32,000 nt of DNA from Thermoanaerobaculia bacterium. GTDB lineage: Bacteria; Acidobacteriota; Thermoanaerobaculia; Gp7-AA8. Under the pieces are notes generated by a model. That model was given only the letters and a program-made list of their open reading frames with translations. It was not told the DNA's origin and searched no databases. This document shows positions 1-32,000 of the stretch, one piece after another (positions within the stretch are counted from its first letter, which is position 1; each line of letters opens with the position of its first letter). The stretch spans positions 11,589 to 43,588 of the forward strand of contig DASPHC010000034.1 in NCBI GenBank assembly GCA_035629865.1. The letters run 5' to 3'. The position numbers and the translations under genes are program-made.

Positions 1-8063: not shown

Positions 8064-9446
8064 TCACGGCTTTTCGATGGCAAACGCCTTCATGCGCGAT
8101 TCGAGCGTCGAGGGCTTGATGTGCAGCAGCTCGGCGGCGCCGCCGCGGCCGGAGATTTTCCAGTTGGCGCGGCGCAGGGCGTTCAGGAGGTTGGTGCGCT
8201 CCATCTCGCGCCATTGCGGCTCGTCGATGATGTCGCCGCGGGTCACGTCGGCGCGCACGGTGTCGTCGTCTTCGACGTCGTGAGTGCCCATCGATTCGAT
8301 GAACGGGTCGACCGGGAGGGGGCCGGTGGTGTGGCGGGCGACGGCGTCGAAGACCATTGCCCGGAGCTCGCGGATGTTGCCCGGGAACTCGTACCGGCCG
8401 AGGGCGCGGTAGAGGCGCTCTGGGACGACGGGAGCGGGCTTGCCGAGATCCTGCGCGGCTTCGCGGGCGATGTGGTTGACGAGCAGCGGCAGGTCGCCGA
8501 GGCGCTCGCGGAGCGGCGGGATGCGCACGTGGTAGGCGCGCAGGCGGAAGTAGAGGTCGCGACGGAGCCGCGACGGGTCCTGGTGGGTGGCGGCGATGAC
8601 GCGCGCCTCCAGCCGCTTCGGGACGTCGTCGCCGAGGGTGTAGTACTCGCGCTCCTGCAGGACGCGCAGCAGCTTGACCTGCGACGCCTCGGCGAGATCG
8701 CCGATCTCGTCGAGAAACAGCGTCCCCCGGCCGGCGTTCTCGATCATGCCGCGGCGCGTGCCGCTGGCGCCGGTGAACGCGCCGGGACGATGGCCGAACA
8801 GGGTGTCGGAGAACATGGTGTCGTCGAGGCCGGCGACGTTGACGGCGACGAACGGACCGCGCCGTCCGCTGAGATCGTGGAGCGCGCGCGCGATCAGCTC
8901 TTTTCCCGTTCCGGTCTCTCCGGTGATCAGCGCCGGGTGCGAGCCGCGGGCGATGACTTCGAGGTAGGCGAAGACGCGGATCATCGAGGCGTCGGCGGTG
9001 ATCAGGCCGGCGAAGGCGCGGGGCTGTTCGAGATCCTGTTCGAGCAGTTTCGAGCGCAGCCGCGCATTCTCGTCGCGGAGCTCGCGATGTTCGAGGGCGC
9101 GACGCACGACGGCCATCAGCTCGTCGGCGCCGACCGGCTTGAGGAGGTAGTCGTACGCGCCCGCTTTCATGCATTCGACGGCGATGCGCACGTCCTGTTC
9201 GGCGGTGACGACGATGACCGGGATCTCGGGATGGGACGAGGCGATGCGCTCGAGGAGCTCGCGCCCGCCGATGTGCGGCATCATGAGGTCGAGGAGGATG
9301 AGCGCGACCGGCTCTCCTTCCAGCAGCGGTTCGACGTTGCGGGAGTCGGCGCACATCAACACTTCGTCGAAGCCATTCGCGCGCAGCGTGCGCCGCACGC
9401 CGTTGAGGACCACTTCTTCGTCGTCGACGATCAGGATGGTTGCCAT
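8064..9446 (-). CDS. sigma-54-dependent response regulator (NtrC family: REC + AAA+ + Fis-type HTH), 460 aa
   Basis: Start is MATILIVDDEE at ATG 9446. Receiver motif: LILLDLMMP. Walker A: GETGTGKE. Sigma-54 contact loop: GAFTGA. C-terminal HTH: AAELLHIKPSTLESRMKAF. The upstream part of track ORF 8064..10037 is a shadow. Confidence 0.95.
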   Translation of the reverse strand: MATILIVDDEEVVLNGVRRTLRANGFDEVLMCADSRNVEPLLEGEPVALILLDLMMPHIGGRELLERIASSHPEIPVIVVTAEQDVRIAVECMKAGAYDYLLKPVGADELMAVVRRALEHRELRDENARLRSKLLEQDLEQPRAFAGLITADASMIRVFAYLEVIARGSHPALITGETGTGKELIARALHDLSGRRGPFVAVNVAGLDDTMFSDTLFGHRPGAFTGASGTRRGMIENAGRGTLFLDEIGDLAEASQVKLLRVLQEREYYTLGDDVPKRLEARVIAATHQDPSRLRRDLYFRLRAYHVRIPPLRERLGDLPLLVNHIAREAAQDLGKPAPVVPERLYRALGRYEFPGNIRELRAMVFDAVARHTTGPLPVDPFIESMGTHDVEDDDTVRADVTRGDIIDEPQWREMERTNLLNALRRANWKISGRGGAAELLHIKPSTLESRMKAFAIEKP

Positions 9447-11917
9447 GCGTGTTCCTGCTCCGGAATCGACAGCACCGGAATGGAGAGAGTCGCGGTGGTG
9501 CCGCGTCCCGGCTCCGACTCGAACGTCAGCTCGCCCCCGTGCTCCTCCGCGATGCGGTCCGAGACCGCGAGGCCGAGGCCCGAGCCGCCCGTGGCGCGTT
9601 TGGTCGTGAAGAACGGATCCTTGATCTTGCGCAGGTCCTCCGGCGAGATGCCCTGGCCCTCGTCGGTGACGCGGACGAACACGTGGGCCGGCGTGCGGCC
9701 GGTCTCGATGACGATGGAGCAGTCGGCGCTTGCCAGCGCCTGGCAGGCGTTGATGATGAGGTTCACCAGGACCTGCTCGAGGCGGCCCTGGTTGCCGTGG
9801 ACGTCCGGGAGATCCGGCGCGAGAACAGTCGAGAAGCGGCTGGTGGCCTTGCGGATGTGGTTGCCGAGCAGCCGCAGTGACGACTTGACGACGTCGTTCA
9901 TCGAGACCGGCCGGCGCTCGCCGGGATGGTGATCGAGAGCGAAGCCGCGCAGCTCGGTGACGATGCCCCGGATGCGCTGCGCGGCCTGTTCGATGTCTTC
10001 GATCATCGCCTTGCCTTCGGCGCGCATCTCGTCCCACGGGATGTTCCCGATCCTGGTCTCGCCTTCGAGCGCGACATGGCGGTCGACGATCGGCACGATG
10101 CTCTTCCAGGCGTCGGCCAGGAGGGGGGCGTTGAGCATGATCGAGTGATTGGGATTGTTGATCTCATGGGCCACGCCGGAGACGAGGACGCCGAGGGAGA
10201 TCATCTTGTCGGCGCGGGTCATCGCCTCGCGCTCGCGCTGTGCGGCCTGCTCGACCTGTCGTTGCTCGGTGACGTCCTGCACGATGCCGTAGACGCGGGC
10301 CACGTCCCCGGCCGCATTCCGCTCCGCGAATGACGCACCGCGCGCGATGATCGTGGTTCCGTCCTGATGCACCAGGATCGACTCGCGATCGGCGCTTTCG
10401 TGACGGTGCCCGTGCCGGGCCATCCATGCGAATCTCTCCCGGATGCGCGGCTGGAAATCTTCGCGGAAGCAAGCCACGACTTCTTCGACGGAGCCGAATC
10501 GCGCCTGGGCCTCGCCGGTAAAGATGCCCCAGAAGCCGGCGGAACCGAAGACCTGGTCGGTCGACACATCCCACTCATAGCTCCCGATGCGCGCCAGTAC
10601 CTCCGCTTCTTCGAGGATCTGCTGGCGGTGCAGGAGATCGCGTTCGATGCGCCTGCGATCGGTCACGTCGAGAGTGATCGCGATCAGCCGGGGCTCGGCC
10701 AGCCAAGTGGGCAATCGCGCCAGGCGTTGCAGGAGGTCGATTCGCCGGCCGTCCGGTGCCCGGAGCGGCAGCTCGATGTCCGCCACGCGCGTATCGCCCA
10801 GAAACAGCGATGCGGCGGAGCGCACATACGCGACGGCGGCTTCGGTCGTGTAGCGCGCGGCCAGCCATTCGAACAGAGCTTGCGGAGTCGAGGCGCCGGC
10901 CAGGGCCAGCGCGGGGCCGTTCGCCGTCACGACTTTCGAGTGTTTCGCCAGCTCGAAGAAGAGCGCCGGATTCTCTTCGACCGCGGCGATCAACTTCTCG
11001 GGCGTGTCGAGGCCCAGCCGCAGCATCGCCGGCAGGGTTTCGCTGAAGTCGGTCTCCCACACCGCCACCGGCAACGCGCCGTAGAGGCGCCGGTAGTTCT
11101 GTTCGCTCCGGCGCAGCAAATCCTGCGATTCCCGCTCTTCCGTGATGTCGCGTCCCACGGCCTGGATCTCGACGAGGGTGCCGGTGGCGTCGAAGATCCC
11201 GCGGTCGGTCCAGCGATGCCAGCGCATCATGCCGCGGGCAGTGAAGACCCGATGCTCGTCGGTGGCCACCGGATGCTCCACCGTCAGCGTGGCGTACTTG
11301 TTCCTGACCAGCTCCTGCTCCTCCTCGGGGATGCACGGGAAAAAGGAAGTCCCGATCAGCTCCTCGGCGGTGGCCTCGCTGTAGCGGCAGTAGGCTTCGT
11401 TGACGAACGTGCGCGTGCCGTCGGGCAGGCATCGGACGATGAGCTCCGTCTGGTCTTCGACGACGCGCCGATAGCGTGTCTCGCTCTCGCGTAGCGCCCG
11501 CTCCATGGCCATTCGCTCGCCGACGTCTTCGATGAACCCGATTCCGCAGATCGGCTCGCCGTCTTTCGAGCGCACGATCGACGCGGTCACCTTGGTCGTG
11601 AGCGTCCGGCCGTCGCTGGCGATCCAGCGCCGGACCGTCTCGAGGCTGCTGACCTCTTCCTCACGCAATCGCCCGATGGACCGCTGCGCGTCCTCGGCCT
11701 CCTCGGGATGAACGAACGCGCCGAACGTCTGTCCGACAATGTCATCGCGGTGGCGCCCGAGCATCGCGCAGAAAGCGAGGTTCGCGTCGAGGATGGCGCC
11801 GTGCAGATCGGTCAGAACGACGCCGACGGGCGTGTGGCGGAAGACCTCCTCGAGCGCCTGCTCGTTGATATCAAGTGCCGCCGGCAGATGGATGTGCATG
11901 AATGGACTGTCACTCAT
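9431..11917 (-). CDS. soluble multi-PAS sensor histidine kinase (828 aa)
   Basis: Several PAS-like blocks, then an H-box (VSGVAHEINNPNHSI) and N/G boxes (NLIINACQA, DEGQGI, GSGLGL). There is no TM segment. Its start overlaps the cheB stop by 8 nt, and its stop overlaps the regulator start by 16 nt. Confidence 0.9.
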   Translation of the reverse strand: MSDSPFMHIHLPAALDINEQALEEVFRHTPVGVVLTDLHGAILDANLAFCAMLGRHRDDIVGQTFGAFVHPEEAEDAQRSIGRLREEEVSSLETVRRWIASDGRTLTTKVTASIVRSKDGEPICGIGFIEDVGERMAMERALRESETRYRRVVEDQTELIVRCLPDGTRTFVNEAYCRYSEATAEELIGTSFFPCIPEEEQELVRNKYATLTVEHPVATDEHRVFTARGMMRWHRWTDRGIFDATGTLVEIQAVGRDITEERESQDLLRRSEQNYRRLYGALPVAVWETDFSETLPAMLRLGLDTPEKLIAAVEENPALFFELAKHSKVVTANGPALALAGASTPQALFEWLAARYTTEAAVAYVRSAASLFLGDTRVADIELPLRAPDGRRIDLLQRLARLPTWLAEPRLIAITLDVTDRRRIERDLLHRQQILEEAEVLARIGSYEWDVSTDQVFGSAGFWGIFTGEAQARFGSVEEVVACFREDFQPRIRERFAWMARHGHRHESADRESILVHQDGTTIIARGASFAERNAAGDVARVYGIVQDVTEQRQVEQAAQREREAMTRADKMISLGVLVSGVAHEINNPNHSIMLNAPLLADAWKSIVPIVDRHVALEGETRIGNIPWDEMRAEGKAMIEDIEQAAQRIRGIVTELRGFALDHHPGERRPVSMNDVVKSSLRLLGNHIRKATSRFSTVLAPDLPDVHGNQGRLEQVLVNLIINACQALASADCSIVIETGRTPAHVFVRVTDEGQGISPEDLRKIKDPFFTTKRATGGSGLGLAVSDRIAEEHGGELTFESEPGRGTTATLSIPVLSIPEQEHAWQPS

Positions 11918-13007
11918 TATCTCCCCGGGCCAGGCGGAGCAGCGTGACGCCGATCAGGTCGGCCGGGAGGACTTTCGCGGCCGCGCCGAGGTCGATTGCC
12001 GCTTTGGGCATGCCGAAGACGACGCTGCTCGCTTCGTCCTGCGCCATCGTCAGGGCGCCGGCCGTCCTCATTTCCAGCAGCCCCTGCGCGCCGTCGCGGC
12101 CCATGCCGGTCAGGAGAATCCCGGCGGCGGCGTCGCCGAGCATGCGCGCCGCGGAGGAGAAGAGCACGTCGACGCTGGGACGGTGGCGGTTGACGAGCGG
12201 GCCGTCGTGAAGGGCGATCCCGAGGGAATTCCGGCCGTTCCGGACGAGCGACATGTGCCGGTCGCCCGGGGCGATCAGCGCCGTGCCGGGACGAAGGACT
12301 TCGCCGGCCACGGCCTCGCGAACGGACATCGCCGAGGTCTCGTTGAGGCGGCGCGCGAAAGCGGCGGTGAACCGCTCCGGCATGTGCTGCACGATGACCA
12401 TCGCCGGGGCGTCGGCCGGCATGGTGTCGAGCAGTTGCTTGAGGACTTCCGTGCCGCCGGTGGAGGCGCCGATGGCGATGACCCGCGGGATGCCGGCCGG
12501 ACCGCCGTTTCCGAACGCCACCGGTGCGAGGGTGAGGCGCGGGTGCCGCTCCTCGGCGGTCATGCGCTGCGGCGCCTGCCGCGAAGCGGTCTGGCGGGAC
12601 CGCGCCCGTCCGACCCGCGCCTGCGCCGCGGCGCGGACCGTGTCGATGAGGGCGATGGCGGAGTCGCTGAGCCCTTCTCCCATCCTGATCTTCGGCTTGA
12701 GGACGACATCGACGGCTCCGAGCTGCAGCGCGCGCATGGTCAGCTCGCTCGAAGAGTCGGCGAAGCTGGAGCAGACCACGACCGGGAGCGGTGTTTCGTC
12801 CATCACCTTGCGGAGAAACGTCAGGCCGTCCATGCGCGGCATCTCCAGGTCGAGGACGATGACGTCCGGGAGGCGGACATCCATCTTCGTCATGGCGATC
12901 AGCGGATCGGCGGCGGTCGTCACCACCATCGTCGACCCGAGGAGCGCCGTCATCACCTGGCGCACGACGGCGGAGTCGTCGATCACGAGCACGTTCAGCG
13001 CGGTCAT
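11910..13007 (-). CDS. cheB: chemotaxis response regulator protein-glutamate methylesterase
   Basis: Start is MTALNVLVIDDS at ATG 13007, an ATGA overlap with the cheR stop. REC domain followed by the esterase triad context (GASTGG, QHMP, GMGRDG). Confidence 0.95.
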   Translation of the reverse strand: MTALNVLVIDDSAVVRQVMTALLGSTMVVTTAADPLIAMTKMDVRLPDVIVLDLEMPRMDGLTFLRKVMDETPLPVVVCSSFADSSSELTMRALQLGAVDVVLKPKIRMGEGLSDSAIALIDTVRAAAQARVGRARSRQTASRQAPQRMTAEERHPRLTLAPVAFGNGGPAGIPRVIAIGASTGGTEVLKQLLDTMPADAPAMVIVQHMPERFTAAFARRLNETSAMSVREAVAGEVLRPGTALIAPGDRHMSLVRNGRNSLGIALHDGPLVNRHRPSVDVLFSSAARMLGDAAAGILLTGMGRDGAQGLLEMRTAGALTMAQDEASSVVFGMPKAAIDLGAAAKVLPADLIGVTLLRLARGDNE

Positions 13008-13840
13008 CGGGCCATCCGCGAATAGACCGACGGCGCCATCGGGCGCAGCCGCAGGCCGGAGCTGAGCAGGCTCTCCGAATGCCCGAGGAACAGGTAGCCG
13101 GAGGGCCCGAGGCGGGCCAGGATGCGGGTCACCGCCTGGGTGCGCGAGGTGACGTCGAAGTAGATCAGGACGTTGCGGCAGAAGATCAGATCGAACGATC
13201 CGAGCTCCGGCAACTCCTCGTGCAGGTTGAGCCGCTGGAAGCGGATCGCGGCGCGCACGGCGTCGGTGGCCGACATGGTGCCTTTCTGCGACCGGACCCC
13301 GCGCAGCATGTAGGCCTTCAGGTAGTGCTCGGGGATCTCGGGGGCTTTCTCGATGGGCCACATCCCGGCCATGGCCTGCCGGAGTGCACGTCCGGAGATG
13401 TCGGTGGCCAGGACCTCGATGTCCCATCCTTCGAGATGGGCGAGCAGCGTCATGGCGATCGAATACGGCTCCTGTCCGGTCGAGCAGCCGGCGCTCCAGA
13501 CCCTCACGCGCCGCGGCCGCGCGTGGTTTGCCGCCTCGGCGCACCAGCGCGGGAGGATCTGCTTCTCCAGATAGTCGAACTGCGACGGCTCGCGAAAGAA
13601 GCGGGTCTCGTTCGTGACCAGCCGGTCGAGCATCTCCAGGCGCTCCTGCGGCTCGCGCTCGACGAGCGCGAGGTACTGGCCGAAACGCATCATCCCGAGG
13701 GTGCGGATGCGGCGCGAGAGGCGGGCGGTCAGCAGCTCCCGCTTGTGATCGGAGATGTGGATCCCCGCCTCGCGATAGACGAGGTCGCGGAAGCCGCGGA
13801 ATTCGCGGTCCGACATCGGCACGATCTCACTGGTGTGCAT
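13004..13840 (-). CDS. cheR: chemotaxis protein methyltransferase
   Basis: Motifs: FRDLVYREAGIHISDHKRELL, NETRFFRE, VWSAGCSTGQEPYSIAM, IFCRNVLIYF. Start ATG 13840 (MHTSEI) overlaps the cheW end by 14 nt. The alternative is ATG 13816 (MSDREF). Confidence 0.9.
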   Translation of the reverse strand: MHTSEIVPMSDREFRGFRDLVYREAGIHISDHKRELLTARLSRRIRTLGMMRFGQYLALVEREPQERLEMLDRLVTNETRFFREPSQFDYLEKQILPRWCAEAANHARPRRVRVWSAGCSTGQEPYSIAMTLLAHLEGWDIEVLATDISGRALRQAMAGMWPIEKAPEIPEHYLKAYMLRGVRSQKGTMSATDAVRAAIRFQRLNLHEELPELGSFDLIFCRNVLIYFDVTSRTQAVTRILARLGPSGYLFLGHSESLLSSGLRLRPMAPSVYSRMAR

Positions 13841-14447
13841 CGGTGCCCCCCGCGGCCTGGTCGCGCAGGGTCGGGAGCAGCGTTGCGGCATCCATGATGT
13901 CGGTGCTCGACAGGATGGCCGCGAGGTCGAGCAGCACGATCAGCCGCTCGTCGACGCGCACCAGTCCGGGAACGAAGTCGATGCCGAGGCCGAACGGCGG
14001 CGGCTCTTGGATGTCGGCCTGGGAGACGTCGACGACCCGGCTCACGGCGTCGACCATGACCGCGATCACGACCCGCTCGCCGTCGGCGTCCATCTCCACG
14101 ATGATCAGGCAGGTGCGCCGGGAGACGGTGGTCGGCTCCATGCCGAGCCGGGCCGCCAGGTCGACGACCGGGACGACCGTGCCGCGCAGGTTCATGACGC
14201 CGCGCATCCACGCGGCCGTCATCGGGACCGGGGTGAGCGTCCGGTACTCGGCGATCTCACGCACGCGCAGGATCGAGATGCCATATTCGTCGTCGCCGAT
14301 CAGGAACGTGAGCAACTGCTCGAGCGGTGCCTCGGTGGTCGTGCCGGCCGGCTGAGGCAGGAGCCTCTTTTCGGCCGGTGGATTCGCGGCGGCGTCTTTC
14401 GACGCCCGCCGCGGGGTGCGTTTGGTGCTCGTGGCGCGACGTGCCAT
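13827..14447 (-). CDS. cheW: chemotaxis coupling protein CheW with a ~45-aa basic N-terminal extension
   Basis: CheW core: LLTFLIGDDEYGISILRVREI...VMNLRGTVVPVVDL...GLVRVDERLIVLLDL. The ATG shares 1 nt with the mcp stop (TGATG). Confidence 0.9.
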   Translation of the reverse strand: MARRATSTKRTPRRASKDAAANPPAEKRLLPQPAGTTTEAPLEQLLTFLIGDDEYGISILRVREIAEYRTLTPVPMTAAWMRGVMNLRGTVVPVVDLAARLGMEPTTVSRRTCLIIVEMDADGERVVIAVMVDAVSRVVDVSQADIQEPPPFGLGIDFVPGLVRVDERLIVLLDLAAILSSTDIMDAATLLPTLRDQAAGGTDAHQ

Positions 14448-16297
14448 CAGAACCTCTCGAAGTCGAACTGCGACAGCTCCGCGGCGGTGGGCCGGTATCC
14501 GGCGGTTGCAGCGAGATGCGCACCGTCGTCGTCATCCGAGTCTGCGAACGCGGGAGGATCGTCCTGGACGACCGTCCGCTTCGCGCCGAGGGTGAAGATC
14601 TCCATCCGCTGCCGGAGGGTCTTGGCCTGGCCGGCCAGCTCTTCCGCCGTCGCCGAGAGCTCCTCGGCGGCGGACGCGTTCTGCTGGGTGATCTGGTCGA
14701 GCAGGCTCATGGCCTGGTTGATCTGGGCCACGCCCGTCGACTGTTCGTTCGACGCGGCCGAGACTTCCTGCACGAGCTCCGCGGTCTTGTGAATCGAGGG
14801 GACGAGCTGGGTGAGCGACGTGGCCGAGCGTTCGGCGATGCGGACGCTCGATCCCGCCAGTCCGCCGATCTCCTTCGCCGCGCTCTGGCTGCGCTCCGCC
14901 AGCTTGCGCACTTCGCTGGCGACGACGGCGAAGCCGCGTCCGTGCTCGCCGGCGCGGGCGGCCTCGATGGCGGCGTTCAGCGCCAGGAGGTTGGTCTGGT
15001 AGGCGATGTCTTCGACGATGCTGATCTTCTCGGCGATCGCGGCCATCGCTTCCCTGGTCTCGCCGACGGCCCGTCCGCTGAGCTCCGCATCGCGGGCGCC
15101 CTGGATGGCCATGTCGCGCATCTCCTGGCTGTTGGCGGCGTTCTGGGTGATCGAGGCGGTCATCTGTTCGAGGCTGGCCGTGGCCTGCTCGACCGAGGCG
15201 CTCTGGCTGCTGGTGCCGCGCGACAGGCTCTGCGCGGTCGACGAGACCTGCGTCGACGCGGTGGACAGCGTCGCCACGCCGGAGCGCACGTCGCCGATCA
15301 TCTGGGCGAGGTTGCGGGTCATCTTGCGCAGCGCCAGCGCCAGCGTGTCGTCCTTCGACTTCGGCTTGATCGTCGAGGTGAGGTCGCCCGCGGCGATGGA
15401 GTCGGCGATGCCGGTCATCTCCTGGAGGTACGCCACCATGTCGCGGAACGAACGGCCGAGGGTGTCGTTCTCCGAGCGGGGAGCGACGGTCGCGCTGACG
15501 TCGCCGCGGGAGATGCGCTCGGCCGCGCCGGCCATCTCCTGGAAGTACTGCACCATCCGTTTCATCGACTGCAGCAGCCGCCCGATCTCGTCGTCGCGGG
15601 TGCCGTCGATCTCCGCCGCCAGGTTGCCGGCCGCGAGCTGATTGGCCACTTCCACCGCCTGATGGAGCGGCCGGGTGAGGCTGCGGATCAGCATCACCGA
15701 GACGCCGGCCAGCAGGAGCAGGCAGACGACGCTGATGACGATCACCAGCCACTGGGTGGAACGGTGCAGGGAGCGCACTTCGCTGAACGCCGTCTGGATG
15801 TTCTGCTTGCCCTTGCTGCGCGTGGTGTCGAGCGCGGTGGCGAGCTCGTTGTGGCGGCGGCGCATCTCTTCGAGCGACTCCGCGAAGCTCACCCCGGTCT
15901 CGCCGGTGATGAGCCGGACGGTCATGCCGCGCCCGAGGCCGTAGTAGGCGTTGAGCAGGCCGCGCAGACGCTCGACCTCCGCCGCGTCGACGGCCGGATT
16001 GGCGCTCTCTTTCTGCAGCCGCGCCAGGAACTTCTCCTTCAGCGCGTCGGCTTCCTGGATGCCCGCGGCGTCGTGCGCGGCCGCGGCGTCCTGCAGGGCG
16101 CGCTGGATCGAGGTGAGGATCTCGTGCAGGTCGTGATGCATCTCGGTGGCCGGGAAGTAGCCCACCTCGATCATCGTGCTGAAGGACTCGGTGCGCGAGA
16201 CGGCGAAGACGGTCGTGCCGAGGATCAGCACGAGCGCCAATGCGGCGATGGCCGGCATCATGAGGACCCGATGGACGAACTTCAGTTTACGAAACAT
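14447..16297 (-). CDS. methyl-accepting chemotaxis protein (2 TM, periplasmic helical domain, three HAMP-like units, signalling domain)
   Basis: Highly conserved hairpin tip: [40 protein letters not shown]. Repeated HAMP-like segments: [47 protein letters not shown] lies 6 nt before ATG 16297. Confidence 0.95.
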
Positions 16298-17955
16298 GAC
16301 CGCTCCTGATTGCTGCGTGTTGAGTTACGGAAAAGAGAGCTGCGCTGGTCGATCTCGACCTGCAGCAGACCGGGGACGTCGACGATGAATGCGATCCTGC
16401 CGTTCGGGAGGATCGCCGAGCCGGAGAGACCGGGGATGCCGCGCAGGGACTTCGGAAGCGGCTTGACGACGGTGTGGCATTCGCCGTGGAGGTCGTCGAC
16501 GACGAGCGCCGCGCGCCCGCGGGCGTAGCGAACCACCACGACGTTCTCGCGCTCCGCTTCCCCGCCGCCGGGCGTGAACCGCCCGCGCAGGCGGATGAAC
16601 GGAATGCTCTCGCCGCGGTGAGTGAGCACGCCGGTCGCGCCCACGCCGGCTTCTTCCCGTTCCACCGTGCCGGCCGGGAGATGGAGCGCCTCGACGACGG
16701 CTTCCATCGGGATCACGAACGTCTCGCCGCCGACGCCCACGCCGAGGCCGTCGACGATGGCGAGGGTGAGGGGGAGCCGCACGCGGAAGGTCGTGCCGCG
16801 TCCCGGCTCGCTCTCGACGCTCACCGATCCGTGGATCGCGTCGATGTTGCGCCGCACGACGTCGAGGCCGACCCCCCGCCCGGAGAGGTCCGTCACGGCG
16901 TCCGCGGTGGAGAACCCGGGATGGAAGATCAGCTCCGCGGCCTGCGCGGCGGTGAGGGTCTCTGTTTCGCTCACTAAGCCGCGCTCGCGAGCCCGGCGGA
17001 TGACGCGGTCGTAGTCGATGCCGCCGCCGTCGTCGGCGAGCTCGATGACGATCGAGCCGGCCTCACGGAAGCTGCGCAGGATGAGCGTCCCGGCGGCAGG
17101 CTTGCCCGCCGCGCGGCGCGCCGCGGGCTTTTCGATGCCGTGACCGACGCTGTTGCGGATCATGTGGACGAGCGGGTCGCGCAGGTGCTCGATCACGGTC
17201 ATGTCGACTTCGACGTCGACGCCTTCGATGCGCAGCTCCGCTTCTTTGCCGAGCGAGCGGGCGGTGTCGCGCACGATCCGCTGGAACTGCCGGAACGTCG
17301 GACCCACCGGCACCATGCGAAGCTTCATCACCAGCTCCTGCATCTCGAGGTGGAGATGGTCGGCGTCGCGCTGCGCTTCGAGCGCGATCCGGCTGGTGAC
17401 GGTGGGGTCGCCGAGCATTTCGCTGAGGCGGCCGCGGGCGATGCCGATCTCGCCGCTCAGGTCGAGCAGGCGGTCGAGCTTCGCCAGGTCGATGCGCAGC
17501 GTGCGCGAGACGCGCTCCGGCGTCGCCGGCCCTGCTGCCTGCGCGGCGTCGTGCGCCGGGACGTGCAGCGGGTCGGCGCGGCGCAGGTGCTCGATGAGCT
17601 CCAGCTCGGCCGCGGAGAGTGCGCGGGTGCGGTCGGATTCGAACAGCAGGCCGCGCAGCACGTCGACCGATTCGAGGAGCAGCGTGATGATGCCGTTCGA
17701 GACGACGGTCTGCCCGGCGCGCAACCGGTCGAGCAGGTCTTCCATGGCGTGCGCGATCCGGGTCATGGCGTCGAACTCGAAGATCCCGGAGTTGCCTTTG
17801 ATCGTGTGGACCGCGCGGAATACCAACGCGAGGGAGTCGGCGTGCTCGGGGGTGCGCTCGAGCACGAGCAACGCTTCCTCCGCCGCCGTCAGCCCTTCGT
17901 CGGACTCGGCGATGAATGCCTCGAGGAGGGCGGCCATCGATTGGTTGTCGAGCAC
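16282..17955 (-). CDS. cheA: chemotaxis histidine kinase CheA (Hpt, dimerisation, HATPase, CheW-like; no REC)
   Basis: Hpt motif: [12 protein letters not shown]. HATPase: [17 protein letters not shown]-terminal CheW-like domain. Start is probably GTG 17955 (GGGAGAGAG just upstream); the alternative is ATG 17937. The upstream part of track ORF 16282..18330 is a shadow. Confidence 0.95.
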
Positions 17956-17966
17956 GGTCTCTCTCC

Positions 17967-18458
17967 CTACAGCTTCCGAATGAGCGTCGTGCCGTCGGTG
18001 GTGCGGAACGTGAGCTTCCGTCCCTGCCGCCCTTCGACGTCGTGACGAAGGACCGTGATGCCGTTGCGCTCCAGGAAGTCGAAGGCCTCGGCGACGTTCC
18101 GGCTGCCCAGCAGCGGCCCTTCGCCATCGCCCGGCATCACCGAGGCGCCGCCGAACACGCAGGCCAGCAGCGTCTCTCCCCGCGCACCGTTCTCCAGCAC
18201 CCGGTCGAGCAGCATCGGCAGCGCGTGATTGCCGTACCGCGCCGAGGGGGCGGCTCCGCCGTGCGGGAGGATGAAGTGATTGATCCCGCCGACCGCGGTC
18301 AGCGGATCCCACAGGCAAACGGACACGCACGAGCCGAGGACGGTCGTGATTGCGGCGGCAAAGGGCTCTGTCCAGAGGCCGCCTGGATGGAGATACACCT
18401 TGCGCTCGGGCATGGAACGGTTCTCCGTGGCCGCCGGTGGAACGGCGTGCGCTTTCAT
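17967..18458 (-). CDS. cheD: chemoreceptor glutamine deamidase CheD (163 aa)
   Basis: Sequence MKAHAV...VLGSCVSVCLWDP...GGINHFILP...VFGGASV is typical CheD. ATG 18458 is in an ATGA overlap with the upstream GAF gene stop. Confidence 0.9.
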   Translation of the reverse strand: MKAHAVPPAATENRSMPERKVYLHPGGLWTEPFAAAITTVLGSCVSVCLWDPLTAVGGINHFILPHGGAAPSARYGNHALPMLLDRVLENGARGETLLACVFGGASVMPGDGEGPLLGSRNVAEAFDFLERNGITVLRHDVEGRQGRKLTFRTTDGTTLIRKL

Positions 18459-19249
18459 CGGTGCGACTCCTCGAGCTGCTGCCGGGCGGAGACCTGCGCG
18501 TGGAGCGCGGTGCAATAGAGGGCGATGCCGGCCTGGCTGGCCAGCAGGCCGAGGAGTTCCTCGTCGAGGGCTTCCAGTCCGTCGTGTTTCTGGGGAAGGA
18601 GGCGGAAGATCGCGATCGCGCCGGTCACGCGGCCGTCGACCTGCAACGGAACGCAGGCCGCCATGCCGACGCCGCGGCTCTGGTCGCCGTTCGAAACGAA
18701 CTGCACACCGGTGGCCGCGACCTGTCCGATGATCCCGTCCCCGAACGAGACTTCCCGAAAGACCTGCGGCGGCTCGTCGAACCAGTCGATCATCCGCAGG
18801 CGATCCTCTCCTTCGCGCTCGAAGATCGCGAAGTCTTCGGAGCCGATCAGGTTGATCACGATCTCCTTGATGGCTCCCAGGACCTGCCGGCGATCGAGGC
18901 TGCCGTGCAACTGGTAGCCGGCGACGTAGAGGTTCGCGAGGTTCGTGTTCTGGGTCTCGATCTCGACGAAACGGCCCGCCACCGACTCGTTCTCGCGCTG
19001 TACCTCGGAGAGGCGCCGCAGCAGGGTGTTGTGCTCGTCGACGCGCTGGGCAAGCTCCTCGCGGACGTTCATGAGCTGCTCCTGCAGGCGGATCTTCTCC
19101 ACCTGCATGCGGGAGCGGTCGGATTCGAGCGCGGCCACCATGATCCGGAGCCGCCCGTTCTGGTCCTTCACTTCCGCGATGGCGCGGTGGGTGTCCTCGC
19201 GGATCTTCTGGACGTAGTTGCCGCCGGGATTCTCGTTGCGGGCGGTCAT
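18455..19249 (-). CDS. coiled-coil + GAF domain protein (264 aa)
   Basis: Start ATG 19249 (MTARNENPGG) is in an ATGA overlap with the cheY stop. The N-terminal ~110 aa are heptad-rich (MQVEKIRLQEQLMNVREELAQRVDEHNTLLRRLSEVQRENE). The C-terminal half is GAF-like (VLGAIKEIVINLIGSEDFAIFE...IIGQVAATG...PLQVDGRVTGAIAIF). Confidence 0.75.
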   Translation of the reverse strand: MTARNENPGGNYVQKIREDTHRAIAEVKDQNGRLRIMVAALESDRSRMQVEKIRLQEQLMNVREELAQRVDEHNTLLRRLSEVQRENESVAGRFVEIETQNTNLANLYVAGYQLHGSLDRRQVLGAIKEIVINLIGSEDFAIFEREGEDRLRMIDWFDEPPQVFREVSFGDGIIGQVAATGVQFVSNGDQSRGVGMAACVPLQVDGRVTGAIAIFRLLPQKHDGLEALDEELLGLLASQAGIALYCTALHAQVSARQQLEESHR

Positions 19250-19629
19250 TCGGCACCCCCAGCGGCGAGATAGCTGCGGACCTTGGTGAGCAGCTCGGCG
19301 CCGTTGATCGGCTTGGTGATGTAGTCGCTGCAACCGCTCTCGAACCCGGACTCGACGTTCTGTTCCTCACCCTTCGTCGTGACCATGATGATCGGCACGT
19401 TCTTCGTCGCCTCCTGCTGCCGGATCCGGCGGCAGGCCTCGAAGCCGTTCATCTCGGGCATGATCACGTCGAGCAGGATCAGGTCGGGCTTCTCGATGGC
19501 GGCGGTGGCCACCGCCTCCCGGCCGTTGCTCGCCGTGACGATCTGGTACGACTGACCGCGGAGCACCATCTGCTCCATCATCAGAGTCGTCGCGGAATCG
19601 TCGACGAGCAGGATTTTCTTTCGCCTCAT
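19246..19629 (-). CDS. cheY: CheY-like single-domain response regulator (127 aa)
   Basis: Motifs: KILLVDDS, LILLDVIMPEMNG, ITKP. RBS AAGGAGAAG lies before ATG 19629. It is the first gene of the operon. Confidence 0.9.
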   Translation of the reverse strand: MRRKKILLVDDSATTLMMEQMVLRGQSYQIVTASNGREAVATAAIEKPDLILLDVIMPEMNGFEACRRIRQQEATKNVPIIMVTTKGEEQNVESGFESGCSDYITKPINGAELLTKVRSYLAAGGAE

Positions 19630-19653
19630 GTCTTCTCCTTCGGCAGCCCACTA

Positions 19654-19670
19654 GAACAAGGGGCGGGCCA
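19654..19670 (-). promoter_or_regulatory. weaker sigma-54-like element upstream of cheY
   Basis: Minus strand reads TGGCCCgccccTTGTT. The spacing is correct and the -24 GG is present, but the -12 element is GT instead of GC. Its distance to the ATG (~28 nt) and its flanks resemble the porin promoter. Confidence 0.3.
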
Positions 19671-19747
19671 CGGAGGGGTTGAGGGGGAAGTGATTGAAAA
19701 GGCGGGAGATGCGGGTTTTTGGTGGATTGCGAAAGGGCGCAGGTTCA

Positions 19748-19783
19748 CGAGTTCTCGGGAGGGGGCTCGCGAGATTCCGGAGA
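19748..19783 (-). promoter_or_regulatory. UAS-like box, partly palindromic (gagttctcggga / tccggagaactc)
   Basis: Sequence cgagttctcgggagggggctcgcgagattccggaga contains 12-bp inverted arms with 1 mismatch. It lies 77 nt upstream of the -24-like TGG and is similar to 8016..8049. Confidence 0.4.
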
Positions 19784-19845
19784 ACTCTTGCGATTGCCCG
19801 GAAGGGCGGCAACAAGACGCCATACCTCTGCTGCCGTAGGCAGCA

Positions 19846-20017
19846 AAAGATCTGTAGACCCGGCCTTCAGGCCGGGTAAAGCGTGGATCGATGGTCGAGC
19901 CCGCGCAGCGGGCGACAGTCAAGAAATGTGCGGATGGTCTTTCTGTCGCCCGCTACGCGGGCTCGCCTGGAGGACGCTGGTTGTACCCGGCCTGAAAGGC
20001 CGGGCCTACAGATCTTT
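19846..20017. repeat. 172-bp near-palindromic MITE/REP-like element
   Basis: Outer arms are aaagatctgtagacccggccttcaggccgggt and acccggcctgaaaggccgggcctacagatcttt. Inner arms are cgagcccgcgcagcgggcgacag and ctgtcgcccgctacgcgggctcg. The element is symmetric around ~19931. Confidence 0.8.
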
Positions 20018-20069
20018 CGCCGCTTTCGGCGACTGATGATCCGCCGCGGCTGGCATACTCTTGTGCCCG

Positions 20070-20441
20070 ATGATCGTACTGCTGGAGCTGGTCCTGGAAC
20101 TGCTCGTGGAGCTGTTCGGCGAGACGCTGATCGACGTCGCCGTGCACCGCTTCGGCGGGGGAGAGACGGGCCGGACCACCGCACGGATCATCCTTTTCGC
20201 ACTCCTCGGCGCGGCCATCGGCGCCGCCTCGCTCTTCCTCTTTCCGGCGCACTTCATCCGCACCGCCGGTCTCCGGATCACCTCCGTCCTCCTCACCCCC
20301 ATCCTCGCCGGCGCCGCCTTCGCCTGGATCGGCGGACGGCGGGAGCGCAAGGGCAAGCCGGTCAGCAGCCTCGAAGCGTTCTGGCCGGCCTATGCGTTCG
20401 CGCTGGCGATGGCGGTGGTGCGGTATTACGGGGCGGAGTAG
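20070..20441 (+). CDS. small hydrophobic (multi-TM) hypothetical protein
   Basis: Sequence MIVLLELVLELLVELF...ARIILFALLGAAIGAASLFLFPA...ITSVLLTPILAGAAFAWIGG...FWPAYAFALAMAVVRYY. No clear RBS; the track uses TTG 20061. Coding status is uncertain. Confidence 0.45.
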   Translation: MIVLLELVLELLVELFGETLIDVAVHRFGGGETGRTTARIILFALLGAAIGAASLFLFPAHFIRTAGLRITSVLLTPILAGAAFAWIGGRRERKGKPVSSLEAFWPAYAFALAMAVVRYYGAE

Positions 20442-20470
20442 AAGTTCGCGCGGCGTGATGAGGGTTATAC

Positions 20471-20692
20471 GCCCTTACGGCGAGACGCCGTCCGCCGGCG
20501 GGACGCCGCCGGACCAGCCGACGCGACGTCGGCGCTCCGGCGCATGACCGCGGTCCCCGCGAATTGACCGTGCGTGGATCGAAGCGACGTGGCTCCGGTC
20601 ATCGTAAACCATGCGTCCGCGCGTGGAGCGCCCGCGTCGCGCGGGCTGGACCGGCGGCGTCCCGCCGGCGGACGGCGTCTCGCCGTAAGGGG
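20471..20692. repeat. palindromic element with ~48-bp terminal inverted repeats
   Basis: Left arm cccttacggcgagacgccgtccgccggcgggacgccgccggaccagcc (20472..20519) is the reverse complement of 20644..20692 with 1 mismatch. An inner hairpin gccgacg-cga-cgtcggc is present. It lies between convergent genes. Confidence 0.85.
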
Positions 20693-20710
20693 AGTGACAA
20701 CCAACTCCTA

Positions 20711-21181
20711 CTACCCCTCCTCCTCCTCCTTCTTCTTCGGAGGCCTCGGCGGCGGCGGGTGGCCGAAGTCTTTGATGTAGGCGGCGCGCATGGCTTCGAC
20801 GTGGGGGATGAGGTCGGCGTGCTCGGGGTCCTCAATGAGCTCGACGGCGGTGTAGTAGACCTCCATCGCGTTTTCCATCAGCTTCGCGTTCTGTTCGTCG
20901 AGGGTCTCGCTGAGATCGTCGGCCAGGGCCTGGAGGCCGTCGGCGACCGCCATCAGCTCGAACTCTTCTTCCGAGAGGGCGTCGTAGCGGCCGTCGAGCG
21001 CCTTCGGGTCGGGCTTCCGCGGCGGCTTGTCCTTGAGGATGGGGATCTCGGACCGCATCCGGGCGAGCTCGGACAGGATCTTCTCCGCGTCCACCTTCGG
21101 TAGCGGGCGGGCCTTTTTCGCGGCGGCGGCCTTCTTCGAGAGACCGAAATCGTATTTCGGGGCCGGCTTGCTCTTTTTCAT
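20711..21181 (-). CDS. hypothetical protein (156 aa) with basic N-terminus, acidic helical core and Pro/Lys/Glu tail
   Basis: ATG 21181 has GAGGAT upstream. The composition is protein-like (MKKSKPAPKYDFGLS...LSEEEFELMAVADGLQALADDLSETLDEQNAKLMENAMEVYYTAVELIEDPEHADLIPHVEAM...GHPPPPRPPKKKEEEEG). No family recognised. It lies 66 nt downstream of the Roc-TIR gene on the same strand. Confidence 0.6.
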   Translation of the reverse strand: MKKSKPAPKYDFGLSKKAAAAKKARPLPKVDAEKILSELARMRSEIPILKDKPPRKPDPKALDGRYDALSEEEFELMAVADGLQALADDLSETLDEQNAKLMENAMEVYYTAVELIEDPEHADLIPHVEAMRAAYIKDFGHPPPPRPPKKKEEEEG

Positions 21182-21247
21182 CGTGATCCTCGCAACCTCA
21201 CTAAAGTACTACTCCTGCGGCGAATCGGCGACCGTCGCGTCGCGTCT

Positions 21248-23686
21248 TCACCGCGCTGCCGACTTCTTCTCACGCACCCGTGCAATCACTGGCAACAGGT
21301 CTTTCCGCACTTGCTCCCAGACGAGGGACCGCGGCGAGACCTCGGCGACGCTCTTGAACTTCGGCGCCAGCCGCTGCAGTTTGCCGAGGAACGGGTCTTC
21401 GTCGCTCGCGCAGGGCTCGAGCTTGACGGTGACGATCTCCACCTCGCCGGCCGCATGGCGTTCCTTTGCGCGCTGCAGCTCGATGTCCCGGATGTAGGGT
21501 CGTACGAGCGAGGCCTGGCTGGCGATGAAAAGGAAGATGTCCGCTTCCTCCACCCGCTGCCGGATCTGCCGGTCCCATTCCTGGCCTGCGATCAAGCGTT
21601 GGTCGGTCCAGGAGGCCAGACCGTGTTGGAGCTCGAGGACGCCGAGGATGGCGTCCAGGCGTTTGAGCTGGCGTTCGTTCTCATGGGCGTAGCTGACGAA
21701 CAGGCGCACCGGAACGGGGGCCGTCTCCGGCTCGCGGTCGATGGCCCGCGCCTCGGGCGGAACGAGCTTGTCGAGCTCCCTCGACACGTGGATCTCGGCG
21801 GTCCCTTCCGGCAGCACGGGTAGTTTCTGGGTCGGCCGCTCCGGTGCCTCGATCTCGCGGAGGGCCTTGACGCCGATCCACTGCTCCGCGCTCCCGGTCA
21901 GCTCGAGATCCTCCACCGGCTGCATCTTCATCTCCACATGCAGCGCCTGCAGCTCACGCCGGACCATCGCGGCCAGGACCCGGCGGGTCTCTTCGTCGCC
22001 GCCGAGGACGAAGACGTGCAGCTCCTGCCGGTCGGGCTCCTCGCGAATCAGCGCCTGCGCTTTGGCATGCCGCAGGACGACGCCGTGCCGCCAGTGGGGA
22101 GCGTCTTCACTCAGCTCGTGCGTCCGGACGATGAAGCGGGGGAGCAGGCCCGGTGGCAGGATCTCGTAGCGGTAACGCAGCCGCACCTCCGCCTGCTCCC
22201 AGTTCTCTTTCATTTCGGGCTCGAACTCGGGGAGGCGTTCCGGGACGAGATAGCGGGTCGGCTTCCCATCCTCCTCCTCCCGCGTGTAGCAAAGCTGGAA
22301 CGCGCGCATCAGCTCGAGGATAAAGCGGTGGCTCTCCTTCGGATAATCGTTAGCGTCGATGACCTTCTCGGCCTCAGCCTCCGCCAGCACGCGCGGCATG
22401 TCTGCGACGGTCAGTTGCCCGTCGTTGGCCGCGACCGACGGTGCGCGAATCACGGCATAGACGCCGCCCGTGACCCAACTCGGGTTGAGCACCCGCGTAT
22501 CGTGCAGCTTGGGGTCCTTGCCGAAGTAGAGGGCCAGGCCGAGAGCGTGGAGGATTCCGGCCAGGTCGGCCTGTGCATCGGACCGCTCTTCGCCATGGTT
22601 GCTGCACAACTCCGTGTACTGATCGTAGGTGAGGAAGTTGCCGTGCATCCCGCCGACGGCATCCTTGATCGCGCGCCACCGTTTCGGGAACGGGAGCCAG
22701 ACGTCCGGCATCTGCTCGACCGTGCTCACGATCGTCTCGCGCAACTCATTGACGCCGTCACCATGAAGCGCGTCGACCGGCATGAATGCGACGATGAACG
22801 GGAACTTCCGGCGCAGCTTCACTTCGTCGACGCGCCAGGGCCGGCCGCGGCTCCAGTTCAGGACGACGATCGCCGGCGAGCCGTTTCCCTGCGCCTCGAT
22901 GAGCTTGAGCCAGTATTCGGCGTCCTTCTGCGCGGACCCGGTTCGCGGCTCCAGTACCAACAGGTACAGGCTACGCTCGGTGAGGAAGAACTGGTGCGTG
23001 GAGTGGAGGATCTCCTGCCCGCCGAAATCCCACGCTCGCGTTCGGACTTCGCCGCCGGGACACGACAGGGCGAGCTCGCGAATGGCGATGGAGTGGGTCT
23101 CGGATTCCCGCGGGTCAGGCGGCTCGTTTGCCAGGCGCTTCACCACCGTCGTTTTGCCGGCCTTGCCGCGGCCGACGAGGAGTAATTTCAGTTCGCGCAG
23201 AGGGCGGCTATTTTCGGTGCGCGATTCGAGGTAGTAGCGTAGGACTTCTACGGGGCGACGCGTGAGGAGACTTTCCGGCAGCCCCAGGGCTGGATTGCGG
23301 CCAACCCACAGTGTCTGTAATGACAGACCTTGCAGCGTCTCCGGTAGAGACTCAAGAAGGTTGTTAGACAAATAAAGATCTAGGAGTTTTGTCAAACGGC
23401 CAATTGTGTCCGGCAGGGAACGTAGACGATTATCTGCGAGGTCGAGCACCGTCAGCGTGGTTAACTCGCCGAACCACTCGGGGATCTCGCTGATCTTGTT
23501 CTGGCCGAGGTCCAGAATGCGAAGATTCCGAATAGTTCGAATGCTCTCCGGAACCTTTTCCAGCCCAAGTTCGTTCAGCCTCAGCGTATCGGAGGAGTAC
23601 GTGCCGACACCGGTTTTGTACTCCGCGATCATGCGTTCCGCCAGTTCCGCGGGTGTCCTGAACGCGTTTCGCTTCCCTCTCTCCAC
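21248..23686 (-). CDS. ROCO-type protein: LRR + Roc GTPase + COR + C-terminal TIR domain (812 aa)
   Basis: LRR units: LxxLxLxxNxLxxLP x5 (aa ~35-130). Roc G1 (GRGKAGKTT) and G3 (WDFGGQE). COR-like: LNPSWVTGGVYAVIR, FILELMRAFQLCY. TIR-like at aa ~659-795: VRLFVSYAHENERQLKRLDAIL...WTDQRLIAGQEWDRQIRQRVEEADIFLFIASQASLVRPYIRDIELQRA. The track start is GTG 23686, with GGAGG only 2 nt upstream; the alternative is ATG 23632. Confidence 0.85.
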   Translation of the reverse strand: MERGKRNAFRTPAELAERMIAEYKTGVGTYSSDTLRLNELGLEKVPESIRTIRNLRILDLGQNKISEIPEWFGELTTLTVLDLADNRLRSLPDTIGRLTKLLDLYLSNNLLESLPETLQGLSLQTLWVGRNPALGLPESLLTRRPVEVLRYYLESRTENSRPLRELKLLLVGRGKAGKTTVVKRLANEPPDPRESETHSIAIRELALSCPGGEVRTRAWDFGGQEILHSTHQFFLTERSLYLLVLEPRTGSAQKDAEYWLKLIEAQGNGSPAIVVLNWSRGRPWRVDEVKLRRKFPFIVAFMPVDALHGDGVNELRETIVSTVEQMPDVWLPFPKRWRAIKDAVGGMHGNFLTYDQYTELCSNHGEERSDAQADLAGILHALGLALYFGKDPKLHDTRVLNPSWVTGGVYAVIRAPSVAANDGQLTVADMPRVLAEAEAEKVIDANDYPKESHRFILELMRAFQLCYTREEEDGKPTRYLVPERLPEFEPEMKENWEQAEVRLRYRYEILPPGLLPRFIVRTHELSEDAPHWRHGVVLRHAKAQALIREEPDRQELHVFVLGGDEETRRVLAAMVRRELQALHVEMKMQPVEDLELTGSAEQWIGVKALREIEAPERPTQKLPVLPEGTAEIHVSRELDKLVPPEARAIDREPETAPVPVRLFVSYAHENERQLKRLDAILGVLELQHGLASWTDQRLIAGQEWDRQIRQRVEEADIFLFIASQASLVRPYIRDIELQRAKERHAAGEVEIVTVKLEPCASDEDPFLGKLQRLAPKFKSVAEVSPRSLVWEQVRKDLLPVIARVREKKSAAR

Positions 23687-23693
23687 TGCCTCC

Positions 23694-23792
23694 CTACTCC
23701 CCGGCCTTCTTCTCAGGCCTCGCCGGCGGCGGATGCCCGTACTGCACGCCGAAGGCGAACTTGTCGAACTTCAAGGGCATGTTCTTCTTCAT
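23694..23792 (-). CDS. possible 32-aa ORF, mini-paralog of the 156-aa protein at 20711..21181
   Basis: My own translation: MKKNMPLKFDKFAFGVQYGHPPPARPEKKAGE*. Its N-terminus resembles MKKSKPAPKYDFGLS and its C-terminus resembles DFGHPPPPRPPKKKEEEEG. DNA homology is visible (cttcttc..aggcctcg.cggcggcgg). It ends 7 nt before the Roc-TIR GTG. It may be a remnant rather than a gene. Confidence 0.3.
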   Translation of the reverse strand: MKKNMPLKFDKFAFGVQYGHPPPARPEKKAGE

Positions 23793-23933
23793 CTCGAATC
23801 TCGCGATCGGCCGTCTGGGAACTGCTCTACGGTACTACCAACACCGGCGACAGCCGAGAGGCATGATGGGAGCCCGCGATGGGAGCGACGGTGTCCGCGC
23901 AGGCTTGTCCGGCGCGGCGTCTCGCCGCCAGGG

Positions 23934-24112
23934 AACGGACCGCCGGCCCGTCCCGCCGGCCGGTCCGCCGACGTCGCGTCGGCAGGCACTCGCGATGCGT
24001 GTCGTATTCGACGGTTGGGTGGTGGAGCCGCGCCGTAGGCGAGCTCCTGCCAAGAGCCGGCCCACGAGGACGTGGGCGGACCGGCCGGCGAGGACGGCCG
24101 GCGGTCCGTTTG
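23934..24112. repeat. palindromic element related to 20471..20692
   Basis: Arms are ggaacggaccgccggcccgtcccgccggccggtccgcc and ggcggaccggccggcgaggacggccggcggtccgtttgc. The same inner hairpin appears with a different loop (gccgacg-tcg-cgtcggc). Confidence 0.7.
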
Positions 24113-24213
24113 CGGCGCGCCGGAGGCGCGCCAATCGCCCCGGAGGCATGTCGTGGGGTCAGAGCTTCGCTCTTCGTTCCTGAGCAAAGCAAAGCTCTGA
24201 CCCCAAGAGCGAG

Positions 24214-24805
24214 CCCGGCGCTGAAGATCAGAGCCGGGAGGCAAGAAACGAGTCGCGCGCGGCAAGATTGTTGTCTCGGGCGACAAGATTCTTGTCTCGC
24301 GAAGCGTCATTCTTGTGTCGCGGCTCTGAAAACCAGAGCCGGGAAGCATCAAACGAGTCTCGGGCGCCAGGATTCTTGTCTCGCGAGGCAACATTCTTGT
24401 GTTGCGGCTCTGAGAATCAGAGCCGGGAGGCAAGGAACGAGTCTCGCGAGGCAAGATTGTTGTCTCGGGCGCCAAGATTCTTCGCTCGCGAGGCAACATT
24501 CTTGTCTCGCGGCTCTGAAACTCAGAGCCGGGAGGTAAGAAAAGAGTCTCGGGCGCCAAGATTCTTGCCTCGCGACGCAACATTCTTGTGTCGCGGCTCT
24601 GAAAGTCAGAGCCGGGAAGCAAGAAGCGAGTCTCGCGCGACTGGATTGTTGCCTCGGGCGCCAAGATTCTTGCCTCGCGAGGCAACATTCTTGTGTCGCG
24701 GCTCTGAGAGTCAGAGCCGGGAAGCAACAAACGAGTCTCGGGTGACAAGATTCTTGCCTCGCGAGGCAACATTCTTATCTCCCGGCTCTGAAAGTCAGAG
24801 CCGGG
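24214..24805. repeat. nested tandem array: 21-bp palindrome-containing units, 84/105-bp super-units, 189-bp higher-order period
   Basis: There are seven copies of the hairpin CGGCTCTGA-nnn-TCAGAGCCGGG, with starts spaced 105, 84, 105, 84, 105 and 84 bp. Between them lie 2 or 3 units of 21 bp built on TTGyCTCGsGrGrCAA (a perfect 16-bp palindrome TTGCCTCGCGAGGCAA in several copies) plus a gATTc/cATTc linker. G+C is lower than the surroundings. The array is preceded by a related hairpin at 24155..24204 (ggggtcagagctt/aagctctgacccc). Confidence 0.9.
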
Positions 24806-24855
24806 AAGCGAGGATCATGTCTCTCGCGACGAGATCGACTTGGGCTGGATCGGCT

Positions 24856-25014
24856 TTACGTTCCGGCGCACGCGGAGGGAGGTTTGGAACCCTCCCCCTC
24901 GTAATACACATCCGCCTCCACCCGCTGCTGCCACTCCGGCCAGGTCTCGACGGTGCTTTGCGCCTCCTCGAGGACTGTCCAGAAGTCGATGGGCGGCGGA
25001 ACGTCCTCGGCCAT
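24856..25014 (-). CDS. possible small ORF (52 aa)
   Basis: My own translation: MAEDVPPPIDFWTVLEEAQSTVETWPEWQQRVEADVYYEGEGSKPPSACAGT*. The composition is protein-like but there is no convincing RBS. It is below the track cutoff. Confidence 0.25.
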   Translation of the reverse strand: MAEDVPPPIDFWTVLEEAQSTVETWPEWQQRVEADVYYEGEGSKPPSACAGT

Positions 25015-25096
25015 GAAGAGATTATCGCTCAAATGTTTAGCGGCTCATAATCCTCTTCAATGGGTAGAGCGGGGGGCACCGGGGGATGCGGCCTCT

Positions 25097-25260
25097 AGTG
25101 TGGTGTCTCACAAATAGCTATGCGTTCTTCAGCACGCTGGAGGCCCGCTTGCTTCGCCGCCGCCCCTCAACGATGACACCGCATCGCCTGCGTCGCGGCG
25201 GCTCGCCATCGAGCCTCCGTCGCGCCGAATAACGTATAGCTATTTGCGAGACACCACACT
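25097..25260. mobile_element. 164-bp MITE-like element with 30-bp terminal inverted repeats
   Basis: Left arm agtgtggtgtctcacaaatagctatgcgtt matches the reverse complement of the right arm aacgtatagctatttgcgagacaccacact at 28 of 30 positions. The arms are conspicuously AT-richer than the genome. The right end is 50 bp upstream of ATG 25310. Confidence 0.65.
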
Positions 25261-25309
25261 CGGGTAGGGATTCGGCGGCCCGGATCACTCCTTCGGGAGA
25301 GGAGAGAGC

Positions 25310-27439
25310 ATGCTCGGTACGACCTTCAGCCCCGCGGGACTCACCATTACGATCACCCCCACCGCCGATCTGATCGCGCAGGAGTCCACCATCGAGGCGG
25401 CGATGGTGGCGCAGATTGCTCCCGGTACGAGCTATTCGCCGCAGAACGGACCTTCCGCGGGGACGCCTCTGAATGCCGCCTCGTGGGCTTACTACTGGGT
25501 CAGCTCCGACGGCACGGAGTCGGACTGGGCGGCCGTCGCGGGGACGAGCGTGCCGTCGTTCACGTCGTTCACGGCGGCGACGGCGCAGAGCGTGATGCTG
25601 CCGGATACGCAGGTCGTCTCGGGCCGGGTCTACTTCGGGATGCCGTCGTTGCCGGTGATCGCGGTGGCGAGCAGCGTCCCGCAGTCGGTGCTCTCGACCT
25701 CCGACTCGGGCGTGTACGACTTCGTCGAGTTCTCCTACGTGGCGGACGCGGTGACGTATGCCGACACGACGATGATCGACCAGTTCGGAATCCCGATGCA
25801 GATCGAGCTGGTGCCGCTCTCGTCGTCGACGCCGGCACCGCCGGCCGCCGGGGTGTACCTCGACCGGACCGGCGTGATCAGCCAGTTCCAGACCAACGTC
25901 GTGGCGGCATTTCAAACCGGCCTGCAGAATATCTGCGGACAGCCGGTGGCGCCGCCGCCGCTGCGGATACTCTCGCCGAATGACGTGCTGGTGTACAGCT
26001 GCGTCCAGGGCGTGACCGCCTCGGTTCCGGCCGGAGGCGGCTCCTCCACCCTGGCGGCCGGCACCTATGCGTATGCCGTCTCGGCGGTCGACGCGAACGG
26101 CAACGAAGGCTACGTGCAGGCCACGCTGGCGCCGATCACGATCGCGGCCAATCAGCAGGTCACGATCGGATGGGCCCCCCTGGCGAGCCAGCCGTACGGC
26201 GGCGCCGGGATCGCGAGCTTCAACGTCTATCGATACGACTCCACGGCCGGGACGTGGACGCTGCTGAACTTCTCGCCGCCGCTCACTTCCAGCTCGACGG
26301 CGGCGCAGGACACCGGCCAGGCCGGCACGGTGCAGACGCCGAACTTCAATCCGCTGGCGAGCTGGTTCGACGGCGCGATCGGGAGTTTCTTCGACTACTA
26401 CCAGTCCAACATCCTGATCCTCATCGTCCCCAACGTCTCCCCTTCCGGCAGCACCTGGCTTTACTCGTTCAACGGGAGCACCGTGCCGGCCTCGGGGAGT
26501 CCGCAGTCGCTGCAGTTCTCGTTCACCGGTGCGGCCGATCTGACGACCGGGGACTCGATTTCCTCCGCCGACCTGCCGTTCGCGGCAGGGACCCCGTTCA
26601 ACGTCTATTACCCGTACTGGAGCTCGAATACCTACGGGACGAGCTCCGTGGCACCGCCGTCGTGGACGCCGTATCCGAATTCGCCCGCTTCGATGATGGT
26701 GTTCGCGGCGAACGGGGTCTGGGCGGACAACGTCAATCAGGTCTACGACAACCTTCCGTCGCAGGTGACGCCGCCCCCTGCTCTTCCCGCGCAATTGGTC
26801 GCGACCTCGCCGGCGGGAATCTGGTCGACGCTGCTCGGGACGCTGGAGAACATGGTGGTCTCGGCGCTCACTCGCGGCATCGGCGCTCCGCTCCAGGGTT
26901 CCCTGCCGATCGCTCCGGCGAGCTGGGCGAGCCAGCCGACGCAGACAGTGCCGACGCTCAGCTCCGGCACCAGCTCCCTCCAGGCGGGGACCACGTACTA
27001 CTACGTCATCACGGCCATGAACGGCACCGGCAGCAGCGCCACCGAGAGTGCGCCGAGCCTGGAGATGACCGCGCAGCCGGTGGCCGGTTCGCTGGTGGTG
27101 AACGTGAACTGGAACCCGGTGCTGACCTGGCAGGCGACGTCGTTCAACATCTACCGGGGAACGGTATCGGGAGAGGAGAACATCCTCGTCCAGAACGTCA
27201 CGAACGACGGGACCGTCGCGACATTGGCCGATACGGGACAGGGGACCTCGCAGAGTCCGTCGGTCAGCTACTTCCCCTCCGGCTCGGTCTTCAACAATTA
27301 CGTGGCCTTCTTCCACCAGACGTCGATCAGTTACGGCGGCGGCGCGTACGCCAGCCCGTACGACGACCAGTCCGCGCAGTCGTCGACGATCGTCTGCGCC
27401 GCCTCGGGCCTGAACATCACCCTCGGACCGTGGTCGTGA
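25310..27439 (+). CDS. GH64 / thaumatin-like superfamily (beta-1,3-glucanase-like) protein with two FN3-like insertions (709 aa)
   Basis: RBS GGAGAGGAGAGAG. Motifs recalled from GH64 enzymes: SGRVYFG, YDFVEFSY...TTMIDQFGIP (the candidate Glu/Asp pair is retained), and C-terminal GGAYASPYDDQSAQSS. Two FN3-like blocks: GTYAYAVSAVDANGNEG...FNVYR and GTTYYYVITAMNGTGSS...FNIYRG. No N-terminal signal peptide is visible. Confidence 0.6.
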   Translation: MLGTTFSPAGLTITITPTADLIAQESTIEAAMVAQIAPGTSYSPQNGPSAGTPLNAASWAYYWVSSDGTESDWAAVAGTSVPSFTSFTAATAQSVMLPDTQVVSGRVYFGMPSLPVIAVASSVPQSVLSTSDSGVYDFVEFSYVADAVTYADTTMIDQFGIPMQIELVPLSSSTPAPPAAGVYLDRTGVISQFQTNVVAAFQTGLQNICGQPVAPPPLRILSPNDVLVYSCVQGVTASVPAGGGSSTLAAGTYAYAVSAVDANGNEGYVQATLAPITIAANQQVTIGWAPLASQPYGGAGIASFNVYRYDSTAGTWTLLNFSPPLTSSSTAAQDTGQAGTVQTPNFNPLASWFDGAIGSFFDYYQSNILILIVPNVSPSGSTWLYSFNGSTVPASGSPQSLQFSFTGAADLTTGDSISSADLPFAAGTPFNVYYPYWSSNTYGTSSVAPPSWTPYPNSPASMMVFAANGVWADNVNQVYDNLPSQVTPPPALPAQLVATSPAGIWSTLLGTLENMVVSALTRGIGAPLQGSLPIAPASWASQPTQTVPTLSSGTSSLQAGTTYYYVITAMNGTGSSATESAPSLEMTAQPVAGSLVVNVNWNPVLTWQATSFNIYRGTVSGEENILVQNVTNDGTVATLADTGQGTSQSPSVSYFPSGSVFNNYVAFFHQTSISYGGGAYASPYDDQSAQSSTIVCAASGLNITLGPWS

Positions 27440-27456
27440 GCGGGCTTCACCCGCTC
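27438..27456. terminator. bidirectional stem-loop at convergent gene ends
   Basis: gagcggg-cttca-cccgctc forms a perfect 7-bp stem. It contains the stop codons of both convergent genes (27437..27439 and 27447..27449). Confidence 0.55.
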
Positions 27457-28994
27457 ATGATCTTCTTCAATTGGTAGAGTGCCTTGGCTTCGAGGTCGAG
27501 GTAGCTCAGGGGGAGCATTTCGACTTTCGGGGCGGAGGTTTTGGGGTCCCAGCGGATCCGTTCGCCGGAGAGTTTGGTCTTGCGGTCGCGGGGGATGCCG
27601 GTGCGGGTGGTGATGGAGAAGAGGTCGACGTAGCGATGCGGGCCGATGCCGAGGAAGGGCTCGAAGCGGATGGCGTTCGGGTTCGGGGCCGATGCGTCGT
27701 CGTAGGCGCGGATGGCGTCGCGGTGAAGCTCCAGGGCCCGGCTCTTCGGGTACGGCTCGATGTAGACCACGCGGCGGATGCCGGCGTTGACGATCAGCCG
27801 CGCGCATTGGTGGCAGGGGAAGGTGGTGGTGTAGAGGGTGGCGTCGCGGGGGCTGGTGCCGATGCGCGCGGCGGCCATGACGGCTTCCATTTCGGCGTGG
27901 GTGGTGCGGCCGAATTCGAGGAGGGTCATGACGCGCGATTTCTTGAAGACTTCGCGGGCGTCGTCGAGCTTCGGCCAGCCGGCATGTTCGGCCATCTCCA
28001 GCAGTTCGCCGATGATCTGGTCGGCATGGACGTTGACGGAGTCGCGGTCTTCGTGGATGTCGCGGCGGTCGTACGGATCGCCGGCGCGATAGAGGCCGCC
28101 GCCCGCCTTGGGGACGTCGTTCCAGCCGATGCCGAGGACCTCGCGGTGGGGGGAGACGAGGACCGCGCCGACCTGGCGTCCGAGGGCGCCGGAGGCGAGG
28201 GAAGTGGCGAAGGCCTGATACATGAACTGCTCGTCGGCCCACGGCGTCTCGCCGAGATCGCCGAGGACGAGGCGGGTGAAGCGGTCGATCTGGTCGAAGA
28301 GCGGCTTGGTGCTGTTCGGCGAGACGAAGAGGTCGCACAGCTGGAAGACGTCGCGCAGGCGCTGGCCGTACGGGTCGGACGACTCGTCTTCGTCGCGCCG
28401 GGCGAGCGCCTCGGCGCTGGCGAGGTGGTTGTCGAAGTTGGACGAGGAGGGGGTCTCGTTGTACGACCCGGCGATCCGGCGGGCCAGCGACTCGACGCGC
28501 GCCGGCCGGTTGACGTTCACGCCGACGAGGAAGAATCCGGGCCCGTAGATGCGGCGCAGGAGGTGGACTTCTTCCGGCCGTTTGAGGGAGCGGATGATGT
28601 ACGCCCGTCTGCCGGGCTGTCCTCCGCGGCGTTTCCGGCGCCCCCGGACCTCGGCCAGTGCGGCCGTCGCGACGGCGGCGGGGTTGGAGACCAGCCGGCG
28701 GATGGCGTTACCGGCATCCATGTAGGAGGCGATACGCTGCTCTTCGGGAGTCTCGATCAGGCGAATCGGCGATTCGTCTACACGGAGGAGAGTACGCTTT
28801 GCGGCGATCTGGCGGATCAAGGCGGTGACACTGATCTCCTCGACCTCCCGGTATTCGCACTTCTTCAGGGAGTCGCCGAGGGTACGGCTGACTTCCTGCA
28901 GGTCGGCTCCGACCGGGCCGGCGAGGGCGAAGACGAGCTCGAGGTGCCGTTCCGCGGCGTCTTCCAAGGCGTTGTTCATGTCGTCGTCCCGCAC
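27447..28994 (-). CDS. anti-phage-type dCTP deaminase-like protein (kinase-like N-terminal domain + dCMP/cytidine deaminase zinc-binding domain)
   Basis: Deaminase motifs: THAEMEAVMAAAR (H-A-E) and TTFPCHQCARLIVNAGIRRVVY (P-C-x-x-C). The ~300-aa N-terminal region begins LELVFALAGPVGADL. Size and architecture fit the defence dCTP deaminase family. Start is GTG 28994 or ATG 28979 (MNNALED). Confidence 0.7.
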   Translation of the reverse strand: MRDDDMNNALEDAAERHLELVFALAGPVGADLQEVSRTLGDSLKKCEYREVEEISVTALIRQIAAKRTLLRVDESPIRLIETPEEQRIASYMDAGNAIRRLVSNPAAVATAALAEVRGRRKRRGGQPGRRAYIIRSLKRPEEVHLLRRIYGPGFFLVGVNVNRPARVESLARRIAGSYNETPSSSNFDNHLASAEALARRDEDESSDPYGQRLRDVFQLCDLFVSPNSTKPLFDQIDRFTRLVLGDLGETPWADEQFMYQAFATSLASGALGRQVGAVLVSPHREVLGIGWNDVPKAGGGLYRAGDPYDRRDIHEDRDSVNVHADQIIGELLEMAEHAGWPKLDDAREVFKKSRVMTLLEFGRTTHAEMEAVMAAARIGTSPRDATLYTTTFPCHQCARLIVNAGIRRVVYIEPYPKSRALELHRDAIRAYDDASAPNPNAIRFEPFLGIGPHRYVDLFSITTRTGIPRDRKTKLSGERIRWDPKTSAPKVEMLPLSYLDLEAKALYQLKKIMSG

Positions 28995-29003
28995 GTTGCT
29001 CGG

Positions 29004-29033
29004 TTGACAGAGCGTAACAGAAGGACGTACAAG
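29004..29033 (+). promoter_or_regulatory. candidate sigma-70-type promoter for the DUF2130-like/ParB-like operon
   Basis: TTGACA (29004..29009), an 18-nt spacer, then TACAAG (29028..29033). It sits in a locally AT-richer divergent intergenic region, ~50 nt before ATG 29087. Confidence 0.25.
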
Positions 29034-29086
29034 TACAAAAGAGGACTTACAAGGACAGGCAGGGAGCGTATGCTCCGGGAGGCCCG

Positions 29087-30172
29087 ATGAACGTCATCGC
29101 CGTGGAACGCTGCCCGTGGTGCGGCAGCATGATCACCCACAAAAAGTTCGTCCAGATCCAGGCCGCCATCCGCGAAGAGGAGCAGAAGAAGCTTGCCGCG
29201 GCTGAGAAATCCTTCCGGGCCGCCCTTGAAAAAGAGGTCGCCGCGCAGCAGTTGAAGTTCCAGAAGGAGCGCCAGGCGCTCGATGCCGAGCGGGCGAAGC
29301 TGGGGAAACAGATCGAGGCGGCGAAGCAGGAGGCCGAGAAGCAGCGCAAGAAGGACATCGCCGAGGTCCGCCAGATCCTGCAGAAGGATCGCGAGACCGC
29401 CATCCTGAAGAAGGAGGCGGAGTTCGCCCGGGAGCGGGAGGCGCTGCAGAAGCGGATCGCCGAGATGAGCCGGCGGGTGAAGCGCGGCGGCGAGGTCGGG
29501 GAGGGGTCGGAGCTCGATCTCTTCGACGAGCTCCGCGGCGCCTTCCCGGAGGACCAGGTCACCCGCACGAAGGGGAAGGGTGTGGGCACGATCCTGCACG
29601 ATGTGCGCTACAAGGGGCGTTCCGCAGGCAAGATCCTGCTCGATATCACACCCCGCGCAGCGTGGCAGCACGCGTTCGTGACCCGGTTGCGCGAGGAGCA
29701 GTCGGCCACCGGCACCGATCACGCGATCCTGTCCACCCCTGTCTTTCCGTCCGGCAAGCGGGAGCTGTTCGTCGATTCCGGGATCATCGTGGTCGCCCCG
29801 GCGCGGGTCCGGGCGATCGTGGAGGTGCTGCGGAAGGCGCTGATCTCGATGTACGTGGCGAAGCTGAGCGACGCGGAGCGGTCGGACAAGCTGAGCCGCC
29901 TGTTCCGCTTCATCACCTCGCCCGGCTTCAAGAAACGGCTGGCCGAGGCCTCCGACCTGGCAGGAGAGGCGCTGGAGATCGACGTGCAGGAGAAGCGGGC
30001 CCACGACAATGTCTGGAAGAAGCGCGGCACGGTCCTGACCCGCATCAAGCACGTGCTCCGCGAGATCGACACCGACGTCAGCGCGATCGTCGAGGCGCGG
30101 GAGGAGGGCGACCCCGAGGCGCCTCCCTCGCTGCGCGCTGCCGCTTACCGCATCACGGACAAAGAGCAATGA
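29087..30172 (+). CDS. DUF2130-like protein: N-terminal zinc ribbon, long coiled coil, C-terminal restriction-endonuclease-like domain (361 aa)
   Basis: GGGAGG lies 5 nt before the ATG. Zinc ribbon CPWCG, then ~110 aa of Lys/Glu/Ala/Gln coiled coil. The following stretch, GSELDLFDELRGAFPEDQVTRTKGKGVGTILHDVRYKGRSAGKILLDITPRAAWQHAFVTRLREEQ...HAILSTPVFP, follows the DUF2130 layout as I recall it. Confidence 0.65.
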   Translation: MNVIAVERCPWCGSMITHKKFVQIQAAIREEEQKKLAAAEKSFRAALEKEVAAQQLKFQKERQALDAERAKLGKQIEAAKQEAEKQRKKDIAEVRQILQKDRETAILKKEAEFAREREALQKRIAEMSRRVKRGGEVGEGSELDLFDELRGAFPEDQVTRTKGKGVGTILHDVRYKGRSAGKILLDITPRAAWQHAFVTRLREEQSATGTDHAILSTPVFPSGKRELFVDSGIIVVAPARVRAIVEVLRKALISMYVAKLSDAERSDKLSRLFRFITSPGFKKRLAEASDLAGEALEIDVQEKRAHDNVWKKRGTVLTRIKHVLREIDTDVSAIVEAREEGDPEAPPSLRAAAYRITDKEQ

Positions 30173-31116
30173 GCAACTTCGCGGAGCCGATCGGCAGTCC
30201 CGCCCCTCCCTGGCAGGAGCGCCGCCTCGGACGCACGATCCTGCGCACCTATCGCGACACCCGCGATCTGTACGACGTCGTCCCGAACGCGCGCCAGCCG
30301 CGCATGGGGCCGAAGGAGGATCTCGAGCTGCAGCGGCAGATCGAGGCGAACGAGGGGATCTTCGAGCCGCTGCTGGTCGAGCCGCACCCGGACCTGGAGG
30401 GGAAGTACCGGATCATCGACGGCGACCGCCGCTGGACGAACTCGAAGGTGCTGGTGGAGGTCCAGAAGAAGGAGGAGTACCGCCGCATCCCCCTCGAGAT
30501 CACCGACCGGACGCTCACCGACGAGGAGCGCCTGCGGGTCTGGATCTACATCCATCGCCAGCGGAAGGAGTGGGACGCCAAGGAGAAGGAGATGGTGGCG
30601 TACGGCCTGGTCGACATCGTCGGCCGCGCCAGTGCCGCGAACATCCTCGGCGTGACGGTGCGGGAGCTCGACAAGCTGGTGGAGATCTACCAGCTCTCCG
30701 AGAAGCTGACCAACCTCCCCGAGCCCGGTTCCTCGATCACCTGGGCCCGCGAGATCAAGAACATCAACAAGTCCCTCCTGACCCCGACGATCCTCGACAC
30801 GATCGTGCAGAAGGTGAACGAGAACGAGATCACCAACTCGAAGGACATCCGCAAACTGCGCATCGTCCTCCGCGACCCGGTCGCCAGGCAGAAGTTCGTC
30901 GAGGGGCAAAGCCTCGACGCGGTGCTGGATGCCGTGCTGCCGGTGGTGGAGGAGAAGAAGAAGGGTGGGCTTGCGGGGGAGATCGAGGAGCTGAACGAAG
31001 CGCTCCGCCGGCATCCGTGGACGAGCCTCATCGAGAACCGCGGGGATGAGAAGCTGCTGAAGCAGTTGGAAGAGGCGGAGAAGCTGGTGAAGGAGTTGCG
31101 GAAGGTGTTGGGGTAG
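30169..31116 (+). CDS. ParB/Srx N-terminal-domain-like protein (315 aa)
   Basis: ATG 30169 is in an ATGA overlap with the upstream stop. The ParB-like box is GIFEPLLVEPHPDLEGKYRIIDGDRRWTNS (DGxRR arginine patch), followed by a helical C-terminal region. The upstream part of track ORF 29662..31116 is a shadow. Confidence 0.65.
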   Translation: MSNFAEPIGSPAPPWQERRLGRTILRTYRDTRDLYDVVPNARQPRMGPKEDLELQRQIEANEGIFEPLLVEPHPDLEGKYRIIDGDRRWTNSKVLVEVQKKEEYRRIPLEITDRTLTDEERLRVWIYIHRQRKEWDAKEKEMVAYGLVDIVGRASAANILGVTVRELDKLVEIYQLSEKLTNLPEPGSSITWAREIKNINKSLLTPTILDTIVQKVNENEITNSKDIRKLRIVLRDPVARQKFVEGQSLDAVLDAVLPVVEEKKKGGLAGEIEELNEALRRHPWTSLIENRGDEKLLKQLEEAEKLVKELRKVLG

Positions 31117-31122
31117 GGACCG

Positions 31123-31264
31123 GGATTGAGGATTGAGGATTGAGGATTGAGGATTTGGCCGGTGGTTACCGGTGATCCCAGATCCTCAATGCTCTGACCC
31201 CGGCCGCCCTCGGAGGGCGCGGGATTCCATGTCCCTAATCCTCAATCCTCAATCCTCAATCCCC
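31123..31264. repeat. heptamer tandem repeat (GGATTGA x4) paired with inverted complement (AATCCTC x3-4); long hairpin
   Basis: 31123..31156 is ggattga x4 plus ggattt. 31237..31264 is aatcctc x3 plus aatcccc. There is one extra partial copy (gatcctcaat, 31181..31190) and an inner palindrome cgccctc-g-gagggcg. It sits between convergent gene ends (31116 and 31266). Confidence 0.85.
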
Positions 31265-31265
31265 G

Positions 31266-32000
31266 TCACGCCACCCGAATCCACCGCATCAACTCCGGAA
31301 TGGTCGGCCGCTTCCCGTAGGACAGAATCCCCAACCGGAAAATCTTCGCGGTGGCCCAGAGGAAGACCATGACCGTCACCGTGGAGACGACCAGCGTGGT
31401 CAATATCTGGGTGATCGGGGGGCCGGCAACCAGCGTGCGGACGAACATCGTCACCGGGCCGAAAACGGGGAGCATCGACAGGGTGACGAAGAACGGGGAG
31501 TCGGGGTTGGTGATGAGCGGGCCGAGGAGGAAGAGCGGGAGCATCATGATCATGCCGATGGGGCCGATGAGTTGCTGCGCTTCGCGGTCGGAATTGCACA
31601 CCGAGCCGGCGACGGCGTAGACGCAGACGTTGGTCAGGTAGGCCAGCACGAAGAAGACGATGAAGTAGACGAAGGTGGAGATGCGGAGGTACTGGCTGAC
31701 GTCTATGCCGGCCTGCGCCGCCGTTGCCGCGCCGAAGCCTGCCACGGCGCCGATCATCAGGAGCCAGACGCTGATCTGCGTCAAGCCGACCGCGGCGATG
31801 CCGAGGATCTTACCGGACAGGAGCTGCCGCGGCGTCATCGACGAGATCAGCACCTCGACCACCCGGTCGTTCTTCTCCTGGATGATGCCGCGCATCACTT
31901 CCATGCCATAGATGAACGACGGCATGGTCAGGAGGAAGCCGAAGATCAGGCCGAGGAAGAGGGTCGCCGAGCCGCCTTTCGTCTGTTCCCCTCCCTTGGA
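31266..32000 (-). CDS. ABC-2 type transporter permease, partial (N-terminus off the right edge)
   Basis: The track ORF starts at M 31925, but the frame stays open to base 32000 (..SATLFLGLIFGFLLTMPSFIYGMEVMRGIIQEKNDRVVEVLISS), a typical NatB/ABC-2 permease motif. Several TM segments follow. Confidence 0.75.
   Translation of the reverse strand, partial: SKGGEQTKGGSATLFLGLIFGFLLTMPSFIYGMEVMRGIIQEKNDRVVEVLISSMTPRQLLSGKILGIAAVGLTQISVWLLMIGAVAGFGAATAAQAGIDVSQYLRISTFVYFIVFFVLAYLTNVCVYAVAGSVCNSDREAQQLIGPIGMIMMLPLFLLGPLITNPDSPFFVTLSMLPVFGPVTMFVRTLVAGPPITQILTTLVVSTVTVMVFLWATAKIFRLGILSYGKRPTIPELMRWIRVA

Follow-up and report, generated by a model that had tools for sequence, protein, structure and literature searches.

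A predicted sigma-54 enhancer-promoter cassette upstream of a Che-like operon and a porin operon in a Thermoanaerobaculia genome

The regions upstream of a Che-like operon and of a porin operon in a 32,000-nt stretch of Thermoanaerobaculia DNA (hereafter the window) are probably two copies of a single sigma-54 enhancer-promoter cassette, about 150 bp long, served by an activator encoded in the Che-like operon itself, with positive feedback. Sequence conservation, fixed geometry, linkage of the enhancer box to the activator gene and the domain content of the activator were established directly. We infer which protein binds the box, that transcription depends on sigma-54, where it starts, what loops the DNA and which sign the feedback has. 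The reading draws together conservation, geometry and the adjoining GAFTGA activator and does not depend on sigma-54 scores alone; its two weak points are the moderate sigma-54 scores and the che promoters without the -12 C. An upstream activating sequence (UAS), a fixed spacer, a -24/-12 element and a short leader had been proposed for both operons in a preliminary description, and this architecture survived all computational tests run and was strengthened by the relatives. The further proposal of one regulon with autoregulation of the che operon was supported by the conserved cassettes, the linkage to the activator in 12 of 12 loci, the GAFTGA and helix-turn-helix (HTH) features of the activator and the gene order.

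The G+C content of the window was 66.7% and its nearest relatives were MAGs of the Acidobacteriota class Thermoanaerobaculia. Pfam searches and gene order showed that genes for MCP, CheA, CheW, CheB and CheR were clustered with those of an NtrB-like kinase and an NtrC-like activator (Table 1). The activator gene was the final gene of the che cluster and overlapped the kinase gene by 16 nt. The clustering of che, kinase and activator genes was also found in the related loci L019, L020, L228 and L229, and the synteny of the porin operon was kept in L001, L020, L228, L229, L230 and L232. In addition, two perfect 7-bp hairpins, CCCGGCC-TGAA-GGCCGGG and TGCTGCC-TAC-GGCAGCA, were present at 19830-19900 (-) immediately upstream of the che cassette, in a divergent intergenic region adjoining an ORF at 20061-20441 (+).

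Table 1. Predicted features of the Che-like and porin operons and of their upstream regions (window coordinates)
Feature	Position	Strand	Basis or remark
Che-like operon	9431..19629	-	Pfam; genes overlapping or closely spaced
CheY-like receiver, first che gene	19629-19246	-	Pfam
Coiled-coil/GAF protein	~19333-18455	-	Pfam
CheA	18330-16282	-	Pfam
MCP	16297-14447	-	Pfam
CheW	14447-13827	-	Pfam
CheR	13891-13004	-	Pfam
CheB	13010-11910	-	Pfam
PAS histidine kinase	11917-9431	-	Pfam
NtrC-family enhancer-binding protein (activator), 460 aa	8064..9446	-	Pfam
Target (porin) operon	6300..7893	-	Pfam and synteny in relatives
Porin_O_P-like porin	7893-6745	-
PstS/PBP_like_2-like small protein	6764-6300	-
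che enhancer box (UAS, predicted), CTCGCGA GCCCCC TCCCGA GAAC TCGTGA	19745..19773	-
che-box hexamers	19772-19767, 19760-19755, 19750-19745	-
Porin enhancer box (predicted), CTCGCGA AACCC TCCCGA AAAA TCGGGA	8013..8040	-
Porin-box hexamers	8039-8034, 8028-8023, 8018-8013	-
che -24/-12 element, TGGCCCGCCCCTTGT	19656..19670	-	Sigma-54 type (predicted), T for C at -12
Porin -24/-12 element, TGGCCTTCCGGTTGC	7923..7937	-	Sigma-54 type (predicted)
Conserved element CAATCACTT (CAA-N4-TTR type), che cassette	19688..19696	-	26 nt upstream of TGG
Conserved element CAACCAGTT (CAA-N4-TTR type), porin cassette	7955..7963	-	26 nt upstream of TGG
Shine-Dalgarno AGGAG (19639-19635) and ATG (19629-19627) of the CheY-like gene	19627..19639	-

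The comparison set consisted of 18 promoters from 13 Thermoanaerobaculia genomes, obtained by protein-guided and pattern-guided searches and by look-ups of activator homologues. Six of them were che promoters (the window, L019, L020, L195, L224 and L229) and 12 were activator-adjacent promoters, nine before porin operons and three before GGDEF-EAL operons. The hexamers of the box and the TGG and TTG of the promoter were invariant or nearly so in the 18 promoters. Between the last hexamer and the TGG/GG element, 15 promoters had 73-76 nt and the other three had 64 nt; as the difference amounts to about one helical turn, the helical face stays the same. In all 12 orthologous loci (69-100% identity) the box followed the 3' end of the activator gene, whichever operon lay downstream (porin or GGDEF-EAL/che). 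The distance from the activator stop codon to the box varied from 2 to 643 nt across loci because hairpin-rich elements were inserted there; such insertions were found only upstream of the box and never within the cassette, from box to promoter. The insertions between activator stop codon and box were MITE-like and rich in hairpins, and were present in L001 (5205-5318, with GTGGAC/GTCCAC repeat hairpins), L019 (13600-13800), L232 (11390-11590), L228 (11405-11780) and L217. The operon next to the activator in L226, L227 and L229-L232 often carried GGDEF/EAL genes (c-di-GMP), either after the porin gene or replacing it, and a GGDEF/EAL gene was absent from the porin operon of the window. The kinase-activator pair stood ahead of a GGDEF-EAL(-che) operon in L226, L227 and L231, with the entire che cluster downstream of the pair in L227.

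The two boxes had been delimited in the preliminary description as 19783..19748 (TCTCCGGAATCTCGCGAGCCCCCTCCCGAGAACTCG) and 8049..8016 (TCCCCGGAACTCGCGAAACCCTCCCGAAAAATCG), and 29 of 36 aligned columns, with two 1-nt gaps, again matched; all of its coordinates and counts held when rechecked. From the box ends set there to the TGGCC the distance was 77 nt for che and 78 nt for porin, and from the last conserved hexamer to the TGG it was 74 and 75 nt, respectively. The relatives defined the box pattern as TCGCGA-N5/6-TCCCGA-N4-TCGNGA, that is, three phased hexamers spaced 10-12 nt or one helical turn apart, of which the first is self-palindromic and the second and third form an imperfect inverted repeat (TCCCGA-N4-TCGNGA). 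The hexamers lie at about -129 to -101 relative to the inferred start site, which falls within the range of NtrC-family UAS (~80-150 bp upstream), and the first hexamer of the porin box begins 24 nt past the activator stop codon. The che box was conserved at the che promoters of L019, L020, L195, L224 and L229. A degenerate form of the pattern occurred at two sites only in both strands of the window (64 kb), with none expected.

A common genome-wide repeat, the objection raised in advance against the box, was not what the searches recovered. With up to 2 mismatches allowed, a search of the window together with about 110 kb from related loci placed the box at che and porin promoters only, apart from one weak match within the kinase gene. 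A dispersed REP/MITE-like repeat was rejected on the same ground, there being only two promoter copies in the window. The strict box pattern scanned over 185,579 genomes gave 11 matches, of which seven came from unrelated phyla and the other four were inspected. Two of the 11 were the already known orthologous che and porin promoters, one copy per related MAG, and those of L008 and L010 (other Acidobacteriota MAGs) were coding-like, had no downstream TGG element and were taken as chance matches. A loose scan of genomes with the box alone produced at least 119 stretches, and among the 134 box matches listed, TGG-N8-TTG at 64-75 nt was present only in orthologous promoters. Finally, a metagenome scan for box plus promoter showed two candidates beyond the orthologous set, L219 and L225, with L220, L222 and L223 judged to be chance matches. 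The L219 candidate precedes an Omp85-family gene, and both the CAACGACTTAC element and the TTGCCCTT sequence are shared by it.

The pattern TGGC-N7-TTGY occurred four times in the window, and its minus-strand occurrences were the che and porin elements only. These were located 26 and 29 nt ahead of the ATGs at 19629 and 7893, respectively. The predicted leaders are short, about 15 nt for che and 18 nt for porin, and AGGAG/GGAGG was conserved in each. The che copy reads TTGT at -12 where the porin copy reads TTGC, as previously described, and this deviation was seen in the relatives too. The consensus C at -12 was missing in all six che promoters (TTGT in five, TTGG in one), although TGGC-N7-TTG(T/G) was kept in every one of them, and in the window the GG, TTG and spacing of the che element are correct, with T at the position of the -12 C. 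Among characterised sigma-54 promoters, T was found at -12 in 3 of 186 and G in 1 of 186. Since the deviant base is itself conserved, it may be read as tuning of an autoregulated promoter and not as decay.

Scoring for sigma-54 promoters, which had been put forward as a check, was performed with a matrix built from the counts of 186 characterised promoters (PMC7658346) and gave only moderate values. The che element scored 10.3 bits and ranked 2nd of 63,970 window positions, and the porin element scored 6.5 bits and ranked 27th of 63,970; the scores of the 18 promoters ranged from 4.6 to 10.7 of a possible 22.3 bits. Taken by themselves, these matrix scores are weak to moderate evidence for promoters. 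The porin element TGGCCTTCCGGTTGC carries GG-N10-GC, as do all 12 activator-adjacent promoters, and more distant orthologues carry canonical sigma-54 sequences, such as TGGCACCGCGGTTGC of L230 with 10.7 bits. The GAFTGA activator implies sigma-54 only indirectly. In addition, the position of a conserved CAA-N4-TTR element was constant in most of the 18 promoters. Compared with the IHF site WATCAANNNNTTR, its CAA-N4-TTR core was present and the WAT part was not conserved; the likeness to the IHF core consensus is a resemblance only and its role a putative one.

The alignment of the two upstream regions, which had earlier been made by hand, was compared with shuffled sequence and stood well above it. 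Local alignment of the che and porin regions scored 45, against 18.1 (sd 2.6, maximum 35) for 2000 dinucleotide shuffles, and the pair ranked highest among 78 intergenic pairs of the window (next 30, median 18). The 60 nt before the TGG, aligned in register and ungapped, showed 38/60 identities, against 20.2±3.3 for shuffles. The 20-nt block reported as displaced between the two regions does exist. It is no separate element, however, as the in-register alignment already gives 38/60; the displaced match arises because the che spacer, which is C-rich, holds two copies of the word CCCGC with an offset of 9 nt. Similarly, the likeness of the -24 flanks was present in this genome but was not conserved in other genomes. 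Both the block and the flanks were rejected as design elements, being explained by in-register homology and C-rich, G-poor spacers.

The spacers between box and promoter drifted to background across genomes (e.g. 21-25/60). When a che promoter of one genome was compared with a porin promoter of another, the spacers matched at 31-32/60 in register (P about 5e-4), and the two cassettes thus look paralogous. The che and porin spacers of the window (38/60) were at least as alike as either was to its orthologues, whereas in three other genomes the same comparison within a genome gave background values of 21-23/60. The similarity of flanks and block is therefore lineage-specific and points to slow divergence or gene conversion and not to conserved design.

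The activator combines a receiver domain with a GAFTGA-bearing sigma-54 interaction AAA+ domain and a weakly matching Fis-type HTH at its C-terminus. The HTH_8 match was 19.1 bits and fell below the Pfam cut-off of 22, which counts against the preferred reading. The score against the NtrC equivalog was 303 bits (cut-off 558.6), and no named NCBIfam equivalog was reached. The activator was the most conserved protein of the cluster, with orthologues 94-96% identical, compared with 71-84% for the kinase and 82-84% for the porin. Its HTH is conserved as ...NWKISGxGGAAxLLxxxxSTLESRxK..., and this tail was nearly unchanged among homologues down to 70% overall identity. The activators of L225 and L177 were only 36-38% identical to that of the window and had the same type of recognition helix, (P/S)STL(E/D)SKIK; a matching box and a GG-N10-GC element adjoin the genes of these unrelated activators. 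In L225 the candidate box and promoter are flanked by a DUF3300 gene and by the gene of a divergent GAF-PAS activator, and in L177 (Blastocatellia) the order is activator gene, box, GATCAATAAATTA and TGGCCCGGGCTTTGC. Both lend modest independent support to a pairing of the box with the HTH type of the activator. FhlA, whose HTH tail we take to be similar to that of the window activator, was dropped as an analogue, its site TG(A/T)C-N6-G(A/T)CA being unlike the box. Locus L002, with a kinase 71% identical and neither che genes nor an adjoining activator, was uninformative.

In the proposed mechanism, the activator (9446-8064) would be phosphorylated by the adjoining PAS histidine kinase, and other products of its operon, the Che-like proteins, would probably modulate this step. 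It would then bind the three phased hexamers TCGCGA, TCCCGA and TCGNGA at about -129 to -101, oligomerise and loop over ~75 bp to sigma-54 RNA polymerase held in a closed complex on TGG-N8-TTG(C/T), possibly aided by a bending protein at the CAA-N4-TTR element, and the promoter would be opened by ATP hydrolysis. Of the two cassettes, one would serve the porin operon that immediately follows the activator gene, and the other the che-kinase-activator operon itself, which would give positive feedback. A search of the minus strand across the che cluster found no convincing terminator or sigma-70-like promoter, and with the activator gene last in the cluster, positive autoregulation would be the natural consequence. 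The feedback loop would be a feature of the gene order in the window and not of the whole family, because relatives such as L226, L227 and L231 place the kinase-activator pair upstream.

The evidence was also weighed for other explanations of the shared arrangement. The box may be a conserved operator bound not by the adjoining activator, which would recognise another sequence, but by a repressor or a further activator with its gene elsewhere. This agrees with a pairing of box and activator that was drawn from sequence only and with the recurrence of the core CTCGCGAG in an unrelated-looking array at 24214-24835 and in the array of L103, so that the core might be recognised by another protein. 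It is nevertheless unlikely, as the box stayed behind the 3' end of the activator gene at all 12 loci even where neighbouring genes were rearranged or DNA was inserted, and its distance from the -24/-12 element is the one usual for enhancers, with the helical face unchanged. Moreover, Pfam showed no DNA-binding protein other than the activator encoded in the cluster, and the compared promoters contained no second conserved block of enhancer size. A still smaller probability was given to a che element that is no working sigma-54 promoter, with the che operon read from another promoter, the porin cassette alone functional and no autoregulation. The TTGT or TTGG at -12 of all six che promoters, with bases rare among characterised promoters, speaks for it. 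Against it, the element was kept in six genomes at an equal distance from the box (74-75 nt) and from the ATG, it outscored the porin element on the sigma-54 matrix, and a search upstream of the che and porin operons showed no sigma-70-like promoter; the conserved deviant base likewise points to tuning and not to decay.

Shared ancestry as the sole cause of the resemblance, through a duplicated promoter or gene conversion and with no common regulator, was considered very improbable. The spacers of the window are as close to each other as to their orthologues or closer, at 38/60 where other genomes show 21-23/60, and the cross-genome values of 31-32/60 suggest paralogous cassettes, both as such an origin would have it. 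Ancestry alone, however, leaves unexplained why the hexamers, the geometry and the TGG and TTG stay fixed in 13 genomes while the spacers randomise; paralogy is compatible with shared regulation, and ancestry accounts for the extra spacer similarity. That the box works as RNA, forming either a 5' structure or a terminator or attenuator hairpin past the activator gene, is hardly credible. The porin box does hold a 6-bp hairpin (TCCCGA AAAA TCGGGA), and the folding of both boxes is a little more stable than that of shuffled sequence (z about -2.2). The two copies fold differently, though, and an intrinsic terminator was rejected since neither copy had a predicted GC-rich hairpin with a U-tract. 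Across orthologues, substitutions in the hairpin arms are not compensated (e.g. TCCCGG/TCGCGA in L001), the predicted che start site is downstream of the che box and no Rfam match was found.

The preferred reading, a cassette served by the activator of the operon, resembles known systems in several respects. In the glnAp2/glnA-ntrBC system of enteric bacteria, a sigma-54 -24/-12 promoter is activated in a helical-face-dependent manner from NtrC sites about 100-140 bp upstream, which are TGCACC-N5-GGTGCA dyads, and the REC-AAA+-HTH activator and the kinase are encoded in the operon that is activated, resulting in positive feedback. The window system, known from sequence alone, is similar in enhancer position, kept helical phasing, activator type and an operon-borne activator and kinase, and would share the positive feedback. 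Unlike NtrC sites, its predicted sites are three TCSCGA-type hexamers, and its predicted targets are chemosensory and porin genes and not genes of nitrogen assimilation. Nla28S/Nla28 of Myxococcus xanthus includes an NtrC-like activator that binds tandem GC-rich palindromic 8-bp half-sites, CT(C/G)CG(C/G)AG, clustered upstream of sigma-54 promoters, among them that of its own operon, which it activates (PMC9765219). The boxes of the window are likewise tandem GC-rich palindromic sites found also at the own operon of the activator predicted to bind them. Their octamers CTCGCGAG and CTCCCGAG match the Nla28 consensus at 6/8 and 7/8 positions only, so identity with Nla28 half-sites was rejected and the match taken as a resemblance; their spacing is rigid (10-12 nt) whereas that of Nla28 is variable (up to about 25 bp), and the phylum is different. 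The Che3/CrdS/CrdA system of M. xanthus, of the 'alternative cellular function' Che class, has a cluster of MCP, CheA, CheW, CheB and CheR with gene expression as output through the NtrC-like activator CrdA and an NtrB-like kinase encoded nearby (PMC3147164). The Che-like cluster of the window is, judged from its genes, similarly coupled to an NtrB/NtrC-like pair. Unlike Che3, which has no CheY, its operon has genes for a CheY-like receiver and a GAF protein at its head and the kinase and activator genes at its end, and candidate target promoters were identified by sequence. With the CheY-like receiver as its first gene, the window system is taken as analogous to Che3 and not as a member. Overall, it would work like the NtrC, Nla28 and Che3 systems, and orthology is not claimed.

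Other features were identified in the window. About 620 nt at 24214-24835, apparently non-coding, formed an array of nested palindromic repeats with seven hairpins of the form CGGCTCTGA-NNN-TCAGAGCCG at intervals of 84 or 105 nt, separated by two or three 21-nt units of GTCTCG(C/G)G(A/C)GGCAA(G/C)ATTCTT. Its RNA fold had a z of -11.5. The array held five of the seven window copies of CTCGCGAG, the core octamer of the che box, which counts against the preferred reading; no full box or sigma-54 element was found near it, and no relatives of it were found in the related loci compared, viral contigs or plasmids. A different array with a 21-nt period was present at 6500-6720 of L103 (Thermoanaerobaculia DASUEN010000048), with AAACTCGCGA units and an inverted self-copy, and one stretch of it happens to fit the three-hexamer box pattern. 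Proteins encoded elsewhere in the window included an 812-aa LRR-Roc-COR-A/B-TIR protein (21248-23686, -), a bacterial ROCO GTPase with C-terminal TIR that is possibly defence-related, a 1312-aa zf-HC2/TPR/CHAT protein (530-4468, -), a 515-aa protein with a cytidine/MafB19-like deaminase domain (27447-28994, -) and a PixA inclusion-body-like protein (4514-5332, +). Perfect heptamer tandem repeats were found at 6165-6205 (GTTGTCA x5.9, between the PstS-like and YceI genes) and at 31123-31155 (GGATTGA x4.7).

A wider joint reading can be offered tentatively and is, as a whole, rather doubtful. The rigid unit of ~150 bp would have been copied or moved before che, porin and GGDEF-EAL operons in Thermoanaerobaculia, and chemotaxis-like sensing would be wired through a self-amplifying activator to outer-membrane permeability and c-di-GMP turnover. 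The two copies of the window would have been homogenised through gene conversion, and the 620-nt CTCGCGAG-rich array might be a decoy or titration site for the activator.

The design of the cassette is clean but ordinary; it adds to a known type of sigma-54 control, and the general picture of such control is unchanged. The strict spacing of 74-75 nt, set against spacing about one turn shorter, constitutes a natural experiment on helical-face dependence, and the non-consensus -12 of the che promoters suggests deliberate tuning of the feedback loop. To our knowledge, no sigma-54 activator has been characterised in the class Thermoanaerobaculia. If the preferred reading is correct, it would define a regulon by sequence (enhancer motif, geometry and promoter) for an uncultured acidobacterial class, and would tie a Che-like 'alternative cellular function' pathway to concrete targets, the porin here and GGDEF-EAL proteins in relatives.

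Follow-up and report, generated by a model that had tools for sequence, protein, structure and literature searches.

A bacterial LRR-Roc-COR protein with a C-terminal TIR domain: a candidate nucleotide-switched immune or NADase effector

The ROCO-TIR gene and its surroundings

The window (the whole 32,000-nucleotide stretch of DNA that was analysed) includes a gene, here called ROCO-TIR, whose open reading frame occupies positions 21248-23686 on the minus strand, exactly the coordinates given in the initial annotation. It encodes 812 aa from a GTG start, with a coding-like GC3 of 0.81. The features of the gene are as follows, with aa numbers counted from the GTG.

21248-23686, minus strand: whole coding sequence of the ROCO-TIR protein (GTG at 23686; stop codon 21248-21250; 812 aa)
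23267-23599, minus strand: LRR domain, aa 30-140 (Pfam LRR_8, LRR_4 and LRR_1; five 23-residue repeats)
22697-23197, minus strand: Roc (Ras of complex proteins) G-domain, aa 164-330 (Pfam Roc; alignments to the Roc of CtRoco and LRRK2; Foldseek matches 6hlu, 3dpu and LRRK1/2)
23147-23173, minus strand: G1 or P-loop GRGKAGKTT, aa 172-180 (canonical GxxxxGK[ST]; invariant or near-invariant in the clade)
23015-23029, minus strand: G3 or switch II DFGGQ, aa 220-224 (inside the fully conserved WDFGGQEILHSTHQFF)
22847-22858, minus strand: non-canonical G4 NWSR, aa 277-280 (residue-level alignment to 6hlu and 8r4b; CtRoco has NKID there)
22238-22687, minus strand: COR-A, aa 334-483 (Pfam COR-A; PDB 3dpt, 3dpu and 4wnr)
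21752-22192, minus strand: COR-B with C-terminal extension, aa 499-645 (Pfam COR-B; CtRoco alignment)
21254-21709, minus strand: TIR domain, aa 660-811 (Pfam TIR_2; PADLOC ThsB1; alternating beta/alpha, flavodoxin-like pattern)
21479-21481, minus strand: codon of E736, the Glu of YIRDIELQ (aa 731-738), aligned to the conserved Glu of solved TIRs

An NCBI entry, 'COR domain-containing protein [Thermoanaerobaculia bacterium]', is 100% identical and has 794 aa, being annotated from an internal ATG (23630-23632). The upstream GTG is the more likely start, since residues from about P12 onward are conserved in homologues (consensus PEEIAE.RI..WK) and form a helix (aa 12-25) in the predicted model.

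A dCTP deaminase, noted initially as lying 4 kb away, was recovered as the ORF at 27447-28994 (minus strand), 3.8 kb from ROCO-TIR, which matches the PADLOC dCTP-deaminase defence model (E 2.5e-146). The initial annotation described the region as accessory-looking; ROCO-TIR is directly flanked by a chemotaxis operon and by non-coding DNA full of repeats, not by a clear island. Two nearby ORFs were set aside. The 327-aa ORF upstream (23789-24772, minus strand) was rejected as a gene because it arises from a tandem repeat in the DNA, with GC3 0.66, no family match and a repetitive translation, and the 156-aa ORF 67 bp downstream was rejected as a partner as it is conserved beside no homologue. 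Rfam, tRNA and promoter/terminator scans around the gene gave nothing informative.

Domain architecture

From N to C terminus the protein carries five LRRs, a Roc G-domain, COR-A, COR-B and TIR_2, each beyond its curated Pfam cut-off: LRR_8 (51.6 bits against 27), Roc (aa 167-277, 74 bits against 27), COR-A (aa 334-483, 110.7 bits against 35.3, E 7.1e-32), COR-B (aa 499-592, 73.8 bits against 27) and TIR_2 (aa 663-771, 48.1 bits against 28). LRR strands lie at aa 34, 57, 80, 103 and 125, and the AF2 model has pLDDT 81-96 in the LRR region. Roc is followed directly by COR-A and COR-B, the feature of ROCO membership, as seen with Pfam, in the match to CtRoco and with Foldseek; the C-terminal region of COR-B is also kept and conserved (aa 593-660, 69% mean identity). 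No STAND ATPase core (NB-ARC or NACHT) was matched in the protein by Pfam, and its NTPase is the Ras-like Roc. Pfam, the PADLOC ThsB-type model, the CtRoco alignment and Foldseek thus agree on the LRR-Roc-COR-TIR reading proposed at the outset, and the motifs named with it (P-loop GRGKAGKTT, DFGGQ, and YIRDIELQ, whose Glu is E736) are all present.

CtRoco of Chlorobaculum tepidum (PDB 6hlu, 8r4b, 3dpu) is the best sequence match (E 3.5e-64 over aa 49-645) and the closest solved structure (Foldseek 6hlu, E 2.3e-29, 23% identity). Both proteins are laid out as LRR-Roc-COR-A-COR-B and have the P-loop, DFGGQE and the C-terminal region of COR-B. They differ at both ends: the CtRoco crystal construct has a much longer LRR, of which the ROCO-TIR LRR aligns from residue 351, the last four repeats, and the alignment stops at about CtRoco residue 950-968, ahead of the TIR domain, which has no match in CtRoco. 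LRRK1, the Parkinson's-disease protein LRRK2 and DAPK1 likewise carry the Roc-COR tandem after the LRR (Foldseek E 1e-20 to 4e-23), but they are far bigger proteins that also contain ankyrin, armadillo or WD40 parts, and they have a protein kinase as output where ROCO-TIR has a TIR.

Nucleotide-binding motifs

Two of the three canonical Roc G-motifs, G1 and G3, were found, so that the P-loop and DFGGQE are intact. The third, the [NT]KxD of G4, was not: NWSR stands where CtRoco has the canonical NKID, and both the Lys and the guanine-specificity Asp of NKxD are absent. LRRK2 retains the Asp in its G4 (THLD). NWSH or NWSR occupies the position in 95 of the 120 closest homologues, and loss of the G4 Asp is enriched among TIR-bearing ROCOs compared with other ROCO proteins. 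The initial annotation had called ROCO proteins GTP-regulated switches. Intact G1 and G3 agree with this, but a G4 without the guanine-specificity Asp means that, judged from the sequence, the label 'GTPase switch' may not hold literally.

TIR domain and its conserved glutamate

The identity of the C-terminal domain, proposed from the sequence as TIR-like, survived both profile and structure comparison. Besides TIR_2, the ThsB-type TIR model of PADLOC (ThsB1) matches aa 662-809 with E 4.5e-22, its best PADLOC match. A profile of the domain searched against the PDB returned TIR-containing chains only, down to E of about 0.06, with the Cat1 TIR first (4.7e-11) and TLRs, RPP1, ROQ1, RPS4, L6, AbTir and TIR-STING among the others. 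Models of the TIR are of medium confidence (pLDDT 70, low-confidence loops); with the TIR-only model the first 24 Foldseek matches all contain a TIR (best E 4e-4, TMq at most 0.59), and include SPARTA TIR-APAZ, EcThsB (second-best), RPS4, SARM1 and AbTir.

A Glu stands at the conserved TIR position after the third beta strand. This residue, E736, does not vary in alignment A1 or among the 20 sequences of the TIR alignment A3, is conserved in at least 98% of 120 close homologues, and aligns with the Glu of Cat1 (DELEQA) and TLR15 (YELYFA) in two profile alignments. In NAD-cleaving TIRs this is the position of the catalytic Glu. An equivalent occurs in each of the 50 other full-length ROCO-TIR proteins aligned, some only 25-39% identical, and conservation at that distance points to a TIR that would be enzymatic rather than a scaffold.

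Relation to known systems

The architecture itself is already known from computational prediction in 2021. Kaur et al. 2021 (PMC8195603) described bacterial LRR-AP-GTPase-COR proteins with a C-terminal TIR or at least 23 other domains as predicted counter-invader systems, and their source data hold the string 'COR+TIR' about 580 times. A member of that class, Npun_F6039 of Nostoc punctiforme, has the same order (variable LRR, Roc-type GTPase, COR, C-terminal TIR) in a single stand-alone gene. ROCO-TIR likewise joins LRR, AP-GTPase, COR and a C-terminal effector, variable within the class, in one polypeptide, and shows the rapidly evolving N-terminal LRRs of the class (figures below). The initial annotation recognised no named defence system; PADLOC indeed has no model for the architecture, but the class was catalogued in that 2021 work. 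The class is a computational prediction, and the clade described here was not found singled out in PMC8195603, which stresses multicellular bacteria, whereas members of the clade come from Acidobacteriota, Bacteroidota/Chlorobi, Gemmatimonadota and Planctomycetota MAGs. A 2019 Roco review describes all prokaryotic Rocos as LRR-Roc-COR only. What is new here is a sharply separated clade, its hypervariable LRR surface, the NWS(H/R) G4, the absence of a partner gene and a mixed genomic context. In the literature searched, no experimental test of any ROCO-TIR was found.

The likeness to LRR-NTPase-TIR receptors, with Roc-COR in place of a STAND NTPase, also held. STAND/NLR TIR receptors (the plant TNLs RPP1 and ROQ1; bacterial TIR-NLR, Avs and bNACHT with TIR) follow the same logic of repeat sensor, NTP switch and TIR, their TIR is activated by induced oligomerisation, and the TIR profile of ROCO-TIR matches those of RPP1, ROQ1, RPS4 and L6. 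They use an NB-ARC or NACHT ATPase where ROCO-TIR uses Roc-COR, however, and the domain order is reversed, ROCO-TIR having its LRR at the N terminus and its TIR at the C terminus. ROCO-TIR is therefore an analogue of these receptors and not a member.

The best structural and profile matches of the TIR are SPARTA TIR-APAZ, SARM1, AbTir, TIR-STING and Cat1, with the Glu conserved. Activity of these proteins requires TIR-TIR assembly. Their activators (Argonaute, ARM-SAM, a cyclic dinucleotide or cA4) differ from the Roc-COR switch of ROCO-TIR.

Proposed function

On balance ROCO-TIR is probably a stand-alone, single-polypeptide immune or conflict protein, a nucleotide-switched, LRR-sensing NADase acting by abortive infection, where the ligand, the direction of nucleotide control, the NADase activity and the phenotype are what we infer. 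An immune or NADase role is consistent with the conserved TIR Glu, the hypervariable LRR surface and the dCTP-deaminase gene at a distance of 3.8 kb, and Kaur et al. 2021 independently predicted the class to be counter-invader systems. The short LRR, with its hypervariable exposed positions, would bind an invader-derived molecule or guard a host one, and binding would be relayed to the Roc-COR nucleotide switch. A change of oligomeric state would then bring the TIR domains together or separate them, because about 15 residues separate the TIR from the part of COR-B that dimerises in CtRoco. TIR enzymes must self-associate before an active site can form around their conserved Glu. In ROCO-TIR such self-association would form the site around E736, and the active TIR would cleave NAD+, leading to depletion or possibly to an ADPR-derived product; cleavage would stop the infected cell, that is, cause abortive infection. 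CtRoco itself dimerises via the C-terminal half of COR, cycling between a monomer that has GTP bound and a dimer, joined through COR-B, that is free of nucleotide (PMC6337361).

If the immune role is true, a receptor switched by a Ras-like GTPase would be added to those switched by STAND ATPases, and the class predicted in 2021 would be validated. CtRoco has been the structural stand-in for the LRRK2 Roc-COR switch since 2008, and prokaryotic Roco proteins, CtRoco included, have no known cellular role. A ROCO with a TIR output would offer a simple, measurable read-out, NAD+ cleavage, for nucleotide or dimer control of an output domain. The clade is a practical starting point, with proteins of about 820 aa, an extremely conserved switch and effector, variability confined to the LRR, and an unusual G4.

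Conservation of the clade and an alternative cellular role

The ROCO-TIR clade is sharply separated and compact (about 810-840 aa, only 5 LRRs), with 65-75% identity across hosts of 36-74% GC, and it collapses as a whole to one full-length 50%-identity representative. Its members were recovered as MAGs from soil and sediment, and the phyla are free-living. GC3 of the gene spans 0.23 to 0.83, against 38-74% GC in the flanking DNA, and in most cases follows the host; a recent horizontal sweep was for this reason rejected as the cause of the high identity, and the two observations together imply long residence under purifying selection. This degree of conservation would also suit a conserved cellular regulator with no anti-phage role, one that would answer a nucleotide or stress signal by turning over NAD+ or by signalling of the ADPR type; possible settings are dormancy, starvation, or the programmed cell death of social or filamentous bacteria. 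We consider such a role unlikely.

Mean identity falls to 45% in the LRR against 75-79% in Roc, COR-A, COR-B and TIR, and mean column entropy rises to 1.92 bits against 0.62-0.79 in Roc, COR and TIR. Within the repeats the scaffold L/N/P positions have 0.0-0.9 bits and the solvent-exposed x positions of xLxxLxLxxN 2.6-3.5 bits. This pattern, a hypervariable LRR surface on an otherwise conserved protein, resembles that of immune receptors and is hardly explained by a fixed cellular ligand. Relaxed selection, as opposed to diversifying selection, could however account for the high entropy at the x positions; synonymous sites are saturated among the homologues, so that LRR dN/dS is not computable.

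Genomic context bears on both readings. The regulator is favoured in Blastocatellia/Pyrinomonadaceae, where the gene sits in conserved housekeeping synteny between carB/MoCF and nuoA/B at three loci and has a rate of evolution close to that of a core gene under moderate constraint. Outside Blastocatellia, however, the context differs in every locus, and at two loci (L002 and L018) the composition of the gene is mismatched to its flanks. Some contexts are defence or mobile: LSDAT/SLATT and TPR-S genes lie directly upstream of the homologue at L001, and a TIR-WD40 gene and a TrwC fragment lie near it at L005. Overall, defence or mobile context was seen in the window and at L001, L005, L014 and L015, and no defence context, or a housekeeping context, at L002, L003, L004, L006 and L019, with no defence genes around the homologue at L002 and L004. 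PADLOC was run on 138 neighbour ORFs from 20 loci, with no background control; its top matches were a generic kinase (PD-T4-6) and a radical-SAM protein (pVip), without clear defence enrichment, which is in keeping with the regulator. The association of homologues with defence islands is mixed: defence or mobile genes accompany some of them, and housekeeping synteny is seen in Blastocatellia.

Further alternatives

A different role for the switch is also conceivable, because the Lys and Asp of NKxD are lost and Asp loss is enriched in TIR-bearing ROCOs. The Roc of this clade would then not be guanine-specific; it would sense the nucleotide pool with low affinity or with little base preference, and the protein would guard nucleotide homeostasis. 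A phage that drains or distorts the NTP pool would empty Roc, COR-B would dimerise as it does in CtRoco without nucleotide, and the paired TIRs would begin to cleave NAD+. In that case the LRR, with its hypervariable surface, would tune or veto the switch without being the primary sensor, and the protein would not be a receptor for a phage protein. We regard this as quite unlikely; if true, workers on LRRK2 would gain a Roc-COR switch whose enzymatic output is easy to measure.

It is very unlikely that ROCO-TIR is a Thoeris-like sensor, whose TIR would make a signalling nucleotide (a cADPR isomer or similar) for an effector encoded elsewhere. The ThsB match (E 4.5e-22, the best PADLOC match of the TIR) and the second place of EcThsB among the structural matches speak for such a sensor, but SPARTA-type depleting TIRs are at least as good structurally, and the TIR of ROCO-TIR, unlike Thoeris ThsB, is joined to 650 aa of sensor and switch. 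Thoeris needs a ThsA-type effector (SIR2/SLOG, Macro, TM, caspase etc.) beside ThsB, and Thoeris effectors normally adjoin thsB. No ThsA-type gene was found beside ROCO-TIR in the window or at any of 95 fetched loci, and no partner gene is conserved across them, so that ROCO-TIR is a stand-alone gene.

A non-enzymatic interaction module in the style of animal TLR/MyD88, or a secreted LRR/TIR virulence effector acting on a eukaryotic host, is highly improbable: the TIR profile also matches TLR TIRs, but the Glu at the conserved TIR position is invariant, and the weak NCBIfam matches to type III effector LRRs are generic LRR similarity, given scores of 30-59 bits against cut-offs of 450-1243, in a protein from MAGs of free-living phyla with no secretion-system genes among its neighbours.

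Occurrence in other sequence collections

When the TIR alone was used in a word-indexed search, nearly all matches were fragments from this clade. No ROCO-TIR homologue was found in curated phage genomes, and plasmids held ten ROCO genes, in none of which the TIR was covered. A scan of genome contigs with the ROCO-TIR protein gave 4 distant partial relatives, the search patterns being too specific. Distant ROCO-TIR relatives were present on IMG/VR contigs, with a phage head protease 3 kb away and an adjacent integrase.

Domain architecture and Roc motifs

The frame and domain order proposed for the ROCO-TIR gene in the initial annotation are confirmed: LRR, Roc, COR-A, COR-B and TIR_2 follow one another in the encoded protein, every one above its curated Pfam cut-off.

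The ROCO-TIR gene and its Pfam domains
21248-23686, minus strand: ROCO-TIR ORF, GTG start, 812 aa
aa ~30-140: LRR_8, LRR_4 and LRR_1
aa 167-277: Roc, 74 bits
aa 334-483: COR-A, 110.7 bits, E = 7e-32
aa 499-592: COR-B, 73.8 bits
aa 663-771: TIR_2, 48.1 bits (cut-off 28)

GC3 was 0.81 in the ORF and in the stop-to-stop frame alike, a bias as in real genes (window 66% GC). A 100% identical protein from an NCBI metagenome-assembled genome of Thermoanaerobaculia bacterium (Acidobacteriota) is named merely "COR domain-containing protein" and starts at an internal ATG (23630-23632), giving 794 aa; conservation among homologues from about P12 onward and a helix at aa 12-25 in the AlphaFold2 model make the longer ORF more likely. 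NCBIfam returned generic LRR and small-GTPase matches only, all far below threshold, and the sole PADLOC match was of the TIR part to a ThsB-type model (E = 4.5e-22), with no defence model for the whole protein in PADLOC.

The closest solved structure was the Chlorobaculum tepidum Roco (CtRoco; PDB 6hlu/8r4b, E = 3.5e-64; query aa 49-645 against CtRoco 351-968), followed in the sequence comparison by the Roc domain of LRRK2 (~1e-23). The full-length AlphaFold2 model (pLDDT 75.8) contained five LRR strands 23 residues apart, a Ras-like fold, a helical COR-A, a beta-rich COR-B and a last domain of alternating beta and alpha elements, and Foldseek searches with it retrieved 6hlu (E = 2e-29), 3dpu, LRRK1 and LRRK2. 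Its Roc-COR module makes the protein a ROCO family member, with a non-canonical G4 motif. Of the GTPase motifs initially annotated, the P-loop (G1, GRGKAGKTT) and the DxxGQ region (G3, WDFGGQEILHSTHQFF) are intact and near-invariant in homologues, but NWSR stands at the position of CtRoco NKID; among the best 120 homologues, G4 was NWSH in 65, NWSR in 30 and a near variant in the remainder. Because G4 is altered, the sequence suggests that the switch nucleotide may be other than strictly GTP, which opens the alternative that the Roc-COR switch senses the nucleotide pool directly.

Loss of the G4 Asp, the guanine-specificity residue, correlates with the presence of a C-terminal TIR. Within the fetched loci, 48 ROCOs with a TIR lacked the Asp and 14 kept it, versus 1 and 24 of those without a TIR (Fisher p = 1e-10), and among 50%-identity representatives the absent:present counts were 44:13 with and 13:27 without a TIR (odds ratio 7, p = 2e-5). 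The trend is real, although the motif was extracted by regular expression and the counts are not phylogenetically independent. The changes were from NKxD to NKxK, to other NKx variants or to NWSH (ROCOs in loci L011-L095 and representatives P0200-P0348).

The TIR domain and its conserved glutamate

Profile and structure comparisons both identified the C-terminal domain as a TIR. A profile of 20 ROCO-TIR C-termini matched the solved structures of Cat1 (4.7e-11), TLR15, TLR6, TLR1, TLR2, RPP1, AbTir, ROQ1, TIR-STING and TIR-SAVED. When a TIR-only model (pLDDT 70) was searched with Foldseek, the first 24 matches all contained TIR domains (best E = 4e-4, TMq at most 0.59), among them SPARTA TIR-APAZ, EcThsB, RPS4, SARM1 and AbTir. 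The conserved glutamate noted earlier in YIRDIELQ holds up as E736, which the profile alignments place opposite the conserved Glu residues in Cat1 and TLR15. It is invariant in the homologue alignment and in that of the 20 C-termini, is kept in at least 98% of the best 120 homologues, and has a Glu counterpart in every one of 50 further full-length ROCO-TIR proteins in the fetched loci, including some with no more than 25-39% identity. Four short TIR-only proteins (P0169, P0158, P0137 and P0131; 146-216 aa, on contigs of 12-847 kb) were 58-76% identical to the window TIR; they may be encoded by true TIR genes standing alone or by ROCO-TIR genes that are split or frameshifted.

Family, conservation and spread

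Of the 2,671 homologues that a word-indexed search gave at E < 1e-10, the best 120 were all 65-75% identical, and nearly all of them shared the Pfam matches to Roc, COR and TIR. An exhaustive search of 50%-identity representatives gave 5,483 proteins at E < 1e-30. There the close relatives were reduced to P0079, the only full-length representative (70% identical), and fragments; since the next match drops to 41-42%, the protein belongs to a sharply delimited orthologous clade within a large, diverse ROCO-TIR family. About one third or more of the best 150 of the 5,483 representatives reach the TIR, most with longer LRRs, as judged by eye. Source names in the clade include Acidobacteriota (Thermoanaerobaculia, Pyrinomonadaceae, Blastocatellia), Chlorobiaceae, Chlorobaculum, Prolixibacteraceae, Longimicrobium and Planctomycetota. 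Flanking DNA of the clade loci ranged from 38 to 74% GC and gene GC3 from 0.23 to 0.83, mostly tracking the host, so that long-standing, strong purifying selection, and not a recent sweep, accounts for the similarity. The composition of two loci, L002 and L018, departs from this trend and suggests that transfer was more recent there.

Mean identity of the best 120 homologues to the query was 45% in the LRR, 78% in Roc, 75% in COR-A, 79% in COR-B and 75% in the TIR. In the LRR register xLxxLxLxxNxLxxLP, entropy was 0.0-0.9 bits at the scaffold L, N and P and 2.6-3.5 bits at the solvent-exposed x positions. A frozen switch and effector with a variable LRR surface is a pattern known from immune receptors; either diversifying or relaxed selection may have produced it. 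The sub-clade is distinctive: compact, very conserved, variable on its LRR surface and with NWS(H/R) for NKxD.

Loci of homologues

Since no gene family accompanied the ROCO gene in an all-against-all ORF comparison of the window and 95 loci, it is a stand-alone unit. Its surroundings differed between loci, with a defence or mobile context in some (L001, L005 and two IMG/VR contigs) and housekeeping synteny or nothing suggestive (L002, L004) in others.

Loci with defence-type or syntenic neighbours
L001: LSDAT/SLATT and TPR-S (predicted conflict genes) directly upstream
L005: TIR-WD40 protein and TrwC fragment
L003 (ROCO-TIR at 8001-10538), L006 (8001-10589) and L019 (3301-5730), on Pyrinomonadaceae/Blastocatellia-type contigs: conserved synteny carB, MoCF, ROCO-TIR, nuoA, nuoB

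The ROCO-TIR homologue in L005 is followed, 2 kb downstream, by a second TIR protein (12473-15166; TIR_2 fused to WD40 repeats, 897 aa) and preceded by a TrwC relaxase fragment, an arrangement that looks like a small conflict-gene cluster. IMG/VR contigs carry distant ROCO-TIR relatives: in one case a phage head-maturation protease lies 3 kb away, and in another an integrase is the neighbour; no ROCO homologue was found in curated phage genomes, and ROCO genes on ten plasmids all lacked TIR coverage. PADLOC, run without a background control on 138 neighbours of homologues, gave no clear signal. The fixed slot between carB/MoCF biosynthesis and nuoA/nuoB is an uncommon position for a gene presumed to act in defence; between L003 and L006, identity was 69% for ROCO-TIR, 84% for carB, 76% for MoCF, 83-87% for nuoA/B and 53-59% for an ECF sigma/anti-sigma pair. 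A conserved regulatory role outside defence is considered unlikely.

Proposed mechanism and relation to known systems

TIR NADases such as SARM1, SPARTA, AbTir, TIR-STING, plant TNLs and Cat1 act only upon self-association of their TIR domains. The TIR of the window protein begins about 15 residues past the conserved COR-B segment, the counterpart of the CtRoco dimerising region. CtRoco is a monomer with GTP and a dimer without nucleotide, and its dimer contact is the C-terminal half of COR (PMC6337361). From these points we infer that the LRR would sense an invader-derived or guarded ligand, that Roc-COR would turn ligand sensing and nucleotide state into a changed oligomeric state, that this change would assemble the TIR domains around E736, and that NAD+ would then be consumed and the infected cell arrested. 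That no partner gene accompanies it makes direct NAD+ depletion more likely than signalling of the Thoeris type. We regard ROCO-TIR as probably an immune or conflict NADase, an interpretation already offered by the initial annotation that is reasonable but unproven; readings as a signalling TIR or a scaffold take up the probability that this and the regulatory role leave.

The parallel drawn earlier with LRR-NTPase-TIR receptors stands in that the predicted working is like that of NLR/TNL-type receptors, with Roc-COR replacing the STAND ATPase; because Pfam finds no STAND ATPase, the protein is not itself one of them. Its suggested novelty as an unnamed system was overstated, since the class that it fits has been predicted by Kaur et al. 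to be counter-invader systems (PMC8195603). A 2019 review still gives all prokaryotic Rocos as LRR-Roc-COR only (PMC6337361). The literature searched yielded no experimental test of such a protein and no Roco or COR-domain/TIR protein tied to anti-phage function; the term "AP-GTPase" occurred there in Kaur et al. alone, and three recent surveys of TIR or defence domains do not mention a GTPase or Roc. As far as found, the kind is computationally known and experimentally untouched. It will not surprise a specialist in bacterial immunity, and it offers a good handle on prokaryotic Roco function and on how a Roc-COR switch drives an output domain.

Neighbourhood in the window

Features flanking the ROCO-TIR gene
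530-4468, minus strand: large ORF with C-terminal CHAT (caspase-like) domain, TPR repeats and zf-HC2 anti-sigma motif, at the far end of the window
3778-4713, minus strand: sigma-70 region 4 ORF overlapping the preceding one in another frame, boundaries of both uncertain
13004-19629, minus strand: chemotaxis cluster (CheR, CheW, MCP with HAMP, CheA, GAF-domain protein, CheY)
downstream of the ROCO-TIR gene, before the chemotaxis cluster, minus strand: unconserved 156-aa ORF
23934-23975 / 24069-24110: inverted repeat, 42 nt, 88% complementarity, in the same non-coding stretch as the 56-nt repeat
24216-24835: 620-bp tandem array, between the ROCO-TIR and GH64-like genes
25097-25152 / 25205-25260: inverted repeat, 56 nt, 82% complementarity, immediately upstream of the start of the GH64-like gene
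27447-28994, minus strand: 515-aa cytidine/dCMP deaminase-domain protein
29087-30172, plus strand: 361-aa protein, divergent from the deaminase, with N-terminal CPWC zinc-ribbon-like motif and long coiled coil

The chemotaxis-type cluster is complete and shares the strand of the ROCO-TIR gene, from whose downstream end it is separated by about 1.6 kb with two small ORFs. Upstream of the ROCO-TIR gene, a stretch of about 1.5 kb is without coding signal, followed by the GH64-like gene and the deaminase. The array within this stretch has a 21-nt unit (consensus GTCTCGCGAGGCAAGATTCTT; 14 copies within 3 mismatches versus 0 expected), grouped into higher-order repeats of 84, 105 and 189 nt, each with the hairpin CGGCTCTGAAAnTCAGAGCCG; it had no Rfam match, and its motif was not found in any of the 95 related loci. 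Both long inverted repeats are imperfect. A 327-aa ORF (23789-24772, minus strand) was rejected as spurious, created by the array.

The dCTP deaminase noted earlier at about 4 kb is indeed present, 3.8 kb from the ROCO-TIR gene, and its match to the PADLOC dCTP-deaminase anti-phage model (E = 2.5e-146) marks it as a bona fide nucleotide-depletion defence gene. The divergent 361-aa protein, which had no Pfam match and only weak PADLOC matches to LmuB coiled coils (best E = 6e-8), could be another defence-linked gene. CHAT-TPR proteins, the type encoded by the ORF at 530-4468, are another predicted conflict or cell-death class.

What the first reader, a model, noticed from the sequence alone, without database searches (positions are those of the whole stretch)
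24214..24805. ~590-bp nested array of 21-bp-phased palindromes (16-bp TTGCCTCGCGAGGCAA-type sites punctuated by CGGCTCTGA/TCAGAGCCG hairpins)
Seen:
- Everything is in 21-bp register (about two helical turns).
- Units of 21 bp carry a 16-bp palindrome or near-palindrome plus a 5-nt linker.
- Every 84 or 105 bp, in strict alternation (105, 84, 105, 84, 105, 84, so a 189-bp higher-order repeat), a 42-bp unit with a ~10-bp-stem hairpin occurs.
- G+C is lower than the surroundings.
- Because 21 is a multiple of 3, both strands stay open. This explains the repetitive pseudo-proteins in the track (23789..24772 minus, 24268..25050 plus).
- It is not CRISPR-like, because there are no unique spacers.

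Inference: more than 15 phased dyad-symmetric sites on one helical face look like a centromere-, iteron- or operator-type binding array for a dimeric DNA-binding protein. A ParB-fold protein is encoded 5.4 kb away, and canonical parS is also a 16-bp palindrome. Alternatively, the array encodes a highly structured multi-hairpin RNA. The CTCGCGAG core also occurs in the UAS-like boxes at 8016..8049 and 19748..19783, which may be coincidence.
Basis: partly seen in the sequence, partly recalled or inferred. Interest (0 to 1): 0.65.

Follow-up and report, generated by a model that had tools for sequence, protein, structure and literature searches.

The report
Tandem 21-bp palindrome array, REP-like
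The 600-bp stretch is a real, strictly 21-bp-phased array of small palindromes. It belongs to an apparently undescribed family of hairpin-punctuated intergenic repeat arrays scattered through Acidobacteria-type soil genomes, so it looks like repetitive extragenic palindromic (REP/BIME-type) DNA, not a centromere or operator.

Summary
Window 24216-24824 holds 29 units in exact 21-nt register: 7 copies of the hairpin unit CGGCTCTGA-N3-TCAGAGCCG (H), spaced 105/84/105/84/105/84, and 22 near-palindromic filler units. Together they give a 189-bp higher-order repeat. G+C is 57% against 67% for the window.

The same H hairpin punctuates tandem arrays at about 17 other loci. These lie in seven Thermoanaerobaculia/Acidobacteria MAGs and three metagenome contigs, with several loci per genome, and I judged all of them intergenic. 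H spacing is mostly a multiple of 21. Filler sequence differs from locus to locus but is usually still dyad-symmetric.

No ParB, transposase or other protein is a recurrent neighbour. A close relative lacks the whole 3.7-kb segment that carries the array and an LRR-Roc-COR-TIR gene. One orthologous family locus has 7 versus 2 hairpins.

No frame looks coding, there is no Rfam match, and I found no compensatory covariation.

Best reading: a REP/BIME-like, dispersed palindromic repeat array lying just 3' of a small gene. The centromere/operator idea is not supported. A structured RNA role is not excluded.

The parts
24216..24824 (.). The array: 29 units of 21 nt in exact register. Seven are H hairpin units and 22 are near-palindromic filler units of types B, C, C' and D. 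They are arranged as alternating H-B-C-C'-D (105 bp) and H-B-C-D (84 bp) modules, which gives a 189-bp higher-order repeat of about 3.1 copies.
24216..24236 (.). H unit 0 (CGGCGCTGAAGATCAGAGCCG, 1 mismatch). The other H units are at 24321-24341, 24405-24425, 24510-24530, 24594-24614, 24699-24719 and 24783-24803. This 9-bp-stem, 3-nt-loop palindrome is the part conserved across the whole family.
24153..24205 (.). Flanking long hairpin GGGGTCAGAGCTTCG...AAGCTCTGACCCC at the left edge of the array. A homologous hairpin sits at the same edge of the related array in L067 but not in L071.
   Evidence: (I18)
23934..24110 (.). G+C-rich inverted doublet: 42-nt arms, 88% complementary, 93 nt apart. It is built from the motif GGACCGCCGGC(C)CGTCCCGCCGGC. 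The same motif lies next to hairpin arrays in the Thermoanaerobaculia loci L003, L028 and L038. A third copy is at window 20648-20669. This is a second REP-like family, so the intergenic region is a mosaic.
   Evidence: (I5)
24859..25014 (-). Small conserved gene (52 aa from the ATG). Its stop codon (24856-24858, included in the ORF coordinates 24856..25032) lies 31 nt from the last array unit. On the minus strand the array lies immediately 3' of this gene.
   Evidence: G+C by codon position 0.66/0.49/0.81; 48 cluster representatives of 35-69 aa, most matching from the ATG, query residue 7, or within a few residues of it
21248..23686 (-). LRR-Roc-COR-TIR gene. It is the next gene downstream of the array on the minus strand and lies in the same accessory segment.
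21231..24893 (.). Approximate extent of the segment that is absent from the orthologous locus of a close relative (L072). It holds the array, the REP-like hairpins and the Roc-COR-TIR gene. In L072 the small gene and the orthologue of ORF 20711..21181 are about 90 nt apart.

Best explanation
The array is non-coding repetitive DNA of the REP/BIME kind. It is a tandem concatenation of 21-nt palindromic units that belongs to a dispersed, lineage-specific family of hairpin-punctuated arrays in Acidobacteriota (Thermoanaerobaculia-like genomes).

**Shown**
- The conserved element of the family is the 21-nt hairpin CGGCTCTGA-N3-TCAGAGCCG.
- The units between hairpins come in whole 21-nt quanta in most arrays. 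They differ in sequence between loci but usually keep dyad symmetry in the same phase.
- Arrays occur at several intergenic sites per genome. They vary in copy number at an orthologous site and sit in accessory DNA.

**Inferred**
- Arrays grow and shrink by slipped-strand mispairing or unequal recombination in whole units (21, 84, 105, 189 bp). This would produce the higher-order repeat.
- Whole arrays are copied to new intergenic sites by an unidentified mechanism. One possibility is a trans-acting enzyme that recognises the H hairpin, as RAYT transposases do for REPs.
- Any effect on the cell is most likely indirect. In this window the array lies 31 nt after the stop codon of a small gene and upstream of the TIR-effector gene on the same strand. 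There its stacked hairpins would act on that transcript as a 3'-end stabiliser, a terminator or an insulator. Extrusion as cruciforms is an alternative. It would not act as a site array for a dedicated DNA-binding protein.
For: **A family, not a one-off**
- The exact H unit finds multi-copy arrays in six Thermoanaerobaculia MAGs and one Acidobacteria gp7 MAG.
- With up to 3 mismatches, 14 loci carry 2-8 H units each.
- Two more arrays of the window's own subtype turned up in metagenomes: L067 and L071.

**21-nt quantum**
- H-H distances are 63, 84, 105 or 126 in the window, L067, L071, L006, L031, L056, L058, L060, L061, L062 and L063.
- They are 64 or 81-83 (also 102 and 127) in two or three subfamilies.

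**Structure kept while sequence changes**
- Filler units of 8 of 10 arrays have the unit centre (phase 20) among their two strongest dyad phases; it ranks third in L006 and is absent from L031. Their sequences are nevertheless unrelated between loci.

**Dispersed and dynamic**
- Arrays 85-89% identical lie at two loci of one MAG (L003 and L026). L028 and L033 are a second such pair.
- The orthologous locus L038/L040 is 86.6% identical in its flanks but has 7 versus 2 hairpins (6 of the 7 fall within 3 mismatches).
- The window's array lies in a 3.7-kb segment missing from a relative that is 90% and 82% identical in the flanking genes.
- GH64 orthologues at 78-81% amino-acid identity have other neighbours and intergenic spacers too short to hold an array.

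**Intergenic position, often just 3' of genes**
- I judged every array to lie between coding-like ORFs. Where a stop-to-stop frame overlapped an array (L033, L038, L053, L062) I took the real start to lie downstream.
- About 20 of 28 flanking gene ends are 3' ends, several within 6-80 nt of a stop codon.
- All three window-type arrays abut the 3' end of a gene in the same orientation.

**REP-like company**
- GTAG-tagged REPs and a shared G+C-rich inverted motif sit beside the arrays.
- An IS110-family transposase gene starts about 150 nt from the ORF called across the L071 array, some 375 nt from the array's last unit. REPs are known targets of IS110-family elements (PMC1525189, PMC11208160).

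**Not coding, not a known RNA**
-.
- BIMEs are described as regularly spaced REPs in alternating orientation (PMC2817692). A tandem array of palindromic units has exactly that form.
Against: - The defining REP tag (an unpaired GTAG or CGTC at one end, PMC3733652) is absent from the H unit.
- No RAYT or other Y1 transposase was seen near any array. Only about 8 kb per locus could be inspected.
- Classical REP clusters are not quantised to a single unit length and rarely reach 29 units.
- The three window-type arrays keep the same unit order and nearly the same length at about 75-80% identity. This is more conservative than expected for a freely slipping satellite and hints at constraint on the whole 0.5-0.6-kb element.
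- The H sequence is identical across several MAGs while the fillers are not. This suggests sequence-specific recognition by some factor, which could be a DNA- or RNA-binding protein with a cellular function.
- No transcription or binding data exist.
Confidence: 0.6

Rival explanations
1. The array is a phased protein-binding array: a centromere, operator or nucleoid-organising site. A dimeric DNA-binding protein would occupy the dyad-symmetric 21-bp units on one face of the helix. A second or the same factor would bind the H palindrome.
For: - Exact 21-bp phasing, about two helical turns, holds over 29 units.
- The H sequence is conserved base for base across genomes while its surroundings drift, as expected for a recognised site.
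- The unit order is conserved among three arrays.
- There is a known precedent: F-plasmid sopC has twelve 43-bp repeats, each with an inverted repeat (general knowledge).
Against: - Filler palindromes have different sequences at different loci, so no single binder fits them.
- There are several arrays per genome.
- No ParA was seen. The ParB_N protein is 5.4 kb away, is below the partition-ParB cut-offs and is not found at any related locus.
- No filler-type site occurs outside the array in 32 kb.
- The array is absent in a close relative.
- The window carries ordinary chromosomal genes (chemotaxis cluster, sensor kinase, sigma factor), and the array has no plasmid or phage match.
Confidence: 0.13
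2. The array is a functional structured RNA. It would be transcribed, most simply as the 3' UTR or intercistronic part of the minus-strand transcript running from the small gene towards the Roc-COR-TIR gene. It would fold into a string of 21-nt hairpins or long H-centred hairpins that control mRNA decay, termination or read-through into the TIR-effector gene. Alternatively it would be cut at H into repeated small RNAs.
For: - Both strands fold far better than shuffles: -365 kcal/mol (z -18.8) and -312 kcal/mol (z -20.1).
- Unit-centred pairs show 19 G-T against 6 A-C mismatches on the plus strand.
- All three window-type arrays have the same orientation relative to an upstream gene's stop codon.
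- Dyad symmetry is preserved across subfamilies with different sequences.
- REPs are proposed to stabilise mRNA and terminate transcription (background statement in PMC3733652).
Against: - Covariation is not above shuffles for any of the three pairing models in 7 aligned higher-order repeats.
- Stem changes in H (CGGG versus CGGC in L071) are uncompensated.
- The strand favoured by G-U pairs (plus) is opposite to the strand of the upstream gene (minus). The strand bias is also inconsistent across the family.
- There are no promoter-like sites. The terminator-like matches are only the repeat units themselves.
- There is no Rfam family.
- Any palindromic DNA folds well in silico.
Confidence: 0.2
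3. The array encodes a genuine repeat protein with a 7-residue (or 28/35/63-residue) periodicity. The candidate frames are 24268..25050(+) and 23789..24772(-).
For: - 21 is a multiple of 3, and two frames are open over the array.
- A gene caller predicted a 225-aa protein across the related array in L071.
Against: - Third-position G+C is 0.51-0.62 in all six frames, against 0.81-0.90 in real neighbouring genes.
- The plus-frame product has no relative in 5.8 billion proteins. The only minus-frame hit is another array.
- Related arrays have periods of 64 or 81-83 nt, which cannot keep a frame.
- Openness on both strands follows from the palindromy.
Confidence: 0.02
4. The array is a CRISPR-like or degenerate CRISPR array, with the 21-nt H hairpin as the repeat and the 63/84-nt fillers as spacers.
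For: A palindromic repeat recurs at regular spacing. In the family a 21-nt hairpin plus 42-nt filler gives a 63-nt period.
Against: - The 'spacers' are copies of one another within each array (87% identity of the 189-bp repeat).
- In the window-type arrays the fillers are built from one 21-nt near-palindromic unit type.
- No Cas domain appeared among the Pfam hits I obtained for window ORFs or among the 25 commonest families of 80 neighbouring ORFs.
- 21 nt is shorter than known CRISPR repeats.
Confidence: 0.01

Closest known systems
REP elements and their clusters (BIMEs) of Proteobacteria, including REPINs
   Same: - Short (20-40 bp) imperfect palindromes.
- Intergenic position, often just after stop codons.
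- Many copies per genome.
- Clustered as regularly spaced units in alternating orientation, often mixed with other repeat types as a mosaic.
- Targeted by IS110-family elements.
- Variable between strains (PMC2817692, PMC3733652, PMC1525189).
   Different: - No unpaired GTAG or CGTC tag.
- No RAYT gene seen nearby.
- Units are strictly quantised to 21 nt and concatenated without spacers into arrays of up to 29 units.
- One invariant 'punctuation' hairpin is combined with locus-specific filler palindromes and a higher-order repeat.
- The host phylum is Acidobacteriota.
Plasmid and chromosome centromeres made of repeated palindromes (F sopC: 12 x 43 bp; ParB-parS)
   Same: A tandem, phased array of dyad-symmetric sites. 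The canonical parS is also a 16-bp palindrome (general knowledge).
   Different: - No adjacent parA/parB operon.
- The nearby ParB_N protein fails the partition-ParB thresholds.
- TTGCCTCGCGAGGCAA does not resemble the canonical parS TGTTNCACGTGAAACA (comparison from memory, not a tool result).
- There are several arrays per genome with different filler sequences.
- The array is absent from a close relative.
Intergenic VNTR-type repeats such as mycobacterial MIRUs
   Same: Tandem intergenic repeats between genes on the same strand. Copy number differs between related genomes (L038 versus L040).
   Different: MIRUs are 40-100-bp non-palindromic units, some carrying short coupled ORFs. Here the units are 21-nt palindromes with a conserved hairpin, and no frame is coding-like.
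CRISPR arrays
   Same: A palindromic repeat recurs at fixed spacing.
   Different: No unique spacers, no cas genes, and a 21-nt repeat.

Membership tests
REP/BIME | A short (about 20-40 bp) imperfect palindrome able to form a stem-loop | tested here: met
   H has a 9-bp stem and a 3-nt loop. Filler units have 8-nt arms and a 5-nt centre, 57-60% Watson-Crick against a 23% background.
REP/BIME | Many dispersed extragenic copies within one genome | tested here: inconclusive
   At least 4 loci in MAG SMAG_U12094, 3 each in U1737 and U8686, and 2 each in U4223 and gp7 AA8, all judged intergenic. Whole-genome counts could not be made. Only one array lies in the 32-kb window.
REP/BIME | An unpaired GTAG or CGTC tetranucleotide tag at one end (PMC3733652) | tested here: not met
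   H units are flanked by CG/GG and carry no such tag. GTAG-tagged REPs of a different sequence exist beside the arrays in the MAG loci.
REP/BIME | An associated RAYT (Y1 transposase) gene flanked by the repeats | tested here: inconclusive
   No Y1_Tnp appeared among the 25 commonest families of 80 ORFs within 4 kb of 17 arrays. Genomes could not be scanned as a whole. CGTC-type REPs also lack a dedicated transposase (PMC3733652).
REP/BIME | Clusters of regularly spaced units in alternating orientation, mosaic with other motifs | tested here: met
   Tandem palindromic units are equivalent to alternating head-to-head and tail-to-tail half-units. The G+C-rich inverted motif and the long hairpin adjoin the array.
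ParB-parS type centromere | A cognate ParA/ParB operon next to or near the sites, with a ParB that passes family thresholds | tested here: not met
   ParB_N scores 28.4 bits in Pfam (cut-off 26.3) but 28.8 against 58.45 for TIGR00180. Its partner gene is DUF2130, not ParA. No relative of it occurs at 18 related loci.
ParB-parS type centromere | Sites conserved at the orthologous position in related replicons | tested here: not met
   Relative L072 lacks the whole segment. Related arrays lie in unrelated gene contexts.
ParB-parS type centromere | Binding of the partition protein to the repeats | not testable with these tools
   Needs EMSA, ChIP-seq or DAP-seq.
CRISPR | Unique spacers between identical repeats, and cas genes | tested here: not met
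   Fillers are repeated. No Cas domains were seen.
Known structured RNA families (Rfam 15) | A match at the gathering score | tested here: not met
   No match at gathering. At E<=1 there are only far-sub-threshold miRNA-precursor-like hairpin matches.
Repeat protein gene | Coding-type codon-position composition and homologues outside arrays | tested here: not met

The most novel reading that the evidence does not exclude
The invariant H hairpin may be the recognition site of an unidentified, lineage-wide factor, such as a nuclease, a recombinase or an RNA-processing enzyme. The arrays would then be working parts of a system and not junk.

- One version: long array transcripts are cut at H into many identical, locus-specific hairpin RNAs. 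This would be a spacer-less, CRISPR-like or decoy logic.
- Another version: the arrays are recombination or insulation modules that travel with accessory defence genes.

Two observations prompt this. Here the array lies in the same accessory segment as an LRR-Roc-COR-TIR gene, next to an anti-phage dCTP deaminase. In L038/L040 an array sits directly upstream of a TIR-CHAT-NB-ARC gene. The conserved unit order of three arrays in three gene contexts would then reflect selection on the whole 0.6-kb element.
Probability: 0.08. Interest if true: 0.8.

Novelty: new variant of a known kind. Interest (0 to 1): 0.42.

Why it matters
- **A new repeat family in a poorly studied phylum.** Repetitive extragenic palindromes have been studied almost only in Proteobacteria. 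This is a distinct, apparently undescribed family in soil Acidobacteriota. It has an unusual, strictly quantised architecture: an invariant 21-nt hairpin plus locus-specific 21-nt palindromes, building higher-order repeats.
- **Practical effects on assemblies and annotation.** Such arrays appear to break short-read assemblies: the Logan contig of this locus ends 121 nt upstream of the GH64 gene, inside the inverted repeat at 25097-25260. They also create false 'hypothetical proteins' (one is in a public catalogue, P0014) and can be mistaken for centromeres, operators or CRISPRs.
- **Genome plasticity.** The family marks variable, defence-gene-rich intergenic DNA and may be a recombination or insertion hotspot.
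- **If a factor is found.** If the invariant hairpin has a dedicated binding or processing factor, the family would give a tractable entry to a new repeat-propagation or RNA-processing mechanism.

Tried and rejected
- **Plasmid, phage and viral origin:** blastn of the array against 72,556 plasmids and 50,697 phages, and an exact H scan of IMG/VR, found nothing.
- **Plus-frame pseudo-protein search:** no relatives. The minus-frame search found only one array-derived ORF.
- **Rfam:** no hit at gathering, and nothing meaningful at E<=1.
- **Orthologous loci through the GH64 gene:** orthologues at 78-81% identity are not syntenic, so they say little about the array beyond that it is not tied to that gene.
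- **Source identification:** exact-protein look-ups returned only short Logan contigs from SRR6958552. The taxon is inferred only from shared repeat families.
- **Covariation:** three pairing models were tested (unit-centred, junction-centred, long H-centred hairpin). All are 72-79% paired against 27-63% when slid, but compensatory changes do not exceed shuffles. This does not discriminate RNA, ssDNA and duplex readings.
- **Strand assignment:** MFE difference and G-U versus A-C counts are inconsistent across the family and confounded by strand composition.
- **Recurrent partner protein:** none found by tblastn of window neighbours against related loci or by a Pfam census of 80 neighbouring ORFs.
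- **Element ends:** no terminal repeats or target duplications at the borders of the 3.7-kb accessory segment, only 7-10-nt chance matches.
- **Literature:** searches for the hairpin sequence and for Thermoanaerobaculia REPs returned nothing relevant.
Full report
**1. The observation**

The region was read and laid out in 21-nt lines from 24216. Twenty-nine consecutive units stay in exact register up to about 24824.

- Tandem Repeats Finder reports periods of 21, 42, 84 and 105, and a 189-bp period of 3.1 copies at 87% identity, score 901.
- Autocorrelation is 0.52 at lag 21, 0.68 at lags 84 and 105, and 0.87 at lag 189. Off-phase lags give 0.12-0.25.
- The palindromic unit CGGCTCTGA-N3-TCAGAGCCG ('H') occurs seven times, at 24216, 24321, 24405, 24510, 24594, 24699 and 24783. 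The spacings are 105, 84, 105, 84, 105, 84. Shuffles give 0.07 matches, and there is no copy elsewhere in the window.
- The filler motif CAAGATTCTTGnCTCG gives 25 matches, all in the array.
- G+C is 57% against 67% for the window.

The consensus filler unit, GGAGGCAAGATTCTTGTCTCG, is itself a near-palindromic 21-mer. A tandem array of a palindromic unit necessarily has a second dyad axis at each junction. Both phases stand out equally, about 0.6 paired against a 0.23 background.

**2. Surroundings**

The array lies in a 1.6-kb gene-poor stretch. On one side is an LRR-Roc-COR-TIR gene (21248..23686, minus strand). On the other is a GH64-like glucanase gene (25310..27439, plus strand).

A 52-aa ORF (24859..25014, minus strand) has a coding-type G+C profile. 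It has 48 cluster-representative relatives of 35-69 aa, and most of the alignments begin at its ATG or within a few residues of it. It is therefore a real small gene.

On the minus strand the order is:
- the small gene;
- 31 nt of spacer;
- the array;
- a 13-bp-stem hairpin (24153-24205);
- a G+C-rich 42-nt inverted doublet (23934-24110);
- the Roc-COR-TIR gene.

Further right lie an anti-phage dCTP deaminase (NF041025 at 400 bits; PADLOC dCTPase E 2.5e-146), a DUF2130 gene and a ParB_N-domain gene.

The ParB_N protein scores 28.8 bits against the 58.45-bit cut-off of the partition-ParB model. Neither of its neighbours, a DUF2130 gene and the deaminase gene, has a ParA-type family on record.

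The rest of the window carries ordinary chromosomal genes: a chemotaxis cluster, a PAS histidine kinase, a sigma factor and a CHAT-TPR protein.

**3. It is one member of a family**

An exact scan for H across 185,579 species-representative genomes returned 63 loci. Most were single, scattered hits in unrelated taxa, roughly what chance would give for an 18-base palindromic pattern in 596 Gb (my estimate).

The multi-copy hits were concentrated in six 'Thermoanaerobaculia bacterium' MAGs and one 'Acidobacteria bacterium gp7' MAG, with 2-4 loci per MAG. With up to three mismatches, 14 of these loci carry 2-8 H units each.

H-H spacing is 63, 84, 105 or 126 in most arrays. It is 64 in one subfamily and 81-83 in another.

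Between the H units each locus has its own filler sequence, repeated within the locus. In 8 of 10 arrays tested the unit centre, in register with H, is among the two strongest dyad phases of the filler 21-mers. It ranks third in L006 and is missing from L031, although the sequences themselves are unrelated between loci.

A metagenome scan for H followed by GGGA and a search with the minus-frame pseudo-protein found two arrays of the window's own subtype.
- L067 is Ga0190275_10005815.
- L071 is Ga0671535_0010798.

Both have the same B-C-C'-D-H / B-C-D-H order, the same 84/105 alternation and five hairpins within three mismatches (L067 also has a degenerate copy at each end). Identity to the window is about 75-80%, but the flanking genes are different.

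**4. Dynamics**

- Arrays 85-89% identical lie at two loci of one MAG (L003 and L026). L028 and L033 are a second such pair.
- L038 and L040 are orthologous loci, 86.6% identical across the flanking TIR-CHAT-NB-ARC gene and recognisable on the other flank. They carry about 7 versus 2 hairpins.
- For the window, the short contig L072 from a close relative has the small gene (90% nt identity) followed after about 90 nt by the orthologue of window ORF 20711..21181 (82%). About 3.7 kb of the window (roughly 21231-24893) is therefore missing there. That segment holds the array, the REP-like hairpins and the Roc-COR-TIR gene.
- GH64 orthologues at 78-81% amino-acid identity have other neighbours and intergenic spacers too short to hold an array.

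**5. Context across the family**

With a simple codon-position G+C gene call, I judged every array to lie between coding-like ORFs. Where a stop-to-stop frame overlapped an array I took the real start to lie downstream. About 20 of 28 flanking gene ends are 3' ends, several only 6-80 nt from a stop codon.

All three window-type arrays abut the 3' end of a gene in the same orientation.

No relative of the window's neighbouring proteins occurs at any related locus. A Pfam census of 80 neighbouring ORFs shows only generic TPR, kinase, TIR, CHAT and sigma-factor domains among its 25 commonest families, with no ParB and no Y1 transposase.

The arrays keep REP-like company.
- GTAG-tagged palindromes (GTAGGGCGGGCTTCAGCCCGCC) lie beside them in the MAG loci.
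- The motif GGACCGCCGGC(C)GTCCCGCCGGC is shared between the window (three copies) and the Thermoanaerobaculia loci L003, L028 and L038.
- This sharing is also the only evidence for the window's taxonomic origin.
- In L071 an IS110-family transposase gene starts about 150 nt from the ORF called across the array, some 375 nt from the array's last unit. IS110-family elements are known to target REPs (PMC1525189, PMC11208160).

**6. Tests of the alternatives**

*Coding.* No frame has a coding-type profile: third-position G+C is 0.51-0.62 against 0.81-0.90 in neighbouring genes. The plus-frame product has no relative in 5.8 billion proteins. The minus-frame product matches only the ORF called across another array. 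Family members with 64- or 81-83-nt periods cannot hold a frame.

*Known RNA.* Nothing in Rfam reaches gathering score. At E<=1 there are only generic long-hairpin (miRNA-precursor) matches far below threshold.

*Structured RNA in general.*
- Both strands fold far better than shuffles: -365 and -312 kcal/mol, z about -19 and -20. Any palindromic repeat would do so.
- On an alignment of seven 189-nt higher-order repeats from the three arrays, unit-centred, junction-centred and long H-centred pairings are 72-79% paired, against 27-63% when slid. Compensatory changes do not exceed shuffles.
- Stem changes in H are uncompensated.
- G-U versus A-C asymmetry favours the plus strand here (19 against 6), but it is inconsistent across the family.

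*Centromere or operator.* There is no cognate protein. Filler sequences differ between loci, arrays occur several times per genome, and the array is absent from a close relative. No plasmid, phage or viral relatives exist.

*CRISPR.* The 'spacers' are repeats, and there are no cas genes.

**7. Interpretation**

The best-supported reading is a REP/BIME-like repeat. It is non-coding, palindromic, intergenic, multi-copy and lineage-specific. It varies in copy number and lies in accessory DNA.

The invariant H hairpin is the family's signature. The fillers behave as co-amplified palindromic 21-mers. The 84/105/189 hierarchy is what unequal exchange in whole units would produce.

*Shown:* the anatomy, the family, its dispersal, the copy-number difference, the absence from a relative, and the lack of coding or known-RNA signal.

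*Inferred:* the mode of expansion, the mode of dispersal, and any effect on the transcript running from the small gene towards the TIR-effector gene (3'-end protection, termination or insulation).

*Points that do not fit a plain REP label:*
- there is no GTAG or CGTC tag (PMC3733652);
- no RAYT was seen;
- the 21-nt quantisation is strict;
- unit order is conserved among three arrays in three contexts;
- H is conserved base for base across MAGs.

The last two leave room for a trans-acting factor that recognises H. I therefore classify it as a new variant of a known kind, with moderate interest.

Noticed in passing
window 31123-31155 and 31237-31262; window 6165-6205 and 6266-6289: There are two separate loci with the same odd architecture. 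A tandem heptad array faces the reverse-complement heptad array 60-80 bp away: (GGATTGA)x4.7 ... (TCAATCC)x3.7 just after the ParB_N gene, and (GTTGTCR)x6 ... (YGACAAC)x3 near the YceI gene. These are long hairpins whose arms are heptad repeats. If any repeats in this window serve the ParB_N protein, the first pair is the better-placed candidate.
   Followed up: partly
window 25097-25152 / 25205-25260: A 56-nt inverted repeat, 82% complementary with a 52-nt loop, relatively A+T-rich, lies about 50 bp upstream of the GH64 start codon. It is MITE-like or a large regulatory hairpin. The short-read contig of this locus (L070) breaks inside it.
   Followed up: partly
window 27447-28994 (-), 29018-30172 (+), 30169-31116 (+): An anti-phage dCTP deaminase (NF041025 at its 400-bit cut-off; PADLOC dCTPase) lies next to a DUF2130 / ParB_N gene pair. 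DUF2130 has weak LmuB-like matches. Together with the Roc-COR-TIR gene the region looks like a defence island. The ParB_N protein is probably not a partition protein.
   Followed up: partly
window 21231-24893 versus L072: The LRR-Roc-COR-TIR gene and its 1.2-kb repeat-filled upstream region are an insertion or replacement relative to a close relative. The breakpoint lies inside the 3' end of the small gene, whose C-terminus differs between the two. No terminal repeats were found at the borders.
   Followed up: yes
They look like copies of one site that is unrelated to the array. Only the second contains CTCGCGAG, and the number of outside-array CTCGCGAG occurrences fits chance.
   Followed up: partly
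L067 7823-7853 and 8494-8524: A direct repeat of about 30 bp (CAGAAGGTGTGACCCCACMCCTGGTKATCC) brackets the related array. The left copy is the 3' arm of the flanking long hairpin. It could be a trace of how the array was inserted or duplicated. Nothing equivalent exists in the window.
   Followed up: no
L071 979-1827 (+): An IS110-family (DEDD) transposase gene lies just beyond the end of the related array, next to a GTAG-like palindrome. This is consistent with IS110 targeting of REP-type sequences.
   Followed up: partly
L038 4245-8000 and L040 (orthologue): In another subfamily the hairpin array sits about 90 nt upstream of a TIR-CHAT-NB-ARC-TPR gene. With the window this makes two arrays directly 5' of TIR-domain NTPase genes. 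That is too few to call an association.
   Followed up: no
L003, L026, L028, L052, L053 (several positions): Classical GTAG-tagged REP hairpins (GTAGGGCGGGCTTCAGCCCGCC), often as inverted pairs, are abundant in the Thermoanaerobaculia MAG loci and often lie within 100 bp of the hairpin arrays.
   Followed up: partly
window 24859-25014 (-): The small ORF belongs to an unannotated family of proteins of about 50 aa (48 cluster representatives, no Pfam or NCBIfam model). Function unknown.
   Followed up: partly

Follow-up and report, generated by a model that had tools for sequence, protein, structure and literature searches.

Two adjoining genes in a 32,000-nucleotide stretch of Thermoanaerobaculia DNA (the window), which encode a coiled-coil protein with a DUF2130 domain (gene 1) and an orphan ParB-type protein (gene 2), form a single two-gene module, self-contained and spread horizontally, that is undescribed in PADLOC (2023) and in the literature searched (Table 1). 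Both genes are present at 29 of 29 genome loci with room for them and at all 70 metagenome loci for which gene 2 was the anchor, and they overlap or abut at all loci. The window copies share the ATGA at 30169-30172, as a preliminary description of this DNA had noticed, and the conservation of the pair as a unit, on which its proposal of a two-gene system depended, is borne out. PADLOC-DB 2.0.0 contains no model for gene 2, whose sole match has an E-value of 0.077, or for the nuclease domain of gene 1, and a full-text literature search for DUF2130 or COG4487 yielded nothing functional, in keeping with the earlier remark that the pair matches no named system.

Table 1. Coordinates of the module and of neighbouring features in the window
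Feature	Position	Strand	Description
Anti-phage dCTP deaminase	27447..28994	-	515 aa; alternative ATG start 28979; divergent, facultative neighbour
TTGACA, -35-like hexamer	29004..29009	+	Read from sequence
Putative operator array, four direct 8-mers	29019..29056	+	Exact 10-bp period; AGAAGGAC 29019, ACAAGTAC 29029, AAGAGGAC 29039, ACAAGGAC 29049
TACAAG, -10-like hexamer	29028-29033	+	18-nt spacer after TTGACA; putative -10 assignment
5' leader palindrome GGAGCGTATGCTCC	29063..29076	+	Immediately before Shine-Dalgarno GGGAGG (29077-29082)
Gene 1	29087..30172	+	361 aa; CxxC, long helix, DUF2130 domain
Gene 2	30169..31116	+	315 aa; orphan ParB/Noc/KorB-type protein
Inverted heptamer-repeat arrays, smaller hairpins inside	31123..31262	.	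Between convergent gene 2 and ABC-2 permease gene

ParB-fold CTP switches operate in chromosome segregation (ParB, Noc, PadC) and in plasmid and ICE gene control (KorB, VirB, BisD). Many uncharacterised orphan ParBs on mobile elements were recorded in a 2025 survey (PMC12704722), and the present pair supplies an orphan ParB with a defined obligatory partner, a defined candidate DNA site, and a defined genomic habitat. Its range takes in Acidobacteriota, Spirochaetota, Myxococcota, and Alphaproteobacteria, five plasmids (5 of the 72,556 searched), and one IMG/VR contig, with carriers that include Tropicimonas, Polyangiaceae, a Spirochaetota MAG, and plasmids of Aminobacter and Skermanella. The IMG/VR contig was matched by gene 2, gene 1 having no match in that collection, and the cultured-phage collection holds no homologue of either protein. 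The distribution is patchy, with no synteny in the flanks of the pair; two alphaproteobacterial orders share identical proteins, one MAG carries two copies of the pair, and in one copy an IS5 element interrupts gene 1, with gene 2 still in place. Related loci were sought with a 13-sequence alignment, a 42-sequence alignment being too unconserved. Conservation within the pair is asymmetric, with 59-90% identity for gene 2 versus 31-76% for gene 1, and the DUF2130 domain is matched by some 2,300 50%-identity clusters at E<=0.001.

The gene 1 protein combines the three elements that had been read from its sequence, namely, a CPWCG motif (residues 9-13), a long helix, and a DUF2130 domain. The zinc ribbon proposed along with them had to be abandoned, as the whole protein contains two cysteines only, C9 and C12, which make up a single CxxC knuckle, or half-site (nt 29111-29122). 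The helix is predicted by AlphaFold2 to be single and to run over 116 residues rich in A, K, E, Q, and R (residues 18-133, nt 29138-29485), and it is followed by the PD-(D/E)xK-fold DUF2130 domain with C-terminal helices at about residues 137-336 (nt 29495-30094). Once the helix is removed, residues 131-361 match PF09903 (DUF2130) at 43.5 bits (E 3.2e-11, cut-off 26.7); a Pfam scan of the full-length protein returned no match at E<=0.1, presumably owing to the biased composition of the helix. The name of the product at NCBI is DUF2130 domain-containing protein, and DUF2130 is listed as a PD-(D/E)xK family (PMC3424549).

The AlphaFold2 model of gene 1 (mean pLDDT 83.7) displays an alpha-beta-beta-beta-alpha-beta core, with the topology H145-152, E157-160, E168-175, E178-186, H196-208, E212-216. 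Its fold matches in the PDB are weak, all with E>=0.02 (EcoT38I, Cap4, Ecl18kI, and a splicing endonuclease), such that the PDB fold search returned nothing significant, and a PDB sequence search found no relatives; in BFVD, the fold matches are Mrr-like and restriction-endonuclease proteins with E-values of 1e-4 to 1.5e-6. The matches of gene 1 in PADLOC are exclusively coiled-coil ones. Among them, LmuB profiles align at profile positions of about 317-470 with residues 4-141, CxxC included, a match that may be largely compositional. No ATPase domain was found in gene 1 with Pfam or NCBIfam.

The DUF2130 family keeps the catalytic residues E142, D168, and D186-x-K188, within the consensus GAD168I..HEV and D186-S-K188-N-R; D168 is present in 37 of 42 family sequences, K188 in 40 of 42, and no lineage outside clade A, the window's own Thermoanaerobaculia clade, has lost the catalytic residues. 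The window protein reads GVGT168ILHDV and D186-I-T188-P-R, with T at both positions 168 and 188. Across clade A, position 168 is never Asp (N, T, V, L, I, Q, H, and others occur there), and T, R, or K fills position 188. Since its catalytic D and K are gone, the window protein is probably not an active nuclease. The preliminary description had suspected a divergent nuclease site, a suspicion that is now sharpened to T168 and T188, and its designation of the window copy as part of a nuclease pair must be withdrawn, given the loss of the catalytic Asp and Lys in the window's own clade. Clade A gene 1 is under purifying selection, with 60-79% identity across more than 28 species. The occurrence of an apparently nuclease-dead partner in more than 28 species argues that DNA cutting is not essential to the clade A role.

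Gene 2 does carry the ParB N-terminal fold box with DGDRRW noticed earlier, and it matches PF02195 (ParB_N) at 28.4-30.3 bits, barely over the cut-off of 26.3; its TIGR00180 score is 28.8 bits against a cut-off of 58.45. A ParB NTPase fold at about residues 36-135 is followed by a helix-turn-helix (HTH) and helical domain (about 136-260) and by C-terminal helices (267-314), and residues 36-253 align to Caulobacter ParB (6t1f) and Noc (7ol9). The QPR (residues 43-45) and GDRRW (residues 85-89) boxes align with QPR and GERRW of Caulobacter ParB, and they do not vary among 14 homologues drawn from four phyla. Box III is divergent, reading IHRQR versus ENLQR in Noc, with the Q and the final R alone retained. 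The N-terminal peptide RRLGRTILRTYR (residues 18-29) is likewise invariant. The top fold matches are Noc, ParB, and KorB, which span about 240 columns and were obtained with a poor AlphaFold2 model, built from a shallow alignment (83-92% identity) and with pLDDT below 50 in the NTPase domain. The nucleotide specificity of the ParB fold is not predictable from sequence or with AlphaFold3 (PMC12704722). Neither DUF262 nor DUF1524 was matched in the pair by Pfam or PADLOC profiles.

Gene 1 and the divergent deaminase gene are separated by 92 bp, or by 107 bp with the alternative deaminase start, and the gap has a GC content of 55% versus 66.6% for the window, in agreement with the AT-richer divergent region containing TTGACA that had been described. 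In 28 of 34 related loci, TTGAC precedes gene 1 by a similar distance; a generic sigma-70 scan called no full consensus promoter at the TTGACA site. The putative operator follows a conserved plan, in which two to five AAGGAC half-sites with an exact 10-bp period follow TTGACA; the array starts some 10 bp past this hexamer, within the promoter spacer. In the window the array is unique (2 matches versus 0.10 expected, with no shuffle reaching 2). Among the related loci, AAGGACA occurs in 22 of 34 (0.6 expected) and a phased pair of sites in 28 of 34, versus 0.8% of background windows, and the spacing is exactly 10 bp in 54 of 89 site spacings; clade B and Proteobacteria retain variants of the operator. 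From this pattern we infer a candidate binding or loading site of the gene 2 protein, although the phased repeats could be bound by some other factor. That the A(N)GGA repeats act as RNA, in the CsrA manner, is less likely, given their exact 10-bp spacing and the position of the array inside the promoter spacer, about 10 bp after the -35. The palindrome of the 5' leader is kept as GGAGCGTA(A/T)GCTCC in many clade A loci. A separate palindrome array, previously placed at 24214..24805 and measured here at 24216-24809, had been considered as a binding site for the pair; it contains no AAGGAC motif, other loci lack it, and it was rejected for that role.

The window deaminase matches the PADLOC dCTPase profile at 487 bits (2.5e-146) and NCBIfam NF041025 at 400 bits, exactly at the cut-off. 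A deaminase gene lies divergently upstream of the pair at 13 of about 30 genome loci and at 7 metagenome loci, all in clade A, and nuclease-intact lineages all lack it. The link between the pair and the deaminase that was first suggested is clade-specific and facultative, and the association could stem from one ancestral event, which would make it a single observation; the neighbour-joining tree carries no support values. The same divergent slot often holds an XRE regulator, XRE/CapH-like in sister genomes, and elsewhere a TIR-like DUF4062 protein. Any cytidine-nucleotide connection between the pair and the deaminase is pure speculation.

Beyond the deaminase, the relatives of the pair sit among an array of defence and mobile-element genes. 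Neighbours comprise a Bub ubiquitin-like system, HigB, and type I RM (locus L037); the short-pAgo partner Aga_REase (4.5e-171), IS3, and TacAT (L042); AIPR and DUF4062 (L043); QatC, a PglX-like MTase, and a serine recombinase (L036); and an MTase, ImmA, and multiubiquitin-ThiF at a Rhizobium locus. In a census that counts families rather than per-locus rates, and that relies on GC3-based gene calls made in this analysis, the 76 clade B neighbours include DruD/DruE (Druantia), Cas3/Cas6, AbiEi/AbiEii, NucC, and PDC families, and the 112 nearest neighbours in clade A (deaminase and XRE gene left out) are mostly ordinary, with about six PADLOC matches. Most clade B loci are without a conserved neighbour. 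Toxin-antitoxin modules (TacAT, HigB, RelE/MqsA, zeta) accompany the pair on plasmids and in defence islands, the plasmid establishment blocks that contain it hold SSB, toprim, ArdC-like, and large helicase genes, and some loci adjoin LigD, MutS, or GyrB. The defence or exclusion context put forward in the preliminary description therefore stands for the relatives, whereas the clade A neighbours besides the deaminase do little to extend it. ParA (CbiA, ParA, AAA_31) adjoins the pair in none of the annotated loci, and the repABC plasmids that carry the pair encode their own RepA/RepB in a separate operon about 4 kb away. The pair is thus not a partition locus, and a reading of it as a partition system was rejected for want of an adjacent ParA.

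Because the catalytic residues are intact in most lineages and the setting is one of defence and plasmid establishment, ancestral DNA-directed immunity or mobile-element competition appears to be the most likely role. As such, we favour, with a little less than even confidence, the reading of the pair as a DNA-directed immunity or mobile-element-competition module that unites an NTP-gated ParB clamp with a coiled-coil nuclease. The gene 2 protein would bind the phased AAGGAC half-sites of its own promoter and, by analogy with ParB, KorB, and BisD, would load there as an NTP-gated clamp, with its C-terminal helices serving dimerisation. Its binding would repress the operon and, in the window, would also cover the region in which the divergent deaminase promoter has to fall. 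The gene 1 protein is the obligatory partner, whose CxxC half zinc site tips a predicted helix of about 170 angstrom and would probably join two gene 1 chains through zinc, in the manner of the Rad50 zinc hook or its Rad50-like counterpart in LmuB (bioRxiv 10.1101/2025.03.14.643221). In the ancestral role, the ParB-like clamp would mark or hold DNA and the coiled-coil nuclease would cut it. The clade A copy is probably a DNA-binding or regulatory derivative, the remainder of both proteins being strongly constrained, and here another effector or regulator occupies the divergent slot, the deaminase in the window and the XRE/CapH-like repressor in its sisters. A bolder proposal, which we regard as rather unlikely, is an effector swap within a new immune or mobile-element-conflict system, in which an extremely conserved NTP-gated ParB clamp would load on DNA and deploy a zinc-hooked coiled-coil PD-(D/E)xK nuclease, and whereby the clade A nuclease was inactivated and the sensor rewired to the deaminase through the shared operator. 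A chromosomal clamp-loading site beside an active nuclease poses a problem of self-targeting that the clamp-nuclease model does not solve.

The favoured immune reading has to be weighed against others. It is possible, though on balance unlikely, that the pair serves to regulate or silence genes on mobile DNA and takes no part in immunity itself; the clamp would load at the AAGGAC operator and slide to control its flanks, the DUF2130 protein would lock the clamp or bridge DNA, and the defence genes would be cargo under its control. Such a module would account for an operator lying over the core promoter and, in the window, over the intergenic region shared with the deaminase, for the varied occupants of the divergent slot (deaminase, XRE/CapH-like, TIR-like DUF4062 protein), for the presence of the pair in plasmid establishment blocks, and for its retention in the nuclease-dead clade, and it has precedents in KorB and BisD (PMC11790492, PMC12409273). 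However, a pure co-repressor has no need of the catalytic triad that is intact in most lineages, and most clade B loci offer no conserved neighbour to regulate.

The tight two-gene operon with its autoregulatory operator also recalls toxin-antitoxin-like addiction or abortive-infection modules, with the DUF2130 protein as toxin, the ParB-like protein as antitoxin and autorepressor, and clade A as a detoxified remnant; the plasmids, defence islands, and toxin-antitoxin modules alongside, together with the copy in which an IS element cuts gene 1 and gene 2 is retained, fit this arrangement. We consider it improbable, because the putative antitoxin is by far the more conserved partner (59-90% across phyla), the opposite of typical toxin-antitoxin evolution, both proteins are large, and a dead toxin would not be expected under purifying selection, yet gene 1 retains 60-79% identity across more than 28 species. 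A housekeeping role in DNA maintenance is very improbable. It would take the form either of repair or recombination by a Rad50/Mre11- or RmuC-like nuclease with a clamp, or of ParA-independent segregation or tethering with the repeats as centromere. The order of repeats, gene A, and centromere-binding ParB does recall partition cassettes, the invariant LGRTI peptide of gene 2 resembles the ParA-binding motif IGRTL of P1 ParB, LigD, MutS, or GyrB stands beside some loci, and gene 2 is very highly conserved. Against this role stand the missing adjacent ParA and the separate RepA/RepB of the repABC plasmids, the rarity of the pair on plasmids (five only), and a patchy, horizontally transferred distribution with non-syntenic flanks and two copies in one MAG.

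Comparison with known systems places the pair near several of them and inside none. KorB-KorA and KorB-TrbA of RK2 and BisD of ICEclc are CTP-gated ParB-family sliding clamps that regulate mobile-element genes, and gene 2 likewise is a ParB-type protein with NTPase fold, HTH, and dimerisation domains that is encoded outside a parAB operon together with a second protein and a promoter site. Here, in contrast, a 340-550-aa CxxC coiled-coil PD-(D/E)xK protein takes the place of the small HTH repressor as partner, an array of direct half-sites with 10-bp phasing stands in for the single palindrome, and most copies of the pair are chromosomal and lie in defence islands, with NTP binding by gene 2 predicted from its fold. 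With ParABS and P1 ParB, gene 2 shares the ParB_N fold, the QPR and G(D/E)RRW boxes, the LGRTI/IGRTL resemblance, and repeats beside the operon; it departs from them in its lack of ParA, its marginal ParB_N match (28 bits) and TIGR00180 score below cut-off, and its occurrence on plasmids that have their own partition genes. GmrSD, SspE, and DndB similarly tie a ParB/Srx-fold NTP-binding module to a nuclease in a defence setting, but there DUF262 is fused to the HNH domain DUF1524, whereas the ParB/Noc-type protein of this module is full-length, carries an HTH, and is paired in trans with a PD-(D/E)xK protein.

On the side of gene 1, Lamassu (LmuB with the LmuA nuclease) and Rad50-Mre11 offer the parallel of a long coiled coil tipped by CxxC, a nuclease effector, and a defence setting; unlike them, gene 1 has no ABC ATPase head, its coiled coil is a single helix rather than an antiparallel arm, and its nuclease domain is part of the same polypeptide. 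RmuC, other coiled-coil PD-(D/E)xK proteins, and the giant-virus coiled-coil Mrr-like proteins also place a coiled coil before a C-terminal restriction-endonuclease fold, but gene 1 belongs to PF09903, has no transmembrane segment, and has an obligatory ParB-like partner. Were the module immune, a sliding clamp would represent a new sensing principle in bacterial defence and DUF2130 would gain a function; were the effector-swap reading true, ParB clamps would be shown as immune sensors or regulators. The nuclease-dead clade beside an anti-phage dCTP deaminase provides a natural experiment in effector exchange that may bear on the regulation of the deaminase. Cultured hosts, namely, Tropicimonas sp. 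S265A and the bearers of the Aminobacter and Skermanella plasmids, allow these readings to be tested directly.

The heptamer-repeat hairpin at which the pair was said to end was confirmed. Its arms are (GGATTGA)4.7 at 31123-31155 and (AATCCTC)3.7 at 31237-31262, which pair with each other (dG -98.6 kcal/mol, z -7.9), and the hairpin is without a T tract. It is confined to this genome and was rejected as part of the conserved module. Scans near the pair found no Rfam family and no tRNA, a sub-threshold Rfam match (MIR845) in the repeat region being due to chance. The neighbourhood of the pair in the window also holds an LRR-Roc-COR-TIR protein.

The two genes form a conserved, mobile and accessory two-gene module with its own candidate operator, and this pair is not a partition locus and belongs to no system for which PADLOC 2.0.0 has a model. 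The overlapping reading frames proposed in a preliminary description were borne out, with an ATGA common to both (Table). They come from a metagenome-assembled genome of Thermoanaerobaculia (Acidobacteriota), and NCBI names the products "DUF2130 domain-containing protein" (gene 1) and "ParB N-terminal domain-containing protein" (gene 2). The spacer between gene 1 and the divergent dCTP deaminase gene measures 92 bp, with a GC content of 55% as against 66.6% window-wide.

Table. The gene pair and its surroundings, in window positions
Feature	Position	Strand	Remarks
Chemotaxis/signalling cluster	9431..18330	-	PAS histidine kinase, CheB, MCP, CheA-CheW; unconnected to the gene pair
LRR-Roc-COR-A/COR-B-TIR protein, 812 aa	21248..23686	-	TIR domain matches PADLOC ThsB (4.5e-22)
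Gene-free stretch, 1.6 kb	23687..25309		contains the tandem array
Tandem array	24216..24809		period 189 (84 + 105), 3.1 copies, 87% matches
GH64-like gene			farther upstream of the deaminase
Anti-phage dCTP deaminase	27447..28994	-	PADLOC dCTPase, 487 bits; NCBIfam NF041025, 400 bits, equal to its cut-off
TTGACA	29004
AGAAGGAC, ACAAGTAC, AAGAGGAC, ACAAGGAC	29019, 29029, 29039, 29049		follow TTGACA
Palindrome GGAGCGTATGCTCC	29063..29076		immediately 5′ of gene 1 Shine-Dalgarno
Gene 1, 361 aa	29087..30172
ATGA common to both genes	30169..30172
Gene 2, 315 aa	30169..31116
Invariant N-terminal peptide RRLGRTILRTYR	30220..30255		gene 2 residues 18-29
Inverted arrays of heptamer GGATTGA	31123..31158 and 31232..31262		two smaller hairpins inside; dG -98.6 kcal/mol, z -7.9
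ABC-2 permease gene			downstream of and convergent with gene 2; heptamer structure between

The pairing holds from either side. A scan anchored on gene 1 (one genome per GTDB species) found 32 loci, and a gene 2 homologue abuts gene 1 in all 29 that have downstream room, a Spirochaetota MAG included. Anchored on gene 2, a metagenome scan gave 80 loci from among more than 509 relatives; in all 70 of those with 300 nt or more of upstream sequence, a DUF2130 gene runs up to the start of gene 2. An IMG/VR match agrees, as do plasmids, four carrying both genes and a fifth a gene 1 cut by IS5; the pair occurs on 5 of 72,556 plasmids and in none of 50,697 phage records. The junction, in loci whose genes were called by our own GC3-based method, is usually an overlap or abutment of 0-8 nt. 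Two remoter DUF2130 genes, one in Nitrospiraceae and one in an alphaproteobacterium (31-33% identical), have no abutting gene 2 homologue, and pairing therefore marks a subfamily. One MAG, SMAG_U1737, holds two copies on different contigs (L009 and L011), one linked to an XRE regulator and the other not, reflecting either true paralogy or mixed binning.

At full length the gene 1 protein has no Pfam match at E<=0.1; when residues 131-361 are taken by themselves, they match PF09903 (43.5 bits), the DUF2130 family, classed as PD-(D/E)xK family 109 of unknown function (PMC3424549). Its AlphaFold2 model, built on a 42-sequence alignment (mean pLDDT 83.7), predicts a small beta knuckle bearing CPWCG, an unbroken helix from residue 18 to residue 133, an alpha-beta-beta-beta-alpha-beta core and a helical tail. 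A close solved structure was not found in the PDB, where weak fold matches are to restriction endonucleases, to the nuclease domain of Cap4 and to a splicing endonuclease. BFVD gives better matches, with E values as low as 1.5e-6: most are giant-virus proteins of comparable size that have yet to be characterised, and one among them carries the annotation Mrr-type restriction endonuclease. The zinc ribbon suggested previously cannot be of the four-Cys kind, since the whole protein has two cysteines; their CxxC is kept across the family, and a Cys4 site would need two chains. Four PADLOC LmuB profiles match residues 4-141, from the CxxC motif on; LmuB, in common with Rad50, carries a zinc hook at its coiled-coil tip (bioRxiv 10.1101/2025.03.14.643221), which makes the match a lead rather than a test.

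Across 42 diverse gene 1 homologues the consensus reads E142, G-A-D168-I, H-E172-V and D186-S-K188-N-R, with D168 in 37 and K188 in 40; the window has T168 and T188. Comparison of 125 loci divides cleanly by clade, clade A (the window's own) comprising the loci whose gene 2 shares at least 80% identity with that of the window. Every lineage outside it keeps E/D/D-x-K: clade B (from soil metagenomes), Spirochaetota, Polyangiaceae, Rhodobacterales, plasmids and the IMG/VR contig. Within clade A, position 168 varies freely and is never Asp, position 188 holds T, R or K, and Ala occasionally replaces D186. This clean split, together with T168/T188, upholds the earlier suspicion of a divergent nuclease site and extends it to the whole clade. 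Within it the remainder of the protein retains 60-79% identity with many invariant basic residues, and clade A gene 1 proteins appear from their sequences to be catalytically degenerate and still constrained.

The gene 2 protein is the more conserved partner, at 59-79% identity to other phyla as against 31-57% for gene 1, and its residues 15-240 are nearly invariant among 20 clade A sequences. Its ParB_N match is barely significant; it is nonetheless alignable to Caulobacter ParB, and to Noc over residues 36-253. The best fold matches are Noc, ParB, Spo0J and KorB over ~240 columns, from a poor model whose NTPase domain is badly modelled. Neither Box I (QPR) nor Box II (GDRRW) varies, and Box III reads IHRQR rather than ENLQR. 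Within the N-terminal peptide, LGRTI recalls IGRTL, the divergent ParA-binding motif of P1 ParB (PMC12704722). No ParA gene lies near the pair, and the peptide could be a contact for the DUF2130 partner or a host ParA.

The repeated units upstream of gene 1 form an array without a second of its kind in the 32-kb window (2 matches where 0.10 would be expected). Among 34 non-redundant loci, AAGGACA occurs in 22 against 0.6 expected, successive sites are spaced by exactly 10 bp in 54 of 89 cases, and sites 10 or 20 bp apart are present in 28 loci, compared with 0.8% of background 130-nt windows. Clade B has TTGACA, three AAAAGGAC(TAA) units and an inverted GTCCTT ~8 nt beyond, and proteobacterial and plasmid copies carry AAATAGGA or AAGTAGGA units at ~10 bp spacing in the loci examined. 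Beginning ~10 bp past the -35 hexamer, the array would cover the -10 region and transcription start; any promoter of the window's deaminase must lie within the same 92-107 bp. The motif accompanies the pair with or without an XRE gene or deaminase and is most simply explained as a binding site for the HTH protein that the pair itself encodes.

In three deaminase-linked clade A loci from other Thermoanaerobaculia (L016, L020 and L022), TTGACA and the array are missing and short tandem repeats, such as (CGAGGAAC)n and (GCTCAACA)n, stand instead; the operator has therefore been replaced in some lineages. These intergenic repeats differ in sequence from the heptamer arrays downstream of gene 2, which occur in this genome only, and together they suggest that microsatellite-like repeats are a habit of the lineage. 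The palindrome before gene 1, kept in many clade A loci as GGAGCGTA(A/T)GCTCC, could be either a hairpin of the leader or a second site for a protein. Clade B loci L094-L123 have a long operator-to-start leader, ~100 nt upstream of gene 1, in which a conserved block (e.g., GAGCAGTCATGCTGTAGGAG) may be a structured 5′ UTR element.

The flanks are non-syntenic even among close relatives. The clade A divergent slot holds the dCTP deaminase at 13 genome and 7 metagenome loci, a ~140-aa XRE-type HTH gene with weak CapH similarity at 9 and 13, and other genes at the remainder; in a neighbor-joining tree of gene 1, drawn without support values, deaminase-linked loci are basal in the clade, with XRE-linked loci scattered among them. 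The remaining neighbours in clade A are mainly ordinary (ECF sigma factors, LigD, peptidases, TonB receptors). Outside clade A the surroundings are rich in defence and mobile-element genes, in PADLOC and Pfam censuses that count families rather than loci: a Bub ubiquitin-like system with HigB and type I RM; a short-pAgo partner with IS3 and TacAT; AIPR with DUF4062; QatC with a PglX-like methylase and a serine recombinase; a methylase with ImmA and multiubiquitin-ThiF; RelE/MqsA; and, among 76 neighbours from clade B, DruD/DruE, Cas3/Cas6, AbiEi/AbiEii, NucC and several PDC families. In Alphaproteobacteria, repABC and related plasmids carry the pair beside SSB, zeta toxin, WGR, toprim, ArdC-like and giant helicase genes, in a block apart from RepA/RepB. 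Common to Aminobacter pMET2 (L045), Skermanella pTT6-3 (L046) and L128-L131 are the pair, a WGR protein, a second ParB_N protein (573 aa), toprim and a methylase-helicase (1,710 aa), with SSB and zeta toxin added on the marine repABC plasmids L128-L131. The L045 and L046 blocks are identical, down to same-accession proteins, and look like a plasmid establishment region.

The most likely reading, at a little under an even chance, is that the ParB-like protein would be a site-loaded, NTP-gated DNA clamp and autorepressor and the DUF2130 protein its coiled-coil nuclease arm, dimerised through zinc. Ancestrally the pair would have served DNA-directed defence or competition between mobile elements, and the window clade would be a nuclease-dead derivative that acts by binding DNA or as a regulator, here divergently adjacent to the deaminase. 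A purely regulatory, KorB-like module, which would suit the operator and the degenerate clade A site and sits less easily with the intact residues of other lineages, is unlikely. A toxin-antitoxin-like module, which would suit the tight overlap and mobility of the pair, seems improbable. Housekeeping repair or segregation, against which the patchy distribution and non-syntenic flanks speak, is slightly less probable still. A full-text literature search for DUF2130 and COG4487 returned nothing functional; supplementary tables of recent defence-discovery papers may already list the pair as a candidate. Orphan ParBs on mobile elements feature in a 2025 survey of the ParB-CTPase fold (PMC12704722), in whose searched passages a DUF2130 partner is not described.

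Elsewhere in the window, the LRR-Roc-COR-TIR protein looks like a ROCO-type NLR-like immune protein; its gene lies 3.8 kb from the deaminase, so that this stretch resembles a small defence island. The tandem array between them lacks the AAGGAC motif and any Rfam family above threshold, and was not found again in the flanks of other loci. It is built of a 21-nt sub-repeat, GTCTCGCGAGGCAAGATTCTT, and hairpins of the form GGCTCTGA-N3-TCAGAGCC.
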